Sequence record: MH494197.1
Length of the DNA stretch: 64,000 nucleotides
Reading direction: 5' to 3' (one strand)
DNA from: Escherichia phage CMSTMSU
The position numbers and the translations under genes are program-made. Numbering within the stretch: the first letter of the stretch is position 1; the number at the start of each line of letters is the position of its first letter. The notes below the pieces were generated by a model that was not told the origin of the DNA, did not search any database, and worked only from the letters and a program-made list of their open reading frames with translations. Positions 1 to 64,000 of this stretch are shown one piece after another.

Positions 1-12319: not shown

Positions 12320-13550
12320 TTAGAACATTTGCTTGATTGCTTCAATACGCAATTCAGCAACAAAATCACGAATCTCCGATGTTTGGAGTTCACCATCTTT
12401 CACTAACTGCTGAATATCAGGTAATTCAACATCAGTATAACGATCATAAACTTTAATAATCAAATCTTCAAGTTCAGAATCAATTTCTTTGTTCAAAATG
12501 AAGTTTTCCAGTACTTTGTAAAGGAAATCTTCACCACCATTGTTTTTGATATTCATATCCAGTAAGATTTGTCCCATTTCAACTGGGGTCTTCTTACGGA
12601 AGGTTTTAATATCTTCACGGAAACGCTTGATGTAATTACTAACTTCACGTACTTAACTGGAACCTTAATGGAACCGTTAAGTACTGAATCATTATTACTT
12701 CTTCATTTTCAAAGTACTGTCCATAAGAAATATGGTTTATATTCTTCTGTACAATTTACAGAGATAGAATCAATTAATTCCAGACGTTTCTTGGTAACTG
12801 GAACTGTAGTAAATGCCTTTTCGTAATAACCAAATTGTACCAGAGTTTTGATAAACTTGGAAGGGTTTTCTTCAGAAAGTGCTTTTCGAATTCAACAAAA
12901 CACGATCTGGAACTAGATGGTCTAGTTCACCAGTACTAACCATATCTTTACACATTGTCATAGTATCATCATGGATTGTAAAGTCGGAGAACGCGTAGCG
13001 AAACGGGCCAAACGTAGAACACGCAATGGATCTTCTTTAAAGTGTTCTGATACATGACGAAGTACTTTGTTCTTGATATCAGCTTTCCCGCCATAAGGGT
13101 CGATGTGAATCTGGAGTACTGGATCATATGCAATACTATTGATTGTGAGATCACGACGATATAGATCTTGTTCTAGTGTCACACCTTTTGTATTCACTTC
13201 GAAACCACCATATCCAGTACCAGTTTTACGCTCAGTACGGGCTAATGCGTGTTCATTACCTTCTGGACTTAGATATACAGGAAATCCTTACCTACTTGCT
13301 TGTATCCAATACTTTGCAAGTATTTAATATCGGATTCGGTAGCACCGACAATAACATAATCTTTGTCTTTTGCACGGATGCCCATTAAACGGTCACGAAC
13401 GTAGCCACCAACCAAATACTTTTTCATATCATTCCCCATCAACCAATCACGTAGACGTTCCCAGAAGCCTTTTGGCTGATATTCTGGATATTCATATTCA
13501 TCTGTTCCTTGCTCGGAAACACCCCAATCTTCTTCTAATACTGTAATCAC
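12320..13550 (-). CDS. tRNA nucleotidyltransferase (CCA-adding enzyme), frameshifted
   Basis: [15 protein letters not shown]...KDKDY head-domain motifs in 13269..13550; [13 protein letters not shown] and [11 protein letters not shown] in 12958..13197; C-terminal fragment 12320..12577. Confidence 0.7.
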
Positions 13551-13608
13551 AATGCCTCCAATTAAATTAATCTATCACGTAGACGGTCGTAATATTTTGC
13601 ATGTATAT

Positions 13609-13983
13609 CTAGTATACACTGAAATGACGGATAGTCAATACTAAATGTATCATCAATGAACATGTACTGATCAAGTGTTTCAGGACCATTATCATAAACT
13701 GGCAATGAACCTTCTTTTTTAACAGTGTGTTCCACATCAAATCACATGTAGTATCGAAAATTGCGTATGCTAATTCTATCTTACTTTTTCTAAGTGTAAT
13801 TAATAATTCATCATTCTCTACTAACGCGTTTCGTATTTTTACACGTACTGTACCCTGAAATTTATTAGTGGTTAGTACTCTATATTGATTATACGAAATC
13901 ATGCCTCGTATTTCAGTACTGATTTCTTGTTCAGAAAAGTACCTTAATGTACTGTGGAAATTTGGTATTTTACGAATGTCCAT
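13609..13983 (-). CDS. hypothetical protein, tandem paralog 2
   Basis: Shares N-terminal and, in an alternative frame, C-terminal sequence with adjacent ORF 13970..14380. Confidence 0.3.
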   Translation of the reverse strand: MDIRKIPNFHSTLRYFSEQEISTEIRGMISYNQYRVLTTNKFQGTVRVKIRNALVENDELLITLRKSKIELAYAIFDTTCDLMWNTLLKKKVHCQFMIMVLKHLISTCSLMIHLVLTIRHFSVY

Positions 13984-14380
13984 TCAAATTCCTTTCGTAT
14001 ATATGGTATACGTTCATTATACTATTATATAGTTCAAAGTCAAATCCAAATGTGTCATCAATGAACTGATATTGTAGATACTCTTCATATGAAGCATCAA
14101 TTGGTAATGAGCCAGAACGAATATCATCTGATTTAAAATCGTCAATATATCTTAATGTTATTTCTTCATCAACAGTGATATCTATCATCAACGTATCGTC
14201 ACTGTACCAAAGGTTATGTATACGGATGTAAAGTTTCTTAGCACGATTAAAACTAGATACATTGGTATTGCGATGGAGTTTATCTAAGTTGAAGTAAAAC
14301 CGGCTCGTTTTACTTATGTTTTTCATATGTTCTGCAATCGAATCAATTATATAATCAATGTTGAATGTTCTCATAAACAA
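13970..14380 (-). CDS. hypothetical protein, tandem paralog 1
   Basis: 136 aa ORF; GSLP..D..Y.QYQFIDDTF region similar to neighbour. Confidence 0.3.
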   Translation of the reverse strand: MFMRTFNIDYIIDSIAEHMKNISKTSRFYFNLDKLHRNTNVSSFNRAKKLYIRIHNLWYSDDTLMIDITVDEEITLRYIDDFKSDDIRSGSLPIDASYEEYLQYQFIDDTFGFDFELYNSIMNVYHIYERNLNGHS

Positions 14381-14481
14381 ATCTCATAGCGGTTTGTGTT
14401 TGGATTGTAGCAATAGGTATCATTAATTTTAACACCGGTTTAAGTGTTATTGTTGTTCCTACTTCAGTACTGGGTTCTGCA

Positions 14482-14679
14482 TCACAATAAATCATCACAC
14501 CAACGCCACAGATTAAAGCTAAGATACAAATAATAGCACATATTATATATTCCATCACTCCCCATCAGCCAATCAAAGAGACGTTCCAAGAAGCCATTAG
14601 GCTTGTATTCTGGTTCTTTGTTCACGTCGGTTTCTTGTTCATAAACACCCAAATCTTCTTCAAGTATAATTGTATTCAT
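14482..14679 (-). CDS. small acidic ORF carrying a 40 aa segment duplicated upstream of the CCA-adding enzyme
   Basis: MNTIILEEDLGVYEQETDVNKEPEYKPNGFLERLFDWLMG closely matches [39 protein letters not shown] at 13430..13550. Confidence 0.35.
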   Translation of the reverse strand: MNTIILEEDLGVYEQETDVNKEPEYKPNGFLERLFDWLMGSDGIYNMCYYLYLSFNLWRWCDDLL

Positions 14680-15062
14680 TATATATTATACTCTATTATA
14701 CCATCATCACTTTCACCAGACAACCACTTAATGTAATTTACTTTGTAGAAATTAATCAATGCATAAGTGCTGTACTCAATCAACAAGTGATCTCTCAAGA
14801 ATTCGTCTTGAGCATATCCATCTTCATCCAAATCTGTTGGAATATCAGTTTCTTTGTCTTGAATGTGTAAAGTTATTGTGTCTTTTGTTATACAAATTTT
14901 TATATGATTACAAATAGTAATGATGATTATGCTATATGTTCTATTGAAATATATTGTGAAATCTTCATTAATATTATATCTTCGACTTTCTTCATATTTC
15001 TGATATGGGTCGAAATGTGATAAATTAACTTTAATTAATGTATTTCTCAACTTACACCTCAA
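14679..15062 (-). CDS. hypothetical protein
   Basis: 127 aa ORF. Confidence 0.3.
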   Translation of the reverse strand: MRCKLRNTLIKVNLSHFDPYQKYEESRRYNINEDFTIYFNRTYSIIIITICNHIKICITKDTITLHIQDKETDIPTDLDEDGYAQDEFLRDHLLIEYSTYALINFYKVNYIKWLSGESDDGIIEYNI

Positions 15063-15575
15063 TCATATAAAGTAATTATACATTTTATTGTACAATATAA
15101 AAGGTCTTTCACATTATCATAAGTAATATCAGATATATCATGAATTAATGATAACTGAAAAATGAAGCTTCGTCTATCTCTACTGGGATTATAACATCAT
15201 AGTCTTCGTCAATTTTATGGGTGTAGTATTTTATGTGATCAGCATTCAACACAAGGTTGTATTTTGTATCATCTTCAATTAATCCGACAAATTGAGATTT
15301 TTGATTAATAAAAATCCAATCCCAACACAACGGTTATCTGGATATGGATAGTACCATCTATTAATAACTAGGTGTTCAGGTAAGTCCATATCATGTGTTG
15401 ATATTAAAGATTTTACAATTCCCATCCGAGAATAATTCATAATTAAAACTCCATAAGAAAAGGGACAGAATAATCTCTGTCCCTTTATTATATCTTACTC
15501 TTCGTCTTCAGTCAAGTCTTCTTGAACTGGATGTTCGGGTGTTACGGCGATGCAATTTGATGCTTTTGTCTTTAC

Positions 15576-15824
15576 CTAAGACAGTTTCCATTTTTCAAAT
15601 GAATCACCAATTGCTTTGTATAAATCTGCATCATCGGCGGTGACAATCTTACCACCTGATGTTAAAGTTACGGAATATTGATTCTTATGCTCTTTCTTCA
15701 CATGAACACCGATATAAAGTACTGAAGAATCACTAAATTTCGTTAGTACATTTGCTTCTGCATGAATCGCGTCATTGATTGCTGGAGTAATATCAACATT
15801 ACCTTGGATAACTAAATCTAGCAT
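15576..15824 (-). CDS. putative ribosome hibernation promoting factor (HPF/RaiA-like)
   Basis: MLDLVIQGNVDITPAINDAIHAEANVLTKF...VTLTSGGKIVTADDADLYKAIGDS follows the HPF pattern (L.ITG.N.EIT.AL...V..K..KL ... GG.I.A...DMY.AID). Confidence 0.4.
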   Translation of the reverse strand: MLDLVIQGNVDITPAINDAIHAEANVLTKFSDSSVLYIGVHVKKEHKNQYSVTLTSGGKIVTADDADLYKAIGDSFEKWKLS

Positions 15825-15839
15825 AATTTACCTACCTTT

Positions 15840-16457
15840 TTAGAGTGAGCTTAACAGCAAATCCGCTCTGTTTGTAACTTGGCGATACCACAAGGAATTC
15901 ATGATTTCTTTCTTGAACTTCTTAGGGTTATCCATTTTAACACTTTTCCAAAGTTTGTCAAATGTTGCCAACTTATCAACGCCCATTGTGTATGACATTT
16001 CAAACAGGATACGCTGCTGTTCTTTTGTCAGATTAACTGCATCTTTCTTCTGCATCAATAGTGTAAAGTCCTCGTAAGTCCTTTTCATATCTTGCATTAA
16101 AAGTTTGTTGGCCTGTGCTTTGGTAATCCCGTTTCTGTACTTCATTGCATCAGAATCTTTCTTACCCAAATAATGCCCATAACCAATTGTATAATTACCT
16201 TTCATGTCCTTATAGGGATGAAATTTAGAATTGTGGAAAGGAACTCCAACTTTCCCACCAAGTAATTTACGTTTGTTCTTGGACTGAAATTCAATAGAAC
16301 CTTCAGCTTCTTTGATGTGATCGACAATTTCTGGATCTTTATAATCAAACAGTACAGTCACATCTGGTAACAATACGTTCTTCAAATCCTCTTTTGTTGG
16401 GATAAAGATACCCTGAGAAGTATGAAGAGTTGCATTTAAGTTGATATTCTTCAACAA
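15840..16457 (-). CDS. T4-type lysozyme (glycoside hydrolase family 24) with about 100 aa N-terminal extension
   Basis: TIGYGHYL and SLWYRQVTNRADLL match T4 lysozyme TIGIGHLL and SRWYNQTPNRAKRV. Confidence 0.8.
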   Translation of the reverse strand: MLKNINLNATLHTSQGIFIPTKEDLKNVLLPDVTVLFDYKDPEIVDHIKEAEGSIEFQSKNKRKLLGGKVGVPFHNSKFHPYKDMKGNYTIGYGHYLGKKDSDAMKYRNGITKAQANKLLMQDMKRTYEDFTLLMQKKDAVNLTKEQQRILFEMSYTMGVDKLATFDKLWKSVKMDNPKKFKKEIMNSLWYRQVTNRADLLLSSL

Positions 16458-16517
16458 AATGACATAATCTTCAATCTGTACATTTTAGGTTTAAATTTCT
16501 GTGCAATAGAATAATAA

Positions 16518-16718
16518 CTATCTCGGTTGAACCGTATAATGTTTCTCGCTGCTTGGAACTGCCTTTGGTACTGATACCTTTAGTAGTTCCTGCTTTTGAA
16601 TTTGTACAACTTGTGGTTTTAAATTATGCACCTGACTTTCGTCTAATGATGATGCACGATCACTTTGAGAAAAACCATAAAATCCAATCGCAGCGAATAG
16701 GGCTGATGAAACTAACAC
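16518..16718 (-). CDS. small membrane protein upstream of lysozyme (holin or signal-anchor candidate)
   Basis: N-terminal hydrophobic stretch LVSSALFAAIGFYGF; position next to lysozyme. Confidence 0.25.
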   Translation of the reverse strand: MLVSSALFAAIGFYGFSQSDRASSLDESQVHNLKPQVVQIQKQELLKVSVPKAVPSSEKHYTVQPR

Positions 16719-16928
16719 GCCTATGGCAATTTTAGTTTTCAGTGCTTTTTCGCTTTTTCAAAACGCCTCCTTTGTTGGTTGTTAACAATGAGCAATCACA
16801 AAGAGGGCAAAGAGGCCATTTGCAAAAGCCTCATTGGACTTTCTACAGTACTCATTTGTTCTTTGGAACATTTAAGTAGTATAGCATACTTTTTAGTTAT
16901 ATCAAGACCTATTTACCAAATAACCACA

Positions 16929-17320
16929 TTAATCGTAGTATGTTCTACCAATGGTGATGTGATATTTGAAATATTTAGATGCCAAACCCAGTTCATTACG
17001 AATATGTGCAATGAAATCATCTTCAAACTCTATGATAAAGAATGACCGTTTCTTATTGTCTTTTACTTCTTCGATGAAAGGATCGAACTTAATCTTAACT
17101 TTCATACCATCGTACTTTTTCCAGTACTCTGGATTTGGTGGCACTTCACCACGAACGATACTGACATGTGCTCCCCATTGTGGGTCTTTAATATCAATAT
17201 GTAAGTCAGTTCTGATGAAGTACTGGTAGTATCGAACCAACTGTAATGGAAGTTGCAGTACTAACCAGAAGTCCTTCTTCTTTTCATAGTGCCACGATCT
17301 GGATCATACACCAGAGTTCC
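16929..17320 (-). CDS. putative 2H phosphoesterase (LigT/Acb1-like)
   Basis: Two H-x-[ST]-x motifs (HVSIV and HITIG) about 80 aa apart in a protein of about 130 aa. Confidence 0.35.
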
Positions 17321-17692
17321 TTCCATTTCAATCATATTTTACCTATAAATTTACATATATATTTTTATTTTCAATACGAACATAAGTTTCTAAAACATCT
17401 TTCGGAATTTTATTACTTGTTTTGTACCATGTAGTATTATCTACTAAAACAAAAGTTTCACCTTCAGTTTCACCAAATGTACTTAGTGCATAAATGAAGT
17501 AGTTTGGTGATGCACTACAATAAACATCAGCATTAATTTCAATCATATTTTACACCACAATAAAGCTTAATACAACGAGTGTAATAAACACACCCACAAT
17601 GGCGGTCATTTCAGGGTTAGCATCGTATGTATAACGGATGCACTTTAGAAAATCTTTACCAAACTTTTTTAGTCCATTCATATATTTTCCTT

Positions 17693-18049
17693 TCATTTCT
17701 TGTGTAAAGGGTCGGCACTTTCATAATAGATTGTATCATTGTTTCGCTCAATAGTAAAACTCTTTTGACACAACTCTTCAGCTAAACCCTTAGCATAGTT
17801 TAATACATCTCGGTTGAGATATACTTCTTCTTTTGGGAAGCGTGGGTACTGAATAATACGAGCACACATTCCACTTTCAAGACCACCCGTGTAGATGTAT
17901 TCACACGGAATCAATTGTACACAAAATCCAAGCTTGAATGCAAACTTTCGTGTGTACTCTCTTGCTGTTTGGATATCACCAGCAATATGAATATTCCAGT
18001 ACTGTGTTTCAACTGTACCTTTGTCGATGTATTTCATACTCATCTCCAA
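17693..18049 (-). CDS. hypothetical protein
   Basis: 118 aa ORF. Confidence 0.3.
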   Translation of the reverse strand: MEMSMKYIDKGTVETQYWNIHIAGDIQTAREYTRKFAFKLGFCVQLIPCEYIYTGGLESGMCARIIQYPRFPKEEVYLNRDVLNYAKGLAEELCQKSFTIERNNDTIYYESADPLHKK

Positions 18050-18435
18050 TTATAGCATAAAAATCCTACTTGCCCAAATCTTCTATAATTCTTTTATGAT
18101 ATCATTGTTTTCCAGACATAAAGTACTGAAATTTCTACCTGTTTTTTCATTGAGTTCATTAATCTCAAGCATAAGATAACCATAAGTGATATCTTGAACC
18201 CTACTTCGTTTTACCCTTGAGTACAGTCTGATGGGTACAGATACGCGAGTATTCAAAAGAATTCTGATAAATCATAACGATATACGGTATTCATTCTTGT
18301 AACGTTTACGACTGTACGATTCTAAACACTGTGGGAAACGTCTATCAAACATACTACTTCTTAGTTGAAGTATGATTGATCTAACTTATGCGAGAAATAC
18401 TTTTGATTATTTTATTAAATCTTGTTACATGTCGT

Positions 18436-18891
18436 TTACGCCATCTCATAATCAAACCTTAAAAATATAATAGGAAAGTATTTTGTTTCCGAATCTGAAA
18501 TACTGTTACAGTAATCTTTCAATTCATCATGGATAACATTCAAATGAATAGTAGGATAGTTCATAGGTTTCTGTACTGGGCCAGTGGCATATACGCAATC
18601 TGTTCTATCCCAACTTACATATTGGGTTGGGTAATTATCTTTAGTACGTTCTTCAATAATAATATTATATTCTGGTGTATTGAATACATACATATCACAT
18701 TGTGAAATGTACTGAACATTAAAATCACCATCAGTTAGATGGATCATGTTCCCATCGCAATATAAGCATGATGGTTCAGTGTATCCTAAAATTGAAGATA
18801 AAGTTCTGAAGTTTGCTCGACCCAAATATACCAAATTCGTGTGTAAACAAATATCAATGAAACGTTTGAAGACTTCAGTTTCGTTATGCAT
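18436..18891 (-). CDS. hypothetical protein
   Basis: 151 aa ORF. Confidence 0.3.
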   Translation of the reverse strand: MHNETEVFKRFIDICLHTNLVYLGRANFRTLSSILGYTEPSCLYCDGNMIHLTDGDFNVQYISQCDMYVFNTPEYNIIIEERTKDNYPTQYVSWDRTDCVYATGPVQKPMNYPTIHLNVIHDELKDYCNSISDSETKYFPIIFLRFDYEMA

Positions 18892-19074
18892 ATAGATACC
18901 TTAAAAAGACCCCACATAGTGAGGTCAAACACTTTTAAACGTTATCATCATCCAAAGCTTCACGGTAAACATAATAAACATGCGTACCTAGAAGAACAAT
19001 GAGTACAATGAATACTAACCAGAATGGTACAAAATGCAGTACAAGTGCAAATGCCATTACGGTAATAACCATCA

Positions 19075-19731
19075 CTACTGAACTAAAAATAAGACTAGTC
19101 GCTTTTTAAATCCAGATAGTACATCATTCAAAACGCGTTTCATAAATGAATCAACCATTTTATTCCTCATATAATCCATATAGCAAGTTCTGCATAGACT
19201 CTTGTATGATTCATCACCACCAATAAAGACTTTATCAGTACTTTCAACTATACGGGCATTCATAGTGGCTTCTTTGCCACACTTCTGATTCTCACACACG
19301 TTCTTAAGTTCATGTATGTCATCAGCTATTTCGAACAGTCTTTGTGAACCTTCAAAAGATTGGATTCAAAATCTGTTCGTATTCCATAACAGGAAACATC
19401 AACACCATAATTATCTGCTATATCAGCTAAATGGTCAATTTGTTCTCTGTTTAAAATTGACATTCATCAACATAGATACTGTTAATGTCAACGTCATTTT
19501 TGAGTGTTTCTTTAACTTTAAGAAGAACACTAATGTCATTTTTGGAATTACTTCAGCCACAGCTTCGATGCCAATTCTTGAAGTAATCTTTCCTGTTCCA
19601 TAACGATCATCAAGTGCACTGGTTAAGTAAATTACCTTCATTCCATTTTTCTTATGGTTATATGCTTTTTGTAAAAGATGAGTACTTTTACCACTAGACA
19701 TACTACCATAGTAATATACTAATTTACCCAT
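19075..19731 (-). CDS. tk: thymidine kinase (frameshifted into two fragments)
   Basis: MGKLVYYYGSMSSGKSTHLLQ P-loop, YLTSALDDRYG, and C-terminal zinc motif CRTCY in 19075..19299. Confidence 0.85.
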
Positions 19732-20170
19732 TTTAATCCTTAAGTACGTGTGCTTACATTTTAATCTATTACCATAGGATGAAATTGGGATATTGAACAT
19801 TTCTATTTTACCCTCTTTTAAAAGACGTAAAATATCTGGATCGTTTTGGTTTGTACACAATGAAGACCATTGACTTGAATTTCTAAACCATTCTTCAGAA
19901 ATTCATAAATCTTCTGTCTACGCTTCCCACCGAAACTTTCATTTCGGATAACATCTCTTAGGTCTTTATATTCTTGTTTTAATTTCCTGTCAAAAGTGTT
20001 CCATCTTTCTTTCTGATTTCTTCAATACACTTATATTGAGTTTGTCCTCTAAGAGCCATATTTGACCTCGTTGGGATATTTCTTCATTAACTCATGTAAA
20101 CGTTGAATTTCCTGATTTTTCTTATGTTCTTCATCATACTTCTTAGAAAGATTCTTTCTTGTATTTGTTT

Positions 20171-20527
20171 CTAATAATCTAAAATTAGTACAGAATCTAT
20201 CATTTTAGCAACGTTCTTACGTAACGCATCAAAAACAGTACTGAAATAGTTATCCAATGGAAAAGAAGTATCAGTGTAATTATAAAAATCCATTACATTT
20301 GTCATGTTCACATGTTCAATTACCGCACCATTGTGCGTTACAATAAACATTATATCACCATAATTACAATTTGCATCAGTACGGTACAGATATAAATGAT
20401 CACGTAAATAATCTTTTAATTTATGTTCAATACCACTTTGTTCAGTACTTTGAAATACCAAAACTTCACCATAGATTGTATTACCTTCATAATCATTTGG
20501 TTCGCGGATAATTGTAAGGTTATACAT
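20171..20527 (-). CDS. hypothetical protein
   Basis: 118 aa ORF. Confidence 0.3.
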   Translation of the reverse strand: MYNLTIIREPNDYEGNTIYGEVLVFQSTEQSGIEHKLKDYLRDHLYLYRTDANCNYGDIMFIVTHNGAVIEHVNMTNVMDFYNYTDTSFPLDNYFSTVFDALRKNVAKMIDSVLILDY

Positions 20528-20535
20528 ATAACTCC

Positions 20536-20826
20536 TTATACCGGAGATACGGTACTCAGCATTAGTAGAGCAGTGTTTTCATCAATTTCATGTTGATTGT
20601 CGCACACTAGTGTTTCCAATAGGTCTGGATTGTAATAATAATGTTCATAATCTGTATCATTTGGAATATGGTGATAGGTGAATACAATGTCAAATACATC
20701 ATCATCATTTTCACTTTTGAAACGCTTTAATTCTTCTACACTTTCAACAAAACCATACTCTTCAAAAGCAGTAGTACCATCAGTAAGTTTCATCCATGCA
20801 CTTGCGACAATTTTCATAAATTTCAA
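20536..20826 (-). CDS. hypothetical protein
   Basis: 96 aa ORF. Confidence 0.3.
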   Translation of the reverse strand: MKFMKIVASAWMKLTDGTTAFEEYGFVESVEELKRFKSENDDDVFDIVFTYHHIPNDTDYEHYYYNPDLLETLVCDNQHEIDENTALLMLSTVSPV

Positions 20827-21097
20827 ATCCTTATTCTTTTGTAATGTTTAGTTTAGAAACGAAATGGTTTTTGCTTCTTCAAATGTCATTGAAGTATATA
20901 CTGGGTTCCAATTATCGTCAAGATCTGTAAGTACTTTAACTTCCATTACATCTTCAGGTGTGTAGAATTGCCATGTGTTATGATCTGGTTCATAATTAGG
21001 GTCTAGTGTGAAAACTGTTCCATTCTGACCATAAACTTGTCCATCCTCTAATAGCTCACGAAATAAGTCTTCCCCAGTTGTTGGGTCTTCGTATGCA

Positions 21098-21415
21098 TTA
21101 TAAAAGGAAAACAACATTCTCAACATCAGTTCGGGTAGTACCATCGTCTTCATCATATTCAACCAAACGGTCCTGATGAAATACTAGGTCAATAGCACCA
21201 ATGCGAGGTTTATTATGTGGAGTTTTGATTTCTTGCTGGGAATTGTAATCCATACGTTCAGTACTGATGAATACACCACTTGGTGTGATTTCAATACCAG
21301 ATACATTTTCTGGTGAATAATAAGAGTCACACATATCATCAATATGCATGTGCTCATGATACACTTCCATTTCAGGGTTCTGCATCAACAGTGCTGCTAG
21401 GTCTTTTGCTTTCAA
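21098..21415 (-). CDS. hypothetical protein, paralog of 22380..22805
   Basis: MKAKDLAALLMQNPEMEVYHEH...ITPSGVFIS vs MKSHDLAKLLLSQPNLDIYHYD...VTPSGIFTT. Confidence 0.35.
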   Translation of the reverse strand: MKAKDLAALLMQNPEMEVYHEHMHIDDMCDSYYSPENVSGIEITPSGVFISTERMDYNSQQEIKTPHNKPRIGAIDLVFHQDRLVEYDEDDGTTRTDVENVVFLL

Positions 21416-22004
21416 TCTTCAATCTCCATAGAGTCATCACTTTCGTAATCATCACTAGTGTACTTAGTTTTACCTCAATACCATTCTCATGAAGGTATGT
21501 GATAAAGCCATTACCATGAACGAATTGATTATAATATGTATTTTCTTCTACATGTGAGTCATAATCATCTTCGTAATATGTGGGCATTGTAACATCATGA
21601 CCAGCACTTTGCAAGTACTGGAACAATTCTTTCAGAACTACTTCGATATCACCTTCTTCTGTGCCATAACAATATGCAGGTTCACCGTGAGTGAATTTGA
21701 ATCCTTTACAGGAAACTGTATAAATGTCACTCATGTTCATACCACAATCATCACATTCATGTATAGAACAATGCTGGTGGAATTTAATCTTTTGATTTGC
21801 ATTTAGAAAATCCTGTAAAGATGTAGTAGACATTGGACTATCAGCACCATCATACCACAGTGATGTATATGGCTGAACTGAACTAATATCAATACAGAAT
21901 CCTTCACGCTCACATTTTCGAGCGAATTCTTCAGTAGTTAGTTTGTTACCAAAAGAAATCTCAAATTCATAACTAGACATATCAATATCAGTACTGTAAA
22001 TCAA
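21372..22004 (-). CDS. hypothetical protein
   Basis: 210 aa ORF with Cys/His cluster. Confidence 0.3.
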   Translation of the reverse strand: MIYSTDIDMSSYEFEISFGNKLTTEEFARKCEREGFCIDISSVQPYTSLWYDGADSPMSTTSLQDFLNANQKIKFHQHCSIHECDDCGMNMSDIYTVSCKGFKFTHGEPAYCYGTEEGDIEVVLKELFQYLQSAGHDVTMPTYYEDDYDSHVEENTYYNQFVHGNGFITYLHENGIEVKLSTLVMITKVMTLWRLKIESKRPSSTVDAEP

Positions 22005-22379
22005 TGTACCATCATATGTAATATGGAGTTTAGAATCTGCGTCAAAAGACGATCTGAAATAGCTTCATAATCATCTTCAGGAACTGCTTCAATAAGACGG
22101 GCCATTAGTCCAGATGTTACGCGGTAATCACTCATTTTTAATCCTTTTTTATTTTTCAAGTTTATCAATAATAGAAGGTGATACTTTTACATTGAATTCA
22201 GAATCAGGAAAATCTTTAGAAAATGAATCAATTTGTTCTTGTGAAAGTTCTTCTTTTGTGGAAATAACATTTTAACTAAATTTTTACCACATTCAATTGC
22301 TTCATCATACGACATAGTTTCCCATGTTCCATGCCAAGTACTAGGTTCATATTCTGTCAGTACAGAAATGAAATCAATA

Positions 22380-22805
22380 TCATCGGGTGTATACCAAACA
22401 GCATTTTGATTCCTGATGGTGCTGATTGATTTTACCTAATAAAACAATTGGCTTTTCATAAGGAATGTTAAATATCAACCCAGATTCTAAGTTAAGAACA
22501 GTTTGAATAGATGAACCCTCCAATTTTGGAGTAATAGTACCATCCTTAAAGAAAATTTGTACATGACCCAAGAGTGGGGTTTCATATGGTGTAAGTACAT
22601 TTTCAGAAACTGATGTGGGTTTTGCCGTTGTGAAAATACCAGATGGGGTGACCATTAATTTATTATCAAAATTCTGATAATGCAATTCACTATCCACATC
22701 ATAATGATAAATGTCTAGATTTGGTTGAGATAGTAGTAATTTTGCTAAATCATGAGATTTCATTTTATTTCTCCAAAGAAAAGGAGAGTCACAATGACTC
22801 TCCAT
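22380..22805 (-). CDS. hypothetical protein, paralog of 21098..21415
   Basis: Shared N-terminal and central motifs with 21098..21415. Confidence 0.35.
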   Translation of the reverse strand: MESHCDSPFLWRNKMKSHDLAKLLLSQPNLDIYHYDVDSELHYQNFDNKLMVTPSGIFTTAKPTSVSENVLTPYETPLLGHVQIFFKDGTITPKLEGSSIQTVLNLESGLIFNIPYEKPIVLLGKINQHHQESKCCLVYTR

Positions 22806-22829
22806 ATATTTTATTGTAAAACTTTGAGT

Positions 22830-23248
22830 TTGTAAAGCATTCCTTCACAAAAACTCATAATGTCTTCTAGCGTGTTAGTACTACCATAGTCTTCAGCCTC
22901 TTCTAGCATAGCATGAATGGCTTTACATTGACTAACATATTCTTCAAGAATTGGTACACAATCCTCGATAGGGTAAAACGATAACTGTTACCAGTACCTA
23001 CCTGCAATGCCCGCAGTGTTCATAATACCCTCTACAAATGCATCAACGTACTCAGGTAACTCTTTGTATAGTTCATCCAATTGTAGGTGCTTCGTGTAGA
23101 AATGGCTCTGTAAATGCCAGTTGTGAGCAGCAGCACTTAAAAATAAACTATTCTCAATAAATGTAAGTAGTACTTCATCATAAGAACTATCTTCTTCAGT
23201 ATCTCCGATAAAGTCCATTACATGTCGTAAATCATTAATATTTTCCAT
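22830..23248 (-). CDS. ferritin/Dps-like four-helix-bundle protein (tentative, frameshifted)
   Basis: AAHNWHLQSHFYTKHLQLDELYKELPEYVDAFVEGI resembles Dps signature (HWNV.G..F..LHE.FEE.Y.E....VD). Confidence 0.3.
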
Positions 23249-23424
23249 AAATCTCTCCTTAGAGTTATTCTATGGTATTTAGTTAATAATAAAGGTAACT
23301 TCAGGATTCATTTCTGAAACTGCATTTCTCTTACTTCTATTCCATAGTACTCTATTGTTATATAATGAAGAATCACAAATTATAAGTAAGCAATTCCTTA
23401 ATCTACTTACAGTACTTTGATTAC

Positions 23425-23706
23425 TTAAATCAGTTTCTGTAACAAAAATACATTATCAGGAACTTCTACAGGAATTGATTTATCAAAGAAGAAAACTACA
23501 ATAGGTCTGTTTGTATGAACTAAATTAATAAAGTCTAAAATACTGTTATAAAATTCAGTTCCTTTGTTTAAACTTAATGGATCTTTGATTCTCTTCAAAT
23601 AGGTCTGAACCAAATTATGATCGCTTTTGATTTGATACTCAAAATATTCTTTGAATAACATTTGTGTTAATTCAGATGTATTGGATATTTTCGTTGTGTT
23701 ACTCAT
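23425..23706 (-). CDS. hypothetical protein
   Basis: 93 aa ORF. Confidence 0.3.
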   Translation of the reverse strand: MSNTTKISNTSELTQMLFKEYFEYQIKSDHNLVQTYLKRIKDPLSLNKGTEFYNSILDFINLVHTNRPIVVFFFDKSIPVEVPDNVFLLQKLI

Positions 23707-23709
23707 TCA

Positions 23710-24555
23710 CTTCGTTCTCTCGTAACTCAAGAAGTCACTACGTTTACTTCGTAAACTAGTTCCTTCTGAAAATGATAATGTACTTTAAAAGCTTGACGGG
23801 ATTTGTTGAGGACTATTTCATCCCGCAGGAATGAAGGTAATAAAAAGAGACAATTAAGTCTCTCTTGACGATGATGGCATCGGATATTATCGAATTGAAT
23901 TTCTCAAATTTTGGACGGATCTTTCCTGTACCAAAATTTAGAGAGCGAAAGCGGGTTGCTCGGTTTCTCTCTATCGCAGTCATATGCAACGGTCGCTGGT
24001 CTTTTCATCAACAGCACTCAGTACTAAACTCTATTCGATCAAAGTAGTACCTGTTCTCAAATTTTGGACGCAACTTTCTTGTAAAATCGCGTCCACAATC
24101 CTTGAACTCCCTTAGCAAATTCGTAAGGTGCGAACCTTATACATCTATCTAGGAACTCTCTGTGTGCTTATTGGAGTTCTTTATACAGCCGTGTCGCCGT
24201 GATTCGTGGTCTTATCTCGTGTTTGTTTGATTGCCAGTACTCTAACAGGTTTCTTTTGCTGTTCGCTACAACGGTAAAGCTCATCTATCCTTTACATTTT
24301 CAAGAGAAGTAGGTTCTCATTATCCATTTTTCAATGTCCGTTGTCATTTTACAATATACATTATATCACTAGGATGTATTATGTCCCGTTACATGTATAC
24401 CTTTTTCAAATCCTTGGAACAACGGTCAAAATTGTGTTGATGAATTCGACATCCTCTTTGATATTGGAGTCTATAGCATCATTCTCGTTTCTTGTTGTGT
24501 TCCTGTATTTGTGTTCAGGGTGATTGTATACCACCTTGACTACATTATTTAGGTC
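23710..24555. other. ORF-poor, GC-richer island with direct repeat and hairpins; candidate structured ncRNA or regulatory region
   Basis: No minus-strand ORF over about 850 bp in an otherwise tightly packed region; 16-nt direct repeat tctcaaattttggacg twice about 160 bp apart; several stem-loops including a GNRA-type hairpin. Confidence 0.3.
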
Positions 24556-24784
24556 TACAAAAATGACGATTTTTGCGTATAGGAAGCCTGAAGCTTGATG
24601 AGTTTACCATCGTTTTGTAGATTAGTCTTGTGAATTAGTTCTTCAATACCATCTAAATGGCTATAGCTATCCTGTTCTTTGACGAATGTAACAGTTACCA
24701 GTACTGACTTCTCATCTCCAAAGTCAGAGATATTTTTAACAGCACTGATGATTTCTAAGTTTGAAAAATCTAATTCTTTTAGCA

Positions 24785-25111
24785 TTACAAATATTTCCAC
24801 AAAGTTCGATAAGTGATAATTTCTTCTCTGGTAACAGAAACTTCATAGCACTTAACACCATCAGTTTCATTTCTGAATGGTTCTGCTGGTCTATCTTCTG
24901 TTAAACCTCGTTCATACGTACAATGATAATATTTGTTCGTGTTCATGTCAAGAAAAACTAGATCAAATTCTTCTGTCCATCGTCTATGCCCTTTACTTTC
25001 ATTACTAATGATTTTGTACTTAACATCGGGATTGAATGATTCAGTACTGTCATCCCATGTACCATAGTCAGTATATTCATCATCTTCATCTAACTCTGCC
25101 AGATGCCACAT
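24785..25111 (-). CDS. hypothetical protein
   Basis: 108 aa ORF. Confidence 0.3.
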   Translation of the reverse strand: MWHLAELDEDDEYTDYGTWDDSTESFNPDVKYKIISNESKGHRRWTEEFDLVFLDMNTNKYYHCTYERGLTEDRPAEPFRNETDGVKCYEVSVTREEIITYRTLWKYL

Positions 25112-25149
25112 TAACTGTGGTAAAAGATTTTAGATTTCATTTATTTTCT

Positions 25150-25180
25150 CCAAAAATAGGGACTCGATTTCTCAAGTCCC
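25150..25180 (-). terminator. hairpin terminator
   Basis: atagggact...agtccctat inverted repeat. Confidence 0.4.
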
Positions 25181-25246
25181 TATCATAACATATTAATTGT
25201 GATTATTCAATTTCTTTTGTTCTTTTTAGAGCTTTCATATGTCGTC

Positions 25247-25800
25247 CAAAATCACGAACATGCCATATATGGTCGGTTTCCCATAGTTCTGTACGTAAAC
25301 GGCGTTCTTCCAATTCTTCTGGAGTAGGAATTTTAGATTTCTTCTTATCTTTATTGAAAAAATCATTCATATGTTCTTCCAGTAGATTTCTACCCTTAAC
25401 TTTTTCCGGAATTCATCTACTGATTCAGTTTTATTAGAACGAAGACTGTTACAACGTGAACACATGGTGTTGTAATTTGACTCTAAATCAGGTCCACCCT
25501 TAGATGCTAGTTGGTTATGATCTACTGTCATCAGTACTTCATATAGACCACAAACTGCATAGACATTTAAGTGAGGTTTACCATATACCGGATCAGTGCT
25601 ATGTGAACGCTCAATGCGAACTTCAGTGGCTTCAATACCACACGCAACGCATTTACAATTCTTAACGAATGTAAGTACTTTTGTGGGAAGTATCGGAAAG
25701 TAACACCGTTATATGTATAGCGTTTCATCTGTGTACTTCTTTGATTTAACTCATCAAGAAGTGATAGTTTGGCAACATAGTAGACCTGATATTTTGACAT
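25247..25800 (-). mobile_element. HNH endonuclease gene (frameshifted)
   Basis: Hand translation gives VDHNQLASKGGPDLESNYNTMCSRCNS, matching the HNH D-H...GG...N...C..CN pattern, preceded by CxxC. Confidence 0.5.
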
Positions 25801-25802
25801 TT

Positions 25803-26117
25803 TTAATCCTCGGATTTAATTTTAACCTTAACATCTTGATTTTGTAAATCACGAATAGTTTTAATTAATGCATCATGTTTTAGTGCACAGTCATTGTACA
25901 TTGCATCCCATTTTACGAGTACTGCAAGAATTTCAGCACCATCATATCCTCTGAACCCGTTTTTATCGACCATGATTTTACTTGGTAGTGGTGTATTTTC
26001 GTCACAACGTTCAAGTAAGATTTCTTGTTCTACAATTGGTTTAGGTTGATACTTAATTTCTTCAGCACAACCACTAATTAATAGAAAAGAAATTGCAAAT
26101 ACTAAAGCGTATTTCAT
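25803..26117 (-). CDS. putative outer-membrane spanin (lipoprotein)
   Basis: Signal peptide with lipobox LISGC; start overlaps stop of upstream ORF. Confidence 0.45.
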   Translation of the reverse strand: MKYALVFAISFLLISGCAEEIKYQPKPIVEQEILLERCDENTPLPSKIMVDKNGFRGYDGAEILAVLVKWDAMYNDCALKHDALIKTIRDLQNQDVKVKIKSED

Positions 26118-26490
26118 TTGAATTTATTCCTCGCTGCAAGGGAATTCTGTTTAAGTTCATTCAGAAGTTTAACGCCATCTTCATCTAGACATACGTTTTT
26201 GTAAACTTCTCTTTCTACTATAATAGGCACTTGTGTCTCGATAACTTTAGCATTATCTTGCATTATCTTTTGGTTTCTATATAGTTTTTGCATTTTCTTG
26301 CTGCATCTTAGCGAGTGCAGAATCAACTTTCTTTTCTATTTTTGGTCAATACTTTCTTTATAACCAGTATAATAAGTATTTGCTGACCATCCACCGTAAA
26401 CACAACCTGCCATTACTCCTACTACCAAAATTGGTTTCCAATATGGTATTAAAACTTTTGAAACAATAATTTCTAGTACACTCATAATAA
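26114..26490 (-). CDS. putative inner-membrane spanin (N-terminal TM helix, frameshifted)
   Basis: Hand translation shows N-terminal hydrophobic helix followed by charged helical segment in ORF 26114..26326; adjacency to lipoprotein. Confidence 0.35.
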
Positions 26491-26525
26491 CATCTCCTAT
26501 AGTTGGTAATATTATTTAGAGTGTA

Positions 26526-28198
26526 CTATATTATATGTTTACAACATTTTTGAATATGATCTACGAGTTTATACAGTTTAGTGTTTTCATTCTCGTATTC
26601 CAAATCAACTTCAACTTTGAATTCTTCTTCAAGTTCCATGATCATTTCAATCCAGTCAAGCCAATCGAATTTAAATTTTTCCACGACTTCACATTTAGTA
26701 AGATGGAAGTTCATTGATACATCTTTTTCGGATGCATTTTTGTCGCGACTTGTAATGAATTTGACAATTGCTTTTTCAACGTCAGTTAGTTCACGTGTGC
26801 GATATTCTGGTTCAAGATACCATTCGCCATTATTGATAGCTTCCAACGAAAGTCTAAGTTCATGCATTAGTTTATAACGATCAGTACTTTTATGGATGCG
26901 GTTAACTTCGCGATTCAGTACACGTAGTGCGTCTTTGATTTGTTCGTTTAGCATAACAATCCTCTTATTTTTTCTGTACCATTGCATTTCACGGATATCT
27001 AATAGTACCTTCGTAGCCAACTTTATGTTTGGTCGCTTCGGTAGATGGGTCTTATGATACGCCACATTTCGGATGTAGTCAACCTTTTCGTTGAAATAAT
27101 CCATAACTTCTTGATACAACCACTTCCCGTTACGAATGTCCATCAACATAGCAGCATCCGGTCGGTGAACTTGGATGATGCCAGTTTCAAGTGCTTCCTG
27201 TGCTGTATTCAGCAGCCTGATTGTATGCATAGCATGTTTGCAGTCATAACCGTGGTGTGATTCAAGAATAGCACGTTTGGCATTACGATTCTGCTTCCAT
27301 TTGTGATAACTCTTACGGTTCTCACTATTTTCTTTGTATTCCTTTTCATTGAATTTTACAATGAGTTCAGGACGAACTTTCAATTCTTCTGTAGTACGTT
27401 CTTTGTTGAAGTAACGTAGTGAACCATCAGCATTCACTGTACTTTCATTCGGGTTGATAATTACCCCAAAGATGTTTTCACCGTAATGGATTAGTTCATA
27501 TCCAGAATTGTAATTCAATAAATTGAAATCACGATCTAATACTTTATCAGTACTATAATTATGTACTAAACGTACAAAATGATATTGTTTCAATGCTTGT
27601 GTTGAAACTAATTGTAATGAAGTATCACGCATGTATTTTTCAAAATCAATTTTTGTAGCATTGAATGGGTGAAGATTGGATTTATTCAAACGGTCAACCA
27701 AATACTGCGGGAATGTATCATACATCCATGAAAGTACTTCGTCAACTGGATGTTCTTCTAAAATTTCATTTAGTTTACGTTCAGCAATTCGTTCCTTATC
27801 GAGCCAGCCGTGGTGATTAGACATACGCTTAACCTGATTGTATGCATATCCACTGTATGAGTGTGCAATCTTTGAACTCAATAATTGCTGATTGAATGAG
27901 CGTAGATAGTCATAGATTTCAGTACTTTCTACGATGTGTTCCGGTTTAACCCATAGTGATTCAAGAATGTTTGGGTTAGCTTCAGTATACAGACTTAAGT
28001 ACTGATTGATTTCATAAAATTTAGTATCTTCTTCAGAAGTATCTGAAACTTCCTTAACATTAAAAAAGGAGTTAGGATATATTCTTTGTTTGCAAGGAAG
28101 ATACCACGATAATCTGTATCACTTTCTGGTGTGCTTGTATACGCCTGTGAACCAGCTAAGTGTTTCACAATAGTTTGTTCTAGAAAATTGTTTTTCAT
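26526..28198 (-). CDS. Pol-beta-type nucleotidyltransferase fused to a degenerate ACP-like C-terminal domain (frameshifted near N-terminus)
   Basis: N-terminal fragment 27995..28198 has GS-x9-DxD (LAGSQAYTSTPESDTDYRGIF); ORF 26526..27881 has HHGYDCKHAMHTIRLL and a C-terminal DWLDWIEMIMELEEEFKVEV segment resembling acyl carrier protein DSLD...ELVMALEEEF but with Ser replaced by Trp. Confidence 0.4.
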
Positions 28199-28596
28199 AA
28201 GTAAATCGTTAACTCCTTTAGAAAACCATTATAGTATCGTTTAAAATCATGATCCAGTACTTGATAGTCATTGTAACTAAATCCAAGATTGATGATGGTA
28301 TCTTCTTGGAAGAATTTCTCTTCATTCATTACTTCGATGGGTTCGTATTCTTTCCCACCTTTATATACTTTAGTAAAGAACATACCATCATTGTTAATTT
28401 CAACGTACATGAAATTATTTTCTGGATCTCGTGGACACACAATGTTTAGTGAACTTGTCCCATTGTTATTATATTCGTATGAAATAATATCAAAAGAATC
28501 GATACCATAACATTTGGACTTTTCTTTGTCACCAAAGACTTTTCTATCTGTACTCATATTGCGTATAGTACTGTAGATATCATCGATTGTAGTCAT
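28195..28596 (-). CDS. hypothetical protein
   Basis: 133 aa ORF. Confidence 0.3.
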   Translation of the reverse strand: MTTIDDIYSTIRNMSTDRKVFGDKEKSKCYGIDSFDIISYEYNNNGTSSLNIVCPRDPENNFMYVEINNDGMFFTKVYKGGKEYEPIEVMNEEKFFQEDTIINLGFSYNDYQVLDHDFKRYYNGFLKELTIYL

Positions 28597-28993
28597 AATT
28601 AACCACCGTACTTTGACTTATATGTTTCTAAAGATAAAGAAATGCGATTTTGCTTTTAATTCTTTCATCAATATCCTTTGAATTCTTAACACTTCTGTAT
28701 ACATCAGCTAATAAATTATAATCTTCTTTATTTGAGCTATGTAATGCCCAACCTATATCTGTTTTGATTCGAACATATGCTTTATTTGATGTGAAATAAA
28801 AATTGAATCCGTTAGACCCATCAAAAATATCATAAGTATTTACCCAATCTCCATAAGGAAAACTCATTGGTACTGACTCATAATCAATGGTGATATCCGA
28901 TAAATTTTAGAACAGTACTTTACAAAGTGGTAAACAATCGGATCACATTTTGATAATTCGTATTTGTATTCAATGATAGTTTTTCTATTAGTA

Positions 28994-29470
28994 TCATTGA
29001 TGGCATATTCTTTTATCAATGGACTTTTTGATGATAAGAGTCCATAGAAACGATTCTAATCCAGTTTCATCAACTTTTTCTTTCTTTTGAAAAATGAAAT
29101 CATTTATATAAACCCTTAATTTTTGTCTATTATGTATATCATTTTGCTGAATTTTCAAATTAGTAAGATTGTGTCTTACACCTTCAACGCCACGCATTAT
29201 TTGTAACATAATTAGTGATTCGTCATATGTTAGAACATTGCTATTATTATCGATATATACTTTCACTCCACTTTCAAGATAATCATTTTCTTTGGAGTTA
29301 AAGTTTCTAATAGCAAACTTAACGCCATTTGTTGCATCACTGAATACATATCGTTCCGCACCGTAGAATGTTTTTCCACGAAATAAACCGCCTTCTTCAA
29401 ACTTCCAACGACTGGATTCATAATCATTAACGTAATCAATGATTAATGGTAGCAAAGGGTGTTTGCTCAA
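28994..29470 (-). CDS. hypothetical protein
   Basis: 158 aa ORF. Confidence 0.3.
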   Translation of the reverse strand: MSKHPLLPLIIDYVNDYESSRWKFEEGGLFRGKTFYGAERYVFSDATNGVKFAIRNFNSKENDYLESGVKVYIDNNSNVLTYDESLIMLQIMRGVEGVRHNLTNLKIQQNDIHNRQKLRVYINDFIFQKKEKVDETGLESFLWTLIIKKSIDKRICHQ

Positions 29471-29614
29471 TTTATATTTTGCTTCTAACAGAACACGACG
29501 ATCTTGATCTGTATTGATGATATCTTTAAGTGTGAAACTTTTGATATAATTTTAAAGATAATTTCATGCCAAATTAAAGTACTGTTTTGTTTTCCAACTG
29601 GGCCAAAAACATAT

Positions 29615-30189
29615 TCATTCCTCATTAGTATAAATCAGTAATGTCTTTGTATGCATTAATCTGTTTTGTTGTAATGAAAGTTCATTGAGTTTAGTTACCA
29701 TTTTATCTACACCAACACGTATATAGAAAATAATAAATGAATCTAACTTGCCTAGAGTAATTCTTGAACTGTAAGTTGAAAGTTTTCTTGCATAAACATA
29801 AATTTCTTCTTCACTTGGTAAACGTTTCTCAATCAGCAAGTTTTCCACACCATTCGGCTCATAATCAATTTCGAACTCTACGCCTATCACAGTATCTTGA
29901 ATGATATCAGTATATGAACCACCGAAAAATACTCTCTTGGTTTGGCTCTCCAACGAGGACTAAATGGGTCAGATGCGTATTCTTTAACAAATTTGTAAAA
30001 GGACATTTTACTGAGCATATATTTCATCTCAATTAGTGCTTTGCGGTCATCATCAGTTTTAAACTCTGCTTTGAGCGATGGACTTTTACACAGTAACTTA
30101 ACTAAATTGTTGTACATCTTTAATGTACGTTGGTCTTTCATTTCTTGGATTTTGTGACGCTTTGGTGGTGGTAGTAAAGATTTGACCAT
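29615..30189 (-). CDS. hypothetical protein (two overlapping fragments)
   Basis: ORFs 29615..29953 and 29887..30189 on same strand. Confidence 0.25.
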
Positions 30190-30221
30190 AATTTCCTCCT
30201 GTATTTTCTAGCATTATACAC

Positions 30222-30245
30222 ATAAAGAAAAGCCCGTCAATAGAC
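30222..30245 (-). terminator. hairpin terminator downstream of fibre gene A
   Basis: gcccgtc aata gacgagc inverted repeat with T-run on minus strand. Confidence 0.4.
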
Positions 30246-30257
30246 GAGCTTAAAATT

Positions 30258-32977
30258 TTAATGCCAACGTGTACCAGAGCTTGAAGGAACACCAGAACTT
30301 GCAGGGATAGCAGAACCACGCTTGGTTGTACTAGGTCTGTATGTCAAGAATCGTGTTACCTTTTCCGTATCAATTGACGTGATACTCGTACTTCCAGTAA
30401 CAATATCACCAACGTATACGTTTGTCAATGTCTCATCAAGAAGAGTTGTACTGATAACGTATGCCGCTTTTCTTGTGTTACGGTTCATTTGAATGTAAAG
30501 ATAAAAAGTACTGTTAGCTGGGTTAGTTTTAATAGTACTTAATTCTATGGTTTGAATCGCTAATCTATCAAACATACCACCAAGGAATACCGGAACTTCA
30601 CGGGTGAAGTACACCGTGAAACCTTCAGCAACATCTTGTGAAACTACTACGATTTTATCTTGTACAGTTCCTGAACCATCAATCAACCCATCCATCTGTG
30701 CTGATGTTGTCCCAAAGAGACTAAACACTGCTTTAGTTTGATAATCTGAATCTTGAAGATGATAGTATCCAAATCCAACACCGGTATAACTCCGTGCTGG
30801 AATGCATTGCCATTATCTATGTAGCTGGATGACATAAATCGGTTAGATGTAATCAAACCATTCACTGTTTTAGCAATCATCAATTTGAATTGAGCATTAC
30901 GGTTGTGAAAACTGATGAACTGCATCAACCCCAATATAACCAAATCCAGAATACTTTGCAACAGTTAGACCAGTACAGCGTTTCATATAGGCTTCAGTTA
31001 CAATACCTGTTACAGAATTAAGTGTTTCGTATCTAGAACTCACCATAGTCGCAGAACTAATATTGGTTCCTGAAATGGTAACATCAACTTCAGAATATAT
31101 TGCATAACCTTGGTTATTGCCTAAGTTATATGCAGAAACCACCGCAATAGATTTTGAGAAAGAACTATCTGGTACATAATATAAAGCAATTTTACCAGTA
31201 AATGCTCCTACTATTCCAATATTAGCAAGTATTTCTTGTTTTAATGTTTCCAGAACATTATCACCAATTGTATAAGAACCATCAAATTCTAAAGTATCTG
31301 GGTTAAACAAACCACCACTTGTTTTGTATACACCTTCAATGAATGATGTCCCATAGCATTTAACTGAACCGTCAGTGTCAATTAATGAAATCATACCTGT
31401 ATATTTGTAGTTGTCGCCGAGGCGAATTCGGTTGGCTTGTGGTGCAAAACCATTAAGTGTTGTATTGTTTTGTACTGAATTGAACTGGAAGGTTGGTTCA
31501 GTACCAATTTCAGAAAATACTGTATTGTTATAGCCATATGACTCATCTTCATATGTTCCAGAACATGCTAACAGTACTTTACGTTTATCAATAAAACGTG
31601 TTCCTAAAAGGTTTTCACCTACTGCACTACCATATGTTGGTGCAACGTTTACAAATTTGGAATTGTTCGCTTTACGAGTACTGGCAACCCAACTATCATA
31701 TGGTGTTCCTGTTACGTTATAAACCTGAATACCATAGGTTTCAGATGAACTCCAACGAGCACGTGTGCTGAATACTAAACCGTCATAGGTTTGGCATATA
31801 GAACCAACGTTACCTAATTGTGGAACACCTAACTGTGTACCCATGAAGTTATTCATCTCAATGGCAAATGGGTTTGTTAATGTGAATCCATCAACATCAT
31901 TATATTCCGCTGCTATTGGTGCTCTACTACTTCCATCAATTGATAATGATTTAGAGTTGATAGTATAAACAAAACTAAAACCACTAGCATAAACAGTACT
32001 AATATATAGATTTGATACTAAACGGTTAGTTGGGAATAATGTAATTCTAATCTTTGATAAATCTGGACTTACGTTTGCTTGTATATTATAATCTGTATAA
32101 TCTGAATATTCAACTCGTGTAACTGGTGAAGTGCATTCAAATAATGAATCATTACTAGTTCCAACTGAATATAATCTTTCATAAATTTTCAAATTATTAG
32201 CACTTGTGTAGTTAACACTTCTTAAGGTTTGACCAGAAAACCAGTAACCTTAGCAAAAGTACTCATAGTACCATCTTTAATACTACTTGTATTAACAGTA
32301 TATAATGTTAAAGCCAAACCATAGTTTGCTATAGTAGTGTCTTTGCACCACACAAATACTTTATCATTGACGATATGTGCATATAATGGTTTATCTGTAC
32401 CAAATGATGTAGCAGCGATAGAAGCGTGAATATGTGCAACTTCGTTAAATGTACCATTTGTTAAAGTGAAAATATAATTACTTGCACTAGATAGGCTAAC
32501 TAGTAATTCATAACCATTCGTTCCGATAAACTGTTTAACATTTTCAGTACTTGGAAGAATTCTAGGATGATATTTTGATGTAGTACTGATAACACTACTT
32601 TGTGTTAGTGCATCAATATTACGCAAATCACGAATGAATGCATAGTAATATCCTTCAGTACTACCATTTGTACCAGCACGTAATACCACACCAGTACCAT
32701 CATCTTCGACTATTGTTGGTTGCATACGGTATACATCTGAAAGCGACGTTGCCTTCGTATGAACCATTAACGTTTAATGGTAGATAATCCATTTCTATAC
32801 GGGAGATTGGTAACATATCAAGTATTTTTGAACTTCTGATCTTTTATAAATTGGATAGTCAACAATACCTGTATTTGCGTCTGGTGCTGTACCATTAAAA
32901 GTACGCATAGCGTACTTTCCACCAATTGCCAAATTTCCAAGTATAGCAGCACTACCAATGATGCGTTTGGATGACAT
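30258..32977 (-). CDS. tail fibre / receptor-binding protein paralog A (about 900 aa, frameshifted)
   Basis: Ser/Thr/Asn/Gly-rich fragments 30258..30728, 30897..32192, 32222..32767, 32795..32977; shares N-terminal and C-terminal modules with paralogs B and C. Confidence 0.5.
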
Positions 32978-33000
32978 ATTCTTTTCCTTTAATTACCAGC

Positions 33001-33590
33001 CTAATGTACCAGTTTGTGTTGGATTTCCAGTACTGACTGGGAAAGATGAACCTTTTGTGTTGTACTTGGTCTGTATGTATTGAATCGTGATACGCGTTCA
33101 ATGTTGATAGCAGTAATACCAGAAGTTCCAACGGTAATAGTCCCGATGAACATTATAATCTGTGATTCTTGTAATTGTGAAGTTGAGATTCTATAAATTG
33201 GCTCACCCAGTACTAAAGTAGCGTATACATATTGTGTTTGTGTGCCTGATGCCACTGTTGGTGCTGTCACTGCAACAACAGGGTAATTATAAAGATAGCC
33301 ACCGATGAATGCAGGTATCTCTCGGTTAAAACGTAATGAATAACCGCTTGATGTAATTGACAAACTAGATACATCATAAAGTTCACCATATTGTGATAAT
33401 GGTAAACCGTTAACAATAGAATCAACTTCATCTTTTGTTAAGAGGGGAATGTACATTCCCCATTTGCGTCTGTTCGATACGATACGTCATTAATATCACT
33501 AATAGATAGTCCAGTGTTTTTATTCTGGACTACGATTTGTGACATAGCTTCGATATCGGATCTTATAATATATGCCATAAGATTAATCCT
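33001..33590 (-). CDS. short fibre-like paralog B (about 195 aa)
   Basis: Contains both the shared N-terminal motif (LPLSQYGELYDV) and the shared C-terminal domain (ITAINIERVSRFNTYRPSTTQK). Confidence 0.45.
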
Positions 33591-36273
33591 TTACCAATTA
33601 ATTGTTCCTGTTTGTGACGGTAGACCATAACTAACTGGGAATGAAGAACCAGCAGCTTCAAGAGACGCACCGAAAATATCCAATCTTGAACGTTTTTGTA
33701 TGTTAACATTTGATATTTGTATTGAGTTTGTTTGTATAGTACCTATCCAGAAAATATTATATGCTGTAGTACCAGTCTCTGAAATAACATCAGTTGTTAT
33801 TACATATTTTGCATTACCTTGTTCCATTTTAACATATACATGAAATAATGTGTTTGCTGGATTAGCCTTAACTGTAGTTAAGTTTATACTAGTAATCGGT
33901 AATGTAAATGCTTTACCAGAAAGAATTACTGGAGTTTCTTCTGTGAAGTACACAATAAAACCTTGAGCAACGTCTTGTGAAACTACGTTAATCGGTGCAC
34001 CTTGAGCAGTCCAGTTATTATAATCAGCAATTGTAGTACCACATTTTGGAAAGTCATTTTGTTTACATAGTCTATTGCTTGGAAATAACCAAAACCAATA
34101 CCGTAAAGCTGCTGGTTGAATACCTTGCTCATAACTTGCATGTGAACCACTGATAATAAAACTATCAAATTGTGCAGTTGCTTTTGTTACATATGCTCTG
34201 AATTGGTGTGTGTTTGTATTACCAATAGTTGGGTGAGATAATGGGTCAGAACCACCTATGAAGTAGAAAGAACCACCATCATATATTGTTAAACCAACAG
34301 AAGACGATGCAAAACTACCATTACCATTTGGTGTAAAGTTACTTCCGTAAACGTTTTCTAGTACTAAACGCTTGAAGGTAATTGTAGTGATATTACCTGA
34401 ACGTGTATTCACATTCACTTCAGCAATTCTAATATAGTTCTGATATGTATTTGTAACTGTACTTAGCATTACAAATGCAGGTATATCAGTTTGTTGTGGA
34501 ACAAACAATGTCATATCTTTATAAGCAGCAGGAGATAAGTTCCAGTCGCTTAGTACTTTGGCGTATTCAGCATTTCTGAAATTATCAAGTACAGATTGAG
34601 TAACACTAATGATACCAGTTCCGTTCATATTTTTATCATATGATAGTGATTGGGAATATCTCTGACCTACCATGAATATCCCACCATTTGTAGTAACATT
34701 ATTACCACTAATGGAACTAATAAAACTCTGTTGTTCGTGTTATCTGTCACATTAGCACGTTCTGTTGTTGGCTCATAACCTTGTATGGTTCCACGTGATA
34801 AAGAATTAAACGTAAAGTTAGAGTACTTTTATGAACTGCATAAGATGGACGGAATGCACCAGAACCAGTTGAACGAGAATACTGTTTAGTACTGTTCCCG
34901 GAAGCAATTCTACGCCGTTAATAAAAGAACCAACTGCTGAACCAAATGAAGGACGAACTATGCCATTTCTGAAATCAGTTGAAATGTTCGCACGTACATT
35001 AATCATGCTATATATTGATTGTGCAGTAAATTTAGCTTTCTGCATAAGTAATGGTTCTGCTAAGTTTGGACATGCAGTACAGAATACTTCACCTGTATTC
35101 AAATAATAATATGAACTGTAAATGTTTCTTGCACCGCTATGGTCATATAACGGATCGTTGTTGAGAACATTACCAGTAGCAACCAATGCCGAACCTGTGT
35201 TTGTAACAACAAATGGTGCAGCAAATGTACCAATATCGTTCCCATTATCCAAGTTACATTGTTTAGTACTCATGTTAAAATTGAAACTATAACTATGCTG
35301 TGGTCGGGTATTGTAGTTTGCCATAGTGAACCATGCGTCACCATTCATTCTGAATCGGAAGTTCTGCGTTCCGGCTCCTGAGCAACATATAAATCGATAG
35401 ATGTCATATAAATCCCCATACCAGCCAAATTTTGTGGTACATAGACATAGGGCTTATCAGCAATATTAGTTGAGTTAACATGGTCAGTAATGATCATATT
35501 ATTCTGAGCAGTATATGTAGTATTGTAAAAGTTTTTGTTGTCCACCCCGTGATTCGGGTAGCAGTATAAGTACCGTTTGCAATATTCAACACAACACGAA
35601 CAACAACAATCTGTAGTTTGTTATTTTCATTAAGGACGTTGAATACATAAACTGAACCGTCTTCTGCCATCATAGCATACTCAATCCCACCTTCAGGTGA
35701 AATATCAGCTTGGTTCACAAAAGACCACTATGTTGAGTATCATCCAATGTACCATTCGTTACTGATATAAACAACCCATTAGTATTGGTAGATGTGTCAT
35801 TGTAACGACCTAACAGTATTTTTGAATCGGTATTGTATAAACCAATAGCAACACGGTTTGCCCCAAAATAGCCGGCTTATACTGACGGCTTGTATTAACA
35901 GTACGGCTCATATCGGTAACGGATAATGCGTTCGCTAGGTAAGAATAAAATAAACCTTCAACACTACCGTTTGTACCACTACGTAATAGTACTAATGTGC
36001 CATCGTTTTCTAAAAGTATTTTGTTTCTACGTTGGGATTGGTTTTCTGATGCACCATTAAAATCACCAGATACCCCAGCAGGTAGATAGTTATGTGTACC
36101 ATAATGCGAGATTGGAAGTAAACTAATTACATCAAGTAATTCTTCTTTGGAATATGTATCAATTTCCATATTACCATTAGCATCAAATACTTGATCATTG
36201 ATACCCTGTACTGTTCTTTTCCTTTAACTGTCACATTATGAGTGACGTCTAAGCCACCATATATTTTCTTTGA
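33591..36273 (-). CDS. tail fibre / receptor-binding protein paralog C (about 890 aa, frameshifted)
   Basis: Fragments 33591..34673, 34818..35348, 35345..35545, 35494..35718, 35810..36169; N-terminal LLPISHYG and C-terminal VVSQDVAQGFIVYFT module shared with A and B. Confidence 0.5.
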
Positions 36274-36334
36274 CATACATATCCCTTGTAATTTAGATAT
36301 TAGTTACTGTATTTATGAATGTAATAAAAAGCAC

Positions 36335-36358
36335 CCATTGGGTGCTTGTGTTTAAAAG
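36335..36358 (-). terminator. hairpin terminator at end of nrdG
   Basis: gcaccc att gggtgc inverted repeat flanked by A/T runs. Confidence 0.4.
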
Positions 36359-36820
36359 TCTTTATTTTTATATAAAATTCGTTGGTTATTTGAACCACGA
36401 AATGGTAATGTTAAATTCTTTTCTTCTGAAACAAATTTACCATCAACTAATACATCTAAGTACTGAAGAATGTCTTTAGCATGATTATTCATAATCTCTT
36501 CTAAAGTATATCCACTCCAGCACCAAATAGTTTTATTGGGATAAGTTTCTTTTACAATCTTACATAGTTCTAAAATTGTTTCTATGTTCTTTTTCATTAG
36601 AGGATCTCCACCAAGGAGGGATAATCCACTAACGTAAGGCTTACTGAGTTCAGCTAAAATTATATCAATTGTATCAGTACTGAACTCTTGTCCACTTCTA
36701 TAATCCCATGCTTCTTCGTTGAAGCATCCGGCACACCCATGACTGCACCCACTAACAAAAGGGAGCATCTTACTCCCTCCCATTAATAAGGTCGTCTTTA
36801 ATTATCGTCTGGTAATTCAT
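36352..36820 (-). CDS. nrdG: anaerobic ribonucleotide reductase activating protein (radical SAM)
   Basis: FVSGCSHGCAGCFNEEAW radical-SAM cysteine motif; N-terminus extended by hand. Confidence 0.8.
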
Positions 36821-38956
36821 CTAATATTGCACTCACTATCTCAACGAGAACATCACCATGACATGATTTCGGTTTACAGAAACAGCCAAGACGTTTCTGC
36901 TAACTCAAGTAAATCATCAATCTTAACTTCTCCATTAGAAATACGCTCAATAATGTATTCTCTGAACTTTTCGATTGATTCTTCCCTTGTAGCAACAATG
37001 AACTCGGCTTTGGTCTGTTTATCACTGATATGGGTAAATGGGTTTCCATTTAGACCCACGCCCGATATACACATCATACGGTTCTTTATATTTGTTAACC
37101 ACAATTGGCTTTAAATCCATAATGTACCTTATTTGTGTTGTATACGCTCACAACATTCTTGTTGTTTTCCTTTGTTGAATCCACGAGACGATGGGTTCCC
37201 AAATATCCAGAAACACGACGAATCACTGAGATTGTCTTCTCATTGCGATTATCACATACTGGACAATGAAAACCGTGTTTATCTACACTGAACTCACCTT
37301 TATACCCACACTCGTAACACTGGTCAATTGGCTGGTTGATGCCAAAATATGGAATCTTTGTGTAAGCGTAATTGACTAAAGTCTCAAGTGCTTGAATATT
37401 GTTACTTAGGTTGGGTGATTCAACATAACTGATGTTTCCACCATTACTGAGGTAAGCAAATCCCTCTTCGTAACTCCACTTATCAAATGGTGAACTTTCT
37501 ACCCATACTGGTTGATGGAAGGAATTTGTGATGTAATCACGTTTTAGTACTGAAGGGTATTTAGATTCGATGCAACGTGCAAATTTGTAGCAAAGTGACT
37601 CTGCTGGGGTTCCATATAGACTAAAAGCTATATTACTCTCTTTTTGAACTCATCGCATTTTACTTTCATATAATTCAGTACTGACATACAGAACTCCTTA
37701 CTGATAGAACCAGTCAGAATTTCTGAACATTCAACTAAACCAACGTAACCAATACTAATACTAGCATATCCGTTATAAAATAGCTTGTCAATCGTTTCTT
37801 CTGCCCCTAAACGTGAAAGTGCACCTTCCATGAACAAAATCGGATTCTGCTTCGCTTTTGTGCCTTTTAAACGCTCTACGCGGTTCATCTGAGCACGATA
37901 TGCAATATTCATATGCTCGTCTATTTTATCAAAAACTCTCCATCTGAGGCACTTTCAAGAGCAATTAGAGGTAAATTGATAGAAACTACGCCTAAGTTGA
38001 AACGACCGTTATATTGCTCATTTCCATTGGAATCTTCCCATTTTCCCAAAATGAACGACAGCCCATCGGGGTTACTGCTGTACTGCTACTTCCTGTAACT
38101 TTGTGATTTAACGGCACAGAAACGAAGTCTGGGTAGATTCTCTTCGATGCACAACGCATTGCCAACTGTTTCATGTCATAGTTGCAATCATCGCTATTCA
38201 TGTTGATTCCGTCCTGTAAAAAGAAAATTACTTTAGGAAACACAGGAGTAATCTTATCTTTACCTAAACCATTCTCATGTACTTTTAAGTACTGTTCAGT
38301 GATTAATTTGCCAAATTTTGAAGTATTCAGTCCTAAACTAAGAGAAATGAATGCTGCTTGTCCGTTTGTACTAATCATTGAATTTGTCTGGTAAAGTAAG
38401 GTTTGACACCCATCATAGACTTCTTTTCGTAATTCTTCCTCAATGTATTCAGTACTGAGATTATATGCCTTTTGCTTCGCTAATAGCTTATCCCACGACT
38501 TTTGGACGTAAGGTTCAAGACCAACGTCGATATGAGCCAACGATTGACCACCGTACTGGGAACTTGCAACAGCTTGTACAATTTGTGTCAGTACTGTACA
38601 TGCTACACTAAAACTCTTTGGTTCTTCAATTTTGGCACAACCAATGGTAAATCCATTTTTAGCATATCTGGATAGTTAACCAAGCAACAGTTAGTTAATG
38701 GGCTGATATAGTAGTCTAAATCATGAATGTGACCATAACCATCATTATGCCACTGCATTAGCTCCTTTGGAATAACATCTTGTGAATAATGCTTAGATAG
38801 GATACCAGCAAGTAAATCCCTGTGTGTATTGACGCATTTCGCATCTTTGTTTGCATTTTCATTTGTAAGATCAGTATTGCTCTGATTTAGGAAATTTGTT
38901 ACGTCAGTATATAATTTATCTAATTGCATTTTACTTTCCTTGTATTTTGAAATCAT
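36795..38956 (-). CDS. nrdD: anaerobic ribonucleoside-triphosphate reductase (class III), frameshifted into 4 fragments
   Basis: HNDGYGHIHDLD motif in 38603..38956; zinc-ribbon CYECG and Gly-rich C-terminal region; fragments 37992..38540, 37628..37912, 36874..37104. Confidence 0.85.
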
Positions 38957-39062
38957 CTGGGGTGAAGTTATTTAACATCACCAGACACCATTATAGCGTC
39001 AGAACAGGGTATTTCTATTGATCTATATCAAGGAAAGGTCACATTGCTTTTATTTGCACAAA

Positions 39063-39084
39063 TAGAAAAAGCACCTCTAGGTGC
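39063..39084 (-). terminator. hairpin terminator
   Basis: gcacct ctag aggtgc perfect inverted repeat with flanking A/T. Confidence 0.45.
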
Positions 39085-39179
39085 TTTAAAGTACTGCTAA
39101 TATAAAACTGCCCAAATTAGCAGTACTACATTGGTTGGAGCGGCAAAAACATATATGCAGCAATAGCACTGCATCCGAT

Positions 39180-39770
39180 TACAAGTTTAGCTAGTCTCAT
39201 CTGGACTCCATGTAATAGTCACAGTAAATGTGCCTTCTTGGAAACCAAACTCATCTTGTGGGATTTGACCAGCTAATGGGTTAAATCTTGAATCGAATGC
39301 TTCATGTACGTCTCGCTGAATATCATAGAGACTTTCACCATCGTATTCTTTTTAAAGATTTCATTCTGCATTTATACGTAACGACCCTCGTATTCTGTCT
39401 GGATATCCATCAAATAGATCAATGAATTGGTTTAACGCATAAGTACTGATGAATGGATTATTCTTTGCAAGTTCTATGCGTTTTTCAAAATCCATTAATA
39501 TAATCTCTGGTCTACTGAAATTTCCTTTACGTCTATATGTTAGTAAACGCTCGGTATGACCACTGAACTGAAATTCAAAATATGTTGATGCTGCATAATC
39601 ACTTCCATCAGGAACCGGAATTGAAAAATCAACATTGAACTTATTACCAAATGCGAAAAATACCCACCATCTTCGTGTGGTATAGTTTTATCATTTAGAT
39701 GGAAATCTATTTCATCACCTAATATATCAAATATCTTGATACTTAGAGACATAAAATCATCGGCTAACAT
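39180..39770 (-). CDS. hypothetical protein (frameshifted)
   Basis: ORF 39540..39770 plus downstream frame by hand translation. Confidence 0.25.
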
Positions 39771-40578
39771 TTTTTTACCTTATTTTATAGCTCTACAATA
39801 GAAATGAATAATATACGGAAATATAGGATTATCGACGTATGTTGCAAAATTAGCTATGGTAATTTTTTATAGTACGAGTTATGTATGGATATAATGGTTT
39901 GTGGGTCGATTGCTTCTCTATTTGATAGTTCAACAAAACGACCACACTTCATATAAGCCTTACCATAATAATCGTAAGTTATCTCATATTGATCCATTTA
40001 TTCTGGTTCTTTGTTTTATCTACAGTATTGTTTTGTTTAGATCAATTTGTAACGCCATTGCAGCTTCAGTATTTTCTTCATGTGTACCATTGAATTTATA
40101 CCCATTCTTGATGAGATTCACAGTGTAGTACTTATTATAAAGAAATGCCCACGACCATTGCAATTGTACCCACAATCCAAAAAGACACTGCGTTGAGGAT
40201 GAAGTAAATTACAAATGCACCGATGAACGTAATAAAGTCACCACGAAACAATGCAGGAACGGACCAAAGAACAATGTTGTCCATGAGAATCCAAAGAACC
40301 CATCTTTGCGTTGTCCTACATTTTCATTTTTAAAGAAATAGTTTTAGCCATTGTTGACTCCTTACATGTTATGATTTGGTATACAGTACACAAATACTAA
40401 ATTGGAAAAGTGTTCAGTACTGGAATATTTTGCTAAATCTGTTATATGGAAGTAGACATCTTTGAAATTATCATTCTCAAATGTCGTTATTTGTAAACAG
40501 TGTGTGGGTCTGAAAATATAATAATAAAATATATCATCTTCAGCCACAACTGTATGGTTTTGTAGCGTTCAATTTTTT

Positions 40579-40950
40579 TCATGTGTGAATAATTTCTTTG
40601 ACCCCATATTCCATAATTGCCAACGTACAAATCTCACAAGGCTTGGCAGGGACTGGAATACCATCTTTACTTACCCGTGCAATCAACAAAGTATGAACTT
40701 CAGCACGAGAAGCCAGCAAACATGAGATTTCAGCATGAAGAAATTCACCTTGTGGACGACCAGCACGGATTGCAAAACCTTTCTGTACTGGGTGAGTATG
40801 TGTGTAAGAATTAGTACGTGTTGCCAATACACGACCTTTCTTATCTAGTGCACGAGCAATCACACGATAACGTTTGTAGCTCCCACTTGCTCGATTGGTG
40901 GCATCCGTCGCAATTCTTCAATTAGTTTCTCAAGTTTACGATTCATAAGT
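40579..40950 (-). CDS. small cytidine/deoxycytidylate-deaminase-fold zinc enzyme
   Basis: HAEISCL and PCEICTLAI zinc-binding motifs of the CDA superfamily. Confidence 0.5.
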
Positions 40951-41135
40951 CTAAGTCTATACCCTTTTCAAATGATTTCTCTAGAACCCAAAGTTTACAT
41001 TCTTCACTCTCCAAATGCATCTTTGCCTCTTTCTGTTGTTCTATTGTACAAGACTTTATAAATTCACGCAAGGCTTCTATTGTACTTTTTATATTTTTAT
41101 GTCTTCCAGAATTGTTTCTTTGGCTTCAGCATCAA

Positions 41136-41459
41136 TTACAGATGAACTCCACCCGTGACGTTCTTCCCAAACTGTTTTGCTGGATTGTAAATTGATGATG
41201 TAGAAATGACTGCATGGATCTTATTAAACGTATCGTCTGCTTCTTGTTGGGTGTAATCACCATAAGTGTTTAGCACATTTTTGTATAGTTCATCGATTGC
41301 CTCATCATAAGTATCACCACCGCAATCTAACTCATAATCATGTGCTTGTACCCATTCATCATCTTGCTCAATGTACATAGGTGAGATGAATTCTACCCAA
41401 AATTGTGTCTTTGTATTCAGAGCTTTAAATGATTCAATGCGGTTTGTGATTGGACACAC
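41136..41459 (-). CDS. hypothetical protein
   Basis: 107 aa ORF. Confidence 0.3.
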   Translation of the reverse strand: MCPITNRIESFKALNTKTQFWVEFISPMYIEQDDEWVQAHDYELDCGGDTYDEAIDELYKNVLNTYGDYTQQEADDTFNKIHAVISTSSIYNPAKQFGKNVTGGVHL

Positions 41460-41540
41460 ATCATGTGGTTCGATATCAATCCTTGGGGAACCATATCTCT
41501 GTTGATGAATTTAGGATGACCCAAAATCCACCAGTACTTT

Positions 41541-41956
41541 TCAGATGTAGTCATAGTAATCTCCAATTAAAAGTACTGCCACTATAACAGTACTGATATT
41601 AAATGTAACGTTTCTTTTATAATCATACCCTACTGCTTTGTAAAAGTCAAACAAAGAAGCATGTTCAAATGTAGGTAATAGATCATATGGGTGCTGATAG
41701 TTCGCAATACCAACAATAGCCATCATTGATTCAGCCGTTCTGGAATTTTCACTATCCCATTCATCTAAACGCCAAAGTGAGCAAAGTACCTCGCGTTCAT
41801 GTTGCTTACCCAGAAAGAATTCAGCTTCACGGTCACGAAATGCACCTGCACTGATAGTACTTTTGTACCAGTCTTCTTCACCATAAGCTGGCATACGGAT
41901 AATATGTTTTCTTGAGCTTCACCAAAGCGGTGAAGAAATGCCACATAATCACTCAT
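41541..41956 (-). CDS. hypothetical protein
   Basis: Overlapping fragments 41541..41894 and 41765..41956. Confidence 0.25.
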
Positions 41957-42117
41957 AATTTATAACCCATTACAGGTTTGGTATGATCCGGTTCGTAAGA
42001 CTTTTCAGTACTGAACCCTCTGAAATTACCACGACGGCTTCGGACAAGCCATCCCTTCTACACCGTGCTTACCCTGAACCTTTCCGCAGTTTTTGCATTT
42101 GTATCCAATAACTTCTT

Positions 42118-42351
42118 TCATTGTGCATCCTTTGGAATAGTGTTAAGGCGTGTACGGTTTACAATCTTCCTGCACATGAGATTAAGATCTTGCCCATGAC
42201 GCATCTCATGGCAAGCATACAATGTGCCATCATAGTTAAGTTTAGTCAAATTCTGGCGAATGAACTCTGCATCAGCCTCCTGAACTTTAGGTGCACAGCC
42301 TGTTACTAACATCATGAGTGCTGAAACAATTGCAATAGAAATAAATTTCAT
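42118..42351 (-). CDS. small lipoprotein
   Basis: Signal peptide with lipobox LVTGC. Confidence 0.4.
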   Translation of the reverse strand: MKFISIAIVSALMMLVTGCAPKVQEADAEFIRQNLTKLNYDGTLYACHEMRHGQDLNLMCRKIVNRTRLNTIPKDAQ

Positions 42352-42592
42352 AATTTAATCACCTATACATAAGTACTCGATTGATGGTTTACCATTAACT
42401 AACACAATACCAGTGTGAGTTAATACACAGTTCGTTGGTGCTTCTTCAAATACTGATACGTAAATGTATGAACCATTACTAACTGAACAAGATAATACCA
42501 TAAGAACGGCGATTAGTACAAGTAAAATTTTCATATGAACCTACTTTTTGATTTATGTAATGCAATTTGTACTCGCGTAATGAACTCACGCT

Positions 42593-43186
42593 CTACTTCA
42601 TCTGAATTAACACCATCATATTGTGTTTTGAATAGTTCCATAGCTTTGATAGCCATCTGAACTGAAAGATCAGCAATACTTTCAGTACTGGTACTTTCAA
42701 ATACATTTTGAGGCTTAGTTCACCATCATCAATACATTCTTTTGGTTTGTTGATTTCTGGTACTTGGATGTATCGCAATGCTTTGTATTCTGCTTTGGTC
42801 AGATTCCCAGTCCATCTTGGTTCATTGAACAAGTCATGCATTGTAATGCCAGCTTCACCCATTAGGTGTACTAACTCTTCATTTCGGCGAATATGCTTTT
42901 CTTCATCTTTGAAATTTTTGTAAGTGTAAGCACAACGCATGATAGCCAAACGTACTTCACCACTTTTAGTAATTGTATACGTATGAATTGCATTATCGTA
43001 GTCACTTTCCCATTGTTGACCCGCATATTCGTACCAAAGGTCATTTGTCTCCCAACGGAGCATTTTACCTTCTAGTAGCTCGTCAATCATTTTAGCCATG
43101 TTACCATGATATTCACAACTGGTAATATTAAATCCACCATTGTACTTTGCAAGGTATAGAATCTTTTCTTGTGATACATTTTTCAT
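42593..43186 (-). CDS. hypothetical protein
   Basis: 197 aa ORF. Confidence 0.3.
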   Translation of the reverse strand: MKNVSQEKILYLAKYNGGFNITSCEYHGNMAKMIDELLEGKMLRWETNDLWYEYAGQQWESDYDNAIHTYTITKSGEVRLAIMRCAYTYKNFKDEEKHIRRNEELVHLMGEAGITMHDLFNEPRWTGNLTKAEYKALRYIQVPEINKPKECIDDGELSLKMYLKVPVLKVLLIFQFRWLSKLWNYSKHNMMVLIQMK

Positions 43187-43524
43187 TACATGTAATCCTT
43201 GATGTATTTTAGCAGTTTAGATTTCTCTTCGGTACTTAATGATTTCTTGTTCATCAAGTGTTTCATTTCTTGACGTTCAATTTCTTCACATATTTTAGAT
43301 TCAGCTTCAATTCGTGCATGGTATTCTTCGTCAGTTTCTTCTCTGGTCCAAATTACATTGTATCCATGAAAACCGCCGTAACCACCGTCTGGTGTAAGAC
43401 TAATGTGACCGTTATATTCAGCACGATACTTATTAAGAGTGTCAATAAAGGTATCAATGCCACACGGTTCAATTTCAATATAACCAATCACTACAGTAAC
43501 TTCAATTTTGTTCATAAAGTTCAC
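43186..43524 (-). CDS. hypothetical protein
   Basis: 112 aa ORF. Confidence 0.3.
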   Translation of the reverse strand: MNFMNKIEVTVVIGYIEIEPCGIDTFIDTLNKYRAEYNGHISLTPDGGYGGFHGYNVIWTREETDEEYHARIEAESKICEEIERQEMKHLMNKKSLSTEEKSKLLKYIKDYM

Positions 43525-43911
43525 CTATAAAATTAGGAGCATTAGCTCCTTTGTATTGATGTTTACGTTTTGTACTGTATTTCCAGCCAGTACTGTGTCT
43601 TGTTCTGATATCGTCCCAATACGATGGTAATGAACGCATCTTACGTCTTCCACGTATTTCAGGTTCCCCTCATCCTTCAGTACTGCACAAGCCATACGAC
43701 GCTCTTGTTGGGTCTTAGGACGTTTGTATCGGGAGTGGTTATGTTTGTACATATACGAACGCTTGTGTCGCCATTCAGTGTCACGAGCATTTCGTTTATG
43801 CTCCCAGTACTCATTATAGAGTATCATGTATTCACCCATAAGTAAATCAGGAGATACAAGTAATCCTTTTTCAGTACAAAGATAATAACCTACGAACTTT
43901 TCTGGATACAT
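43525..43911 (-). CDS. hypothetical protein
   Basis: 128 aa ORF. Confidence 0.3.
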   Translation of the reverse strand: MYPEKFVGYYLCTEKGLLVSPDLLMGEYMILYNEYWEHKRNARDTEWRHKRSYMYKHNHSRYKRPKTQQERRMACAVLKDEGNLKYVEDVRCVHYHRIGTISEQDTVLAGNTVQNVNINTKELMLLIL

Positions 43912-44187
43912 TTCGTAATAGAAACGGTTCTTCCAAAATGTTTCACGATTCTTTTGTTGAATTCAGCTAAATCGAATTTCATCTTACTGTGGAAACGGTC
44001 TATACCATCATGTTCCGCAATGTACTCTAACAGATTATCAATAATCTCAACTTTACCTGAATCATGGTACAACGTAAATGTTTGGTCAAAAACATATATT
44101 TCTCCTTTAAGTTAAACTAACCTAATGGAATGTCATTCTTCCTTTACTACATGTTCTCATGGTTTAATCCTTTTGTCAATATCTAGA

Positions 44188-44212
44188 AAGAAAAATCCCT
44201 GCCAAAAGACAG
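44188..44212 (-). terminator. hairpin terminator
   Basis: atccctg ccaaaaga cagggat inverted repeat. Confidence 0.4.
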
Positions 44213-44569
44213 GGATGAAAAACTGAAATAACACATGGAGTTCTTTTAAATTAATAAAAGTATTATTATTCTTATGAAAGTATTTATCATGAACTCCAGT
44301 TTATTGCTTCAAATGAATCAATAACCTTTTTGTGCTACTAGCTCACGGTATTGAGCACGAGTTAGAACACCTTGTTTACGTAGAGCTTGAAGACCTGTTA
44401 GGGTTTCTGCTTTACGTAGTTCGAAAATACGTTGTTCTTTAGATTGAATAACTTTAACTTTCTTAACTTTTGCTACTGGTTCTTTTTCTTAGGTTGCTTT
44501 GCCATGAGTATTTCTCCTTTGTTGTTAACAATATTATTATATCATGTATGGGACGAATGTCCCACATTA

Positions 44570-45387
44570 TTACATATTTTCTTCAGCAAATTCTGCCAGT
44601 GGTGAACGAACAACACCTTCTAGTTCGATTACACGACAACCGTCCCAGTTCTTGAACTTCTCGGTAACATAAGTTAGACCGCTGTTTACTGGACTAATGA
44701 ACTTAGAGTCAATCTGACTCAAGTTACCCATAATAACCACTTTACAGTTCATTCCTGCACGAGTCAAGATTGTTTTGCCTGAGCAGGTGTGATGTTCTGG
44801 AATTCATCAACTACTAGGATAGTATTTGTGAAAGAACGACCACGAACGAAGTTTAGTGCTTTGAACTGGATAACATTGCGTTTCATGATTTCTTCGATAC
44901 TGCCTTGTGGGTTAGCATCATCTTTGTGTAGGAATTCCAACGCATCAATTGCTGCACCACAGAAAGGAATCACTTTCTCTGCTTCAGATCCGGTAAGAAA
45001 CCAATGTCTTCGAATTGGGAATCTTGTGTTTTGGAGAAGATGATACGGTCGTATTTTTCTTCTCTAGTACTAGCTCAGTGCAGTTGCAATAGTGATTAGT
45101 GTTTTACCAGTACCTGCTGAACCTAACAGTACTGTTAGATGAACATCAGGATCTAAAATACTGTTGATTGCTAGTGCTTGCTGAATATTCTTAGCCTTGA
45201 TATCCCACACTTTAGCACGTAAAGCAACTGATTGTCCAACGTCTTGGAATACAAGAATATCTTCTGGTGTTAAAGTACCATCATCTTCTTCAATTGCAGA
45301 TTGACCTTCGTACACAAATAGAACATCAGCATTATCATATAGGTAATCACCGATGCAAATATTTTGTGGCATGATATGTTCAATCAA
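44570..45387 (-). CDS. phoH: PhoH-like ATPase (frameshifted into 3 fragments)
   Basis: Walker A GSAGTGKT in 45070..45387; Walker B VVDEFQN in 44764..44973; C-terminal fragment 44570..44767. Confidence 0.8.
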
Positions 45388-46010
45388 GCTTTTGGAATGT
45401 AGTGGTACAAACGACGACCAACTTGTTCAGACTGAATAGATACATCAGTCAGATTACTATACACATCCCAGAAATGTAGATCAAGGTGATGTTGACCAAT
45501 GTGAATCAAATCACTATCACCAATCACGATATCATGACGGTAATCTTGAACTTCCACCCCGTAGCTTAGAGCCTTGATACGCATATTGATATCACGGGTA
45601 ACCAGTACTGAATCAGTTGCTAATGCTACTAAAATGATTTTATCATCTGGTACTGTGCTTTTTAGAAGAGTTTGAACTTTCTCTTCGTTACCAGCAGTAC
45701 GAATTAGTGCTTCCGCTTCTTCGCTTGTAATAACAAACAATTTGCTTTCAGGACTCATATTAGTATGAACATCAGCAATATTAACACCAGTACTACTAAT
45801 TTCTTCATGTGATGCATCAGAAAGGATAGCTTCAATGTTACGGATTGCAACACGAGCATCACGGGAAACATCCACATTACGACTTTTGATTGAATCCAAT
45901 TCTTCAAGTACTGTGAACGGTAGAATGATAGCTGCTCCATCAAAAGCAATGGTAGCATTTGGATCAGATAGTAGTACGTTTGTGTCAATTGTATATTTTT
46001 CATAAAACAT
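45384..46010 (-). CDS. PIN-domain protein immediately upstream of PhoH ATPase (YlaK-like arrangement)
   Basis: N-terminal IDTNVLLSDP...ILPFTVLEELD typical of PIN; ORF boundaries overlap by 4 nt. Confidence 0.6.
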   Translation of the reverse strand: MFYEKYTIDTNVLLSDPNATIAFDGAAIILPFTVLEELDSIKSRNVDVSRDARVAIRNIEAILSDASHEEISSTGVNIADVHTNMSPESKLFVITSEEAEALIRTAGNEEKVQTLLKSTVPDDKIILVALATDSVLVTRDINMRIKALSYGVEVQDYRHDIVIGDSDLIHIGQHHLDLHFWDVYSNLTDVSIQSEQVGRRLYHYIPKA

Positions 46011-46082
46011 CCTTGAGTTATGAGTACATCCTTGTACTCGACTAATGGTTAGTGACTCGAATATTACATGCTCGGTTCGTAT

Positions 46083-46364
46083 TCAACATAACATCTTGAA
46101 CCACGAGCCTTTTCCTCCCAGCATTCCGTAAACTAGTTGACCAATTGATACTGGATCTCTTGATAACCCATTACGAACTTCACCAGTACTGGTTTTATAA
46201 GTAAATGAGCATTTATTTTCATTACATTGACCTAATCCTGTTACAGTCGCTGTATTGTAATGAATATTGTAACGTTTAGTGTTCTCATGATATGAACTGA
46301 ACCATAGAACACCTATACCTAACAGTGTTGTGCAAATAAGACTCTTGATATGTGTTGAAATCAT
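46083..46364 (-). CDS. small membrane protein
   Basis: N-terminal hydrophobic segment LICTTLLGIGVLWF. Confidence 0.3.
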   Translation of the reverse strand: MISTHIKSLICTTLLGIGVLWFSSYHENTKRYNIHYNTATVTGLGQCNENKCSFTYKTSTGEVRNGLSRDPVSIGQLVYGMLGGKGSWFKMLC

Positions 46365-46833
46365 AGTGCATTAAATCCATTAGTTAAGTAAGTTTCAATA
46401 TTAACTTTCCTACTGGATTACTACTATGTACATAGTATTTAAATGGTTCTTTAATATTATGCTCAAACATATAATCAATTAGAAATTTGGCAAAAGTGTA
46501 TCCAGTTTTCTCATCTGTACTCAAGTCACCCAAGTCATGGTCAAATGAGACAAATGCTGGAATTCCATTTTGATTACGTATTCACATGCACTTTCGTAGT
46601 CACGACACAATACCATCTCTTGGTCAGGATAATATTTTGATAATCACGAATATCATCCAAGAACATTGAGTACGACATTTTAAACTCCTATAGATAGCTG
46701 ATTAGTAAGTTTTCTTTTTGTACAAGATACTCTAATTCTTGTTTCGCAGTTCCGATGAAGTTCTGTGTCATAAGATTATTATATCCTGCTTCTCGATTTT
46801 GTCCCTTCGAATAACGAGAGATGTGACATAAAT

Positions 46834-47238
46834 TTACACCAGCCACCTCTGCACTAGCATGTTTGCCATATGCATAATTATCACGAAGTTTTTAAGTTCA
46901 GCATAAGTCATTTCATAACTATAGCTATGTGAGTGACCCTCTGGAAACAATTCAAGTGATTTTAATGGAGACAGGCGACTTTTGTCAATGATATAGTTCA
47001 TTTCTTCTTGAACTTCACGCTGTAACGCATCTTCTAATGACTTATCAGTACTTTCAACTGTTCCACCACATGCACCCAACAATCCATCCCAACGCACTTG
47101 TAGGAGTACTAAGTTAACCACTGGGATATCATTTAGTTCATAACCAGCGTATGGGGTACATTCTTTTGCATAAAAGAAACAGAATACAAAATTTGCACGT
47201 TTCCCCATTTGCCCCAGTGGTACTTCCGCTTTACTCAT
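46834..47238 (-). CDS. Nudix hydrolase
   Basis: Nudix box GACGGTVESTDKSLEDALQREVQEEM. Confidence 0.65.
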   Translation of the reverse strand: MSKAEVPLGQMGKRANFVFCFFYAKECTPYAGYELNDIPVVNLVLLQVRWDGLLGACGGTVESTDKSLEDALQREVQEEMNYIIDKSRLSPLKSLELFPEGHSHSYSYEMTYAELKNFVIIMHMANMLVQRWLV

Positions 47239-47307
47239 CGCATTCGTTCCTTAATTATAGTTTCAACCTGTGGAATTGCTTTCGTCGCAGGTTTGATGAC
47301 CTTCTCA

Positions 47308-47900
47308 TTAAAAGAAAATCATTATCATTTTTCGGATGTTAACATTTACACTATAGCATGGAAGTGCACCAGCTAGTCTGGACCATACCAGTACTGTATC
47401 ACTACTTCCAATAACTACAACTGTATCATTTTCTGTGAGACTTTTCAACACTTCATTTCGTTCTTCATAAATGGGGAGACGTACCCCATCAACGTAGCGA
47501 TGATACTCACCAATCATCACTACATTTGGTTTTGCAAAAACATCAGCTTTAGGAATATATGGTTCATAACCACAATTAATGACATTGTAATCATCAGTAT
47601 TAATAGAAAAGTTCTCAATTACTTCACATAAATTGCCGTGTAGTTTGAGTTCGGTTCCACCAATTCTAGTATATAGATCATCCATATTAGAAGTCATGTG
47701 TAAAAACAATCACCATACAAATCTTCTAATGATTTAATAAAGTAATGCATTTCATTAGGATGACATTCACCTAATTTTACACGCAATGTATTATAAAATG
47801 AATGAACTACATGATACTTAGAACTAAGTCGTGCAATGTTACAAACATCATTAATTTTGAAATTGTCCCACAACCCATCATCAAAGCGGAATGGTTCCAT
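47308..47900 (-). CDS. hypothetical protein (two fragments)
   Basis: ORFs 47694..47900 and 47308..47709. Confidence 0.25.
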
Positions 47901-48214
47901 CCCGCTCTCAACTGAAAGACCTGCCCTGAAATTATAAGTAATCTTTTGTTCCCAGCATTTTGTATAAATTTATCTGATATCACATTTACTCCTTATATAA
48001 AAAGTATCAAGTTTAATACTAAAAATACAATGATAGCAATATGATAGACATACATCCACTTATTGTGTCCATGTTTATTACCATTCCTGAATTCTCGGTA
48101 TAAACATTTAGTGTGATTGTATAACACCACACAAATAAACACAACTATGAAACAAAAATCCACTCGTAAATTATGTATGCCATCAGATACACTCTCTCTT
48201 TATAATTATTATTC

Positions 48215-48804
48215 TCAGTATTTCAAAATATCAAACTCTGGACTAACACTTGTTACATTATCACTAACAATTTTGAAAATAGACTCAACACGTTCATGTA
48301 ACTGAACATTGGTTTCTTCTTGAACTTCAATATACGCTGACATGGATGCAATTGCATGATAAGTCCCACTTCCGACAGCAGTAATTTGTGTTTTAGGTTG
48401 CAGTACTGAAAAGTCTTCTTGAACTTCATAAATCGTATGATTATGAAGAATAATGAACTGACCACCACCAACATCTTGTGATGCATCACGAGCACCCATT
48501 CATCTTTAAACATTTGACGAATGATAGGAATAACTTTCAGTACTAGATACTGTGAAAAGGTTTCCTGCAACTTGTTCTGGTAGAGTTAGGTTGTAATTCA
48601 ACAACTGTCCCATGCGGAACGAGGTAGTATACCCAACGCCATTACTTCTTTAGTGCGAGAAAGACCATCCTCATTGAGTTTAATGAACTCTTTCTCAAAC
48701 ACTTTAGGCTCAGTTTGAACTGCTTTAGTGAAACCATTGCTTCCTAATTTATCACCAGCGATGAAGGAAGATGTGCCATTTGTGTGAGCGATAATACAAG
48801 TCAT
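48215..48804 (-). CDS. HslV/proteasome-like Ntn peptidase (tentative, frameshifted)
   Basis: N-terminal MTCIIAHTNGTSSFIAGDKLGS and later ITAVGSGTYHAIAS resemble HslV T...G..IAGD and GSG motifs. Confidence 0.4.
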
Positions 48805-49150
48805 GAAATAACTCCTTGTGCAAAAGTGCCGTATACAACCAGTATATCAGCAACCCTAGTGTAAGTAAACATGCTCCATAAGAAATTGATAGAACATAGT
48901 AAATTCCTGCTTCGAACTTGGATGCAAATTTGTGTGTACTGGAATCCATAAAACCACGTTTGTAGTCTTTATAGATGAAACATGTTAAAACTAATGTAAT
49001 GCAATATACTATAGTTGTTGCATAAAAACAAGAGATGTTAAGTTTTGTAAATTTGTCATAGTTTATACACTCTAGTGTATGTGAACTTATAACAAAGGAT
49101 GTACCACTTTATCATCCTCTTATTATAATATTATTATTTTGTATCTAATA

Positions 49151-49522
49151 CTAATGAATGATACTACCTAATTCGAGCAACTGATCTGGTGTAAGTCTCA
49201 CAACTTCATTACCACGAACCTTACTAACCTCCACTAACAATTCTGGAGGAATACCATTCGCTGCATATAACGCAAATAGAACACCAACCTTAGTTGATAG
49301 CTGTTCAGCAAAAATAGTCATTTGGCGAACTGATATGTATGTGTCATCACTATTTCGTGCTTTACTTTCGATTGACACATTATGTAGACCTAGAATTGAG
49401 TCCTTCATCATGTATCTGTTTTCTATATTAGCACTAAAGAATGCGATAGTGCAAGAAGAATTACAATATCTTTCAACAATAATTGTTAAATTGTTATCAT
49501 TGACAAAATTTCCTAGTGCCAC
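49151..49522 (-). CDS. hypothetical protein
   Basis: 123 aa ORF. Confidence 0.3.
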   Translation of the reverse strand: MALGNFVNDNNLTIIVERYCNSSCTIAFFSANIENRYMMKDSILGLHNVSIESKARNSDDTYISVRQMTIFAEQLSTKVGVLFALYAANGIPPELLVEVSKVRGNEVVRLTPDQLLELGSIIH

Positions 49523-50034
49523 TCCGCATCAAAATCACCACCGTGACGTAATGATGATAGTGTCAAATGGGTGTGTTTCTCTAAAACCATCAAACGGTTT
49601 ACAGTATTTTCAGTTAAAGTTGAAATGAACTGAACTGTCTGTTTAGATTCATCATATCTAATGATACTTTTCTTTCAACACCTGCACTTGCAGGAAAGTT
49701 AATTAAGAAAATAATAATAATAGATTGGATGATTTCTTTACATAATCGTACCACTGGTTAACCCTCTTAGTTGATTGTTGATTACATAAATAATATTATA
49801 GGAAGATTTAACTTAAGTCAAATTGTTTTTATATCACTTCACAAATTCCCTCACAGAATCACCCGCCTTTTTACCTTCTTTTGAATGATTATATCACACT
49901 AATGTATAATGTCTATGCTTTTGTCAACAAATAACGTGGTAGTACTGAACTCGTTGTTGGTTCTAAGAGTTTTCCTGAAATTCAAACAAGTTGTGTACTA
50001 ACAAAGAAAAAGGAGCCTTATGGCTCTTTTTATT

Positions 50035-50295
50035 CTACGTATTAAGTTTCTGACAAATCATGTCAGCTTCAACACGGTCTTTATAATAAATGGTAAAACC
50101 AAATTTACCAGTTACTTTATACTCTTTACAAGTTAAACAATTTACAATGTAGTACTTGTTGTTTTGTGCTGAAAATCGTACTTCATGATTACGCATCACT
50201 GGTGGAGTAGTATTATCATTTAATACCATCATCACTAAGAGTACAAGAATCACAACTGCAAATGGAATACCTAAAATCAAGAAAGTCAAAGTCAC
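50035..50295 (-). CDS. small membrane protein
   Basis: Hydrophobic N-terminus LILGIPFAVVILVLLVMMV. Confidence 0.3.
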   Translation of the reverse strand: MTLTFLILGIPFAVVILVLLVMMVLNDNTTPPVMRNHEVRFSAQNNKYYIVNCLTCKEYKVTGKFGFTIYYKDRVEADMICQKLNT

Positions 50296-50317
50296 AACCC
50301 CTTATCATAAATGCAAT

Positions 50318-50767
50318 TTACAATAATCCCAGCATCTTCCAGTACTTTAATAGCTTCTGGTGGAGTGCGAGGATAACTTTGTGATAAATCACGCGAGCAA
50401 TACCACTTCCCGCGATCAACTTAGAACAAGTATAGCATGGTTGCAGCGTTGTGTAAAGTGTTGCTCCCTGACGTTCGGTAGGTGAACTGTATAACAATGC
50501 ATTCATTTCAGCATGGATTTCATGGATATTACTCCATTCATGGTGTTCATGCTTTGCGTCATCGCTAACCCAGTCTTGGAAACGTCCACCATTAACTAAG
50601 TGCTCATTAGCGTCACAGCAGTTAGGTTGTTTAGATGGAGTGCCATTATAACCAGTACTCAATACTCGGTTATTTTTAACAATAACACAACCAACTTTCT
50701 GTGAAATGCATTTACTCTCTTCAGCCACGACTTCGGCTATCTTCAACCACGTCAAGTGTTTCATCAT
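50318..50767 (-). CDS. cd: deoxycytidylate (dCMP) deaminase
   Basis: VLSTGYNGTP, HAEMNAL and PCYTCSKLI zinc-binding motifs. Confidence 0.85.
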   Translation of the reverse strand: MMKHLTWLKIAEVVAEESKCISQKVGCVIVKNNRVLSTGYNGTPSKQPNCCDANEHLVNGGRFQDWVSDDAKHEHHEWSNIHEIHAEMNALLYSSPTERQGATLYTTLQPCYTCSKLIAGSGIARVIYHKVILALHQKLLKYWKMLGLL

Positions 50768-51246
50768 ATACTCCTAGGGATTGTAATTTGGTTTTACAGT
50801 TCGAATGTATTTTAAGAACACGAAGGTAGTTTAGCACATCTGATTCTTCAATGTCAAATGGTTTCGCTGCATAAACGTCCCATGCTCCCATTAATTCTGT
50901 ACAGAACTTGATATCACCCGAACCCAGCAACTTGTCACGGAATTGTTTAAACTCGATTTCTTCATCGGATAATGAAAACCCAAATCCATAAAGCACATAC
51001 CACCAGCACTGAAGCATGACCCAGATGATGTACCAATTAAAATATCATCCATCCCATATAAGCCGTAAAAATATTGGAGTACCAAGTACTAAGTTTACTT
51101 CGGTGATGATATTTAAGAACATTCTTCTTGATATTTACATCTAATGAATTAGCTGTTGATATCACTTTTTGGTTAAAATAATAGTTTTGTTCAAATTACT
51201 CAACCATACTTTAGTATCAGTTGGGCTAAGAGCAGTGTATTTCATA

Positions 51247-51612
51247 TTAATCCTCTAAATTCCATTCATCAACCATAGTTGAGCATAATTCCATGTGTCG
51301 GAAATATTTCTCATTAAGTGAATATGGACTCTTATAAAATTGTCTTACATCAGTGAATATATCATAGTTTCTATATATAAATGACATATTTTTATTCATG
51401 AATTCTATAATCTTCCATAACTTTTCTGTATCGTTTTGTATAGTTTCTGCACTCAATCCCGTCAATTTCATTAGACGCTTGATTTTAAAGCCAGACTCTA
51501 TTGACGTATTGTTATGCTTGGTTAAGTAACTATAGCCAATGGAACTATATATTAGTTCAATACTATCAGTACTGGTTATTGTTCCTAGAAATGATTTTAA
51601 ATTTCTATTCAA
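51247..51612 (-). CDS. hypothetical protein
   Basis: 121 aa ORF. Confidence 0.3.
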   Translation of the reverse strand: MNRNLKSFLGTITSTDSIELIYSSIGYSYLTKHNNTSIESGFKIKRLMKLTGLSAETIQNDTEKLWKIIEFMNKNMSFIYRNYDIFTDVRQFYKSPYSLNEKYFRHMELCSTMVDEWNLED

Positions 51613-51881
51613 CCAATACCATTTTTGTTCTTGTTATAGCAAGAATACCACTTTTAACTATAGCTATTGCCTCTGAATTTAAACTTTCGGCAAATTCATC
51701 AATTAAAACATGTGATTGTAAAATAAATCACTTTGATCTTCAGATAATTTATATTGCTGCATATCCACCTACCCTATTAACAATTACACCTTGGGTATTT
51801 ACCTTGTATGGATCAATTTTTGATCAATAATTTTTGATATACAGCAAATAAAATGGGAATCATTAAAGATTCCCTAAGTAA

Positions 51882-52330
51882 TTATTTCTGGAATGGAGTG
51901 TACTGGTACTGCTCACAATCAGATACAGTTAGTACACCTTCATCATAACCGTACTGGAGAATAAGATCAAATGCTTTATCAACCATAGCTACAACGTCTT
52001 TGTAACGAACGATGGTGTGTGCCTGTTTCTCAACTGCTTTCATAATACCCATCAGCATCCAGCGGCCTTCATCAGTGTGAAGTTTAGCAAAACGAGGACG
52101 TTTAGTTGCTGCCATAATGTCAGTCCATTCTGCTTTAAACACTGATGGACGTTTAGGAATATCATACAGAGTTGTTGGGAATGTTACGTTGTTTTTCTTC
52201 ATAGCTTCAGCTTGTGCAGCACGATAACCTTGACGGAATAGTGGGTGCTGTGATTTTAGCTGTTCATTGTTAAAAACTACTTTGTTTTAAACGCGTCATA
52301 ACCTTCTTTGTATTGTGCATTAGACATATT
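51882..52330 (-). CDS. hypothetical protein (frameshifted near N-terminus)
   Basis: ORF 51882..52202 plus upstream frame. Confidence 0.25.
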
Positions 52331-52635
52331 ATTCTTTCCCTCGTCAGTACTGATGAATTTTTTATCTGAGAATGTGCCGTGTTCTTGACGCATAGCTTCT
52401 GCGTGTTGAACTGCGTTAATTGGATTAATGTTCTTTTAATAAGAACTTCTTGCATTAATTCGAGAACAATAGAAAAACCATTGAGTACTCGTTCTGCCTC
52501 GTCAACACCTTTCAATTCAATAGCCACTGCACTAATCTGATCTAATGCGGTATTAATAAACTCTGAATCATCTAACACATCATTGACTTCAGTATTATTA
52601 CGTACAAGAACTTTCATATAATCTCCAGAAATAAG

Positions 52636-52662
52636 ATGCCCCAAATGAGGCATCAAATGAAA
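52636..52662 (-). terminator. hairpin terminator downstream of clpP
   Basis: gatgcc ccaaatga ggcatc inverted repeat. Confidence 0.4.
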
Positions 52663-52668
52663 TTCAAA

Positions 52669-53363
52669 TTAGACCCACTCTTCCACGCCACCGCGACGTT
52701 TGACGAGATACTTACCTTCTTCGTTGCGTGGACCAAGGATGATACCATCAATGAAACCATGTTCACCGTATTCGAGTGCTTCTTCAGCGTTCAACCACAA
52801 GTCACGGTCTGCATCTTTCAGTAGTTGTTCGTGCGATACACCAACTGCTTCAGCAATTTCTTTCGTCAATAGTGTGTTCAATGCGTCAGAGTGTTTCAAA
52901 GAAATCTTCTGATCGGTAATCAGACCCTGAGTACCGGAACTCACTTGGTGACACATGAAGTAAGAACGCTTACCACCTAGACGGAAACCTTTAGTTCCAA
53001 CTACTGATTGTGTATAGCAACCCATTGATGCTGCATAACCCATTACTACTGTACGGATAGGAGATACACAAGACTTAGCAATGTCAGCGATACCCAAACC
53101 TGCGTGTACTGAACCACCGGAGAACTAATGTAGAAGGTAATTGGTTCAGAACCCTGAGAATCCAACCACACCAATTGTTGCTTGATGATATGTGCCATTT
53201 GGTCATTGAAGTCAGTATCAAGGAAAATGATACGGTCTTGCATCATACGAGATGCTAGGTCATAAGTACGTTCTGCACCATTAACTTTTTCAACTACATA
53301 AGGAATAGAAATGTTGCGAACTTCACCACCAGCATAACCACCAAAATTGAATTGTTCAACCAT
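52669..53363 (-). CDS. clpP: ClpP-family serine protease (one frameshift)
   Basis: RIIFLDTDFNDQMAHIIKQQL, GYAASMGCYT (Ser), MCHQ (His), DADRDLWLNAEEALEYG; fragments 53046..53363 and 52669..53097. Confidence 0.85.
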
Positions 53364-53803
53364 TGTTATTTTCCTCTATTGTTTCATTGTTGTGAGTATT
53401 ATATCACAGTGTTCGTATTTGTCTACAAGTTTCTTAAAAATCTAGTAAACCGCAAATTGTATGTTTATTAAACATATCGTGGTCAATCTTTAACAACTTA
53501 ACCATAGCATTATCATACACCGTAGAGTCGGTAATGTCAAACAAAGAATTTGTGTAATAACGTTCATTTTCTACATAAATGTATAAATCATTTGATTTGT
53601 CAAGATCTTCATAGAAGTTAGCATCAAAGTACTCTGCATTTCCATCAATCCAAACCTCAACTGAATCATCATCTAAGCAGTAGTTTCTTGCTTCTTTGAA
53701 TATATTTCCAGCTTTCTGGCTGCACTGGAGTAATGTTTATAACCATTAATCACGTACTTGATTTCATCATTGTACTCAATTATATATACAACAACATTTT
53801 CCA

Positions 53804-54199
53804 TCAGTACACTCCTATTGACGCAAGAGCATGAAGAAATTCATATCGTATACCAACTGGGATGTCATCAAAATCAATCTCAATCATTCTTAGTGAATTT
53901 GAAAATTGTTCGTATTTAAAGAACATATTAATTGATAAAGTACTGAATGGTAACACACCACCACGTCTATCATCATTAATTAGAACATACACCTTTCCCA
54001 CAAATGAATCTAAATCGTCTGCTTGTTTTACATCACTGGTGAAGTGATGCCTATCTTTCATCACAGTACCAGTACCATCAGGATTGTAGTATTGGGTTTT
54101 GTCACAAGAGTATAGCATACGCATACCCAATCGTCGAAACATATGACAACTACCCAATATAACAAGCATTTTATCATCAATGTGAAGTGTATGTATCAT
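53804..54199 (-). CDS. hypothetical protein
   Basis: 131 aa ORF. Confidence 0.3.
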   Translation of the reverse strand: MIHTLHIDDKMLVILGSCHMFRRLGMRMLYSCDKTQYYNPDGTGTVMKDRHHFTSDVKQADDLDSFVGKVYVLINDDRRGGVLPFSTLSINMFFKYEQFSNSLRMIEIDFDDIPVGIRYEFLHALASIGVY

Positions 54200-54208
54200 A
54201 ACATTACC

Positions 54209-54990
54209 TTAGATTTCAAATACAAATTTAGGATCGTAATCGAAGTTCTCACATGCACCACTGTAAGATTCATAACCTCTTGGATTACAAATGATACGAG
54301 TTTTCCCAATGTTGTAGTCAAAGCTACTATGAACGTGACCATGAATCCAAACATCAGCACCCAAATCTTCGATGTACTGGTCCATATCAGAACAATAACA
54401 TCCATTCAGTGAGTCATTCTTGTATCTCGGAGATACACTCTGATAACTTGGTGCATGATGTGTTACCACCACAACCTTGAAATCATTATCATTCATTAGA
54501 CGAACTGTGTTAACTGAATTTTTGATAAATTGTTTATCCTGATGATGCATGAACTCAACATCATCAGGTTTGAGCTTACGTTTCCACGGTTCTGATGTTG
54601 TTCCATGACGAATGTGTTTATAATCATTCATCTTTTGTTGAGCATCAAACTTAACCAGTGCGTTGCCTTTATCAAAGTCAGTCCACAGTGTACTACCAAC
54701 CAGCAGTACACCATCCAGCCATACAAATTTGTTTTGTAAAAGATGAAATTTGGAATCTCATCTTGCATATCGGACAGTACTTTATTAGTCTTGTGAATGT
54801 TTGAACCGTAGTACTCATGATTACGGAACCAGTACTACATTCTTGAACTGCTTGCACAGGGATTCGATGCCAGTACGATAACGACTACGTTTAACTTCAT
54901 CAAAATCCCCAGCAATAATCAGTACTGTATCACTGTAATCACCACTATGGAGGTAATCAGTGCCACCGTGTACGTCTGACGTTACAACAA
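54209..54990 (-). CDS. calcineurin-like metallophosphoesterase (frameshifted)
   Basis: C-terminal fragment has VVVTHHAP and GADVWIHGHVHSS; N-terminal part by hand translation has DVHGG-type motif. Confidence 0.65.
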
Positions 54991-55016
54991 ATTTCATAAT
55001 TACCTCCTATAAATGA

Positions 55017-56252
55017 TTAACCGAGTGATTCAAGAATACTATTAGAGAACACCTCAACAGCACTATCACGAATTTCTAAGATACGAGTATAGTCGTCACA
55101 GGTGTTTTTGTCAAATCTAAATTCAATAAACACTGGTAAAAATAGTGATGGCTCACCAGTACGCTTATCGAATACAATATCATTGCACTCTACGGTCACT
55201 ACTTGACCAATGAGTTCTTGCATTCTTTCCCAAATGGTTTTAAACGTCCATTCTGCGTCTTTCTCTTTAATTCCAGTACCTACATTAACTTTCAATGTAC
55301 CACAAGCACTTTCCAGTTGTAAAGAACCAAGGCTACCTTTACGCTTACCTTCACCTTCATTGAAACCAACAATACGCAAGTCCAATTGCATTTTAAGTTT
55401 CATTTTCAATTGCTTAGGAGAAGTGTGAGATTTCCAGATACCATCTTCACATTTCAGTACTGAACCCTCTTCACCTTCGTTCATTAGTTCACTATTGTAC
55501 TCAAATGCTTCTTTGATGTTTAGAACTTTACGGAATCCAACCATACGAACAAAATCACTACCGAGTTCGTTAATTGCATCTACTAAGATCTCGCGGCGTT
55601 CTTTGCGTTTTACATTCCATACACCTTCACAAAATGCATCATATGGAACAACATCCCAGAGAACGAATACAGTACGCATTGCTTCATTCTGACTGATGCT
55701 ATCTTTACCAGCTTTCTGAATGATACCGTTACCAGTAGTGCGTGGGAGAATGGTTTCTCCATCATTGTCCAGTACTACACCTTCACCCATAAAGACTACA
55801 CCACTACTAAAACGTTCATCTTTACTTTGGATGATGTGAGCAAGACCTGCCATTTCACCATCACGACAACCCGAAGTCGTATAGTTTGCCATTACGGGAT
55901 GTAGAAGTTAATGAACCATTAATGACAACGTGGTTCAAGTACTGACCATCCATTTTAACTTCTGATATAGCATAACCATAATCTTTGAAGTTAATGTTCT
56001 TTGCAGTCTTTTGTCAATCAAAGAACAACGCATGTATGGTTCGTCTTTGATGAAACCTTTCCCGAACACATCATTACAGTTCTTTTCTTGGATACCACAA
56101 TCAAGGTTCTTCGTGAGCATTTTACGAAGAACTTCTTGGTCATCTTCTGATACAGAACCCAGTACTGAAGCAATGAAGTCACGTCCAGCATTTCCGGTCA
56201 CACCACGTTTGTAAATGCATTCTAGCTTATCAATTGCTTCGTCTAATGTCAT
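55017..56252 (-). CDS. ATP-dependent DNA ligase (frameshifted)
   Basis: EGSVLK (motif IV), KMKLK (motif V) and OB-fold region in 55017..55892; KMDG-type motif I found by hand translation near 55940; N-terminal fragment 55935..56252. Confidence 0.7.
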
Positions 56253-56442
56253 ATGTTGGTATAGATCATCAGCTTGTGGTAGCTTTTTATATCCACTTAC
56301 AATTGAAGGGTCTAGTGTATATTTCAGTACTTTTTGTAATGTTTGGTTATCTTTGTTTTGTTCAAGGATAGCTTTTTACCCAGAGTACTGCTAGTATTTT
56401 TAATGCTTTCAAGAATTGCTAAAATGCTCATTGTATATTCCC

Positions 56443-56856
56443 TTATAGATAATACTTTCCAATGTAAAGTTTATTACTTAGTGATAGCTGGACGTGACAA
56501 GGTTTTTCTTGGTAGTAACGAGTTGATGATGTTTTATTTTCAGTCGGTGGGAAGAAAGGAGAACGGTATCCGTTCCATGTACCAAATGATACATGTTCGT
56601 TTAAATCCACATCCATTGTCATAATACCATTAGCATCAATTTCAACTGGATACGCACTGTATCGTTCAAATACATCAGTGTATTGAAGAATATAATCACC
56701 ATTACGACCATAATAACTTCTGGTTGTATTGTTCTTTACACCAAAGAACACACGATATGCTTGGTCACCAACTTTAGACATGAACGGTACGTTCTCGTTG
56801 AATCGTCCATTACTCATTATATCATCAGGATTGATTTCTTCGTACTTTACTTTCAA
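56443..56856 (-). CDS. hypothetical protein
   Basis: 137 aa ORF. Confidence 0.3.
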   Translation of the reverse strand: MKVKYEEINPDDIMSNGRFNENVPFMSKVGDQAYRVFFGVKNNTTRSYYGRNGDYILQYTDVFERYSAYPVEIDANGIMTMDVDLNEHVSFGTWNGYRSPFFPPTENKTSSTRYYQEKPCHVQLSLSNKLYIGKYYL

Positions 56857-57011
56857 ATCTTGTGCTTTAAACGACTTATCACTTATCAGTACTGGAATAT
56901 TGCTTTCACATAATGGGTTACTGCGATTTCGTTGGATATTTTGCCAAAATGCATTAGCTTTAACAATTTCATCTTGAACTGTAGTTTTTACATTCAGTGC
57001 AGCACTTGGTT

Positions 57012-57643
57012 CTAACGCATAAGTTTCAAGACGAGCATTAAGAGCATATGTCCACGAGTAGTATTATATACTAAGTGATATTTGGAACTCTTATCAGAAA
57101 ATGAAAACTCTTTAGTTTTCTTGATACAAATAGCATTTACTTTACCACAATAATAGTAATCTTCTTTATTGTGTCTAAAACCATCACCTACTTTCAATTT
57201 AGAAACAACTTCTTTTTGTTGTTCTTTCTTATTCTCCTTCTCAACCAATTTAGCAAAGGTTTTAGTTTTACCGTTAATTAGTTCTAAACTATTATTGAAG
57301 AACATAGGTTCAACAAATACACCCTTAACAATATCATTGTTGATGATAAGGTCGTTCATGTTTTTAGCACTCACCAAGAACTCGAAACCTTCAGGGTGAC
57401 GTATGGTGAAGTATGTTTCATGAGCATGAACAGTGAGCTTATGTACCACAGAAAATCCAATTGTAGGCACATTATCAATCCACAGTGAAGGTAGATTGTT
57501 TTTCTTAGCCCAGTACTCGGCCTTTTCTTTTTAGTCTCAAACGCTTTTGTGTGTGATTTTGTAGCATCTATAATGTAACCAGTAACTTGGTTATGATTTA
57601 CATATGAACGAGCCACAAATAACTTCTCTGGAAAATCCATCAA
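57012..57643 (-). CDS. hypothetical protein (two fragments)
   Basis: ORFs 57371..57643 and 57012..57470. Confidence 0.25.
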
Positions 57644-57704
57644 ACAGTCCTCATTGTGCTAATTGCTTTTAATGTGTTAAACAATGCACCATATTTTACT
57701 TGCA

Positions 57705-58058
57705 TTAGTTGATCCCAGCAGGAAGATTCATACGCATAACAGACATGTCTTCAACCATTTCAGATGTACATAGTACTGCTACACATGTAGTTGCATCATT
57801 TAATCCGGCTTCATTGAATTTAGCGAATGGCACTTTTCCCTGCTTACAAAGGTCATCATAATAAGAATTTAACTTATCATGACCACCAGCATTTAGTACT
57901 ACAATAGTTTCGTGGTCATAATACCATTCATCAATAATAGTACTGAAAGCAGTACCTTCATATTCTTTAATTAGTTTTATGCCAGCATGAAATGCTTGAA
58001 TGCCAGCTTGTACACCTTGGCAGTACATGTTTGTTAAGCAATATAATTTCATTTCCAT
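57705..58058 (-). CDS. hypothetical protein
   Basis: 117 aa ORF. Confidence 0.3.
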   Translation of the reverse strand: MEMKLYCLTNMYCQGVQAGIQAFHAGIKLIKEYEGTAFSTIIDEWYYDHETIVVLNAGGHDKLNSYYDDLCKQGKVPFAKFNEAGLNDATTCVAVLCTSEMVEDMSVMRMNLPAGIN

Positions 58059-58557
58059 ACCTCTTGTTTTTCTACAAACCCTTTACCATCACAATGTGGA
58101 CAAGCATAATAACTGCGATAGTCTTCAGATGGAACTTGTTGTGTACCATTACATGTAGGGCACACTTTACGTGCTCCAGAAATAATACGTTCATGGTGTT
58201 CAGCTTGTTTTGCTGAATCAAAATACGACCATCTTCAGTTTGGTATTTTTCTACCATAACTTGAATTACTTTCATTTCTATTTCCTTATAAAAATGTTAA
58301 ATCTTCAGTACTTAATTGTAATAATTTACCATCATATTCAATTTCAACATATACATTTTGGTCATAAACAGCAACTACACGACTAATAACTCCACTCTTC
58401 ACCACATTCTTTTGTAGTTGAATTCAACTGAGCAACCAATAAGTTTCTTTGATAGAATCTCACGTATTTGATTAGCATGGTCTTTTAGGATAGAATTAAT
58501 AGATTTTTTCACAACATATCTATCATTTAAGTATTTTTAACTACATCATGCATATTA

Positions 58558-59350
58558 TTACCTTTTGAAGCGGTTAAATGAGTACTCATCTTTTTCTTTA
58601 CGTAAGTATCTCATCCCACCACTTTGGGGAGTTGCAAGAGTCAAATCACCAGTTAAGAACTGACTATCAATCCAGATACGATTACCATAAATGAGTGGGT
58701 CGGATACTGCGGTATGACCACTAAAGACGCAATGGATACCATCAAGTCTAGGGACGTAATATGTGTTATTTTTCTTGCAGTAGTCGAATGTATCACGTTC
58801 CCACAAGCACTTCTCAATTATATCAGCACTAAGTGATTTTGTCCCACTAACGAAACGTTCCCATGTTGTATATTCCAATGGAACACCAGCATGAACTAGT
58901 CCAATCTTCAATCCTCGGTGATTGATTTGGATAATCATAGGGAGTTCCTTTAAGTACTGACGAAAGAACTGTATACCTGTCTCACCAACTTCATCAAGAA
59001 ATTTATCACCACCATTACTTTGCCAGCAATGATACCAATCCCTCATTGTTTCGGAGTCCACACACATCATCTCGTGGTTCCCAGCAATCATAAAACGGTT
59101 TTCACCGAAAAGGAATTCAAACAGTAGTTTGGAATTCTGGTCACCACGGTCAATAACATCACCTACACAAAAACATAGTCATTATTGGTAATGCCAAATT
59201 CTTTCTTGGTAGCATCCCACAGTTTTCCATTACCGTGTAAATCACCAACGATATATAAATCTTTATCATCCGGTACTGTAACTTCCAAAAATGTTTCATT
59301 ATTGTTCCAACCATATAATGTTAGTGTGTTTTGTAACTTGTGTACCTGCA
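58558..59350 (-). CDS. Ser/Thr protein phosphatase (lambda PPase-like metallophosphatase), frameshifted
   Basis: LYIVGDLHGNG in 59163..59627; GNHE (MIAGNHEMM) and downstream His-containing motifs in 58558..59091. Confidence 0.75.
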
Positions 59351-60103
59351 AAAGAACCATCTTTAAGATACGTATTAACTTTGAAACGCCATTCACCACC
59401 GCTAATATACATATCAGCGATAATGTACTTCCCATAACCCTTGAGTTTATCAAACGTACTTCTTGTCCAATATACTTCGGCTTCAAATCATTAATAAAAT
59501 CATCAGCCAAAGACATAAGATATCGCAAATGTGAATAGTCGGTGTTGAACATTATTTCTTTCTCTTGAAGTGGGATATGATATCTTTTGTTATTGAGATA
59601 AAAAGATACACCATAGTTACAGGCCAAATTATAGCCATTAGTGCTGCTGATTGTAGACTCATTGCAGTTATGATTTCATCTTTGAAACATTTCCAATTCA
59701 GTACTAGAAAGTTACATATAAATGAGCAAAACGCAACAAATCCATATATTGCAAAAAGGTAGTCATTATTATTCCTCATCAACTTGAATAAGATATTCTA
59801 AACTTATTTCATCACCAAAGGCAGCGGCATCAATTGCATCGTGATTGATGTATTCTACTTGTGCAATTAAACGTATACCGTATTTCATAATTTCAATAAT
59901 TCTCATTCTTGTATTGGGATTTATGTACTGGTAGTATGATTCATACTCTGGATCATCGTCCATTTCCGCATATCGGTTGATGTACTCGTCAGTAAATTTT
60001 ACTATCTTACCGACGAGTTCTGTTTCTGCACTTTTATAGAAATCATCTTTCATTTGATGCAACGCAATCAAGTACTGATTATATTGTGCAAGATGTTTCA
60101 TTG

Positions 60104-60697
60104 TTAATCACAGCTACCGGAACTTGAACTAGAGCTTGAATCACAGCTAGAGCTATCATATGAACCAGTATCAGCAGAAGAGATATATGGCGTTACGATT
60201 GCTGCGGTGGTGGCTGCTGTAATAATATGGGAAGTATGGTCGTGTACCTTGTTGTGGTTCATCTTGGACTTTGTTTTATTCTTCCCTTTAGTATAGCGAG
60301 CTTTCTTTGTAGTTTTGGTGTTCTTTGGTGCTTTAGTACTTTTCGGTGCTGCTTTAGGCTTTACTTCATTAACTAAAGGAACAACAGTAACATTAACTTT
60401 AGGGTCAGATTCATCAAGTGCATTGTGAACATTCACTTGCATTTGAACTTCAACTTTAAGTTCTTCTTGTTCTTCAGGAATAACTTTTTCAGGTTCTGGT
60501 GTAACCTGATCACGTTTATCATTAATCATGAAGTTGATATTACGTTCACCTAGCACTAATAAAGTAACGATGGTGAGTACTGGGGTTAGTACTAGACTAA
60601 GTAGTACATAGCCGATGACACTACGATTGTAATTGTATGCAAGCATACCTGCAATAACTACACCAAGTACACTAATAACTGCTGCGATTGTTAACAT
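60104..60697 (-). CDS. membrane protein with Lys-rich linker and Ser-rich C-terminus
   Basis: Two N-terminal hydrophobic helices; low-complexity KxK and SSSS tail. Confidence 0.3.
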   Translation of the reverse strand: MLTIAAVISVLGVVIAGMLAYNYNRSVIGYVLLSLVLTPVLTIVTLLVLGERNINFMINDKRDQVTPEPEKVIPEEQEELKVEVQMQVNVHNALDESDPKVNVTVVPLVNEVKPKAAPKSTKAPKNTKTTKKARYTKGKNKTKSKMNHNKVHDHTSHIITAATTAAIVTPYISSADTGSYDSSSCDSSSSSSSGSCD

Positions 60698-62647
60698 ATT
60701 CTACTCCTTTGTATATAAATTTACCAATATCTTCGATGTATAAACAGATTCCACCTCGATCATTTAACACAAGCCAATCACCAAAACCACAACTGATGTT
60801 GCATATATTAAATTCTTCAATACCATCCGGTGAATACGCAATGAATGGACATATTTCATCTGATATACCATTTACATAGTTATTACATATTAAATCAAAT
60901 GTATGTGAACTATAAGAATTATCAGTACTGAAAATGTGCATTAATGAACTAGATAGAATTACTATTGTTTTTCCCACATTTTTAAAAATCGTTATTCACA
61001 ACAACTACTCCATGTCAGTGTTGTAATGAAATTATATCACCGAATCAAGATATGTCTCATGAGATTCGCATTTCATCCAGATATAAACTACATGCTTCGA
61101 AATTGTTGTCAGCACTTAAACCTAAATCAACCATCAGACCACAATGCGTTCCACAGAATTTCTTTATGTATAGTTTCTTATTGTTTGTACTTAAGTCGTA
61201 TACATATTCATTTTCGAAAATAGTTTTAAATCATTACAAATACTTTTACTATCTTCATTACATCATTATGATACTCATATGGTATTCCATCTAGTTCATC
61301 AATGATAATAGCAAAACCATTGTCATAGTACTTTAGTTTATTGAATGTTTGTATATCCATTTAATATATAATCTCACTTACTTCTATGGTGTAGACACCA
61401 TCATCAGTCATTAATCTAACTGCAACTTTAATATTACTAGACATTCGTGTAACTATCAATCCAATAATTATACCATTCTTTAAAGTACCATTATGGTATC
61501 TAACTTTTACTTCAGTTTTATTATCAATTAAGTATCTTCTAATTATGTGTATTTCCGTTCTAAACAGTTCTAAATAAACTTCACTATACTCCTTATCAGA
61601 ACCATCAGCACAGCTATACAATAAATGTACCTGTTCTAACAAAAGTTTTAAATTCATAAGAACCTCACAGATTTAATATTACTTGTTACATGTTTAAACA
61701 CAGTGTTATCGAACTTGTAAACAATTGTATTAAGTGATTTATGAAAATTAACCTCACACTAATGCCTTGGAACCATTGATTGTACAGACCGTGGATGGTA
61801 AGTTGTTTGCTAATATCTCTTTTCATCTAAACATAGTGAACTAATACAATCATAATAGAGAGGTTCAAGAACTTTTCAGTACTAAGAAAATCGAAAGCAA
61901 GATCATCTATTTGTTTTATGTAATTGAATAAATTTTGATAGTACTCATTCATTGTCAATCCTCTTGAATTTAGCATTATTCGAATAAGTATATGAATGTC
62001 CAAAATCATTTACACCATGCACATTCAATACACCGTCGATGAAATAGATTCGGTCAATGGTGAGTTCACGTTTATAATCCGAATCATCATACCAGCACAG
62101 AACACGAATACCTTTATACTTTGTAGTTAGCTCTTTTCTAATGTAACTAAGTACTCGATATAACTTTTGAATAGCTCTAAGTCCTGCTCAAACATCATTG
62201 TTCCTCGTATAATTCCATGTCATCAACTCCAACTTGGCGAATTGCAGTACTTCTTTTAAATGTACCTTTTTCATATAAACATACAGTTAAACGTATTTCA
62301 CACTTCAATGCACTGTAATAAATCATATCAATAACACCATATGTTTCATACATTTCTAAGTATACATTTCGTCCTAAGTACTTTTCTTCTAAATCAGTAA
62401 TTAGACTATTGATAAGATTACCTATCTGTGTTATATCTGTGTGAAATTTATCCATTACAATAATCCTCTCACATAAAACATTGATGAAAATAGATAATCT
62501 TCAGTACTGGAATTTAGTAGTTTATCAAAACTATAATTTTTATGCTTATTTTCATACAAAGACATTCTATAGTATCGTTCTATATTTTCTAAGTAGTCTT
62601 TTCGTAATAACATCTGTGTTGTTACATTCACTATAATGTACCTTAAA

Positions 62648-62680
62648 AGAAAAAGGGACCAATATATGATCCCTTTGTAT
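62648..62680 (-). terminator. hairpin terminator downstream of pnk
   Basis: aagggac caatatatga tccctt inverted repeat. Confidence 0.4.
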
Positions 62681-62711
62681 TAGAAATTTCCTTCAGCCAC
62701 TTGGAAAACTT

Positions 62712-63600
62712 TCAACCCAAGTAGCTTACGCCACATGAACACAACTTGATTGCGGTCATCATATACCTTTTAACATCGTAATGATCAACCACATTTTTCA
62801 TGTACAGGTCGAATTTGACAACATCATCAGGACGTTTATCATCAATGTCTCGCATAAACAATGCATCGTAAGGAATACCCCAATTCTTAAGCCACTGTTC
62901 GGTATCAGCACGACACCCTTCAGTACGCCCACTCATGACGATAATCTTGCGTTTATGAAAACTGCTTCTGCGATAATAGACAAAATAACTTCTTCGTCTG
63001 GTGTATCCGAGTACAGTACTTTCATCGAACGGGTTACGTCCCCATTTATGAGCAAGAGTACCGTCGATATCAACGATAATAGCAGCTTCTCGTGAATTAC
63101 CATAGTAACCAATGTGTAATGCCTTACTATAATAGTACGTATCTGCCATAGTGTCAATGATATTATCTTGTACTGAACGCTCACGCTGGAGGTTATATTT
63201 CTTACAAAGTTTTACGAACTCTTTAATCTTAAAGAATTCATGAACATCTGCACCACGGTCTTCATTAGGTACAAAATCATCATAGAAGTTCTTTTCTTTG
63301 TAATCATAACCATTATCTATAGCCCATACTTTCCATAGATTACGGAAATGTTGTTTAAGGTTTGTATCGGATATGATGATGTTCCAACCATTCTCTGCTG
63401 CTGAATTTGCTGCACTGAACTGTAAATTAGTTACGTACTGCTCATTAGCATCGTTGAATTTGTAAGCATCATGTGACCCAGCCATAGATTCACGAATATC
63501 ATCACGGTTGATGTTGATAGTCTTGGATTTGGCTTTTTAATCTCTTGCACTGCCCATGTAGTTTTACCACACCGTGCAATCCAACTGTTAGTGTGATAGT
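62712..63600 (-). CDS. pseT: polynucleotide 5'-kinase / 3'-phosphatase (T4 PseT-like), frameshift in P-loop region
   Basis: IIISDTNLKQ, IIVDIDGTLAHKWGRNPFDE, IIVMSGRTEG, DKRPDDVVK closely parallel T4 Pnk VIISDTNLNP, VIFDVDGTLAKMNGRGPYD, IVVVSGRESG, RKDDVVK; CGKTTWA P-loop recovered in shifted frame upstream. Confidence 0.85.
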
Positions 63601-63635
63601 TGGCATCCTTTAATCCTCTAAAAATTTAACATGCT

Positions 63636-63956
63636 CTATATTATGATAGGTGAGCCATTCCTGTGGTGTTCCTTGCGTATTAAAACACCAATATACGCAA
63701 TACCATTAATTAGACCATTACTATCAGTATTCACATCAACTTTCACAATCTCGGAATCGTACCAGTGTTTGAATGTGTAATCCCAACATCTGACTTTCTT
63801 TCCAATAAGATTGCTCTTGTATTTGTCAATCATTTCATCGACGATAGTTTGTACTGAATTTTTAATTTCATCTTCTACTGACTTTATATATAGTAAATTA
63901 CTTTGTGCATTGTTTATCATTGTATTTCCCAATCCCAAATCGCTTGAGATTTTCAC
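63636..63956 (-). CDS. hypothetical protein
   Basis: 106 aa ORF. Confidence 0.3.
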   Translation of the reverse strand: MKISSDLGLGNTMINNAQSNLLYIKSVEDEIKNSVQTIVDEMIDKYKSNLIGKKVRCWDYTFKHWYDSEIVKVDVNTDSNGLINGIAYIGVLIRKEHHRNGSPIII

Positions 63957-64000
63957 AAGTACAGATTCATCACAACGAATACTAGCAGTATCATTGGATG

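Follow-up and report, generated by a model that had tools for sequence, protein, structure and literature searches.

Results

Gene content of the locus

The window analysed here, a 64,000-nucleotide stretch of Escherichia phage CMSTMSU (MH494197.1), carries on its minus strand a predicted CCA-adding enzyme gene preceded by a run of short genes, among which one small ORF occurs twice. Read in the direction of transcription, with all features on the minus strand, the region begins with a ribosome hibernation factor gene (HPF/RaiA, S30AE; 15495..15824), which usually bounds the variable array on its upstream side. Between it and g277 lies a promoter-like site, TTGACT-17-TATAAT, followed by a hairpin with an 11-bp stem (15459..15515). 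This consensus match is a possible start of an operon that includes both small ORFs; match counts in a promoter and terminator scan of the region did not exceed the shuffled expectation. The array continues with g277 (15063..15440, 126 aa, phrog_36582, three indel errors in the window) and g278 (14679..15050, 123 aa), the latter being absent from 121Q-type relatives. Small ORF copy 2 (14679..14555) encodes the 41-aa product MNTIILEEDLGVYEQETDVNKEPEYKPNGFLERLFDWLMGE and shares nucleotides with both neighbours: its start codon runs into the g278 stop (TAA and ATG, as TAATG), and its stop codon into the start of the following gene (TGA and ATG, as TGATG). That gene, TM61 (14371..14555, phrog_4189), encodes a 61-aa single-pass membrane protein, and its stop is overlapped in turn by the start of g281 (ATGA; 13970..14374, 135 aa). 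After g282 (13562..13983, 140 aa, one frameshift error at ~13721 in the window) comes small ORF copy 1 (13550..13429), with a GTG start at 13550 and, 4 nt upstream, a GGAGG Shine-Dalgarno sequence (13555..13559) that was read directly from the sequence and is also kept in phage ph0011. The stop of copy 1 is separated by 1 nt from the ATG of the CCA gene at 13427 (TGA-T-ATG).

The CCA gene (12320..13427) encodes 371 aa in phage fEgEco12. Its product matched PolyA_pol (PF01743, 5.7e-19), PolyA_pol_RNAbd (PF12627, 2.1e-9) and phrog_2244 (1e-116). With a Pol-beta head and an RNA-binding body domain, it has the predicted domain make-up of a class II CCA-adding enzyme (tRNA nucleotidyltransferase). 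No Rfam families were found in the window.

The source record is a MinION-only draft (MinION/Albacore/Canu) that is rich in one-base homopolymer deletions. Against the 99.3%-identical fEgEco12, approximately 15 single-base deletions fall within positions 12150-14800 of the window, and over 5.7 kb the draft shows 36 indel columns versus 16 mismatches. As a result, the CCA gene is fragmented, being broken by eight single-base indels, and both small ORFs are falsely fused or extended, each having one deletion inside its G5 run. Loss of a G from the run at ~13434-13438 (minus strand) makes copy 1 appear to run on in frame into the CCA enzyme, and a missing G at ~14560-14564 turns copy 2 into a spurious 65-aa ORF (14482..14679). 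In error-free relatives both are stand-alone genes of 40 (copy 1) and 41 aa (copy 2), ending in DWLMGE and a stop codon. Recognizing these nanopore homopolymer artefacts avoids the annotation error of a leader-CCA fusion and a 65-aa gene.

The preliminary description of this DNA had reported a 40-aa segment present twice, and a BLASTP comparison of the two window ORFs bore this out (25/38 identities, E = 1e-15). At the nucleotide level the error-free copies are identical at 91/123 positions (74%), with nine synonymous and 15 non-synonymous codon differences. The extents first given for the two sites (13430-13550 and 14482-14679) give way to the coordinates above. In answer to the suggestion that further copies be sought, all six reading frames of the window were scanned with an HMM of the family; only the two known copies were recovered (E = 3e-24 and 6e-21), and none of 44 phage records held more than two.

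The two tandem paralogs reported between the copies are likewise real, and both match phrog_20693 (g281, E = 6e-63; g282, E = 3e-51); the extents first given for them were wrong, the true ones being 14374..13970 and 13983..13562. Their number also had to be raised from two to four, since iterative searching of a local set of 365 ORFs joined g277 and g278, upstream at 15440..15063 and 15050..14679, to the same superfamily (50-140 bits). The paralogs share a C-terminal motif, EEEFFQ.S / Q(Y)MFIDDTF ... Y; Q106 is invariant in 16 sequences, and they form a fast-evolving family with a predicted alpha-beta6-alpha-alpha fold.

Gene order in related phages

The same arrangement was seen in approximately 20 independent loci: lysozyme, HPF (in some), an array of 120-150-aa paralogs, the small ORF, zero to three variable genes, the CCA enzyme, Nudix and glutaredoxin. 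This is the early translation/tRNA-repair block of RaK2-like jumbo phages. HPF was considered as a co-occurring partner of the small ORF and rejected, as one locus (L022) has the small ORF with no HPF gene called.

Upstream, the small ORF directly follows a 118-144-aa paralog, except in XaC1-type loci, where a 57-58-aa gene takes that place. In most loci its start overlaps or abuts the stop of the paralog (gaps of -23 to +11 nt), which suggests that its translation is normally coupled to that of the preceding paralog gene. In the window, both small ORFs have a stop/start overlap or a spacing below 15 nt with the neighbours on both sides; such overlap is generic packing of the operon and nothing special to the small ORF.

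Downstream, the neighbour differs by lineage and may be the CCA enzyme, the TM61 membrane protein, a paralog, a 57-aa ORF or, in one locus (L013), a fragment of an HNH endonuclease. The small ORF directly adjoins the CCA gene in Asteriusvirus type A, Munch-like, XaC1-like and L028 loci, and one to three other genes separate the two in Erwinia-type and several metagenomic loci. The gap between them ranges from -4 to +1211 nt in variable frame, and on contigs that extend far enough each family member has a CCA gene within 1.3 kb. Five junctions folded against shuffled controls gave z-scores of -0.95 to +0.56, no RNA structure beyond chance.

The small ORF encodes a conserved protein family

Both window copies match the PHROG 34272 HMM over its full length (copy 1, E = 3.2e-31, positions 1-40 of 40; copy 2, E = 3.5e-16). 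The RefSeq example of this family is 121Q gp538 (YP_009102125), annotated as a hypothetical protein. The family is narrow: 13 representatives at 50% identity were found among 1.8 billion proteins, all of them stand-alone and 38-76 aa long, and there are 12 clusters at 90% identity. It is restricted to RaK2-like jumbo phages, where its members without exception lie in the block described above. The protein has a net charge of approximately -8 and three parts: an almost invariant N-terminus that opens with M-I-x and contains an LEE(D)WGV motif, an acidic linker of variable length, and a C-terminal amphipathic helix, (S)(W/F)(W/Y)(D/E)(R/K)L..(W/F)L. Copy 1 has the LEE(D)WGV and (W/F)..(R/K)L..(W/F)L motifs, and copy 2 has the motifs only in part, leucine replacing both the near-invariant W9 and the second Trp.

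Over its 40 codons, on which these selection statistics rest, copy 1 has a dN/dS of 0.09 versus 121Q, compared with 0.10 for the CCA gene, 0.08 for Nudix and 0.25-0.38 for the paralogs; other single-copy comparisons gave 0.08-0.13. The CCA-proximal copy is thus under strong purifying selection, like the enzymes. Synonymous changes predominate in single-copy lineages, and across genera the amino-acid motif is retained from Met1 while DNA identity falls to 55-60%. Conservation was followed through 44 phage records (Escherichia, Salmonella, Klebsiella, Erwinia and Xanthomonas phages), which disposes of the concern that the resemblance arose by chance in low-complexity acidic sequence. Of the readings first offered for the repeat, that of a small protein family is supported.

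Searches of Pfam, NCBIfam, PADLOC, PDB sequences and Rfam gave no match to the small ORF, and the sole literature match to EEDWGV was an unrelated paper. RaK2, GAP32 and Eneladusvirus phages have an orthologous CCA gene and paralogs with no HMM-detectable small ORF, so neither of these candidate partners strictly requires the peptide. Sequences with similar-looking motifs (MFEYDFGFD..., SFWxxLIxxDIL) stand at the equivalent site before the CCA gene, namely GAP32_185 and the C-termini of GAP32_184 and of g182 from Eneladusvirus. They are at most possible members of an extended family, the similarity not being significant (hhalign probability 5%, P = 0.008 over 15 columns; HMM E = 0.82).

Origin and decay of the second copy

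Two copies occur in six of the 44 phage records, and most relatives have one. In the window, g278, copy 2 and the 5' part of TM61 are 94, 90 and 90% identical, respectively, to type C phages, with flanks at 70-80%, and from the 3' part of TM61 through the CCA gene identity to type A phages is 96-100%. The breakpoint lies at ~14483 within TM61, whose 5' part is 90% identical to type C and whose 3' part is 96% identical to type A phages. This mosaic indicates that the two-copy state arose by import of a cassette consisting of g278, the small ORF and the 5' half of TM61, with a crossover inside TM61, and that the donor was a relative whose locus has a different arrangement. Repeat-mediated deletion was rejected as the source of the locus variants, the junctions using neither the two copies nor other short repeats.

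Compared with its closest single-copy relative, copy 2 has ten non-synonymous and three synonymous differences (dN/dS 0.71). The excess is significant against pooled single-copy pairs (Fisher p = 0.004) and not against the adjacent g278 alone (p = 0.30). Of the nine amino-acid changes, at least seven are derived states of copy 2, both Trp-to-Leu replacements among them. In ph0011, copy 2 has in-frame stops in place of W10 and E14, with TM61 intact. These patterns indicate that copy 2 is redundant, has been released from constraint and is losing conserved residues, and that it has become a pseudogene in ph0011. Genomes as a rule hold one intact copy. The idea that the repeat is a recombination scar accordingly survives for copy 2, as a decaying by-product of cassette import, and fails for the main copy.

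Two-copy genomes are in effect a natural experiment on the small ORF. When a genome holds two copies of a tightly conserved 40-aa gene and one of them decays, the product can be expected to work in trans, and the decay of one copy is evidence for such action.

Discussion

Alternative explanations of the repeat

The small ORF could be a leader peptide or upstream ORF acting in cis, its translation delivering or regulating ribosomes for the next gene (CCA or TM61) and the peptide itself being irrelevant or acting within the ribosome. The stop and start are 1 nt apart between copy 1 and CCA and overlap between copy 2 and TM61, and the final codons, ATGGGGGA(A/G)TGA, also form a Shine-Dalgarno-like sequence ahead of the following gene. 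However, this G-rich 3' end is specific to Asteriusvirus rather than family-wide, the downstream gene, gap and frame all vary, and the junctions fold no better than shuffles. Conservation of the peptide from Met1 at a dN/dS of 0.09 also argues against it, as does ph0011, where the upstream copy is interrupted and the gene behind it is intact. Decay of one of two copies would be unexpected if each served its own downstream gene. The leader or dedicated translational-coupling module proposed in the preliminary description is thus not borne out, and we regard a cis role as quite improbable. Loss of constraint on copy 2, with both Trp residues gone, points instead to a trans-acting peptide. A further proposal makes the 40 residues an N-terminal extension of the CCA enzyme, encoded directly or through programmed +1 frameshifting at GGGGGAATGA. 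The window does read as one continuous frame, and its Shine-Dalgarno-like run of G directly preceding a UGA stop resembles the frameshift site of prfB. Yet the continuous frame hinges on one missing G in a homopolymer of the nanopore draft, the stop is present in all 35 Asteriusvirus relatives, and both its type (TGA or TAA) and the offset to the CCA gene (1, 2 or 11 nt, or a 4-nt overlap) vary; re-pairing from GAA to AAU would probably be poor as well. With neither stop type nor frame offset conserved and the fusion an artefact, this proposal is effectively refuted.

A dedicated partner of the phage CCA-adding enzyme, whether activator, inhibitor or specificity factor, would account for the direct adjacency in four groups of loci and for the confinement of the family to within 1.3 kb of a CCA gene, and the acidic charge might mimic tRNA on the basic surface of the enzyme. 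Against this stand the loci with intervening genes and the CCA orthologs of RaK2, GAP32 and Yen9-04, which lack the peptide; in an AlphaFold model of a fusion of the small ORF to the enzyme, moreover, the peptide had a pLDDT of 26-53, in a model that was poor overall, the enzyme head domain itself being unfolded from 14 sequences. We consider a dedicated partnership of this kind rather unlikely. That copy 2 is a neofunctionalised paralog, retargeted or working with the co-imported g278 and membrane protein, is a little harder still to credit. It is an intact, amino-acid-identical ORF in five database phages as well as the window, and it is still coupled to g278 and TM61 and retains ERLFDWLMGE at its C-terminus. 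The five phages are, however, close kin (94-99% identity over the region), the more distant ph0011 has its two stop codons, and the substitutions, at a dN/dS of 0.71, fall on W9 and other conserved positions. Finally, the repeat might be only a linker or scar that supplies DNA homology for module exchange and has no protein function. The locus is indeed a hotspot of insertions, deletions and cassette swaps, an HNH endonuclease fragment lies beside the small ORF in one locus, and copy 2 is a relic of such an exchange. But the mapped crossover is outside the small ORF, the indel junctions make no use of the repeat, and the motif outlasts the DNA identity across genera through predominantly synonymous change, which leaves this account very improbable.

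Proposed function

The best overall explanation, and in our judgement probably the correct one, is a genuine small-protein gene, with a product proposed to act in trans, whose second copy was imported and is decaying. The identity and evolutionary history of the small ORF we hold with high confidence. That one copy seems to suffice and that the downstream gene is interchangeable suggest action in trans, and the trans-acting binding-peptide mechanism is a tentative proposal, to which we give somewhat less than even weight. The small protein would be a two-motif acidic binding peptide, serving as an adaptor or inhibitor. Its most likely partner would be the conserved C-terminal helices of the neighbouring paralogs or a basic nucleic-acid-binding protein, the latter being the CCA enzyme or a host tRNA-targeting factor. 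In an AlphaFold model of paralog, linker and small ORF, the paralog folded confidently and the C-terminal helix of the peptide reached a pLDDT of ~74, the linker and peptide N-terminus staying below 40 with the N-terminal motif unplaced; the model gives a weak hint of paralog-peptide binding.

More speculatively, and with low probability, the peptide may be a conserved trans-acting part of a tRNA- and translation-protecting system of jumbo phages, as a two-motif acidic tether that either recruits the fast-evolving, possibly p32-like paralogs or blocks a host tRNA-targeting defence nuclease. It would then share this task with the products of surrounding genes (CCA enzyme, RNA ligase, 2H phosphoesterase, Nudix and macro-domain proteins), with the paralog array as the component engaged in an arms race and the peptide as the one that stays constant. 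The repeat is a genuine, conserved small-protein gene, a finding that is real but fairly ordinary; the family was already catalogued as of unknown function, its distribution is narrow and its present importance is modest. A constant peptide in a diversifying paralog array, beside tRNA-repair and ribosome-hibernation genes, is nonetheless a reasonable candidate for the study of translation defence in giant phages.

Comparison with known systems

The orthologs of PHROG 34272, including 121Q gp538, share position, length and motifs with the window small ORFs; copy 2 differs from the consensus of the family at the two Trp and at several further conserved positions. The flanking paralogs may bear comparison with the p32/gC1qBP/Mam33 acidic protein fold.

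Small acidic phage "monkey-wrench" proteins, such as T7 Gp2, Gp5.9 and Ocr, bind nucleic-acid-binding proteins, and the T4 Stp peptide is tied to the conflict over PrrC, a tRNA anticodon nuclease. Like these, the predicted small ORF product is small, strongly acidic and aromatic-rich, is encoded in an early region and would be non-enzymatic, and its gene adjoins RNA-repair genes in a manner reminiscent of the tie of Stp to anticodon-nuclease conflict. The likeness is in kind only, as the small ORF has no sequence or structural similarity to them (no PDB, Pfam, NCBIfam or PADLOC match).

Regulatory leader peptides and coupled upstream ORFs are known from TnaC, SecM and attenuator leaders. The small ORF resembles these in its shortness and in its place directly ahead of an enzyme gene, whose start its stop abuts. 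It differs in that its downstream gene is not fixed, no alternative RNA structure is present, the N-terminus, not a C-terminal stall site, is the most strongly conserved part, and a disrupted copy leaves the downstream gene intact.

Hyperplastic regions of T4-type phages evolve by modular cassette shuffling, with promoter/stem-loop (PeSL) cassettes and co-conversion by homing endonucleases. The interval from HPF to CCA is similarly a patchwork of cassettes, each present in some phages and absent from others, that related phages have exchanged, with a promoter-like site and hairpin at its upstream edge and an HNH fragment in one variant. Unlike in T4-type PeSL shuffling, the crossover here lies within a coding gene, TM61, and the small ORF is a protein gene rather than an intergenic regulatory cassette.

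Sequence quality and gene models

The window derives from a RaK2/121Q-like jumbo coliphage within the Asteriusvirus group, and at positions 12150-14800 it shares 99.3% identity with Escherichia phage fEgEco12 and 81% with 121Q. CMSTMSU was sequenced by MinION only, with Albacore base-calling and Canu assembly (PMC6256653). Over 5.7 kb compared with fEgEco12 (window 10400-16600), 36 indel columns and 16 mismatches were found, and nearly all of these indels are single-base homopolymer deletions. The CCA-adding enzyme gene alone has eight single-base indels; the ribosome hibernation factor (HPF), g277, CCA, Nudix and glutaredoxin genes carry 3-8 frameshifts apiece, and most genes of 10400-16600 are broken up. 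Fragmentation of this draft type probably extends to the whole window. Because these deletions disrupt genes, gene structures were taken from error-free relatives and then projected onto window coordinates, and ORF-based readings of the window require a polished relative for comparison.

The repeated small ORF and its family

The segment that the preliminary description reported as occurring twice is a real repeat, with 25 of 38 residues identical between the two window ORFs (E=1e-15). The corrected copies share 74% DNA identity and differ at 9 synonymous and 15 non-synonymous codons. Copy 1 (13550..13429, minus strand) has a GGAGG Shine-Dalgarno sequence, a GTG start and 40 aa (net charge about -8, pI 4.06), and runs into the CCA enzyme gene through TGA-T-ATG. 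Copy 2 (14679..14555, minus strand) encodes 41 aa and overlaps the genes on both sides: the upstream paralog gene g278 at TAATG and, at TGATG, TM61, which encodes a 61-aa single-pass membrane protein. Each has one deletion in a G5 run close to its end. Two readings were accordingly rejected as sequencing artefacts of the base missing from the G5 run: copy 1 fused in frame to the CCA enzyme, and a 65-aa form of copy 2, identical throughout to the deposited CMSTMSU protein.

Both copies match PHROG 34272, a family without assigned function, so that the element belongs to a phage small-protein family already catalogued but uncharacterised, one of the options originally proposed. Searches of Pfam, NCBIfam, PADLOC, PDB sequences and Rfam gave zero matches to the small ORF. 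The family is narrow: it forms 12 clusters at 90% identity, and a set of 1.8 billion proteins contains 13 representatives at the 50% level. All members are stand-alone proteins of 38-76 aa, composed of a nearly invariant N-terminal motif ending in (D/E), an acidic linker about 15-50 residues long and a C-terminal amphipathic helix.

The small ORF is a conserved coding gene. Between fEgEco12 and 121Q its dN/dS is 0.09; the CCA enzyme (0.10), Nudix (0.08) and glutaredoxin (0.09) give similar values, the paralogs 0.25-0.38, and further single-copy comparisons gave 0.04-0.15; its sequence is therefore kept up as protein.

Locus organization

All members with readable context share the order lysozyme-(HPF)-paralogs-small ORF-variable genes-CCA enzyme-Nudix-glutaredoxin, with one to four paralogs of 118-150 aa and zero to three variable genes before the CCA enzyme. 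The small-ORF start usually overlaps or abuts the upstream paralog stop. The two tandem genes described as paralogs (g281 and g282) indeed both match phrog_20693, and iterative searches placed in the same superfamily g277 and g278, immediately upstream, and the interval-filling genes of Erwinia, Salmonella and Klebsiella relatives. The larger block around it (window ~10500-16500; L006, L008, L011 and L025 among the relatives' loci) consists of conserved genes that assist translation and RNA repair, among them thymidine kinase, 2H phosphoesterase, RNA ligase, lysozyme, HPF, CCA enzyme, NudE-type Nudix, glutaredoxin, a YqeY/GatB-like protein and a macro-domain protein, in an order presumably syntenic with the T4 tk-e-nudE region.

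In RaK2, GAP32 and Yersinia phage fHe-Yen9-04 the orthologous CCA gene is present and the small ORF was undetected. Genes right upstream of that CCA gene in GAP32/Eneladusvirus (L015:1907-2498, GAP32_184/185; L016:2124-2504, Yen9-04 g182; L021:1615-1998) carry the motifs (M/F)(D/E)EY(M/F)G(W/F)D and SFW..LI..DIL, which look like the small ORF's two ends; in one of these genes they make up the C-terminal third of the 126-aa product. The resemblance of GAP32_185 and of the Eneladusvirus C-termini to the family lacks statistical support (hhalign probability 5%).

Origin and decay of copy 2

A family HMM run on the six-frame translation of the window found the two copies and no third. Genomes normally have a single intact copy; six of the 44 phage records with the ORF have two (fEgEco12, EC.P1, Turkey3, Ecwhy_1, WPEC5 and ph0011). 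Type A phages (e.g. 121Q) have the order g277-TM61-g281-g282-small-CCA and type C phages (e.g. JNE01, L011) g277-g278-small-TM61-CCA; the window, type B, is their union. Per-gene identities form a mosaic. Against type C phages, g278 is 94% identical, and copy 2 and TM61 nt 1-72 are each 90% identical, with flanks at just 70-80%; against type A phages, TM61 from nt 73 through the CCA gene is 96-100% identical. Since the identities switch from type C-like to type A-like inside TM61, the two-copy state came about by import of a [g278-small ORF-TM61 5'] cassette, with a crossover within TM61 near window position 14483. Tandem duplication as the source of copy 2 is ruled out by the mosaic.

WPEC3 (L019, reverse-complemented about 1930-2000; window ~14483-14555) is without g277, g278 and copy 2, and in its membrane-protein gene the C-terminal half is the same but follows another N-terminal transmembrane segment (MNAVLIFLMCVVFGAFGLFVIL...). 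This junction marks a second breakpoint, independent of the first, at the same TM61 site. Separately, vB_Ec-M-J (L020, reverse-complemented about 1900-1990) carries, at the 3' end of its g277 homolog, 43 nt (AAGACCTTTTTATATTGTACAATAAAATGTATAATTACTTTTT) that are duplicated in tandem, exactly at the junction where the g278-small ORF cassette is present or absent in other phages.

The redundant copy decays. Copy 2 and its closest single-copy relative show 10 non-synonymous and 3 synonymous differences (dN/dS 0.71; Fisher test p=0.004 against pooled single-copy pairs and p=0.30 against adjacent g278 alone). Of the 9 amino-acid changes, at least 7 arose in copy 2, including Leu in place of both conserved Trp residues. 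In ph0011, copy 2 has two in-frame stops (W10* and E14*), with copy 1 conserved at 100% and an intact TM61.

Discussion

The anatomy and history of the repeat are accounted for, and the overall importance of the finding is modest. The leader peptide also raised in the preliminary description, or an attenuator, failed its tests, as the gene downstream of the small ORF is interchangeable and RNA folding at the ORF junctions is no better than in shuffled sequence (z from -0.95 to +0.56). The proposed translational-coupling module is likewise not supported, the small ORF being coupled to its neighbours only as genes of this operon generally are. We infer that the product is a small acidic binding peptide with a trans-acting role. 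From context, its partners may be the paralog proteins, whose gene is translationally coupled upstream and whose sole well-conserved part is the C-terminal helical motif. An AlphaFold model of g282, a linker and copy 1 gave a confident alpha-beta6-alpha-alpha paralog (pLDDT 80-96), about 74 for the peptide's C-terminal helix and <40 for its N-terminus and the linker. Alternatively, the partner could be a basic protein that binds nucleic acids, for instance the CCA enzyme or a host factor that targets tRNA; the AlphaFold model of the peptide with the CCA enzyme was of too poor quality for judgement.

Hyperplastic cassette regions are known in T4-type phages, and the present locus behaves alike. 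In one variant, a metagenomic Asteriusvirus contig (L013:4128-4754), a 208-aa ORF stands in TM61's place, flanked by the small ORF and the CCA gene; its match (E=3e-66) is to the C-terminal half of the HNH endonuclease family phrog_953. This fragment suggests homing-endonuclease activity at the small ORF/CCA junction, which could drive cassette exchange. Between HPF and g277, on the minus strand (15459-15515), a promoter-like site near consensus (TTGACT-17-TATAAT) is directly followed by a hairpin with an 11-bp stem, kept in fEgEco12 and WPEC3; the pair recalls the promoter/stem-loop cassettes found at module borders in T4-type phages.

Follow-up and report, generated by a model that had tools for sequence, protein, structure and literature searches.

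The best-described relatives of the protein considered here are the cellular ribosome hibernation factors HPF and RaiA, the latter also known as YfiA or protein Y. HPF sits between h30 and h44 of the 16S rRNA, in a position that overlaps both the A and the P site; YfiA counteracts the formation of 100S particles that HPF drives (Beckert et al., bioRxiv 10.1101/382572). Phages encode homologues of these factors as well: Mizuno et al. 2019 (PMC6375957) described them in the Cronobacter jumbo phage GAP32 (111 aa) and in rV5-like coliphages (105 aa), and proposed that the phage HPFs act as competitors of cellular HPF and keep ribosomes from dimerising. The rV5-type proteins group with HPFs of gammaproteobacteria. 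When rV5 HPF was expressed in E. coli, it was not recovered on salt-washed 70S or 100S particles, and the level of 100S was unchanged (Mizuno et al. 2019, PMC6375957). Phage-encoded hibernation factors are a real class, whose sole tested member, rV5 HPF, was not found bound to ribosomes after high-salt washing. For the HPF/RaiA proteins of Asteriusvirus and other jumbo phages, we found no experimental work beyond genome annotations and the 2019 study.

The DNA analysed here, which we call the window, is a stretch of 64,000 nucleotides from Escherichia phage CMSTMSU (MH494197.1). Its nearest relative is Escherichia phage fEgEco12, at 98.9% identity, and other Asteriusvirus-type jumbo coliphages (121Q, PBECO4, Turkey3 and Sharanji, with genomes of 348–384 kb) are 86–98% identical to the window region; by this similarity, the window is identified as Asteriusvirus-type jumbo coliphage DNA. 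Compared with fEgEco12 over 44 kb, it carries 230 deletion events and 12 insertions. The homopolymer runs are shortened in 44% of cases when they are 5 nt long, in 88% when they are 6 nt long, and in 100% when they are 7–8 nt long, and the CCWGG (Dcm) sites are corrupted in 22 of 22 instances. Since the deletions are concentrated in homopolymers and every CCWGG site is hit, the pattern is a base-calling signature, which we take to be that of an unpolished nanopore-type assembly. Judged from this alignment, the deletions are systematic base-calling errors and carry no biology. Example sites are at 15596, 15541, 16753, 16525, 16487, 15315 and 15158, and the same type of error breaks the genes around the one studied here: a lysozyme gene, a downstream gene of 126 aa, and the gene for the CCA-adding enzyme.

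The practical lesson concerns data quality. Because the assembly is so rich in errors, many genes of the window look split or short, so that findings about ORF length are suspect throughout it, and a short or split gene anywhere in the window is not to be trusted at face value. A relative, Salmonella phage SD-15_S21 (positions 2060–3225 of its locus), also has a split lysozyme gene, together with a 74-aa HPF-like ORF that carries an internal deletion; its assembly probably has similar problems.

These errors bear directly on the gene of interest. The sequence-only reading had described an ORF of 82 aa at 15576..15824, and the ORF list contains exactly that, on the minus strand and with an ATG start. 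The length, on the other hand, does not hold. The ORF matches phrog_34864 with E = 8e-33, covering just positions 1–79 of the 110-position profile, and this partial coverage gave the first hint of an incomplete ORF. When the window is aligned with fEgEco12 and Turkey3, the cause is found at 15592..15597 (minus strand), where the relatives have a run of six A (GAAAAAATGG) and the window has five, one A being gone at about 15596. The deletion shifts the frame and leads to a false stop at 15576; the shifted frame reads EKWKLS-stop where the relatives have EKMETVLGKDKSIKLHRRNHPEHPVQEDLTEDEE, so that the 82-aa ORF consists of residues 1–78 of the real protein, four out-of-frame residues (WKLS) and the false stop. 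Two further single-base deletions lie near 15541 (15534..15543, minus strand), where AACCACCCC reads AACACCC, and with them the frame is regained for the conserved C-terminal tail. The corrected HPF/RaiA-family gene, drawn from the same alignment and the translations, spans 15495..15824 on the minus strand, with its true stop, TAA, at 15495–15497; its length in the window is 330 nt, against 333 nt (110 aa) in its closest relatives. In all relatives with an intact assembly whose annotations we read, the orthologue has 315–333 nt (104–110 aa), namely 327–333 nt (108–110 aa) in the E. coli-phage relatives and 315 nt (104 aa) in Erwinia phage Hallingskeid.

It might be argued that the frameshift is genuine and that this isolate either carries a pseudogene or makes a truncated protein of 82 aa, and the letters of the window, as given, do contain the stop at 15576. 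We regard this as very improbable. The excess of deletions over insertions (230 against 12 over 44 kb), their concentration in homopolymers and the loss of 22 of 22 CCWGG sites are what base-calling errors produce, and the lysozyme, 126-aa and CCA-adding enzyme genes are broken likewise. Moreover, the three single-base deletions jointly bring the frame back, which random homopolymer errors would give and a decaying gene would not be expected to, and the coding sequence, the indels aside, gives a protein identical to that of fEgEco12 (XBS49358.1). On these comparisons, the length of 82 aa is an artefact of a homopolymer deletion error in a gene of 110 aa. In terms of the structural model described below, a protein ending at the false stop would lack the entire tail and the latter half of helix 2.

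That the protein belongs to the HPF/RaiA family had been proposed from a motif pattern, and the motifs listed then do match E. coli HPF and RaiA position by position in the alignment: LxIxGNxxIT at the N-terminus, VHVKKEH opposite VVLKVEK in the centre, and GGKIVTA..DLYKAIGD opposite GGEIHASA..DMYAAIDG further on. Profile searches with Pfam PF02482 (Ribosomal_S30AE), whose curated gathering score is 23.7 bits, bear the proposal out. The 82-aa ORF scores 35.1 bits (E = 2.3e-8) in hmmscan and the corrected 110-aa protein 41.5 bits (E = 2.3e-10), covering positions 5–84 of the 88 in the profile. Since both scores lie above the curated cut-off, the claim of homology holds; a match of this strength is far from random. 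A phmmer search of the PDB likewise matches ribosome-bound HPFs, the best being 9t0z, an HPF of 183 aa (E = 1.3e-7), and it matches E. coli HPF with E values of 1e-4 to 4e-3.

The predicted structure agrees. An AlphaFold2 model of the 110-aa protein, built on an alignment of 17 sequences, has a mean pLDDT of 82.7 and consists of a strand (residues 2–8), a helix (14–30), three strands (36–46, 49–56 and 59–65), a second helix (68–95) and a disordered tail (96–110). This is the beta-alpha-beta-beta-beta-alpha fold of the HPF/RaiA superfamily, in which two helices lie on one face of a four-stranded sheet. In a Foldseek search of the PDB with the model, ranks 1 to 34 are all HPF, RaiA, pY or RafH, mostly on ribosomes, with probabilities of 0.96–1.00 and TM scores of up to 0.77. 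By profile score and predicted fold, then, the product of the ORF is truly homologous to the ribosome hibernation factors HPF and RaiA, as the sequence-only reading had it. The opposite view would be that the protein is no relative of HPF at all and bears a chance likeness to it, its real kin being another small alpha/beta family such as dodecin. The dodecin family does appear among the Pfam hits below threshold: this protein gives E = 0.12, and the protein of the 121Q type scores 20.5 bits where 22.5 are required. Set against this, S30AE is the sole Pfam family above its threshold, and for the 110-aa protein the sole Pfam hit at E values up to 0.01; the 34 best structural matches are all hibernation factors; and sequence searches of the PDB and of protein databases give HPF and RaiA. 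Dodecin and the other weak Pfam hits were therefore rejected, since they fall short of their thresholds and disagree with the result of the fold search, and an identity other than HPF is effectively refuted.

The finding is correct but already known. The same gene is present at the same position, with 70–100% identity, in 121Q (gp533, YP_009102120.1), PBECO4 (YP_009150353.1), fEgEco12 (XBS49358.1), Turkey3 (XMR01176.1) and Sharanji (WNN14706.1), and the copy in the window differs from these orthologues by assembly indels only, with no biological difference. In RefSeq, the orthologues of 121Q and PBECO4 go under the name "HPF/RaiA family ribosome-associated protein", and phage HPFs as such were published in 2019. 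Other records call the orthologue "ribosome-associated inhibitor A", "ribosome hibernation promoting factor" or "sigma 54 modulation protein / S30EA", and the Sharanji genome paper places it among the translation factors. In GenBank records PP777464, MH791411, KM507819, ON286972 and MH383160, it is called "putative sigma 54", "putative sigma" or "putative sigma factor". The orthologue is no sigma factor. These last names are presumably an annotation error that goes back to "sigma 54 modulation protein", the former name of the family.

How old is the gene in phages? A search with a profile of the phage clade retrieves about 34 clusters of proteins of 104–110 aa at 99–198 bits, many of them from contigs that reach about 370 kb, whereas cellular HPFs drop to 45 bits or less, the best of these being long HPFs of 170–178 aa. 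A gap of this size argues that the gene is not a recent capture from a host; to judge by these scores, it is an old gene of the phage lineage and defines a distinct jumbo-phage clade. Members include Asteriusvirus, the Salmonella phages Munch, 7t3 and SE_PL, the Klebsiella phage fENko-Kae01 and the Erwinia phage Hallingskeid, and by these matches, the clade is conserved in Asteriusvirus and in related jumbo phages of Enterobacterales with genomes of 330–385 kb. A single-sequence phmmer search of 1.8 billion representatives gave, besides the phage clade, nothing but three small HPF-like proteins and six very long ones; the latter match over short or multiple stretches and are taken to be spurious. 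Single-sequence searching was thus insufficient, and profile searches were needed.

Selection has kept the protein. Among nine orthologues (36 pairs), dN/dS is mostly 0.13–0.3, rising to 0.5–0.54 in three pairs that involve Hallingskeid, and for the tail it is 0.04–0.36 in most of the pairs for which it could be computed. The HPF-like protein, its tail included, is under purifying selection. A conserved clade of small proteins, found specifically in jumbo phages and under such selection, is a reasonable candidate for a functional experiment.

The surroundings of the gene are as follows. Directly 5′ of it, on the same minus strand, is a LysM/phage-lysozyme gene at 15840..16761 (Pfam Phage_lysozyme, 45.1 bits). 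In relatives this gene measures 912–927 nt; in the window, deletion errors (indels at 16753, 16525 and 16487) split it into ORFs at 16518..16718 and 15840..16457, and both fragments match phrog_15410. The lysozyme stop codon is at 15840–15842, and the HPF-like gene begins 15 nt later. It had been said that the HPF-like gene lies immediately upstream of the lysozyme gene; the adjacency stands, and the direction has to be reversed, as both genes are on the minus strand and the HPF-like gene is downstream in transcription. Within the 15-nt gap, a Shine-Dalgarno-like AGGTAGG can be read directly from the sequence at 15831..15837 (minus strand), 6 nt ahead of the ATG, and by this motif, the HPF-like gene has a ribosome-binding site of its own.

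At the other end, a hairpin resembling an intrinsic terminator occupies 15450..15486 (minus strand), with an 11-bp stem, AAAGGGACAGA/TCTGTCCCTTT, followed by UUUUCUUAU. The fold of the RNA has an energy of -19.5 kcal/mol (z = -4.15), and none of 200 shuffled sequences was as stable; the annotation of phage G17 has a terminator at the same place. The hairpin begins 8 nt after the true stop of the corrected gene, a position that fits the 110-aa model. The HPF-like gene and the LysM-lysozyme gene likely form a co-transcription unit. [quoted passage not shown]

The order LysM-lysozyme gene, HPF-like gene, several small ORFs and CCA tRNA nucleotidyltransferase is retained as far as Erwinia phage Hallingskeid, whose protein is 41% identical. 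In the window, genes related to translation, for the CCA tRNA nucleotidyltransferase and an aminoacyl-tRNA hydrolase, lie 2–6 kb downstream on the same strand (about 9800–13550). The start of the former is visible at 13269..13550 (minus strand), broken by errors, and the fEgEco12 counterparts are g284 (31625–32740 of the locus) and g291 (34897–35274). With the HPF-like gene, these two genes make up a loose cluster of translation functions. A tRNA scan of the window found no tRNA genes.

The two-gene unit is preceded by a promoter-like site and a conserved leader at 16762..16905 (minus strand), recognised by consensus matches and by an alignment of six sequences. The promoter match is sigma-70-like, TTGATA-16-TATACT, at 16905–16878. 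Further on, at 16836–16847, there is an invariant box, TGTAGAAAGTCC, which is kept where its flanks diverge and as far away as Erwinia phage Hallingskeid. The box was also considered, as GTAGAAAGTCC, for a promoter motif repeated in the phage, and this was rejected: there is one exact copy, and two copies with one mismatch have no common context and are near chance expectation. The leader contains, in addition, two CCTCTTTG repeats that are complementary to the lysozyme Shine-Dalgarno sequence, and RNAalifold, run on the six sequences, pairs the repeats with it, five pairs showing compensatory changes in the EJP2/Hallingskeid-type leaders. As a single sequence, the leader folds no more stably than its shuffles (z = -0.28), and an Rfam scan of 15300–17100 gave no match. 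The leader of E. coli phage EJP2 (locus 1900–2075) is almost identical to that of Hallingskeid (1955–2082), and the HPF-like proteins of the two phages are well diverged (dN about 0.36); the likeness of the leaders suggests either recombination or a very strong constraint on the leader.

It is tempting to see in this leader a means of control. In phage T4, the ribosome-binding site of gene e is sequestered in early transcripts, and the leader of the lysozyme gene recalls that case. The helix formed with the Shine-Dalgarno sequence, as read from the alignment, may exert translational control over the lysozyme gene, and we keep this as a lead only. Since the HPF-like gene has a Shine-Dalgarno sequence of its own, a single mRNA could serve for translation of lysozyme at one time and of the HPF-like protein at another. 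To speculate one step further, with lysozyme silenced by the pairing in the leader, the HPF-like protein could be made early from the shared mRNA.

What would the protein do in the infected cell? That a phage protein might manipulate host hibernation, as the sequence-only reading suggested, is plausible. In the reading that we favour, and think reasonably probable, the phage protein attaches to vacant ribosomes of the host at the site used by RaiA and HPF, keeps them as idle 70S monomers and competes with the host hibernation pathway. By analogy with RaiA and HPF, it would enter the channel that separates the head of the host 30S subunit from its body, at the A and P sites and in the path of the mRNA, on ribosomes that are not translating. 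We propose that the ribosomes would be held as single, idle 70S particles, not as 100S dimers, because the protein combines a RaiA-type tail with the lack of a dimerisation domain; PF16321, the dimerisation domain of long HPFs, is absent from the Pfam hits of the 110-aa protein. In doing so, it would compete with the RMF/HPF pathway of the host, and the phage would thereby control, and possibly preserve, the pool of ribosomes during a long infection cycle. The binding, its site, the effect on 70S and 100S particles and the benefit to the phage are what we infer from the likeness to the cellular factors.

The residues that would face the rRNA call for some caution. In the HPF/RaiA family, conserved basic residues of the helices contact the rRNA. 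We compared the phage proteins by column with 89 proteins of RaiA length and 5 of HPF length, mostly enterobacterial, in which four basic residues of the helices are about 98–100% conserved; in the Asteriusvirus proteins all four are replaced. The changes (E. coli numbering) are R17 to N, H or Q, K/R23 to E and K26 to V, A or C in helix 1, and R83 to T in helix 2. Two helix residues, K80 and K87, are retained, as K78 and K85 of the phage protein, so that the conserved basic set of helices 1 and 2 (R17, K/R23, K26, K80, R83 and K87) is not present as a whole in the Asteriusvirus proteins; the DMYxAI motif is kept. In addition, a clade-specific motif, HVKKEHK, lies on a beta2-beta3 hairpin that is shorter by three residues. 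The loss of basic residues may have weakened the canonical rRNA-binding surface. Net charge and pI, which might be thought to reveal a loss of RNA binding, are uninformative, as E. coli HPF itself has a pI of 6.5 and a net charge of -1.

An alternative, which we consider rather unlikely, is that the protein has been neofunctionalised: the S30AE fold would be kept and the binding to the decoding channel lost, and the protein would act on another RNA, protein or ribosomal site in a phage function other than hibernation. The replacement of R17, K/R23, K26 and R83 and the gain of HVKKEHK on the shortened hairpin are in its favour, as are the large score gap between the phage clade and cellular HPFs and the failure to find rV5 HPF, a member of a different clade, on ribosomes. 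The equivalog models of NCBIfam point the same way. With TIGR00741 (HPF/YfiA, cut-off 40.9), the 110-aa protein scores 34.0 bits and the 82-aa ORF 26.5, both below the cut-off, which two members of the clade, P0011 (44.5 bits) and P0019 (57.2 bits), exceed; with the short-HPF model NF007780 (cut-off 125), the protein scores 22.9 bits, also below; and with the RaiA model NF007654 (cut-off 158 bits), it gives no hit, and clade members score 20–26 bits. On the other hand, the phage protein retains other residues that are shared across the family, K78, K85, K87, Y69, A71 and I72, together with the N-terminal motif of G8, T13 and A15. The sister subclades of the Munch/7t3 type still have R17 and K26, so that the loss has been gradual and there is no clean break. 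The tail, basic and then acidic as in RaiA, is conserved and under selection, and, given that E. coli HPF is itself not basic overall, neither reading is favoured by net charge. Binding of vacant ribosomes at the RaiA/HPF site remains the reading that we prefer.

A further possibility, quite unlikely in our estimate, is that the jumbo-phage S30AE clade acts as a dedicated viral factor against hibernation or as a guard of the ribosomes. With its remodelled helix surface and RaiA-like tail, the protein would sit on host ribosomes so as to exclude host RMF and HPF, and perhaps ribosome-targeting defence nucleases, in a manner that would be quickly reversible for phage mRNAs. If this were so, productive infection of stationary-phase or dormant cells would be allowed.

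How, finally, does the protein compare with the systems already described? With the phage HPFs of Mizuno et al. 2019, it has in common that a gene with an S30AE domain occurs in a large phage (>130 kb) of Enterobacterales; the rV5-type HPFs, however, are a separate acquisition and belong to a different clade, and the Asteriusvirus protein was outside that study. With the long HPFs of Firmicutes, Thermus and Actinobacteria, which join S30AE to PF16321, it shares a homologous N-terminal domain, but it is without the C-terminal dimerisation domain, and formation of 100S particles by the long-HPF mechanism is therefore impossible. E. coli short HPF (YhbH; 95 aa) has the same domain and fold, is 30% identical in alignment and has the N-terminal LNIxGxNxEIT and the DMYxAI motifs in common with the phage protein. 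Unlike the 110-aa phage protein, which is tailed and without the same four basic residues, short HPF has no C-terminal tail and makes 100S dimers with RMF. The sequence of the domain does not settle whether HPF or RaiA is the nearer relative, as the phage-only HMM scores both alike (HPF about 35 bits, RaiA 29–38 bits), and an assignment by domain sequence was rejected; it is the architecture of the tail alone that points to RaiA. E. coli RaiA (113 aa) is only 23% identical, and differs from the phage protein in having R17, R23, K26 and R83 and a beta2-beta3 hairpin three residues longer. Nevertheless, the phage protein has the architecture of the RaiA subtype, a single S30AE domain of similar overall length, with a C-terminal extension past helix 2, some 20 aa in this subtype, and no dimerisation domain. 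Helix 2 continues into the basic KLHRRNHP, followed by the disordered tail that ends in the conserved acidic DLTEDEE, and this succession of basic and acidic segments is conserved across the phage clade. In RaiA, too, an Arg-Arg pair stands past helix 2, R95-R96 corresponding to R93-R94 of the phage protein, and the C-terminus is acidic, with FVEEVEEE in the place of DLTEDEE.

Follow-up and report, generated by a model that had tools for sequence, protein, structure and literature searches.

Here we describe a gene of Escherichia phage CMSTMSU that is predicted to encode a minimal (136 aa), metal-independent 2H phosphoesterase of the phrog_12204/Pfam 2H-SAK family. We tentatively favour the healing of RNA 2',3'-cyclic phosphate ends as its role—an assignment whose catalysis, substrate and partners we infer, and which we place somewhat below an even chance. 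The gene lies in a stretch of 64,000 nucleotides, referred to throughout as the window, and adds a new, sequence-identical member to a family that is already on record. The features on which the argument draws are collected in Table 1.

By nucleotide identity, the window comes from a jumbo coliphage of the Asteriusvirus type: it shares 99.1% of its sequence with fEgEco12 (over 22 kb) and 87-90% with PBECO4 and 121Q. Aligned with fEgEco12, window positions 8000-30000 hold 114 indels, all but one of which (113 deletions, 1 insertion) are losses from the window, and these fall mostly in A/T runs of at least 5 and at CCWGG (Dcm) sites. This pattern is the signature of an uncorrected or unpolished long-read assembly and probably extends to the whole window. 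Besides the 2H gene, such deletions split the genes for the lysozyme, the CCA-adding enzyme (its frame broken in three), Nudix, thymidine kinase, and RlaP (a frameshift near 28050-28067); dozens of genes seem to be broken through deletion errors, and raw open reading frames (ORFs) are unfit for annotating the window.

Within the 2H gene, a three-way alignment with fEgEco12 and PBECO4 reveals only two deletions, and 0 substitutions, between the window and fEgEco12 (Table 1). The ATG frame from 17335 meets a stop at 17263-17261, after 24 codons, and the motif frame is open only from 17303, with a TTG at 17240 as its first start codon; a tblastn search with the fEgEco12 protein is split between residues 1-21 at 17335-17273 (frame -1) and residues 18-136 at 17285-16932 (frame -3). 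Intact copies, each a 411-nt coding sequence for 136 aa, are present in fEgEco12 (XBS49356.1) and PBECO4 (YP_009150355.1), and the complete genome of Asteriusvirus TH47 holds a single, intact copy. Because deletions throughout the window carry the signature of sequencing error, the frame break is an artefact and not biology, and the repaired 136-aa protein is therefore used for the analysis. One could take the raw window at face value, with its start frame closed by a stop and its motif frame lacking an ATG, and conclude that the frameshift has truly inactivated the gene in this phage and left a pseudogene; we consider this extremely improbable, given that the copy differs from that of a 99%-identical phage only by the loss of one A from a run of five and a deletion at CCTGG, that deletions of the same two types outnumber insertions 113 to 1 over 22 kb and break other genes too, and that three relatives keep the gene intact. 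A programmed frameshift was likewise considered, and is ruled out by the window-wide error pattern. The sequence-only reading had placed the gene at 16929-17320; the lower end holds, as the edge of the stop codon, whereas 17320 corresponds to no gene boundary and the enclosed 392 nt do not make up whole codons.

Table 1. Features of the window at and around the predicted 2H gene, in order of position
Feature	Position	Strand	Remarks
Pth-like gene	9809-10183	-	
Macro domain gene	10522-10995	-	
Nudix	11818-12210	-	
CCA-adding enzyme (tRNA nucleotidyltransferase)	12323-13427	-	3.5 kb from 2H gene
HPF/RaiA ribosome hibernation factor homologue	15522-15824	-	Pfam PF02482
LysM-lysozyme	15843-16757	-	
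Predicted 2H phosphoesterase, full gene	16929-17335	-	407 nt in window owing to two deletion errors; 136 aa in relatives
2H gene stop codon	16929-16931	-	
Raw-window ORF	16929-17240	-	TTG start; 103 aa; both catalytic motifs; lacks the N-terminal 33 residues
2H motif 2, HITIG (His127, Thr129)	16961-16947	-	Predicted strand 126-132; 9 residues from C-terminus
In-frame 3-nt deletion	17047-17048	-	CTG of CCTGG missing; KPGS to KRS; alignment columns 300-302
2H motif 1, HVSIV (His57, Ser59)	17168-17154	-	Predicted strand 56-62
Detached 5' fragment	17261-17335	-	MIEMEGTLVYDPDRGTMKRRRTSG, then stop; cut off from the rest by the frameshift
Frameshift site	17281-17284	-	A4 in window, A5 in relatives; 3' of ATG 17287-17285; alignment column 62
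2H gene true start ATG	17335-17333	-	Frame differs from motif frame
AGGT	17341-17344	-	Possible ribosome-binding site, judged from sequence alone; 5 nt upstream of ATG; overlaps stop codon of upstream 67-aa gene
Thymidine kinase	19159-19731	-	
RlaP RNA-repair nucleotidyltransferase	26970-28198	-	PF10127, 63 bits (intact fEgEco12 copy); 10 kb from 2H gene

Several observations on the locus and its annotation can be added here. Two plus-strand ORFs that cover the locus (16779-17045 and 16966-17229) were set aside, as the minus-strand product has strong homologues, and a promoter and terminator scan around the 2H gene found sites no more frequent than in shuffled sequence. The BFVD entry A0A2Z5HFM2 (98% identical), which represents this gene in a relative, has 103 aa like the raw ORF of the window; an identical frameshift or a wrongly called start is therefore present in one or more deposited Asteriusvirus genomes. 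Public product names are of little help: the fEgEco12 record (PP777464) calls g271 a 'SAM hydrolase', g272 a 'nucleocapsid protein', and g274—which is the 2H gene—a 'viral L protein', names that are without support from Pfam (no match) or from the corresponding PHROG families (unknown function), and the PBECO4 protein is hypothetical in RefSeq.

The repaired protein matches phrog_12204, labelled 'unknown function', with an E-value of 4.6e-62 (protein residues 1-135, profile positions 1-138 of 138), and the raw 103-aa ORF covers profile positions 33-138 only. The sole Pfam family that it matches is PF22547 (2H-SAK), the 2H domain of the 'Swiss Army Knife' RNA-repair proteins; the window and repaired proteins score 23.4-24.5 bits (E 3e-5 to 7e-5) against a gathering cut-off of 27 bits, and only the C-terminal third of the window protein aligns. 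Relatives that are 55-60% identical clear this cut-off at 38.9 and 35.6 bits, all 26 close homologues match the family at E<0.01, and 22 of 25 carry the label precomputed. Like the 2H protein, the PF22547 profile ends just after the second HxT motif; the 2H protein stands alone, whereas the SAK 2H domain is one of several in a repair protein. The 'Swiss Army Knife' proteins were reportedly defined by Burroughs and Aravind in 2016. The RNA-repair label used here is taken from the Pfam description line and from Iyer et al. 2021 (PMC7824862). A search of NCBIfam with the 2H protein returned nothing.

The two motifs noticed in the sequence-only reading, HVSIV and HITIG, are both present on the minus strand, 70 residues apart, and they are not a chance feature of the protein: paired H-hydrophobic-[ST]-hydrophobic motifs 55-95 residues apart arose in 12 of 200,000 shuffles, and the pair was found in four of 708 stretches (100-250 aa) drawn from six-frame translations of the window and of two relatives, three of the four being the 2H gene. 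The fourth stretch (L080 44712-45095; PBECO4 about 144.7-145.1 kb, minus strand) is the sole other occurrence in about 560 kb of Asteriusvirus sequence; it has no match to the 2H family HMM, and its motif pair is probably due to chance.

Both motifs are conserved well beyond close relatives, a point on which the sequence-only reading had staked its claim of a 2H phosphoesterase. A search of 5.8 billion proteins returned 25 homologues (133-145 aa), some of them from metagenomes and others from jumbo phages of the GAP32, CBB, fHe-Yen9-04, and XbC2 types; the 26 close homologues all share His57, His127, and Thr129, and nearly all have Ser59. Running a profile against 1.84 billion cluster representatives extended this to 902 clusters at E<=1e-3 (331 at E<=1e-10), and nearly all of the best 150 matches hold two HxS/T motifs 65-78 residues apart. 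In 131 full-length representatives, less than 50% identical to one another, His57 is conserved in 100%, His127 in 99%, Thr129 in 98%, Arg114 in 96%, and Trp72 in 95%; position 59 is Ser in 73% of them and, from a listing of the motifs, Ser or Thr in nearly all relatives. The structure prediction that the same reading had proposed as a check points the same way: an AlphaFold2 model built on the 26-sequence alignment (pLDDT 86.6, pTM 0.79) adopts a 2H fold, in which each motif occupies a beta-strand, preceded by a helix, in one of two similar lobes. Neither of the two outcomes that this reading had named as refuting it was therefore seen. By modelled fold and motifs, then, the gene product is a 2H phosphoesterase whose catalysis is predicted.

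Fold comparison says less about what this putative enzyme may act on. The model scores 7.2 against Acb1 of phage FBB1, 6.9 against MHV ns2, 6.4 against Usb1, 6.3 against the penguinpox cGAMP PDE, 6.1 against both PH0099 and CNPase, 6.0 against the D. radiodurans CPDase, 5.6 against LigT, 5.2 against AKAP18, 4.9 against the plant CPDase, and 4.8 against ASCC1. Acb1 is thus the top structural match, which counts for a role against host defences and against RNA healing, but it leads by a small margin only; the scores are nearly equal for signal-degrading and RNA-end-processing 2H enzymes, which in turn counts against the anti-defence role. The PDB held no significant sequence match to the single protein, to a 26-sequence profile, or to a 110-sequence profile—the best matches were the LigT-like 2FYH and 1VDX, at E 0.3-0.5. 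The LigT/ThpR-type RNA 2',3'-cyclic phosphodiesterases (1VGJ/1VDX, 5H7F, 4QAK/5LDI) are 170-190 aa long with about 50 residues after motif 2; in contrast, the 2H protein has 136 aa and 9 residues after this motif, and the similarity in sequence is not significant. The viral 2H phosphodiesterases (MHV ns2, 4Z5V; rotavirus VP3, 4RPT; penguinpox, 9BKQ) belong to eukaryotic viruses and target OAS or cGAS signals, and no sequence relationship to them was detected in the PDB searches.

The resemblance to Acb1 deserves closer attention, as the sequence-only reading had proposed an Acb1-like enzyme that would act against CBASS. Acb1 is the product of T4 gene 57B (Pfam PF23474), with a structure available for the protein of the Erwinia phage FBB1 (PDB 7T27). 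In size and motif spacing the two proteins are alike (152 aa and 69 residues in T4 Acb1, 136 aa and 70 residues in the 2H protein), and the tetrad is present in both, as HxT/HxT in Acb1 and as HxS/HxT in the 2H protein, with Thr at the first motif in many relatives. At the sequence level they part: the 2H protein has no match to PF23474 even at E<=10, whereas T4 Acb1 scores 202.7 bits; an Acb1 HMM finds nothing in the 2H gene; and hhalign gives 0.65% probability against T4 Acb1 alone. When 110 family members were compared with 19 Acb1 sequences, hhalign gave 38% probability over 37 columns, with the second motif of the 2H family paired with the first motif of Acb1—an out-of-register pairing that reflects the internal repeat of the fold and not collinear homology. 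In Acb1 the region after the second motif (about 39 residues) holds E141 and a closing lid with W147, residues 145-152 (PMC9117128); the 2H protein has no counterpart of the lid or of E141 and W147, because it stops 9 residues past motif 2, and its N-terminal part is longer than that of Acb1. Membership of the Acb1 family was therefore rejected on three grounds: no PF23474 match, a poor profile-profile match, and no C-terminal lid. We regard an Acb1-like function as a possibility rather than the best reading.

A more general form of this proposal is that the 2H enzyme degrades host nucleotide immune signals but comes from a 2H family separate from Acb1. Its substrates could be the cyclic di- and trinucleotides of CBASS, the cyclic oligoadenylates of type III CRISPR, or 2'-5'-linked signals, and it could act like Acb1 or like the ns2, VP3, and poxvirus 2H phosphodiesterases. 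The protein is small and stands alone, its size and motif spacing are like those of T4 Acb1, and the many conserved aromatic residues of the family (W24, Y36, Y37, W54, W72) could stack on bases. No Acb1-family gene turned up in the complete genome of TH47 (best E 0.034), which leaves the role without a known occupant in that phage. A preprint annotates a phage G member of phrog_12204 as Acb1 on the strength of HHpred, viral 2H/LigT-like enzymes have repeatedly been recruited against nucleotide signalling (PMC11410667), and Iyer et al. 2021 (PMC7824862) propose the countering of nucleotide signals as a second role of jumbo-phage 2H enzymes, which they count among the predicted enzymes of that kind. 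Against this stand the sequence and lid differences described above, together with gene neighbours that, where informative, are RNA-repair genes. Additionally, fHe-Yen9-04 has a member of this family as well as a separate 148-aa protein that UniProt names 'Acb1', which, if the name is correct, argues against simple equivalence. On balance we find an anti-defence role rather unlikely. In an IMG/VR scan with the Acb1 profile, most of the 80 loci listed of 254 came from T4-like phages, and no contig held both one of these 80 and a 2H locus.

The broadest version of the anti-signal reading concerns the family as a whole. The phrog_12204/2H-SAK-like family comprises at least 902 clusters at 50% identity, mostly small stand-alone proteins, and might represent a second phage 2H nuclease lineage, unrelated in sequence to Acb1, in which a lid-less pocket formed from N-terminal strands would destroy immune signals and give Asteriusvirus and other jumbo phages that lack Acb1 an escape from CBASS or related signalling; we judge this version unlikely.

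Because computation cannot fix the substrate when the structural scores are so nearly equal, gene context was used as the guide to function. The sequence-only reading had set the gene away from tRNA-repair genes; its surroundings contradict this. The 2H gene appears to sit within a tRNA/translation-maintenance island on the minus strand, whose members include the CCA-adding enzyme at 3.5 kb, RlaP at 10 kb (PF10127 bears the Pfam name 'RNA repair pathway DNA polymerase beta family'), and the Macro, Pth-like, and HPF genes (Table 1). Sister lineages encode RNA ligases within a few genes of their 2H gene. Neither tRNA genes nor an RNA ligase were found in the 64-kb window. A polynucleotide kinase and an Rnl1-type ligase are present in PBECO4, about 50 kb from the 2H gene, and TH47 has an Rnl1-like gene. 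Elsewhere in PBECO4 (NC_027364), 60.5-67.1 kb hold an NAD/ADP-ribose-related cluster of WGR (gp086), PhoH-like (gp091), Nudix (gp094), and Sir2 (gp095) genes; this cluster probably lies inside the right-hand part of the window and could be of relevance to counter-defence.

The Macro gene raises a further alternative, in which the 2H enzyme would be an ADP-ribose 1'',2''-cyclic phosphate phosphodiesterase, opening the Appr>p that is formed by the 2'-phosphotransferase KptA/Tpt1 before Macro removes the 1''-phosphate. A 2H-then-Macro route has been described for jumbo phages by Iyer et al. (PMC7824862), and in five lineages, that of the window among them, the island that holds the 2H gene also holds a Macro gene. 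Most 2H lineages have no Macro neighbour, however; in the window the Macro gene is 6 kb and more than 10 genes away, and no KptA/Tpt1 appears among the gene names in the first 150 kb of PBECO4. This makes the alternative quite improbable in our estimation.

We surveyed the neighbourhoods of the family in 66 IMG/VR loci, clustered into 21 lineages, and in contigs from other collections. In the GAP32/CBB/fHe-Yen9-04 group, an RNA ligase (PF09414 with an OB domain) and a DUF2828/DUF7788 protein are encoded 1-5 genes upstream of the 2H gene. In L006 the very next gene encodes a T4 Rnl1-type ligase (PF09511), with YqeY two genes upstream; a 16-locus lineage has a histidine phosphatase immediately downstream of the 2H gene, with RNA-ligase-like proteins 4-7 genes further on; and in L079 Thg1 lies two genes upstream. 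One relative (P0041, 335 aa; L005, contig of GCA_014872925.1) has its 2H domain fused to a YqeY domain. In all, neighbours of the RNA-repair type occur in roughly one third of the 21 lineages; in the other two thirds or so no RNA-repair neighbour is recognisable, and some of these 2H genes lie among replication genes or beside a T7 gp5.9-like gene.

Two of these neighbourhoods merit a separate remark. The DUF2828/DUF7788 protein, of about 505 aa, always separates the RNA ligase from the 2H gene in L023/L017 and related loci of GAP32-, CBB-, and fHe-Yen9-04-like phages. The Asteriusvirus window does not encode this protein, which could be the counterpart of the TROVE-like RNA-repair class mentioned by Iyer et al. 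(PMC7824862). In L005, the 2H-YqeY fusion adjoins a T7 gp5.9-like gene (PF25708), of a family that inhibits RecBCD.

RNA 2',3'-cyclic phosphate healing, the role that we tentatively favour, would work as follows. His57 and His127, aided by Ser59 and Thr129, would face each other on two beta-strands and serve as general acid and base on a ribose-attached phosphate. Host metal-independent ribonucleases would leave 2',3'-cyclic phosphate ends on tRNA or other RNA, and the 2H enzyme would open them as the end-healing step of a phage toolkit for RNA repair and translation maintenance; other phage enzymes—a phosphatase or Pnkp, RlaP, the CCA-adding enzyme, and an RNA ligase—would then complete the repair. 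A closely similar role had already been predicted by Iyer et al. 2021 (PMC7824862), who proposed that the 2H enzymes of jumbo phages remove 2',3'-cyclic ends so that ATP-grasp RNA ligases can act.

The fold and catalytic residues, the PF22547 match, and the neighbourhoods in the window and in sister lineages all speak for RNA healing. Several points weigh on the other side. A T4-type Pnkp can heal cyclic ends by itself, and a separate CPDase would therefore be partly redundant; the window holds no ligase, and the kinase and ligase of PBECO4 are distant from the 2H gene; and about two thirds of the lineages offer no RNA-repair neighbour. T4 Acb1 itself adjoins the T4 tRNA cluster and still bears the RefSeq label 'RNA ligase', so that neighbourhood and annotation can mislead for the 2H fold.

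The competing readings differ in what they would mean. If the anti-signal reading were true, a large phage family would have to be counted as a new kind of nuclease for immune evasion, separate from Acb1, and predictions of which phages escape CBASS-type defences would be affected. If, as we favour, the enzyme heals RNA ends, it would be a routine part of the translation-repair kit of jumbo phages, in a role already predicted by comparative genomics; the gain would be modest—a minimal 2H enzyme that can be assayed.

Follow-up and report, generated by a model that had tools for sequence, protein, structure and literature searches.

A paralogous gene pair of a RaK2-like jumbo-phage family, present as fragments in the sequence record of Escherichia phage CMSTMSU

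Two open reading frames (ORFs) in the sequence record of Escherichia phage CMSTMSU (MH494197.1), 21098..21415 and 22380..22805, share short sequence motifs, raising the questions of whether they are true paralogues, whether their products are really as small as the frames suggest, and what such proteins might do in an infected cell. We addressed these questions in the window, i.e. the whole 64,000-nucleotide stretch of DNA that was analysed, which carries the two ORFs on its minus strand at these coordinates. In megablast searches the region matched the phages Ecwhy_1, fEgEco12 and EC.P1 (100% coverage, 98.9-99.4% identity), of the genus Asteriusvirus. This genus comprises jumbo coliphages of the PBECO4/121Q/phAPEC6 group, with genomes of ~350 kb. 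Comparison with these intact relatives assigned the two ORFs to two longer genes, referred to here as A and B, with the following features:

20831..21415, minus strand: gene A (A-type), 194-195 aa in intact relatives, equivalent to the Ecwhy_1 gene and to PBECO4 gp051
21098..21415, minus strand: ORF of 105 aa with a TTG start, N-terminal domain of A (family profile positions 1-96)
20851..21183, minus strand: fragment in a second frame, C-terminal domain of A (profile positions 87-169, E=2.4e-18)
22149..22763, minus strand: gene B (B-type), 205 aa in Ecwhy_1 and in PBECO4 (gp054), corresponding to 121Q gp519
22380..22805, minus strand: ORF of 141 aa, made of a spurious 14-codon 5' extension and B residues 1-127, the last ~16 residues being frameshifted
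22190..22435, minus strand: fragment in a second frame, C-terminal domain of B (profile positions 127-177, E=2.1e-16)
22783..22803, minus strand: terminator-like hairpin, GGAGAGTCA-TTG-TGACTCTCC followed by a T-run, with a 9-bp stem

Paralogy and reconstruction of genes A and B

Read as they stand, the two ORFs align by BLASTP over 80 residues with 29% identity (E=3e-10), and the alignment takes in the motifs MK..DLA.LL...P....YH, TPSG.F and P...P..G. The original prediction, which had pointed to the shared N-terminal and TPSG.F motifs and had named a formal alignment without significant similarity as its refutation, was thus borne out on this point. Once the frameshifts are repaired, A and B align over 185 residues with 24% identity (E=2e-11), which adds a second conserved block, YTP.DV...VLT....W....M.(Y/F).EA, in the C-terminal domain. 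This domain lies outside both ORFs and the homology is full-length; the further statement that the pair diverges outside the shared motifs is consequently half true, failing for the C-terminal block that the repaired proteins conserve. Both proteins match a single family of PHROGs v4, phrog_18200 (function category: unknown), near full length: A with residues 1-194 on profile positions 1-188 of 191 (E=1.2e-84), and B with residues 1-171 on positions 1-191 of 191 (E=1.9e-71). The family motif set comprises the N-terminal helix M(K/T)..(E/D)LA..LL...P...V(Y/F), the TPSG.F hairpin, P...P.(I/L)G, and the C-terminal DV..V.VLT..D..W....(M/F).(Y/F).EA; A and B both contain all four blocks when their frameshifts are repaired. 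They are collinear in 36 family members, among which intermediate sequences connect the A-type and B-type clades. The family profile matches exactly two loci in the whole 64-kb window, A and B, and no further paralogue was detected there with either tblastn or the profile. An internal duplication between the N- and C-terminal halves (DLAALL...EVY vs DLFRELL...QVY) was considered separately and rejected (hhalign probability 0.2%).

In gene A, single-nucleotide homopolymer deletions relative to Ecwhy_1 were located at 20868, 21102 and 21108, the last two of which cut short the 105-aa ORF, and the repaired protein spans 21415..20834 in three frames when searched against the window with tblastn. 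The ORF, which starts with MKAKDLAALLMQNPEMEVYH, opens at the TTG start of gene A at 21415, which shares bases with the stop codon of the upstream gene (TTGA). An ATG occupies this position in JNE01, RaK2, KP13-7, Munch and Hallingskeid; this, together with an N-terminal helix that is better conserved than any other part of the family proteins, indicates that the internal ATG annotated for A in Ecwhy_1 makes the gene too short.

Gene B carries single-nucleotide homopolymer deletions at 22254, 22412 and 22430. Its start is the ATG at 22763, preceded by a GGAG Shine-Dalgarno sequence at 22774..22771, and the 141-aa ORF holds MKSHDLAKLLLSQPNLDIYH from residue 15 on. The first 14 residues of this ORF (MESHCDSPFLWRNK) are non-coding and cover the terminator-like hairpin, which lies between the Dps-like gene and B, inside the ORF, and is kept in Ecwhy_1 and WPEC3. 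The ATG at 22805 is in frame with B as a result of a 1-nt deletion at 22775, the spacing from its equivalent to the real B ATG being 43 nt in Ecwhy_1 and 42 nt in the window. The description of the two products as small proteins must therefore be given up, as repair of the assembly frameshifts brings them to 195 and 205 aa.

These frameshifts are part of a pattern that extends over the whole sequence. A global alignment of positions 20000-24000 with Ecwhy_1 contains 0 mismatches and 26 bases missing from the window, mostly in homopolymer runs; over 48.6 kb (measured over 1..48517), 358 bases are missing and 30 are extra. Deletions cluster in reference homopolymer runs of at least 5, with a homopolymer deletion rate of ~7 per kb, and runs of at least 6 number 17 in the window vs 76 in Ecwhy_1. 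No gene examined was free of frame-shifting indels in the comparison with Ecwhy_1 (7 in tail sheath, 4 in neck, 5 in RNR, 5 in tk and 6 in PhoH), and the A and B homologues are intact in Ecwhy_1, PBECO4, 121Q, WPEC3 and JNE01. Such an excess of deletions over insertions, concentrated in homopolymers of at least 5, is the signature of homopolymer under-calling, not of pseudogenisation.

Two alternatives to a pair of intact paralogues had to be weighed at this level. The similarity might be due to chance or composition, the ORFs being unrelated, as the low identity (24-29%) could suggest and as the LTLTPSGTV units of the repeat protein P0034, in which the TPSG motif alone recurs by chance, serve to caution; the E value of 2e-11 over 185 aligned residues, the near full-length match of each protein to one PHROG, the collinear motifs of the 36 members and the intermediates bridging the clades refute this reading, to which we assign practically no probability. 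Alternatively, the genes might be truly truncated, as pseudogenes or deliberately split genes whose biological products are the short ORFs. The window does encode A and B as fragments only, and several public proteins are also fragmentary (P0035, P0037, P0038; BFVD entries of 89-95 aa), but the same type of indel recurs in every gene examined (e.g. tail sheath, neck, RNR and tk), the imbalance between deletions and insertions is concentrated in homopolymers of at least 5, and the segment 20000-24000 is otherwise free of mismatches to an intact relative, so that true truncation is likewise refuted and left with a very slight probability. We consider it settled that A and B constitute a true and ancient paralogous pair of ~200-residue genes, the paralogy being as the original prediction had proposed, and equally settled, from the alignment with intact relatives, that their truncations are homopolymer under-calls of the assembly and not biology.

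At ~7 homopolymer deletions per kb, nearly every ORF of the window is expected to be truncated, fused or wrongly extended. Findings for this window that derive from ORF length, from 'small proteins' or from gene fusions should be rechecked against Ecwhy_1 or PBECO4, and the warning that its ORF-level readings are unreliable is the most useful outcome of this analysis. The thymidine kinase gene (tk; 19326..19860, minus strand) is likewise divided by frameshifts into two ORFs in the window; it is intact (194 aa) in Ecwhy_1, and no tk is annotated at the corresponding position of PBECO4.

Distribution, copy number and constraint

The family is restricted to RaK2-like jumbo myophages, according to a tblastn search of 50,697 phage records, its carriers being Asteriusvirus, Alcyoneusvirus (RaK2, K64-1, KP13-7), the Munch/7t3/SE_PL-like Salmonella phages and Erwinia phage Hallingskeid. 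When 1.84e9 (1.84 billion) cluster representatives were searched exhaustively with the profile, 34 matches at E<=1e-3 were returned, all of 128-205 aa or obvious fragments with the exception of one repeat protein, and a word-indexed search of 5.8e9 proteins returned 8. The exception, P0034 (1189 aa), matches only through its repeated LTLTPSGTV units and was discarded as spurious.

In a neighbour-joining tree, the A-type clade (MKAK...) is separated from the B-type clade (MKSH.../MNSH...). Because Asteriusvirus, the Munch-like phages and Hallingskeid are each represented in both clades, the duplication predates these lineages. Family copy number ranges from 1 to 3, RaK2 having one copy; comparative genomics for copy-number variation had been suggested as a check by the original prediction. 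The A and B types are directly adjacent, as a tandem B-A, in Hallingskeid and in a metagenomic contig (L013). The highest copy number seen was in the metagenomic contig SRR5149961_16946 (L011, 4068..5495), from an uncultured RaK2-like phage, where three tandem members comprise one B-type gene, with its 5' end not called, and two A-type genes.

Within Asteriusvirus, A occurs in 35 of 35 records and B in ~24, B being absent from about a third. In WPEC3, the A of which is 99.5% identical, B has gone as an exact 634-bp cassette with flanks identical at 956 of 966 positions, and the cassette begins immediately behind the Shine-Dalgarno sequence and ends immediately ahead of the start codon that follows. 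JNE01 and Turkey3 are also without B; Ecwhy_1 and fEgEco12 possess it. Estimates of dN/dS were 0.12-0.15 for A and 0.51-0.56 for B, the latter figure deriving from low divergence (dS 0.03-0.16). We regard B as settled to be a dispensable cassette, and the dN/dS, although from low divergence, places it under relaxed constraint, weaker than that on A. The term accessory, applied to both genes by the original prediction, can thus be retained for B, cleanly missing from otherwise near-identical Asteriusvirus genomes and with the higher dN/dS. The B homologue of 121Q (L015, 2501..3133) ends in ...KIGEFLNENQKD, a sequence with which the adjacent 117-aa gene normally terminates; there, a deletion removed most of that gene and joined its end to the 3' end of B, a fusion that points to cassette-level flux in the cluster.

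The genes and their grouping are already known, being present in GenBank and in PHROGs, which makes the novelty of the pair low. The phrog_18200 homologues include QAY00540.1 and QAY00543.1 of Ecwhy_1, YP_009150365.1 and YP_009150368.1 of PBECO4, gp521 and gp519 of 121Q, ORF017 of RaK2 (YP_007007172.1), gp193 and gp187 of Munch, and gp302c of phAPEC6. Apart from the sequencing-error frameshifts, A and B of the window show no base substitutions relative to the Ecwhy_1 genes, and the synteny between HNH/spanin and tk is the same in the window and in the known relatives; nothing biological distinguishes the window copy from other family members, since it is just fragmented by assembly errors. As two copies of a catalogued, uncharacterised jumbo-phage family, the pair carries little biological weight for now.

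Genomic neighbourhood

The pair lies within a co-directional minus-strand block of at least 50 kb, which runs from tail and neck genes to nucleotide-metabolism and small unknown genes. Locally, the Dps-like gene (DUF5856) is followed by B, by genes of 117 and then 130 aa, by A and by a gene of 93 aa, and tk comes further on. The neighbours concerned are:

21412..22135, minus strand: two acidic intervening genes, homologues of Ecwhy1_262 (130 aa) and Ecwhy1_263 (117 aa); phrog_9509 and phrog_10749
22811..23248, minus strand: Dps/ferritin-like gene, Pfam DUF5856 (E=1e-27)

The 117- and 130-aa genes are not members of the A/B family, and they overlap by 20 nt in intact relatives. A 210-aa ORF at 21372..22004 (minus strand) is an artefactual fusion of the Ecwhy1_263 and Ecwhy1_262 homologues, produced by a 1-nt A-run deletion at 21790 that joins their frames, and its C-terminus is altered by a deletion at 21468.

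Both DUF5856 and tk stay linked to the family in RaK2, Munch, Hallingskeid and two metagenomic contigs, with a varying local order. The DUF5856 neighbour is conserved in the phages and contigs examined, except for a contig that ends close to the family gene (L014), and tk lies 3-8 genes from a family member in every relative. As these phages are all related to one another, the linkage needs no explanation beyond shared synteny.

The six contiguous minus-strand genes from the 93-aa gene to the Dps-like gene (20539..23248), which include A, B and the two genes between them, are all strongly acidic, with -7 to -16 net charge per 100 aa, and the flanking genes are neutral or basic; this acidic run may constitute a functional module or just reflect local composition. 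An apparently non-coding gap of ~700 bp (~23710..24400) separates the homologues of Ecwhy1_266 and Ecwhy1_267. It is also found in Ecwhy_1, PBECO4 and JNE01, with a similar gap in RaK2, and it holds two of the four best minus-strand sigma-70-like matches (24387..24360 and 24347..24319). The promoter scan as a whole gave 29 matches vs 24.8 ± 4.5 in shuffled sequence, i.e. not above expectation, and searches for tRNA genes and Rfam families around the locus, including the gap, gave no match.

Protein properties and proposed role

A has a pI of 4.28 and a net charge of -27, and B a pI of 4.57 and a net charge of -15, within a family range of pI 4.05-5.8; the acidity is common to the six neighbouring genes and hence not family-specific. 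Among 36 members, the near-invariant positions M1, L6, A7, L10, P14, P45, G47, F49, P66, P70 and W170 are all hydrophobic, Pro or Gly and include none of the typical catalytic residues, no Asp, Glu, His, Cys, Lys or Arg being conserved across the set. Conservation is high at residues 1-20, 41-50, 61-80 and 151-190, and low in the middle segment, which is 16-77 residues long depending on the member. AlphaFold2 yielded a poor model from 12 sequences (pLDDT 67) and a confident two-domain alpha/beta model from 36 (pLDDT 89, pTM 0.77). In the latter, the TPSG motif forms the turn of a beta-hairpin between strands E32-44 and E47-54, a location that suggests a structural rather than a catalytic role.

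Searches of Pfam, NCBIfam, PDB, PADLOC-DB and BFVD revealed no link to a known function or to a defence or anti-defence family, so that the host-interaction role suggested by the original prediction is neither supported nor refuted. The best Pfam match of A and B was DUF3195 (E=0.17, 12 bits vs a cut-off of 25), with no consistent match among the 36 members; NCBIfam held nothing relevant, the PDB sequence profile search gave 0 matches at E<=10, and the PADLOC-DB defence HMMs gave 0 families at E<=1 for 12 members. Foldseek against BFVD retrieved only family members at E<=0.001; further matches, to a small number of uncharacterised 55-100-aa phage proteins, were weak and limited to one domain (probability 0.99-1.0 but E>=0.04). 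Regarding known systems, A and B resemble the acidic anti-restriction DNA mimics T7 Ocr, ArdA and T4 Arn in being soluble and strongly acidic proteins of a phage (pI ~4.3, net charge -15 to -27), in lacking a catalytic motif and in being encoded among accessory genes; the likeness is one of bulk acidity only, and no fold similarity to a solved DNA mimic (Ocr/ArdA/Arn) was found. The small alpha/beta folds of the GYF domain and of ERH (enhancer of rudimentary) also count among the closest known systems. A literature search for Asteriusvirus transcriptomics that would time expression found nothing relevant.

The explanation that we favour, with about an even chance for the whole of it, is that the locus combines frameshift-split old paralogues of a RaK2-like family with a role as acidic, non-virion, non-catalytic partner-binding proteins. 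The role itself, that of an intracellular, non-virion and non-enzymatic binder, is advanced with modest confidence. Each protein would be a soluble, strongly acidic, two-domain alpha/beta protein that is produced inside the cell during infection, stays out of the virion and most likely works non-catalytically, by binding a partner stoichiometrically. Its scaffold would consist of the conserved N-terminal helix together with the TPSG hairpin and the C-terminal domain, and specificity would lie in the hypervariable middle segment of 16-77 aa, in such a way that A and B would address different partners. The most plausible class of partner would be a basic or nucleic-acid-binding protein of host or phage, and an acidic binder of such a protein, acting in counter-defence or host takeover, would represent the most attractive, though still hypothetical, reading.

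Two rival roles need to be considered. A and B might be proteins of the virion or internal head that are packaged along with the Dps-like protein encoded next to them, as the adjacent DUF5856 protein of phAPEC6 (gp306c) is virion-associated with 65.8% coverage by mass spectrometry (PMC7247149) and the linkage to DUF5856 survives local changes of gene order. However, the A homologue gp302c is absent from the phAPEC6 virion proteome of 62 proteins (PMC7247149, Table 1), an absence that underlies the non-virion reading, albeit in a single proteome and compatible with low-copy packaging; B is moreover dispensable, though not scorable in that proteome because it is mis-annotated there as the 55-aa gp305c, and no structural match to known virion proteins was obtained. 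We consider packaging in the virion less likely, and improbable in itself. The gene products might instead be enzymes that belong to the nucleotide-metabolism block around them (tk, dNMP kinase, Nudix, RNR, dCMP deaminase), given their position in a long co-directional block rich in such genes and the constant proximity of tk. Non-enzymatic proteins are suggested by the lack of typical catalytic residues among the near-invariant positions and of matches to known folds, and an enzymatic role too is less likely, its probability being quite low.

The partner-binding reading can be carried further. It is conceivable, though doubtful, that the family constitutes fast-evolving host-takeover or counter-defence binders, with a fold unlike any solved structure and confined to RaK2-like phages, in which the middle segment and the turnover of cassettes at 1-3 copies would track different host targets. 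In that case the proteins might act with their conserved neighbouring module, made up of the Dps-like DUF5856 protein, which is packaged in the virion, and of the three acidic proteins of 93, 117 and 130 aa. Should they prove to be such new-fold factors, the natural near-isogenic phages with B (Ecwhy_1, fEgEco12) and without it (WPEC3, Turkey3) would provide a ready-made test system.

Follow-up and report, generated by a model that had tools for sequence, protein, structure and literature searches.

A phage T4 rI.-1 ortholog of Escherichia coli jumbo phages as a probable Dps-like metal-handling protein, in a reading frame likely broken by sequencing error

A short minus-strand reading frame in Escherichia phage CMSTMSU (MH494197.1) raises two linked questions: whether the His- and Asp/Glu-bearing peptide that it encodes belongs to a mini-ferritin of the Dps type, and why the frame closes after only 86 codons. 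We analyzed a 64,000-nucleotide stretch of this DNA, hereafter the window, which is AT-rich (~35% GC) and carries almost every ORF on the minus strand; a search along its length found no tRNA genes. The window is 97–99% identical to the jumbo E. coli myoviruses Ecwhy_1 and fEgEco12, which are classified or proposed as Asteriusvirus, and to the unclassified phage EC.P1. Taken as a whole, we consider it probable that the gene is the rI.-1 ortholog of Asteriusvirus, that its product is a Dps-like metal-handling protein, and that its frame has been broken by sequencing error.

The original prediction rested on the peptide AAHNWHLQSHFYTKHLQLDELYKELPEYVDAFVEGI, which was tentatively assigned to a Dps/ferritin-like protein of about 140 aa at positions 22830–23248. 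The peptide is present, as residues 39–75 of the minus-strand frame that starts from the ATG at 23248 (window 23024..23134), and its relatedness is far beyond chance, as even the 86-aa ORF scores against Pfam DUF5856 at E = 2.3e-11 (45 bits, profile positions 1–37 of 94). A Shine–Dalgarno AAGGAG, read directly from the sequence, lies 6 nt 5′ of the ATG (23255..23260, minus strand). In the window as given, the ORF spans 22988..23248 (minus strand) and comprises 86 codons followed by a premature TAA at 22988–22990; judged by AlphaFold2 helix boundaries, its product would cover only a short N-terminal helix, helix A, and helix B. Past this TAA, the frame runs on in the same register to a second TAA at 22811–22813. 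The true span of the gene, of the DUF5856/T4 RI.-1 type and with its terminal TAA included, is 22811..23248 (minus strand), which corrects the interval first proposed and amounts to 438 nt versus 441 nt in intact relatives. The proposed length of about 140 aa has no matching open frame in the window; the restored product is 146 aa long.

What breaks the frame becomes evident upon alignment with 99%-identical phages. The window gene is short of three single bases: near 23013–23015 a C is gone and a G4 run has lost one G, and near 22971 a C4 run has lost one C. These three bases, two of them within 4-base homopolymers, are the sole differences between the gene and that of Ecwhy_1. Their loss produces a −2 frameshift with the register restored 41 nt later, a compensated −2/−1 event that garbles residues 79–92 and creates a stop. 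The frameshifted segment (22971..23015, minus strand), within which the TAA falls, reads AGIAGRYW*QLSFY in place of RGALQVGTGNSYRFT. The intact 441-nt/146-aa gene is found in Ecwhy_1, EC.P1, PBECO4, phAPEC6, and fEgEco12, and the near-identical (99%) phages annotate it as a "starvation-inducible DNA-binding protein."

Breaks of this kind are not confined to the one gene. Compared with fEgEco12, the initial 25 kb of the window has 141 deletions versus 3 insertions, most of them in homopolymers; 63 of 109 single-base indels fell within runs of at least 5, though such runs hold only ~2.5% of the bases. Thirty-eight of 48 genes were broken, including those for the tail sheath, two tail-tube proteins, the neck, the small terminase, lysozyme, and thymidine kinase. 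Because a viable phage could not have 38 of 48 genes broken, the sheath among them, the comparison makes it highly likely that the frame break is a sequencing or assembly error and not biology. The alternative, a genuine pseudogene in a phage that truly bears the three deletions and makes only an 86-aa fragment, has in its favor the in-frame TAA in the sequence as given and the one deletion that lies outside any homopolymer. Given the equivalent lesions in essential sheath, tube, neck, and terminase genes and the strong bias toward homopolymer deletions, we regard it as very improbable. The gene is furthermore intact in every relative examined, and dN/dS between Ecwhy_1 and PBECO4, whose copies differ at 74 of 441 nt, is 0.045, a value indicating strong purifying selection on the gene within the lineage. 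Stop-codon recoding and programmed frameshifting were also considered and rejected, with uninterrupted relatives, no tRNAs in the window, and like breaks in 38 of 48 genes. The error pattern covers window positions 1–25000 and probably the entire window. Homopolymer deletion errors are pervasive, and any observation on ORF length is suspect; frameshifts, short ORFs, and in-frame stops in the window should be presumed artefactual. The tail sheath gene (window ~5021–7670), for instance, is split into at least five ORFs.

With the frame read through, the identity of the product is clear. It matches DUF5856 (PF19174) over the whole profile (E = 3e-24, 86.3 bits), and both the read-through product and the 86-aa fragment exceed the curated gathering threshold of 34.6 bits. 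A full-length domain in a single ORF is absent from the window as it stands and appears once the three bases are restored. The intact ortholog also matches phrog_858, the "starvation-inducible transcriptional regulator" of PHROGs (E = 4.9e-35). The family-invariant residues H45, H54, Y61, D69, E73, and Y140-K141-L142 are all present and are kept in 61–64 of 64 relatives. We identify the gene as the Asteriusvirus ortholog of T4 rI.-1 (DUF5856, PHROG 858), an identity that is already on record: the same protein has been deposited with a Dps-like label, and Pfam and PHROGs both list the family. The orthologs of Ecwhy_1 (QAY00544), fEgEco12 (XBS49341), PBECO4 (YP_009150369), and phAPEC6 (gp306c) are 90–100% identical in protein sequence and share both the genomic position and the downstream hairpin of the window gene; their genes are intact, whereas the window copy carries three deletions.

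The family itself is large. An exhaustive profile search returned 758 cluster representatives at E ≤ 1e-3, and tblastn found phage records with a member in 391 cases using the window protein as query and in 1,509 using a Kuttervirus member. Its range takes in Asteriusvirus, RaK2-like jumbo phages, Ackermannviridae, and T-even and other T4-like phages. T4 RI.-1 (alias MobD.6, NP_049716) matches DUF5856 with E = 5e-33 and retains the counterparts of H42, H45, H54, D69, and E73. It shares the H-x2-H-x8-H...D-x3-E set and a C-terminal YKL motif with the jumbo-phage protein and is likewise small, hydrophilic, and acidic, but is only 23% identical to it and lacks the additional ~25 residues, acidic and bearing a short helix, with which the jumbo-phage version begins. 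Members from Ackermannviridae and T4 comprise 117–128 aa, below any characterized Dps. A literature search for "DUF5856" found no papers, and ferritin, Dps, and starvation go unmentioned in the jumbo-phage papers on CBB and PA5oct.

How closely does this family resemble Dps? A search of the PDB with the single sequence gave marginal matches, 22 of 24 of them Dps, and a 24-sequence profile matched 16 chains, all Dps. With a 64-sequence family profile, whose members reach down to ~22% identity, the best match was 2d5k_A (E = 1.9e-9), followed by 2chp_A (MrgA, 5.1e-7), 1jig_A (Dlp-2, 6.4e-7), and 1qgh_A (Listeria Dps, 1.6e-6); the top ~20 matches were all Dps. The AlphaFold2 model (pLDDT 84.4) places four long helices in ferritin order, with an A–B hairpin, a long crossover, and a C–D hairpin. 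Together, the profile match and the modeled topology support the Dps/ferritin-like assignment, and the four-helix bundle was predicted where its absence would have spoken against that assignment. Curated profiles gave a divided answer: Dps was the only NCBIfam match, but NF006975 scored 16.2 bits against a cut-off of 114 and PF00210 (Ferritin) 14.3 bits against a threshold of 24.5, and both fail. The distance is also apparent in the hhalign probability against E. coli-type Dps (only 20–32%), Foldseek E-values of only ~1e-2, and identities of only about 15–24% to the structural matches. Sequence and model leave us very confident that the restored protein has a ferritin four-helix-bundle fold and represents a diverged viral branch within the Dps (mini-ferritin) family.

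The differences from canonical Dps are specific. The four-helix bundle is shared with the bacterial proteins of Listeria innocua (1qgh), Staphylococcus aureus (2d5k), Bacillus subtilis (MrgA, 2chp), Bacillus anthracis (Dlp-2, 1jig), and E. coli, as are a conserved counterpart of Tyr50 and a helix-D motif. In contrast, the phage A–B loop is 3 residues shorter and the B–C loop is short; no helix is predicted for residues 80–94, where canonical Dps has the BC helix at the two-fold interface. The Trp that directly follows the first ferroxidase His in Dps also has no direct equivalent, since L46 aligns with Listeria Trp32 and the phage W44 precedes H45. The ExxH site of ferritin and bacterioferritin is absent, as none of the six His residues (H9, H42, H45, H49, H54, and H113) has a Glu three positions before it. 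A PDB sequence search found no solved structure of any DUF5856 member, the best matches being Dps. BLASTP against the Dps of the host E. coli gave nothing significant, and recent capture from the host is therefore not indicated. A search seeded with E. coli Dps had only relatives of at least 80% identity among the matches listed, and the resulting profile added almost nothing. The protein is best filed as a DUF5856/RI.-1 member, Dps-like in working, and not as a canonical Dps. Canonical phage-borne Dps proteins do exist, in Lactobacillus plantarum myoviruses and in "Gratiaviridae" and other gut phages, where they are described as homologues of bacterial Dps and have been proposed to limit iron and peroxide damage during infection (PMC6669764; PMC8008677). 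DUF5856 is a separate, far more divergent lineage found in large Gram-negative myoviruses.

We then consider the residues on which the Dps comparison turns. In Listeria Dps, His31, His43, Asp58, and Glu62 are inter-subunit ferroxidase ligands. The PDB title of 2bjy names an H31G-H43G mutant. Conservation among 64 relatives and alignment with Listeria Dps define a putative metal site that takes in the end of helix A and residues of helix B (23030..23125, minus strand), with candidate codons for H42 (23123–23125), H45 (23114–23116), H54 (23087–23089), D69 (23042–23044), and E73 (23030–23032); D58 and Y61 also lie within it. In the hmmsearch alignment, from the printed form of which the Listeria residue numbers were counted, H45 aligns with His31 (conserved in 64/64 relatives), H54 with His43 (64/64), Y61 with Tyr50 (63/64), D69 with Asp58 (63/64), and E73 with Glu62 (64/64), whereas D58, aligned with Asp47, is conserved in only 20/64. 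The aligned residues have the same spacing along helix B as in Listeria Dps. The claim that the His and Asp/Glu spacing follows a Dps ferroxidase center holds, with H45, H54, D69, and E73 kept in 63–64 of 64 relatives, and at the sequence level these four supply the inter-subunit ligand set of Dps, namely two His and an Asp/Glu pair four apart.

Two features of this assignment warrant comment. H45, and not H42, most likely supplies the first ligand, because hmmsearch alignments to four Firmicute Dps proteins favor it and because H45 is invariant (64/64) while H42 is kept in 57/64; H42 may act as an auxiliary residue. In the profile alignment, the A–B loop carries a 3-residue deletion. An ungapped, by-eye register to E. 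coli Dps (H42 = His51, H54 = His63, D69 = Asp78, E73 = Glu82) was rejected, with hhalign supporting it at only 20–32%. Moreover, H54 is 15–19 residues away from D69 and E73 on one helix, and these residues therefore could not form a site within one subunit; they would need a two-fold partner, as in Dps. Whether the protein in fact binds metal or performs ferroxidase chemistry is, judged by its residues, an evenly balanced question.

For the chemistry, the oligomer, and the particle location, we infer the following scheme. Two subunits would pair antiparallel along helix B, as in Dps, and H45 and H54, aided by H42 and D58, would face D69 and E73 of the partner subunit to create a di-iron ferroxidase site. 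Dimers or higher oligomers with such inter-subunit sites could bind Fe(II), which would be oxidized by H2O2 or O2; oxidation would take away the Fenton reagents and thus protect DNA. Without the lysine-rich tail of E. coli Dps, the protein probably acts in metal handling and not as a DNA binder or transcription factor. Late synthesis is probable, and so is packaging with the particle, or attachment to it, of at least part of the protein, because family members have been recovered from the virions of at least two myovirus lineages, with a third by annotation only.

Other readings compete with this scheme. Product names in GenBank, RefSeq, and PHROGs imply a DNA-binding protein or a starvation-inducible transcriptional regulator; such names occur for Ecwhy_1, fEgEco12, PBECO4, the T4 RefSeq entry, and phrog_858, and the protein also matches phrog_3636, a "DNA binding protein," with E = 2.2e-6. 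These names are, however, inherited from similarity to Dps. E. coli Dps binds DNA by its lysine-rich tail. The phage protein has a pI of 4.34, versus 5.72 for E. coli Dps, and a net charge of about −19; its first 25 residues contain 9 Asp/Glu versus 1 Lys/Arg, a Lys/Arg-rich tail is absent, and the Pfam search finds no DNA-binding domain. Because the protein is so strongly acidic, its N-terminus included, DNA binding in the manner of E. coli Dps is not expected from the sequence, and we give the regulator reading very little credence. A role in lysis inhibition is a further competitor; the only genetics on the family ties T4 rI.-1 to lysis inhibition and not to iron (PMC2962797). The protein would then be an accessory factor that modulates RIII, and hence the RI–T antiholin–holin pair, with an incidental ferritin-like fold. 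The same Pfam family includes T4 rI.-1, whose overexpression prolongs lysis inhibition only with RIII and relieves RIII toxicity (PMC2962797), and the gene adjoins rI in many T4-like phages. Yet the T4 effects are overexpression phenotypes, with neither a deletion phenotype nor a direct interaction reported (PMC2962797). The window gene, unlike that of T4, does not adjoin rI, and a T4-type rI-operon neighborhood is missing at the locus, where the flanking genes match only PHROGs of unknown function and none is annotated as RI-like. RaK2, whose ortholog is 73% identical, was reported to be without rI, rI.1, rIII, and t (PMC3622015). This alternative also leaves the His/His/Asp/Glu set, invariant across 64 members, and the detection in virions unexplained, and we hold it to be unlikely.

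Virion data bear on the metal-handling proposal and on another competitor. In phAPEC6, gp306c (90% identical) was detected in CsCl-purified particles by 6 unique peptides with 65.8% coverage, the seventh-highest of 62 virion proteins (PMC7247149). The Kuttervirus Sajous1 gp217 was found by mass spectrometry of particles with 10 peptides (PMC10892097); we confirmed it as DUF5856 (E = 1.3e-28), and at 117 aa it is without the N-terminal extension of the jumbo-phage protein. Its authors named it a ferritin via Phyre2 and invoked a "Ferrojan horse" mode of entry; neither TonB nor FeoB proved necessary for Sajous1 infection (PMC10892097). In the Klebsiella T4-like phages VMC03/04, a "starvation-inducible transcriptional regulator," linked to the family by annotation only, gave 26/27 spectra (PMC13119998). 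The phAPEC6 proteome also lists thymidylate synthase, a RecA-like protein, and SSB (PMC7247149), and co-purification of nonstructural proteins with particles is possible. Whether the Dps-like protein is a genuine virion component stands at about even chances. Were it one, the bundle might serve as a nonenzymatic building block, capsid-internal, inner-body, or tail-associated, and the conserved polar residues might line an interface or coordinate a structural metal. We find this rather unlikely, as the conserved set comprises the exact ferroxidase ligands of Dps with the same spacing, a match difficult to account for if no metal chemistry is involved; proteome lists include cytoplasmic enzymes, and no cryo-EM density has been assigned to the phAPEC6 protein (PMC7247149).

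For the window itself, the metal-handling reading has little consequence, as the gene is already deposited and labeled Dps-like in near-identical phages. At the family level, a Dps-like protein with an intact ferroxidase ligand set is encoded in at least ~1,500 deposited phage genomes, T4 included, and recurs in virion proteomes, and product names such as "transcriptional regulator" are misleading for DUF5856 proteins. If iron binding or oxidation and particle location were shown, they would provide a function for T4 rI.-1 and a test of phage-carried-iron ideas. The broadest version, that DUF5856/RI.-1 proteins are virion-borne mini-ferritins, packaged in or carried on particles from T4 to 350-kb jumbo phages, we advance as a doubtful idea. 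HK97-fold encapsulins carry ferritin-like cargo. If virion-borne, the phage proteins would be a counterpart of that cargo and a molecular handle on the "Ferrojan horse," with a ferroxidase that guards the packed genome from iron and peroxide or enters the cell along with the DNA and handles iron early in infection; domain fusions and Dps-like domains in "prohead protease" proteins would then mark a packaging route elsewhere.

Such domain arrangements take several forms. Among metagenomic relatives, DUF5856 is fused to an N-terminal cytidyltransferase (P0160), to DUF3008 (P0067), and to a phrog_760 domain with a faint hint of DUF2213 (P0076), and one fusion of 832 aa contains a long Gln-rich linker (P0157). 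Others, including P0042 and P0077, bear unannotated C-terminal extensions and measure ~200–390 aa overall. Searches with the N-terminal domain of P0076 returned only DUF2213 at E = 0.17 in Pfam and no match in the PDB, and its identity as a prohead-protease-like carrier is no more than a lead. Fold matches in BFVD include Dps-like domains in proteins named "prohead protease." Residues 1–24 of the window protein (window ~23177–23248) form an acidic segment with a short helix and, in jumbo-phage members, an invariant R8 and D12 (DLRxxMDF); Kuttervirus members are without this segment, and the shorter N-terminal stretch of T4 does not conserve R8/D12. The jumbo-phage segment could be a docking or targeting peptide. 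Two NCBI entries titled "DUF5856 family protein [Escherichia coli]" (P0002 and P0003) are 88–90% identical and are located on 6–88 kb contigs; these are most likely jumbo-phage DNA inside E. coli assemblies and not chromosomal genes.

Counterparts of fEgEco12 g263 and g260 (window 20831–21415 and 22149–22763, minus strand) are paralogs that match phrog_18200 (E = 1.4e-83 and 2.9e-70), a group of unknown function; one of the pair lies directly downstream of the Dps-like gene. Beginning 7 nt past the stop codon, an intrinsic-terminator-like hairpin (22773..22803, minus strand) consists of a 9-bp stem (GGAGAGTCA/TGACTCTCC) and a 3-nt loop, followed by a T-rich run, with a predicted RNA fold of −16.3 kcal/mol (z = −4.3). 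The 66-nt intergenic stretch has zero substitutions among the window, PBECO4, and phAPEC6, the window being short one T of the T run; in RaK2, the stem is retained but the loop differs. The T4 rI operon has late and early promoters (PMC2962797). In the window (1–64000), the T4 late-promoter core TATAAATA occurs on neither strand, against 9.5 ± 2.9 expected from shuffles, and a T4-type late promoter for the gene was rejected on this absence. A sigma-70 scan near the gene found no excess over shuffles, and no promoter was assigned. In RaK2, a TATAAAT is positioned ~35 nt upstream of the start codon of the ortholog.

Follow-up and report, generated by a model that had tools for sequence, protein, structure and literature searches.

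The ORF-free gap and its flanking genes

The locus lies in a 64,000-nucleotide stretch of the genome of Escherichia phage CMSTMSU (MH494197.1), referred to here as the window, between two minus-strand genes homologous to 121Q gp515 and gp517 (Table 1). Comparison of the window with eight relatives that are 99% identical to it identified deletions, most in homopolymer runs, at ~23444, 23827 (5 nt), 23847, 23897 (2 nt), 24428 and 24559, and it is because of these homopolymer-type deletions that the genes flanking the gap are broken in the window. A reading of the DNA made from sequence only had described about 850 bp, positions 23710–24555, as lacking any substantial minus-strand ORF. The largest minus-strand ORF in that interval is indeed only 58 aa; however, the ~170 bp at 24388–24555 are the 3' part of the DUF7325 gene, which is whole in the relatives, and the true ORF-free gap is therefore shorter, spanning ~23708–24387 in the window and roughly 690 bp in the relatives. 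Annotations of the relatives scatter small features and ORFs across the gap. In PBECO4-type phages, identity is 94.7% in the gap vs 89.7% for a 1.7-kb stretch that includes the flanking genes.

The frameshifting deletions, most of them in homopolymer runs, are what could be said in favor of a protein-coding gene masked by sequencing errors, or a pseudogene, in the gap. The sequence-only reading had itself named a normal gene revealed by corrected sequence as what would refute it. Correction does restore the genes at the edges, but the central 690 bp is non-coding in all relatives. An ORF is likewise missing here from more than 30 independent relatives whose sequences are error-free, no ORF in the gap is conserved among the homologues (the longest are 28–97 aa and vary in position and strand), and the substitutions track base pairs, not codons. 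We consider the chance of a hidden gene to be negligible.

The repeat, the hairpins and the higher G+C content noticed in the sequence were all present where they had been placed. The GC fraction is 0.40–0.43 at 23700–24300 vs 0.26–0.30 in the left flank and ~0.33–0.36 in the right flank, the mean of the window being ~0.35. The 16-nt direct repeat TCTCAAATTTTGGACG occurs in two exact copies (23902–23917 and 24055–24070), each followed by a different stem, with a spacing of 153 nt, not the approximately 160 first given, and there was no third copy in the 64 kb, even allowing three mismatches. The repeat widens to 30 nt at 90% identity (23901–23930 vs 24054–24083). It is no iteron or regulatory site; its two copies are a single hairpin module that occurs twice within one putative RNA. 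The hairpin taaggt-gcga-acctta was found as reported, at 24124–24139, but its loop is not of the GNRA type since the RNA is read from the minus strand, on which the loop is UCGC. ARAGORN identified no tRNA, tmRNA or tRNA-like domain (0 genes in the 64-kb window), in agreement with the earlier failure to find tRNA T-loops, and a tRNA or tmRNA identity was ruled out.

Table 1. Window coordinates of the flanking genes, predicted transcription signals and modelled parts of the putative RNA, listed in the minus-strand 5' to 3' direction.
Feature	Position	Strand	Remarks
Upstream gene, homologue of 121Q gp515 (DUF7325)	24388..24785	minus	two frameshifts, deletions ~24428 and ~24559
-35-like hexamer GGGACA (TGGACA in error-free relatives)	24382..24387	minus	16 bp upstream of -10
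Extended -10 element TGATATAAT	24360..24368	minus	top-scoring promoter of the strand in three copies
Body of putative structured non-coding RNA	23842..24353	minus	~512 nt in window, ~519 nt in error-free relatives
P1, variable 5' hairpin	24321..24340	minus	7 pairs, 5 with at least 2 Watson-Crick pair types
P2 hairpin, GAAAAYG loop	24285..24312	minus	7/8 pairs change on both sides
P3 hairpin	24265..24280	minus	3/4 pairs change on both sides
P4, encloses P5 and a variable extension	24185..24262 (24258-24262 with 24185-24189)	minus	100% of cells paired
P5, inside P4	24241-24248 with 24197-24202	minus	98.9% of cells paired
PK2, three-pair tertiary helix	24192-24194 with 24141-24143	minus	0 exceptions in 32 sequences
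P6 hairpin	24153..24179	minus	6/6 pairs change on both sides
UCGC-loop hairpin UAAGGU-UCGC-ACCUUA	24124..24139	minus	first read as a GNRA hairpin
Almost invariant block GCUAAGGGAG	24107..24116	minus	outside all modelled helices; UAAGGGA invariant
P7, carries hairpin module copy 1	24104-24107 with 24054-24057	minus	4/4 pairs change on both sides
Hairpin module copy 1	24054-24083	minus	second repeat copy of the sequence-only reading; present or absent by lineage
P8 hairpin	24021..24050	minus	9/10 pairs change on both sides
PK1 pseudoknot	P8 loop 24033-24039 with 23889-23895 (AUUCGAU)	minus	99.5% of cells paired
P9 hairpin	23992..24017	minus	one pair U-G in 25, C-G in 7; fits minus strand only
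Conserved core (P10, GAGAG/CUUUC, invariant GAGCAACCCGCUU, P11)	23896..23978	minus	covariation
P10	23974-23978 with 23896-23898	minus	covarying long-range helix in core
Core helix GAGAG/CUUUC	23967-23971 with 23947-23951	minus	G-U pair in 32/32
P11	23941-23945 with 23901-23905	minus	topped by hairpin module copy 2
Hairpin module copy 2	23901..23930	minus	first repeat copy of the sequence-only reading; homologous module in GAP32-/Munch-type copies
P12 hairpin (GAUG...CGUC)	23867..23881	minus	internal pair U-G in 16, C-G in 12; minus only
T1, terminator-like hairpin GAGAC-UUAAUU-GUCUC and U-run	23842..23862	minus	U5 in window, U6-7 in relatives
T2, G+C-rich hairpin past T1	23817..23835	minus	shortened in window by 5-nt deletion
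Conserved tail GUCCUCAACAAAUCCCGUCAAG	23792..23813	minus	near-invariant alignment columns
Downstream gene, homologue of 121Q gp517 (PHROG 35272)	23279..23707	minus	1-nt deletion ~23444 frameshifts window copy

Covariation, strand and transcription signals

Folding with covariation on related phages, which had been proposed as a check of the locus, revealed a conserved base-paired structure. The alignment held 32 distinct homologous sequences, over which 86 base pairs were modelled, and 53 of the 86 change on both sides while staying paired. Standard pairs occupied 93.6% of the pair cells, compared to 78.3% in shuffles and 38.7–42.7% with slid partners, and the covariation score of 0.424 (0.156 in shuffles, 0.05–0.08 with slid partners) was reached in none of 500 shuffles. 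RNAalifold recovered the helices independently. At least four phage genera show compensatory substitutions that keep at least 14 helices and two pseudoknots intact, and the minus-strand fold of an error-free homologue had a z of -4.24, with 0 of 100 shuffles folding as well. The gap is likely a stand-alone gene for a large structured non-coding RNA, encoded on the minus strand. Of the structured small RNAs first suggested for the region, the structure is upheld, but in place of several small RNAs there would be a single one of ~510 nt that contains pseudoknots and long-range helices.

The family is marked by the invariant blocks CGACCGUUGC and GAGCAACCCGCUU, the almost invariant blocks GCUAAGGGAG and GAUAGAGAGAAAC, helices P2–P12, PK1 and PK2. 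The window copy has every family block and helix, barring a 2-nt deletion, because of which the 3' strand of P10 is 2 nt short, and the 5-nt deletion in T2. The three deletions inside this copy are probably sequencing errors, although the copy could be damaged rather than mis-sequenced. About 12 invariant blocks sit between helices, unpaired in the model, and GCUAAGGGAG may represent a junction or core block. The outer hairpins, including the duplicated 30-nt module, vary in length or are absent by lineage, and the variable extension within P4 is deleted in Munch-type copies, in which a short CCGY/RCGG hairpin is kept. P8, where the alignment has a one-column register difference between paralogue types, has at least eight different stem sequences and an internal U-G pair in 31 of the 32 sequences. 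PK1, in which four of seven pairs change on both sides, occurs in four variants (CGAAU/AUUCG, UGUAU/AUACA, CAUAU/AUAUG and CUGAUA/UAUCAG), and the three PK2 pairs are C-G in 5 sequences and U-A in 27, A-U in 13 and G-C in 19, and A-U in all 32. Across lineages the UCGC-loop stem changes from UAAGG/CCUUA to UGAGG/CCUUA or UGAG/CUCA, and in two sequences (L077 and the metagenomic contig L074) the core helix carries the compensatory change of GAGAG/CUUUC to GCGAG/CUUGC. A few positions favor the plus strand, one terminal pair being C-A in 9 sequences, as does the B-type P5 extension GGTGG/CCATC.

Watson-Crick covariation is symmetric for both strands and whole-molecule folding energy does not separate them, and the same structured RNA might be made from the plus strand, in which case it would run opposite to its flanking genes at this locus, as an antisense RNA. 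Consistent with this, the RNAalifold energies are near equal (-160.0 vs -157.5), the plus-strand fold of the same error-free homologue has a z of -3.24, GAP32-type copies fold ~10 kcal/mol better as plus strand, the first plus-strand fold used several invariant or nearly invariant G-U pairs, and in context B a plus-strand RNA would be co-directional with its neighbor genes. However, the folding energy of the plus strand is inflated, as a U-rich strand gains chance G-U pairs. In helices picked by Watson-Crick covariation only, minus-strand wobbles lead by ~2.7 to 1, and the covarying pairs have 49–62 G-U cells vs 18–23 A-C cells when read as minus strand. Internal wobbles alternate between U-G and C-G at alignment pairs 441/452, 468/490, 618/629 and 681/695, which favors the minus strand because several of these would become A-C mismatches on the plus strand. 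The UGAGG/CCUUA variant has a G-U pair when read as minus strand (C-A when read as plus), and the G-U pair that all 32 sequences have in the core helix is adjacent to the compensatory change. The plus strand has no conserved promoter upstream of the RNA and no U-run after it. We regard a plus-strand RNA as quite unlikely.

A putative sigma-70-type -35/extended -10 promoter and a hairpin with a U-run were found on one strand in three copies, the promoter at one edge and the hairpin and U-run at the other, and their positions are kept across three paralogue types. TGGACA-16-TATAAT, with TG, scores 11/12 and is the top promoter match in the WPEC5 region; the -35 of the window differs from that of the relatives by one base (GGGACA vs TGGACA). 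A TATAAT-like hexamer, usually after TG, is the best minus-strand promoter in WPEC5 copy A, 121Q copy B and GAP32, is aligned or a few bases upstream in nearly all alignment rows that reach there, and is also present in the E. coli island copy described below. Transcription is predicted to start at ~24352–24355, and the host RNA polymerase would make the RNA. At the other edge, a terminator scan hit the minus-equivalent strand in 121Q copy B and GAP32. The T1 hairpin, which is absent from 121Q copy C and one further member (L068), covaries, with four of six pairs changing on both sides and U-G in 7 sequences. In T2, 97% of the cells are paired (one pair is U-G in 30 sequences and C-G in 2), and the tail GUCCUCAACAAAUCCCGUCAAG is retained in the island copy. 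The 3' end of the RNA may lie beyond T1, as ~50 nt past this terminator match the core in conservation; the transcript start, 3' end and expression of the RNA are predictions.

A terminator-like hairpin and a promoter do occur in the gap, and small features and ORFs are scattered through the annotations of the relatives, as would be expected of a patchwork of independent terminators, promoters, leader hairpins and small RNAs serving the neighbor genes. We find this very improbable, based on P4, P10 and PK1 bringing together parts up to ~145 nt apart, all of which covary, and on the whole unit traveling together to unrelated loci and a bacterial island.

Copies in jumbo phages and in an E. coli island

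The carriers of the putative minus-strand RNA are jumbo phages, including 121Q, PBECO4, phAPEC6, GAP32 and RaK2, whose hosts are E. coli, Salmonella, Klebsiella, Cronobacter, Erwinia and Yersinia. There are several copies in each 121Q/PBECO4/GAP32/RaK2-type genome searched, and no second copy was found within the 64-kb window. Phage 121Q has three full-length, diverged copies, which lie on a single genome strand at loci unrelated to one another, and the copy types are older than the split of the phage genera. The RNA has different neighbor genes at each of the three loci and in different genera, and the flanking proteins are without known function except endonuclease VII, the conserved gene of which (a weak HNH-family hit) adjoins 121Q copy B. 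Scans of metagenomes and species genomes produced 29 new loci, 25 of which are true members, and all new members with enough context to judge are on jumbo-phage contigs. For bacteria in general, 100,044 species genomes were scanned with a strict two-anchor pattern; there were two hits, and the family profile confirmed neither of them. The plasmids searched had no match.

Two of 5426 E. coli genomes have an intact copy, located in an integrative island beside ffs, and this island copy is known from one lineage only. Strains with the island include LR-29-1 and EEC_W5, and the island's genes include DuOB, DUF488 and SLOG genes. Promoter and terminator are retained in the island copy, 74 of 85 modelled pairs are kept (14 double changes), and candidate defence genes lie nearby. 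Of the proteins on either side of the island RNA, PADLOC matched the upstream one weakly, to PDC-M01B, and the downstream one to nothing. The remainder of the island's ORF-free gap had no phage matches. For the four island proteins that were tested, no counterpart turned up in these phages, ruling these proteins out as a partner common to island and phages.

Searches with Rfam 15 found no match in the window at the gathering score or at E up to 10, no model match in nine divergent homologues at E up to 5, and only chance hits outside the element in the window and in the island's ORF-free gap. All known Rfam families were thus ruled out at gathering and permissive E-values, and no description of the RNA was found in the literature searched on jumbo phages, RaK2 and non-coding or structured RNA. 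The putative ~510-nt jumbo-phage RNA is proposed as a new family, matching none described.

The sequence-only reading had also raised a remnant of a mobile ribozyme. A remnant or free-standing relative of a group I or group II intron, or a homing-endonuclease-associated RNA, might have a conserved core, variable outer hairpins and pseudoknots; the module has moved between genomes, and HNH endonuclease genes occur near the RNA in the window's lineage and directly adjacent to it in L074. However, free-standing homing endonucleases commonly adjoin any highly conserved sequence, and 121Q copies B and C have no adjacent HNH homing-endonuclease gene. The RNA sits between complete genes in the relatives, interrupting none and with no exon-like flanks, and the Rfam models of group I and II introns, small self-cleaving ribozymes and omega-RNAs had no match (E ≤ 10 in the window, ≤ 5 in the nine homologues). 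The likelihood of this origin for the RNA appears very low.

The dispersed copies on one genome strand were of interest with respect to a further suggestion, that of a replication origin. By this account the RNA would be a priming transcript of the T4 or ColE1 RNA II type, the three copies would be three origins, and the E. coli island would carry its copy to be replicated by the phage, consistent with satellites often copying the cis-sites of their helpers. A strong host-type promoter is predicted before the long non-coding transcript, a G-run/C-run hairpin follows the transcript, and copy B is beside what we take to be a baseplate-hub gene, as T4 oriE is beside gene 5. Against this, the locus has no GC-skew inflection (weak evidence in T4-like phages), no A+T-rich unwinding element and no iterons, the region being G+C-richer than its flanks, and genes for replication or packaging are missing from the island. 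For an origin of the T4 type, a promoter plus an unwinding element would be enough, with no need of 14 covarying helices and two pseudoknots, and the conservation observed is of the compensatory base-pair type. We give an origin little credence.

Possible roles and comparison with known systems

Returning to a stand-alone RNA gene, we somewhat favor the RNA acting in trans via its folded core, as an RNA-only particle, an RNP scaffold or a catalyst, over an antisense or cis role. Participation in phage-host conflict is a tentative suggestion, prompted by the location of the module in a host island close to candidate defence genes; a bare promoter-RNA-terminator module in that setting suggests an arms race at the level of RNA. 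We further speculate, as an unlikely but specific scenario, that this is a new class of large ornate RNA whose three ancient paralogues cooperate, for which a division of labor is argued by the three staying distinct across genera. The paralogues might, for example, assemble into a hetero-oligomeric particle (RNA-only or RNP) or be a ribozyme of three specificities; they would serve the jumbo-phage infection cycle or counter-defence, and a bacterial defence island would have captured one copy for use against phage, as a decoy or poison subunit. Several of the carrier phages are under development for therapy, and since carriers are cultivable the RNA is open to genetics, RNA-seq and cryo-EM now. 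The present annotations of the locus are spurious small ORFs or blank, and correction is due.

In architecture only, the RNA resembles RNase P RNA and group I introns, which also have an invariant core, long-range helices and pseudoknots, and dispensable outer hairpins, but the signature sequences and Rfam models of these are unmatched. Long non-coding RNAs in ORF-free gaps are also found in PA5oct, a jumbo phage distantly related to the RaK2 group, whose ncRNA001–004 were defined by RNA-seq, two of them being highly expressed (PMC7318152). The family profile (nhmmer) found nothing better than E = 10 in ncRNA001, 002 and 004, and homology to these three was ruled out. ColE1 RNA II, ~550 nt long and dependent on its folding for function, and the T4 origin transcripts are likewise long non-coding transcripts made from a promoter, which is predicted here; however, the covarying tertiary structure of the jumbo-phage RNA far exceeds what those primers need, and base composition and GC skew gave no sign of an origin. 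The type III antitoxin RNA ToxI and its phage mimic pseudo-ToxI are a precedent for one non-coding RNA being common to a host defence locus and a phage genome, the parallel in this case being the E. coli island copy. ToxI is an array of 36-nt tandem repeats that immediately precedes an endoribonuclease toxin gene, whereas here two 30-nt copies are 153 nt apart within a 510-nt fold and no ToxN-like gene is adjacent, the window neighbors being DUF7325 and PHROG 35272 genes.

Large RNAs with such dense conserved tertiary structure are rare, and earlier ones proved to be ribozymes, RNP cores or self-assembling cages (ROOL, GOLLD), ROOL being roughly 500–600 nt in size. GOLLD is also a large, ornate RNA encoded by phages and prophages, with conserved and variable domains and a function that is not known, but no match to its Rfam model was found here, and GOLLD is often >800 nt and often has embedded or adjoining tRNAs. 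ROOL is phage- or prophage-encoded, with an ornate multi-pseudoknot fold and its own transcription signals (10.1101/2024.12.08.627333). The jumbo-phage RNA differs from ROOL in having no sequence or structure match to the ROOL Rfam model, in having no tRNA within 64 kb, whereas ROOL is usually near tRNA islands, and in occurring only in RaK2-like phages of Enterobacteria, each genome having three diverged paralogues. ROOL self-assembles into a homo-oligomeric nanocage made of RNA only. With its ornate multi-pseudoknot fold (14 or more helices and two pseudoknots in ~510 nt), its own predicted transcription signals and, like ROOL, no known protein partner, we judge the putative jumbo-phage RNA to be comparable in kind to ROOL and GOLLD.

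The gap and its closest relatives

The closest relatives of the window are jumbo myoviruses of ~350 kb in the genus Asteriusvirus. Over positions 23300-25000, identity was 99.4% with Escherichia phages EC.P1, Ecwhy_1 and fEgEco12, 94% with phage 121Q and about 90% with PBECO4-type phages. Alignment with two relatives showed that the main differences were deletions in the window, and relative to eight near-identical phages the indels were solely such deletions, mostly in homopolymer runs. We treated them as assembly errors because all relatives have the longer version and because they disrupt genes that are intact elsewhere, the homologues of 121Q gp517 and gp515 being frameshifted by them. An HNH endonuclease homologue nearby was split into three short ORFs. 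The window assembly probably needs polishing, and its other gene-free or fragmented-looking stretches should be read accordingly.

A sequence-only reading had described an ORF-free, GC-richer island here. The gap is real, but the length of 850 bp proposed for it was too great, as the gene limits in relatives leave about 690 bp. Its G+C content is 0.40-0.43; the left flank has 0.26-0.30, and the whole window averages about 0.35. The 16-nt direct repeat reported within it occurs exactly twice, with no third copy in the window even allowing three mismatches, and extends to 30 nt at 90% identity. Each repeat copy forms the 3' half of a hairpin module (consensus UACAnGAAAGnUnCGUCCAAAAUUUGAGAA), one module sitting on helix P7 and the other on helix P11 of the RNA predicted from the gap. 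Among the paralogue types of this RNA, GAP32-type copies carry the module on P11 alone, B- and C-type copies on P7 alone, and Asteriusvirus A copies on both, a distribution indicating that the direct repeat arose when a structural module was duplicated within the RNA. The other hairpins described were found in the sequence, and the one said to have a GNRA loop has a conserved stem; its loop is UCGC on the RNA strand. A tRNA search found none in the window, and Rfam gave no family match to it, whether at curated thresholds or with E relaxed to 10.

Structure and predicted transcription signals of the RNA

The suggestion that the gap might encode a structured RNA was supported by covariation among homologues. 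RNAalifold of 16 sequences gave 91 pairs, 27 with compensatory double changes, including helices that link distant parts. The set was extended with viral and metagenomic contigs to 32 distinct sequences, for which 86 pairs in 14 helices were curated and scored with an independent pair-counting tool against column shuffles and partners slid by 1-3 columns. Standard pairs were formed by 93.6% of cells (shuffled, 78.3%; slid, 38.7-42.7%), 53 of the 86 pairs had changed on both sides (37.2; 16-22), and the covariation score was 0.424 (0.156, with 0 of 500 shuffles reaching the observed value; 0.05-0.08). In pseudoknot PK1, the P8 hairpin loop is joined to bases located about 140 nt downstream, and this pairing was seen in four sequence versions (CGAAU/AUUCG, UGUAU/AUACA, CAUAU/AUAUG and CUGAUA/UAUCAG). 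The three-pair contact PK2 shows C-G to U-A and A-U to G-C swaps without exception in the 32 sequences, and the core helix GAGAG/CUUUC is supported by the variant GCGAG/CUUGC. Between the helices are invariant or near-invariant blocks (CGACCGUUGC, GAUAGAGAGAAAC, GAGCAACCCGCUU, GCUAAGGGAG, CACGGC and GAUGAG). Several peripheral hairpins are of variable length or absent from some lineages. The predicted RNA has an invariant core, long-range helices that hold it, and a variable periphery, an arrangement typical of RNAs whose action depends on their fold.

No conserved ORF was found across homologues of the gap. Public annotations of relatives overlay the RNA gene with small "hypothetical protein" CDSs of 23-62 aa, which are almost certainly spurious.

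The strands were not separable by Watson-Crick covariation, and folding energies were also uninformative. Three other lines of evidence together indicate that the RNA is very probably read from the minus strand. First, in three different copies the best sigma-70 promoter match in the region was found on this strand at one and the same edge, with a TG-extended TATAAT each time (WPEC5, TGGACA-16-TATAAT; 121Q copy B, GAGACA-16-TATAAT; GAP32, ATGAAA-18-TATAAT), and a TATAAT-like hexamer was aligned, or a few bases upstream, in nearly all alignment rows extending there. Second, the opposite edge has, on the same strand, a predicted terminator, a hairpin with a covarying stem followed by six or seven U. 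Third, U-G and C-G alternate at several positions within covarying helices (31:1, 25:7, 16:12 and 30:2), where the plus strand would have A-C mismatches; among pairs chosen only for having at least two Watson-Crick types, there were 49-62 G-U cells versus 18-23 A-C cells.

About 50 nt past the terminator, comprising a G+C-rich hairpin and a tail, are conserved as strongly as the core. The mature 3' end may lie in this stretch, or read-through transcripts may matter. The first terminator hairpin is missing from 121Q copy C and from the most divergent family member, on a 2.5-kb metagenome contig; the latter also lacks P12 and has UUUU after its G+C hairpin, while retaining the core, a TGCTACAAT promoter and both pseudoknots, these with new sequences.

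Another hairpin region follows the RNA unit, ahead of the start codon of the neighbouring gene. Its position is conserved in all copy types, its counterpart in other copies being a long stem closed by GAAUU...AAUUC and then CGAAAAUUCUU. Possible roles for it are those of a second terminator, 3' stabiliser or leader. Right behind the conserved tail, a TATAAAT- or TAAAAG-like motif is present in many of the copies. It is similar to the T4-type late promoter that was reported from CBB and GAP32 (PMC5259590), and late transcripts of the downstream gene might start from it.

Positions of features in the window and in homologous loci
Feature	Sequence	Position	Strand	Remark
Deletion	window	23444		A-run
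Deletion, 5 nt	window	23827		C/G-run
Deletions	window	23847, 24428, 24559		A-runs
Deletion, 2 nt	window	23897		GC
gp517 homologue, 142 aa	window	ends at 23707		left-hand gene; reading in relatives
gp515 homologue, DUF7325 protein, 132 aa	window	about 24388-24785		right-hand gene; limits in relatives
HNH homologue	window	about 25196-25807		ORFs 25203-25370, 25367-25531, 25567-25800
Direct repeat	window	23902, 24055
-35 element	window	24382-24387	minus
Extended -10	window	24360-24368	minus
Predicted start	window	about 24353	minus
Terminator hairpin	window	23847-23862	minus
U-run	window	23842-23846	minus
G+C-rich hairpin	window	23817-23835		wobble pattern fits minus strand
Conserved tail	window	23792-23813		GUCCUCAACAAAUCCCGUCAAG
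Late-promoter-like motif	window	23791-23800
Further hairpin region	window	23719-23790
RNA copy	121Q	192.8 kb		between gp415 and gp416
RNA copy	121Q	247.5 kb		locus homologous to window gap
RNA copy	121Q	326.7 kb		between endonuclease VII and gp595/baseplate hub
Divergent member	L068 (JACCDR010487790.1)	1040-1720
HNH gene	L074	5647-6186		metagenomic jumbo-phage contig
CDS0465-0468	L002 (WPEC5)	3429-3994		overlaid CDSs
gp516	L001 (121Q)	3582-3737		overlaid CDS
g347, g348	L010 (fHe-Yen9-04)	1580-1732		overlaid CDSs
Island	L096 (LR-29-1, NZ_AP027515.1)	10900-21300
Island	L097 (EEC_W5)	7900-18300
Palindrome cluster	L096	15850-15990		three copies

Copies in jumbo phages and in an E. coli island

The gap is 94.7% identical in PBECO4-type phages, versus 89.7% for a 1.7-kb stretch including the flanking genes, and blastn still recovered it, at 65-70% identity, from phages with hosts in several other genera (Cronobacter GAP32, Pectobacterium CBB, Yersinia fHe-Yen9-04, Serratia BF, Erwinia phages, and Salmonella 7t3 and Munch). 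In Klebsiella RaK2 and K64-1 the match was limited to the invariant core. All 71 phage records that matched are RaK2-like jumbo phages. In the phages of other host genera the neighbouring genes differ, and several of these phages gave their best match in a different ORF-free gap, one flanked by the baseplate-hub and endonuclease VII genes. An invariant 16-mer retrieved three loci in 121Q, all on one genome strand, and a profile search confirmed three full-length copies. Different genera have copy types in common, as judged by clustering, indicating that the duplications are older than the split of the genera.

An HNH homing-endonuclease gene adjoins the RNA gene in one metagenomic jumbo-phage contig, and in the window lineage an HNH gene is two genes away. 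Free-standing homing endonucleases may use the invariant RNA gene as a landing site.

Outside phages, two of 5426 complete E. coli genomes matched, LR-29-1 (Ecuador, human) and EEC_W5 (Bangladesh, poultry water), with the copy at one shared chromosomal site; the family was otherwise absent from plasmids and, at the stringency used, from representative genomes of 100,044 species. The E. coli copy belongs to the family over its full length (nhmmer E = 5e-140), has its own TGTGATATAAT promoter, terminator, G+C hairpin and tail, and is nearest to copy C of Serratia phage BF (80% identity). Canonical pairs were formed at 74 of 85 curated positions, with 14 double changes versus the phage copy; the other pairs are mostly in the P8 stem, where alignment register varies between copy types.

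This copy lies within a 1.4-kb ORF-free gap of an island of about 10.7 kb between ffs and ybaA. The island encodes a tyrosine integrase split by IS3, several proteins without assigned function, a DNA invertase, and a trio (DuOB, DUF488 and SLOG-DUF4326) that matches the PADLOC candidate defence system PDC-M45. None of four island proteins tested had a homologue in RaK2-like jumbo phages and the remainder of the island gap had no match in phages, indicating that a bare promoter-RNA-terminator module has moved between jumbo phage and island. Such a transfer shows the RNA unit to be autonomous, and it may also imply involvement in phage-host conflict. With one island lineage known, selection on the RNA within bacteria would be conjectural.

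About 300 nt downstream of the island RNA, a further ORF-free stretch, without matches in phages or Rfam, has three clustered copies of a palindrome (AACGATCGTT / TATCGATCGTT), which may be an operator or other protein-binding site.

Proposed action and known systems

Judged by its sequence signals, the RNA is an autonomous transcription unit; it has three long-lived paralogues, needs no particular neighbours and has an elaborate fold maintained by selection. We propose that host RNA polymerase would transcribe it, probably from early in infection onward, and that the folded core would then work in trans as an RNA-only particle, an RNP scaffold or a catalyst. The conserved bases sit outside the helices, within the pseudoknotted fold, and do not form a linear antisense seed pattern. 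On balance we favor a trans-acting RNA that depends on its fold and is of the same kind as ROOL and GOLLD. That it takes part in phage-host conflict is a more tentative suggestion, and it is very improbable that the RNA serves to prime replication. The experiments needed are straightforward, since the phages and hosts are already in culture.

A search of the literature found no description of this element. It represents a real, well-supported class of large structured RNA, and apparently one not previously described. The PA5oct lncRNAs ncRNA001, 002 and 004, from a related phage, have no homology to it. An RNA common to host defence loci and phages has a precedent in ToxI and pseudo-ToxI, although their architecture is unrelated. 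Nearest in kind are ROOL and GOLLD, large, ornate RNAs encoded by phages and prophages, with no function assigned, that assemble into RNA cages (10.1101/2024.12.08.627333). The jumbo-phage RNA belongs to neither family, as neither covariance model matches it and it has no tRNA association; its likeness to them is one of kind.

Follow-up and report, generated by a model that had tools for sequence, protein, structure and literature searches.

The window analysed here is a 64,000-nt stretch of the genome of Escherichia phage CMSTMSU (sequence record MH494197.1), a jumbo phage of E. coli that belongs to the genus Asteriusvirus (121Q/PBECO4-type, RaK2-type). All genes of the region studied are carried on the minus strand. 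They include a unit that runs from a candidate late promoter through the genes for an i-spanin, an o-spanin and an HNH endonuclease to an intrinsic terminator, with a structured RNA downstream and the lysozyme gene several kilobases away:

26512..26519, minus strand: candidate late promoter, conserved CTAAATAA, about 30 nt upstream of the i-spanin ATG
26114..26485, minus strand: i-spanin gene, 124 aa in relatives
about 26338, 26284 and 26267: three 1-nt deletions that break the i-spanin gene in the window, with a premature TAG at 26336-26338
25803..26117, minus strand: o-spanin gene, 104 aa, intact, starting MKYALVFAISFLLISGC
25193..25800, minus strand: HNH endonuclease gene, 203 aa in relatives
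25678, 25407 and 25222: indels that break the HNH gene in the window
25150..25183, minus strand: intrinsic terminator that closes the spanin-HNH unit, with the stem AGGGACT/AGTCCCT at 25158-25164 and 25175-25181
23710-24387, minus strand: structured RNA of about 600 nt, 0.8 kb downstream, within a conserved stretch of 680 nt (23707-24387)
about 15840-16766: lysozyme (PF00959 and LysM), about 9-9.7 kb from the spanins

A megablast search with positions 24500-27900 returned eight E. coli jumbo phages of the genus Asteriusvirus that match over the full length at 97.7-99.2% identity (Ecwhy_1, vB_Ec-M-J, WPEC3/5, EC.P1, fEgEco12, Turkey3 and TH47), with Ecwhy_1 and vB_Ec-M-J at 99.2%, while 121Q, PBECO4 and their relatives, which also belong to Asteriusvirus, match at about 81%. 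Relative to the eight closest phages, the i-spanin and HNH reading frames of the window are broken by deletions of 1-2 nt, mostly in A/T runs. The i-spanin is split into two open reading frames, a 49-aa transmembrane (TM) piece at 26336..26485 that ends at the TAG and a 70-aa helical piece at 26114..26326, and the HNH gene into three (25567..25800, 25367..25531 and 25203..25370). In vB_Ec-M-J, the same DNA holds three uninterrupted genes, encoding an i-spanin of 124 aa, an o-spanin of 104 aa and an HNH protein of 203 aa. Furthermore, tblastn recovers the HNH protein and the i-spanin each as one full-length alignment in all of the 7-8 near-identical relatives, and the i-spanin is whole and 100% identical in seven of them.

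The breaks in the window follow a pattern that extends well beyond these two genes. In a base-by-base alignment of 3.4 kb, the window misses 13 bases in 11 deletion events, two of which comprise 2 nt, against 15 substitutions, and nearly all of the deletions shorten a run of A or T. Over 42 kb, the comparison with vB_Ec-M-J gives 208 deletion events and only 4 insertions; most of the deletions are single bases inside homopolymers of at least five, largely A/T runs, at a frequency of about one per 200 nt. Other open reading frames that were checked are split by the same kind of indel, such as those of the lysozyme and of a nucleotidyltransferase. Taken at face value, the TAG that follows codon 49 in the i-spanin gene and the three pieces of the HNH gene would mean that both genes are pseudogenised in this isolate, which would have to lyse its host without a functional spanin. 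This is extremely unlikely, given a background of like errors at this density, nearly always deletions and usually in runs of five or more, and genes that are whole in all close relatives. The frameshifts are best read, from this comparison, as homopolymer sequencing errors, that is, an assembly artefact and not biology. Since the breaks in the window appear to be sequencing errors, intact orthologs were used for the analysis. Calls of “split”, “fused” or “pseudogene” anywhere in the window deserve distrust, given the density of homopolymer deletions in the assembly, about one per 200 nt. The adjoining upstream open reading frame of 451 aa (26526..27881) is an artefactual fusion of an acyl-carrier-like gene and an RlaP-family nucleotidyltransferase gene, which relatives keep apart.

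With regard to the first two genes of the unit, the sequence-only reading had likened a lipoprotein and a TM/helical protein to separated spanins, the proteins by which the outer membrane is disrupted at lysis, and this resemblance is borne out by the TM segment, the lipobox, the conserved cysteines, a profile match, the gene overlap and the annotation of relatives. The i-spanin matches PHROG 1152, “Rz-like spanin”, over residues 9-122 (E 1.2e-27); it reached no Pfam or NCBIfam spanin model and had no match to the Pfam Rz family. In 13 out of 13 orthologs, there is a single hydrophobic window of 17 aa near the N-terminus (Kyte-Doolittle, KD, 1.5-2.8) and no second one. The AF2 model, with a mean pLDDT of 71.5, places a helix at residues 3-85, a loop or linker at 86-102 and a second helix at 103-122. 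Topology prediction had been proposed as a check on the candidates, and the predicted arrangement, a single N-terminal TM segment followed by two helices separated by a linker, is that expected of an i-spanin.

The o-spanin is 100% identical to that of vB_Ec-M-J. It carries a signal peptide, the lipobox L-I-S-G-C17 with Ala at +2, a TPLP motif and the conserved residues Cys38 and Cys77. Among the 13 orthologs compared, the lipobox cysteine is always kept, position +2 is never Asp and the two cysteines are conserved; a TPLP-type motif is found in every ortholog. The protein thus has the lipobox that would be expected of a lipoprotein and, with no Asp at +2, the predicted signal for sorting to the outer membrane. 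It matches PHROG 2425 (2e-22), a family that has no functional label, and the Pfam LysC/Rz1-like model at 17.3 bits, under the gathering threshold of 27. The start of its gene overlaps the stop of the i-spanin gene in the sequence ATGA (26114-26117), which is the adjacent-gene architecture of a two-component spanin. Existing annotations of vB_Ec-M-J, Munch and Muenster identify the pair as spanins, the Munch and Muenster orthologs being labelled o-spanin, and the close relatives Ecwhy_1 and vB_Ec-M-J annotate “Rz-like spanin” twice followed by “HNH endonuclease”. In a paper on Eneladusvirus phages (PMC7760394), the o-spanin alone was recognised. No experimental work on these spanin or HNH proteins was found in the literature that could be searched. 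The distance to the lysozyme gene, previously put at about 10 kb, agrees with the interval measured here.

The HNH gene follows immediately, as had been noticed from the sequence: just 2 nt separate its ATG from the o-spanin stop, at the junction TAAAAATG, and its Shine-Dalgarno sequence, GAGGA, sits within the 3’ end of the o-spanin gene. On the upstream side, a TAAATA core is found at an equal distance 5’ of the i-spanin start in all ten loci compared, and in six of these it comes right after the hairpin and T-run terminator of the preceding ACP gene. The CTAAATAA motif, which can be likened to the T4 late promoter TATAAATA, is a candidate late promoter of the spanin-HNH operon, proposed by analogy on the basis of a short conserved motif. 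On the downstream side, the terminator was read straight from the sequence and its homologs; its T-run (25152-25156) is shortened in the assembly of the window, and an automated terminator scan missed it because the loop has 10 nt. An equivalent hairpin and T-run follow the HNH gene, or the o-spanin gene where HNH is absent, in nine of the ten loci, and the annotators of Munch marked both terminators, before and after the unit. The i-spanin, o-spanin and HNH genes thus appear, from this layout, to form one transcription unit.

The locus as first delimited had its left end at 25247, and the HNH gene reaches 54 nt past this point, to 25193. Its intact ortholog scores 26.2 bits against Pfam PF01844 (gathering threshold 21.4) and matches PHROG 23285 over its full length (7e-112). 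In 18 HNH homologs, down to 29% identity, the residues C51/C54, H77, N79, D94-H95, N109 and C114/C117-N118 are invariant, a pattern that corresponds to a Cys4 zinc-finger ββα-Me site and assigns the protein, by its predicted active site, to the HNH endonucleases. Additionally, a C-terminal W..H.WH.R motif is conserved and specific to this family. The AF2 model has a pLDDT of 83.5, and a Foldseek search of the PDB matched the HNH core of about 50 residues alone, weakly and with E > 0.5; a sequence search of PDB chains agreed, and in these searches no structural identity was found for the non-catalytic parts of the protein. The core weakly resembles McrA, the Gme HNH nickase and the HNH domain of Cas9. 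A search of 5.8 billion proteins returned 18 proteins or clusters of the family, all of jumbo-phage type, and therefore yielded no functional clue. Shorter homologs, made up of the N-terminal domain and HNH, are encoded by Pseudomonas phage pf16 and Bacillus phage G, as isolated small open reading frames whose contexts are unrelated.

Two other assignments for the HNH protein were considered and rejected. An RNA-guided nuclease of the IscB type was discarded because the NCBIfam IscB model aligned with the HNH core only, at 25.6 bits for a cutoff of 175, in a protein of 203 aa that has no RuvC domain. A packaging-associated HNH protein of the HK97 gp74 type was likewise set aside, the neighbours here being spanins, ACP, small hypothetical proteins and a structural protein; no terminase annotation was found within ±20 kb of the HNH gene in 121Q or vB_Ec-M-J.

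The distribution of the HNH gene was compared across related phages. It occupies the same slot in all 35 Asteriusvirus records retrieved, with one copy per genome, and also in RaK2/K64-1/Muenster, Munch/7t3/PHA46, Hallingskeid, fHe-Yen9-03/04 and XaC1. Conversely, it is cleanly missing from the slot in GAP32, CBB, Serratia BF, pEa_SNUABM_47, Kaldavass and EJP2, where just 52-75 nt separate the o-spanin gene from the next gene, and the lineages without HNH, at least five, keep the remaining operon unchanged. Within one genus, Yen9-04, which has the gene, and BF, which does not, differ by a clean indel that begins just past the o-spanin stop and ends about 10 nt short of the HNH stop, and the downstream terminator is common to both. 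It is because the slot is either filled or cleanly empty across lineages that the HNH gene can be regarded as optional cargo. The open reading frame lies outside any intron or intein, bounded by the o-spanin stop and the operon terminator, and is in this sense free-standing and intergenic.

The HNH gene has diverged much as its neighbours have. The identities of its product to that of vB_Ec-M-J are 83% in 121Q, 51% in RaK2, 41% in Munch, 41% in Hallingskeid and 34% in Yen9-04, and those of the i-spanin are 78%, 60%, 46%, 34% and 35%, respectively. Neighbour-joining (NJ) trees of the two proteins are congruent and the identity matrices agree; no phylogenetic incongruence of HNH with its flanking genes, of the kind that horizontal spread would leave, was found in these matrices and trees. 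Because the NJ trees agree, one ancient gain of HNH and two losses suffice, and the losses could be placed in EJP2 and in the BF/GAP32/CBB/Kaldavass clade. Between the vB_Ec-M-J and 121Q lineages, for which dS is saturated at about 1.3, dN/dS is 0.09 for HNH, 0.12 for each spanin and 0.18 for ACP. From these comparisons, the HNH gene appears to be an old, vertically inherited and optional passenger and not a recent mobile insertion. A co-conversion of the ACP-spanin block with the arrival of HNH was considered for Yen9-04 and BF and dismissed, as the identity profile shows a gradually faster divergence and no block. The HNH region is also no divergent island relative to 121Q, its 80-86% identity being the genome-wide background.

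A different history is recorded immediately downstream. The window is 82-86% identical to 121Q genome-wide, but positions 23715-25110 are 97-100% identical, and this tract stops at the HNH terminator; dS is 0.015 in the two genes next to HNH against 1.3 in HNH itself. The PBECO4-type phages are just 91% identical in the tract, the near-identity being shared with 121Q only, which argues for a recent exchange that involved 121Q specifically. This adjacent tract of 1.4 kb contains two small genes and the structured RNA gene.

The RNA lies in a 680-nt “intergenic” stretch that is conserved at the nucleotide level across genera in which the flanking proteins are 30-50% identical. The stretch opens with TGnTATAAT (at 24360 in the window), and the indels in it have lengths that are not divisible by three. 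Copies are found three to five times per genome, at dispersed loci, and are mostly unannotated. In an alignment of 22 non-redundant copies from GenBank and IMG/VR, RNAalifold proposed 55 pairs, of which 33 show compensatory double changes. The corresponding cells of the alignment are paired in 96.5% of cases, compared with 80% after shuffling and about 42% in slid controls, and the covariation score is 0.53 against 0.08-0.11 in controls; the copy of the window has a folding energy z of -3.6. Rfam 15 gave no match to the structured RNA, and Rfam (E ≤ 1-10) and ARAGORN searches of the locus and six homologous loci gave nothing credible. No description of the RNA was found in the searchable literature, and bulk predictions (e.g. 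PMC10690425) could include it. Taken together, the alignments point, with strong covariation support, to a multi-copy family of structured RNAs, each about 600 nt long, in RaK2-like jumbo phages. As the RNA is present with or without HNH, no functional link between the two is seen.

The explanation that we consider probable is that of a three-gene Asteriusvirus unit, composed of a two-component spanin and a vertically inherited, optional and catalytically intact HNH gene, in which the frameshifts of the window are sequencing errors. One late tricistronic mRNA would be produced for the i-spanin, the o-spanin and HNH. The i-spanin would be anchored in the inner membrane via its one N-terminal helix, with two helices that reach across the periplasm, and the o-spanin would be an outer-membrane lipoprotein. 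The lysozyme, encoded separately 9 kb away, would first remove the cell wall, after which the spanin complex would collapse and fuse the inner and outer membranes, a role that we attribute to the pair from its family membership and topology. HNH would be translationally coupled to the o-spanin gene. With regard to its origin, an open reading frame of the homing-endonuclease type would have inserted itself after the o-spanin stop, ahead of the terminator, in a phage ancestral to the RaK2-like group, to be vertically inherited afterwards and lost at least twice, its catalytic site being preserved by selection. Judging from the invariant active site and the purifying selection, the protein has most likely remained an active nuclease that cuts DNA. 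Its most probable target would be a co-infecting relative that does not carry HNH, whether in marker exclusion or in homing, and a job useful to the phage itself appears less likely than this action on co-infecting relatives.

The sequence-only reading had suggested that the HNH gene could be a free-standing homing endonuclease and mark a mobile insertion. That it is a free-standing endonuclease gene is upheld by its own start and Shine-Dalgarno sequence, its intergenic slot and the empty sites in related phages, and as a marker of a mobile insertion it holds in a deep-historical sense only. An active and recently arrived homing gene would fit the nuclease family, which is typical of such genes, the insertion between genes and the empty sites, as well as the sharp breakpoint at the 3’ end of HNH, where dS between the clade of the window and 121Q falls abruptly in the next two genes. 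It is nonetheless improbable: the gene is found in the same place throughout the 35 Asteriusvirus records and in another five lineages, its divergence keeps pace with that of its neighbours (83/51/41/34% identity, the i-spanin having 78/60/46/35%), with a congruent tree topology, it is present as a single copy per Asteriusvirus genome, and the recently exchanged tract excludes it. Conservation in place had been named beforehand as what would speak against mobility, and it is observed within the genus and in at least five other lineages. The comparison with phages that lack HNH, also proposed at the outset, gave clean empty junctions in GAP32, CBB, BF, Kaldavass and EJP2 and none among the Asteriusvirus records. 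Together with the dN/dS of 0.09, the genome comparisons largely refute recent homing, and nothing in them points to recent mobility of the gene. The same breakpoint can also be read as a trace of HNH activity, in which the enzyme cuts near its own gene and repair drives the exchange of the adjacent 1.4-kb tract between lineages. This would explain both the position of the breakpoint at the HNH terminator and the change in dS from 1.3 to 0.015, and HNH would then be a long-lived recombination-initiating element and not a dead passenger, but we regard it as a highly improbable reading; that the enzyme acts together with the neighbouring RNA is more remote still.

A domesticated nuclease that benefits the phage, with its expression timed to the late or lysis phase, is the main alternative to be weighed against the optional passenger. 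Such a protein could degrade host or unpackaged DNA before release, or resolve or process phage DNA. The low dN/dS and the invariant active site would be in line with this, as would the co-transcription and translational coupling with the spanins in several genera and the conserved, family-specific C-terminal motif. Furthermore, it is unusual for a selfish homing gene to be present throughout a genus, to share the phylogeny of its neighbours and to be under strong purifying selection, and a domesticated function would fit these features equally well. Yet HNH is dispensable in at least five lineages whose operon is otherwise unchanged, and it has none of the terminase or portal adjacency of packaging HNH proteins, so that we hold domestication to be rather unlikely. 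The preferred explanation is still the vertically inherited, optional HNH gene behind a spanin pair.

The anatomy of the locus is ordinary and already known, in that the spanin pair and HNH are annotated in the GenBank records of near-identical phages. What the comparison adds is an endonuclease gene that occupies a single intergenic position in several genera, is subject to purifying selection and was cleanly lost twice, a history that informs how selfish nucleases turn into permanent residents. The structured RNA family is the more interesting by-product and deserves a study of its own.

Among known systems, the closest are the annotated cassettes for i-spanin, o-spanin and HNH endonuclease of vB_Ec-M-J (EcMJ_243-245), 121Q (gp511-513) and Munch (CPT_Munch_182-184), which are orthologous to that of the window and have the same order and orientation. 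In the vB_Ec-M-J clade, the spanins are 100% and the HNH protein about 98-100% identical to those of the window, which differs from the annotated cassettes in that two of its three genes are frameshifted by assembly errors. The spanin pair also recalls T4 PseT.3/PseT.2, where an i-spanin with an N-terminal TM segment is followed by a lipoprotein o-spanin, with the same 4-nt start/stop overlap (ATGA), similar sizes (117/99 aa in T4 and 124/104 aa here) and a position far from the endolysin gene. BLASTP found nothing between the two pairs and profile HMMs gave about 4 bits in a 3-sequence database; the resemblance is architectural. Lambda Rz/Rz1 belong to the same functional class, as reflected in the “Rz-like spanin” label of the PHROG of the i-spanin and the weak Rz1-like LysC match of the o-spanin, but the o-spanin gene here is not embedded in the i-spanin gene.

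With regard to the nuclease, the best matches in sequence and fold are the HNH domains of Cas9/IscB, McrA and Gme, which share the ββα-Me core, the DH...N...CxxCN pattern and the Cys4 zinc ligation. These matches are weak and cover about 45-60 residues, and the HNH protein here carries no RuvC, recognition or other partner domains. The packaging HNH proteins of the HK97 gp74 type (Kala et al. 2014, as cited in PMC7760394) are also small phage HNH proteins that are conserved rather than sporadic in their lineage; unlike these, the HNH gene here is not beside terminase or portal genes. The T-even MobA-E and I-HmuI-type endonucleases are likewise small, intergenic and intron-less and ride on the transcription of a neighbouring operon. 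Their sporadic presence has a counterpart here across the wider phage group, where five lineages lack the gene, and none among the Asteriusvirus records retrieved. BLASTP and profile HMMs showed no meaningful similarity between the HNH protein and T4 MobE. Unlike the free-standing HNH genes of the T-even phages, the gene described here is fixed in its genus, shares the phylogeny of its neighbours and experiences strong purifying selection.

Alignment of window positions 3567-46562 against the near-identical relative vB_Ec-M-J (L012) revealed 208 deletion events and 4 insertions in the window over 42 kb. The deletions are mostly of 1 nt and fall in A/T runs of at least 5, a pattern of systematic homopolymer under-calling; many window ORFs are therefore falsely split or fused. 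Affected loci outside the spanin-HNH unit include:

15840-16766, minus strand: lysozyme gene (PF00959 and LysM), 308 aa in vB_Ec-M-J, likewise split in the window
26526-27881: a 451-aa ORF, an artefactual fusion, considered together with 27995-28198

The N-terminal piece of the split lysozyme opens with LVSSALFAAIGFYGF, a run of hydrophobic residues and possibly a signal-anchor-release segment. Two genes have been artefactually joined in the 451-aa ORF: one is acyl-carrier-like (PHROG 18343/5934; 138 aa in relatives), the other encodes a nucleotidyltransferase of the RlaP family (PF10127; 412 aa). In nearly all the genera compared, an acyl-carrier-like gene directly precedes the spanins. Between the acyl-carrier-like and nucleotidyltransferase genes, phage 121Q has an insert of two tail-fibre genes plus one small ORF (L011:22537-25955). 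The insert is missing from the window clade, where the corresponding point is at about 26960, and represents an indel of a host-range module 1 kb from the spanins. In phage CBB, the orthologs of the i- and o-spanin (L014:1771-2450) bear the label 'structural protein', a surprising annotation for spanins.

At the other end of the operon, a good sigma-70-like promoter is found directly upstream of the terminator hairpin in three related phages:

L005:3102-3177, sigma-70-like promoter in BF
L004:3104-3179, sigma-70-like promoter in GAP32
L007:3697-3764, sigma-70-like promoter in Yen9-04

The elements are TTGACA/TTGATT and a TATAAT-like hexamer with a spacer of 16-17 nt, and in Yen9-04 the -35 element falls within the final codons of HNH. 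Given the position of the predicted promoter just upstream of the hairpin, the latter would double as the 5' end of the following transcript.

The HNH terminator is also the exact position of one boundary of a tract (window 23715-25110) that shares 97-100% identity with 121Q, against a genome background of 82-86%, and in which dS is 0.015 as compared with approximately 1.3 in the HNH gene. Across the same tract, PBECO4-type phages show only 91% identity. Downstream of the HNH gene, the tract contains the RNA gene listed below and two small genes, encoding proteins of 118 aa and 132 aa, the latter annotated as 'structural protein'.

23710-24387, minus strand: conserved structured non-coding RNA candidate, ~600 nt
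L017:1407-2078(-), L022:6696-7296 and L018:1398-2078(-): examples of its paralogs

Copies of this candidate are dispersed through all RaK2-like jumbo phage genomes, with 3-5 per genome. Its folding z-score is -3.6, compensatory changes occur at 33 of the 55 consensus pairs, and 96.5% of cells are paired, against ~42% in slid controls. Invariant loops include AAACCGRRCAACCCG, CACGGCAAUGCGGC and AAGGGAG. The candidate carries an extended -10 promoter of its own (TGnTATAAT), together with a hairpin and U-run. A search of Rfam 15 returned no entry for this RNA, which is probably the most novel item close to the spanin-HNH locus.
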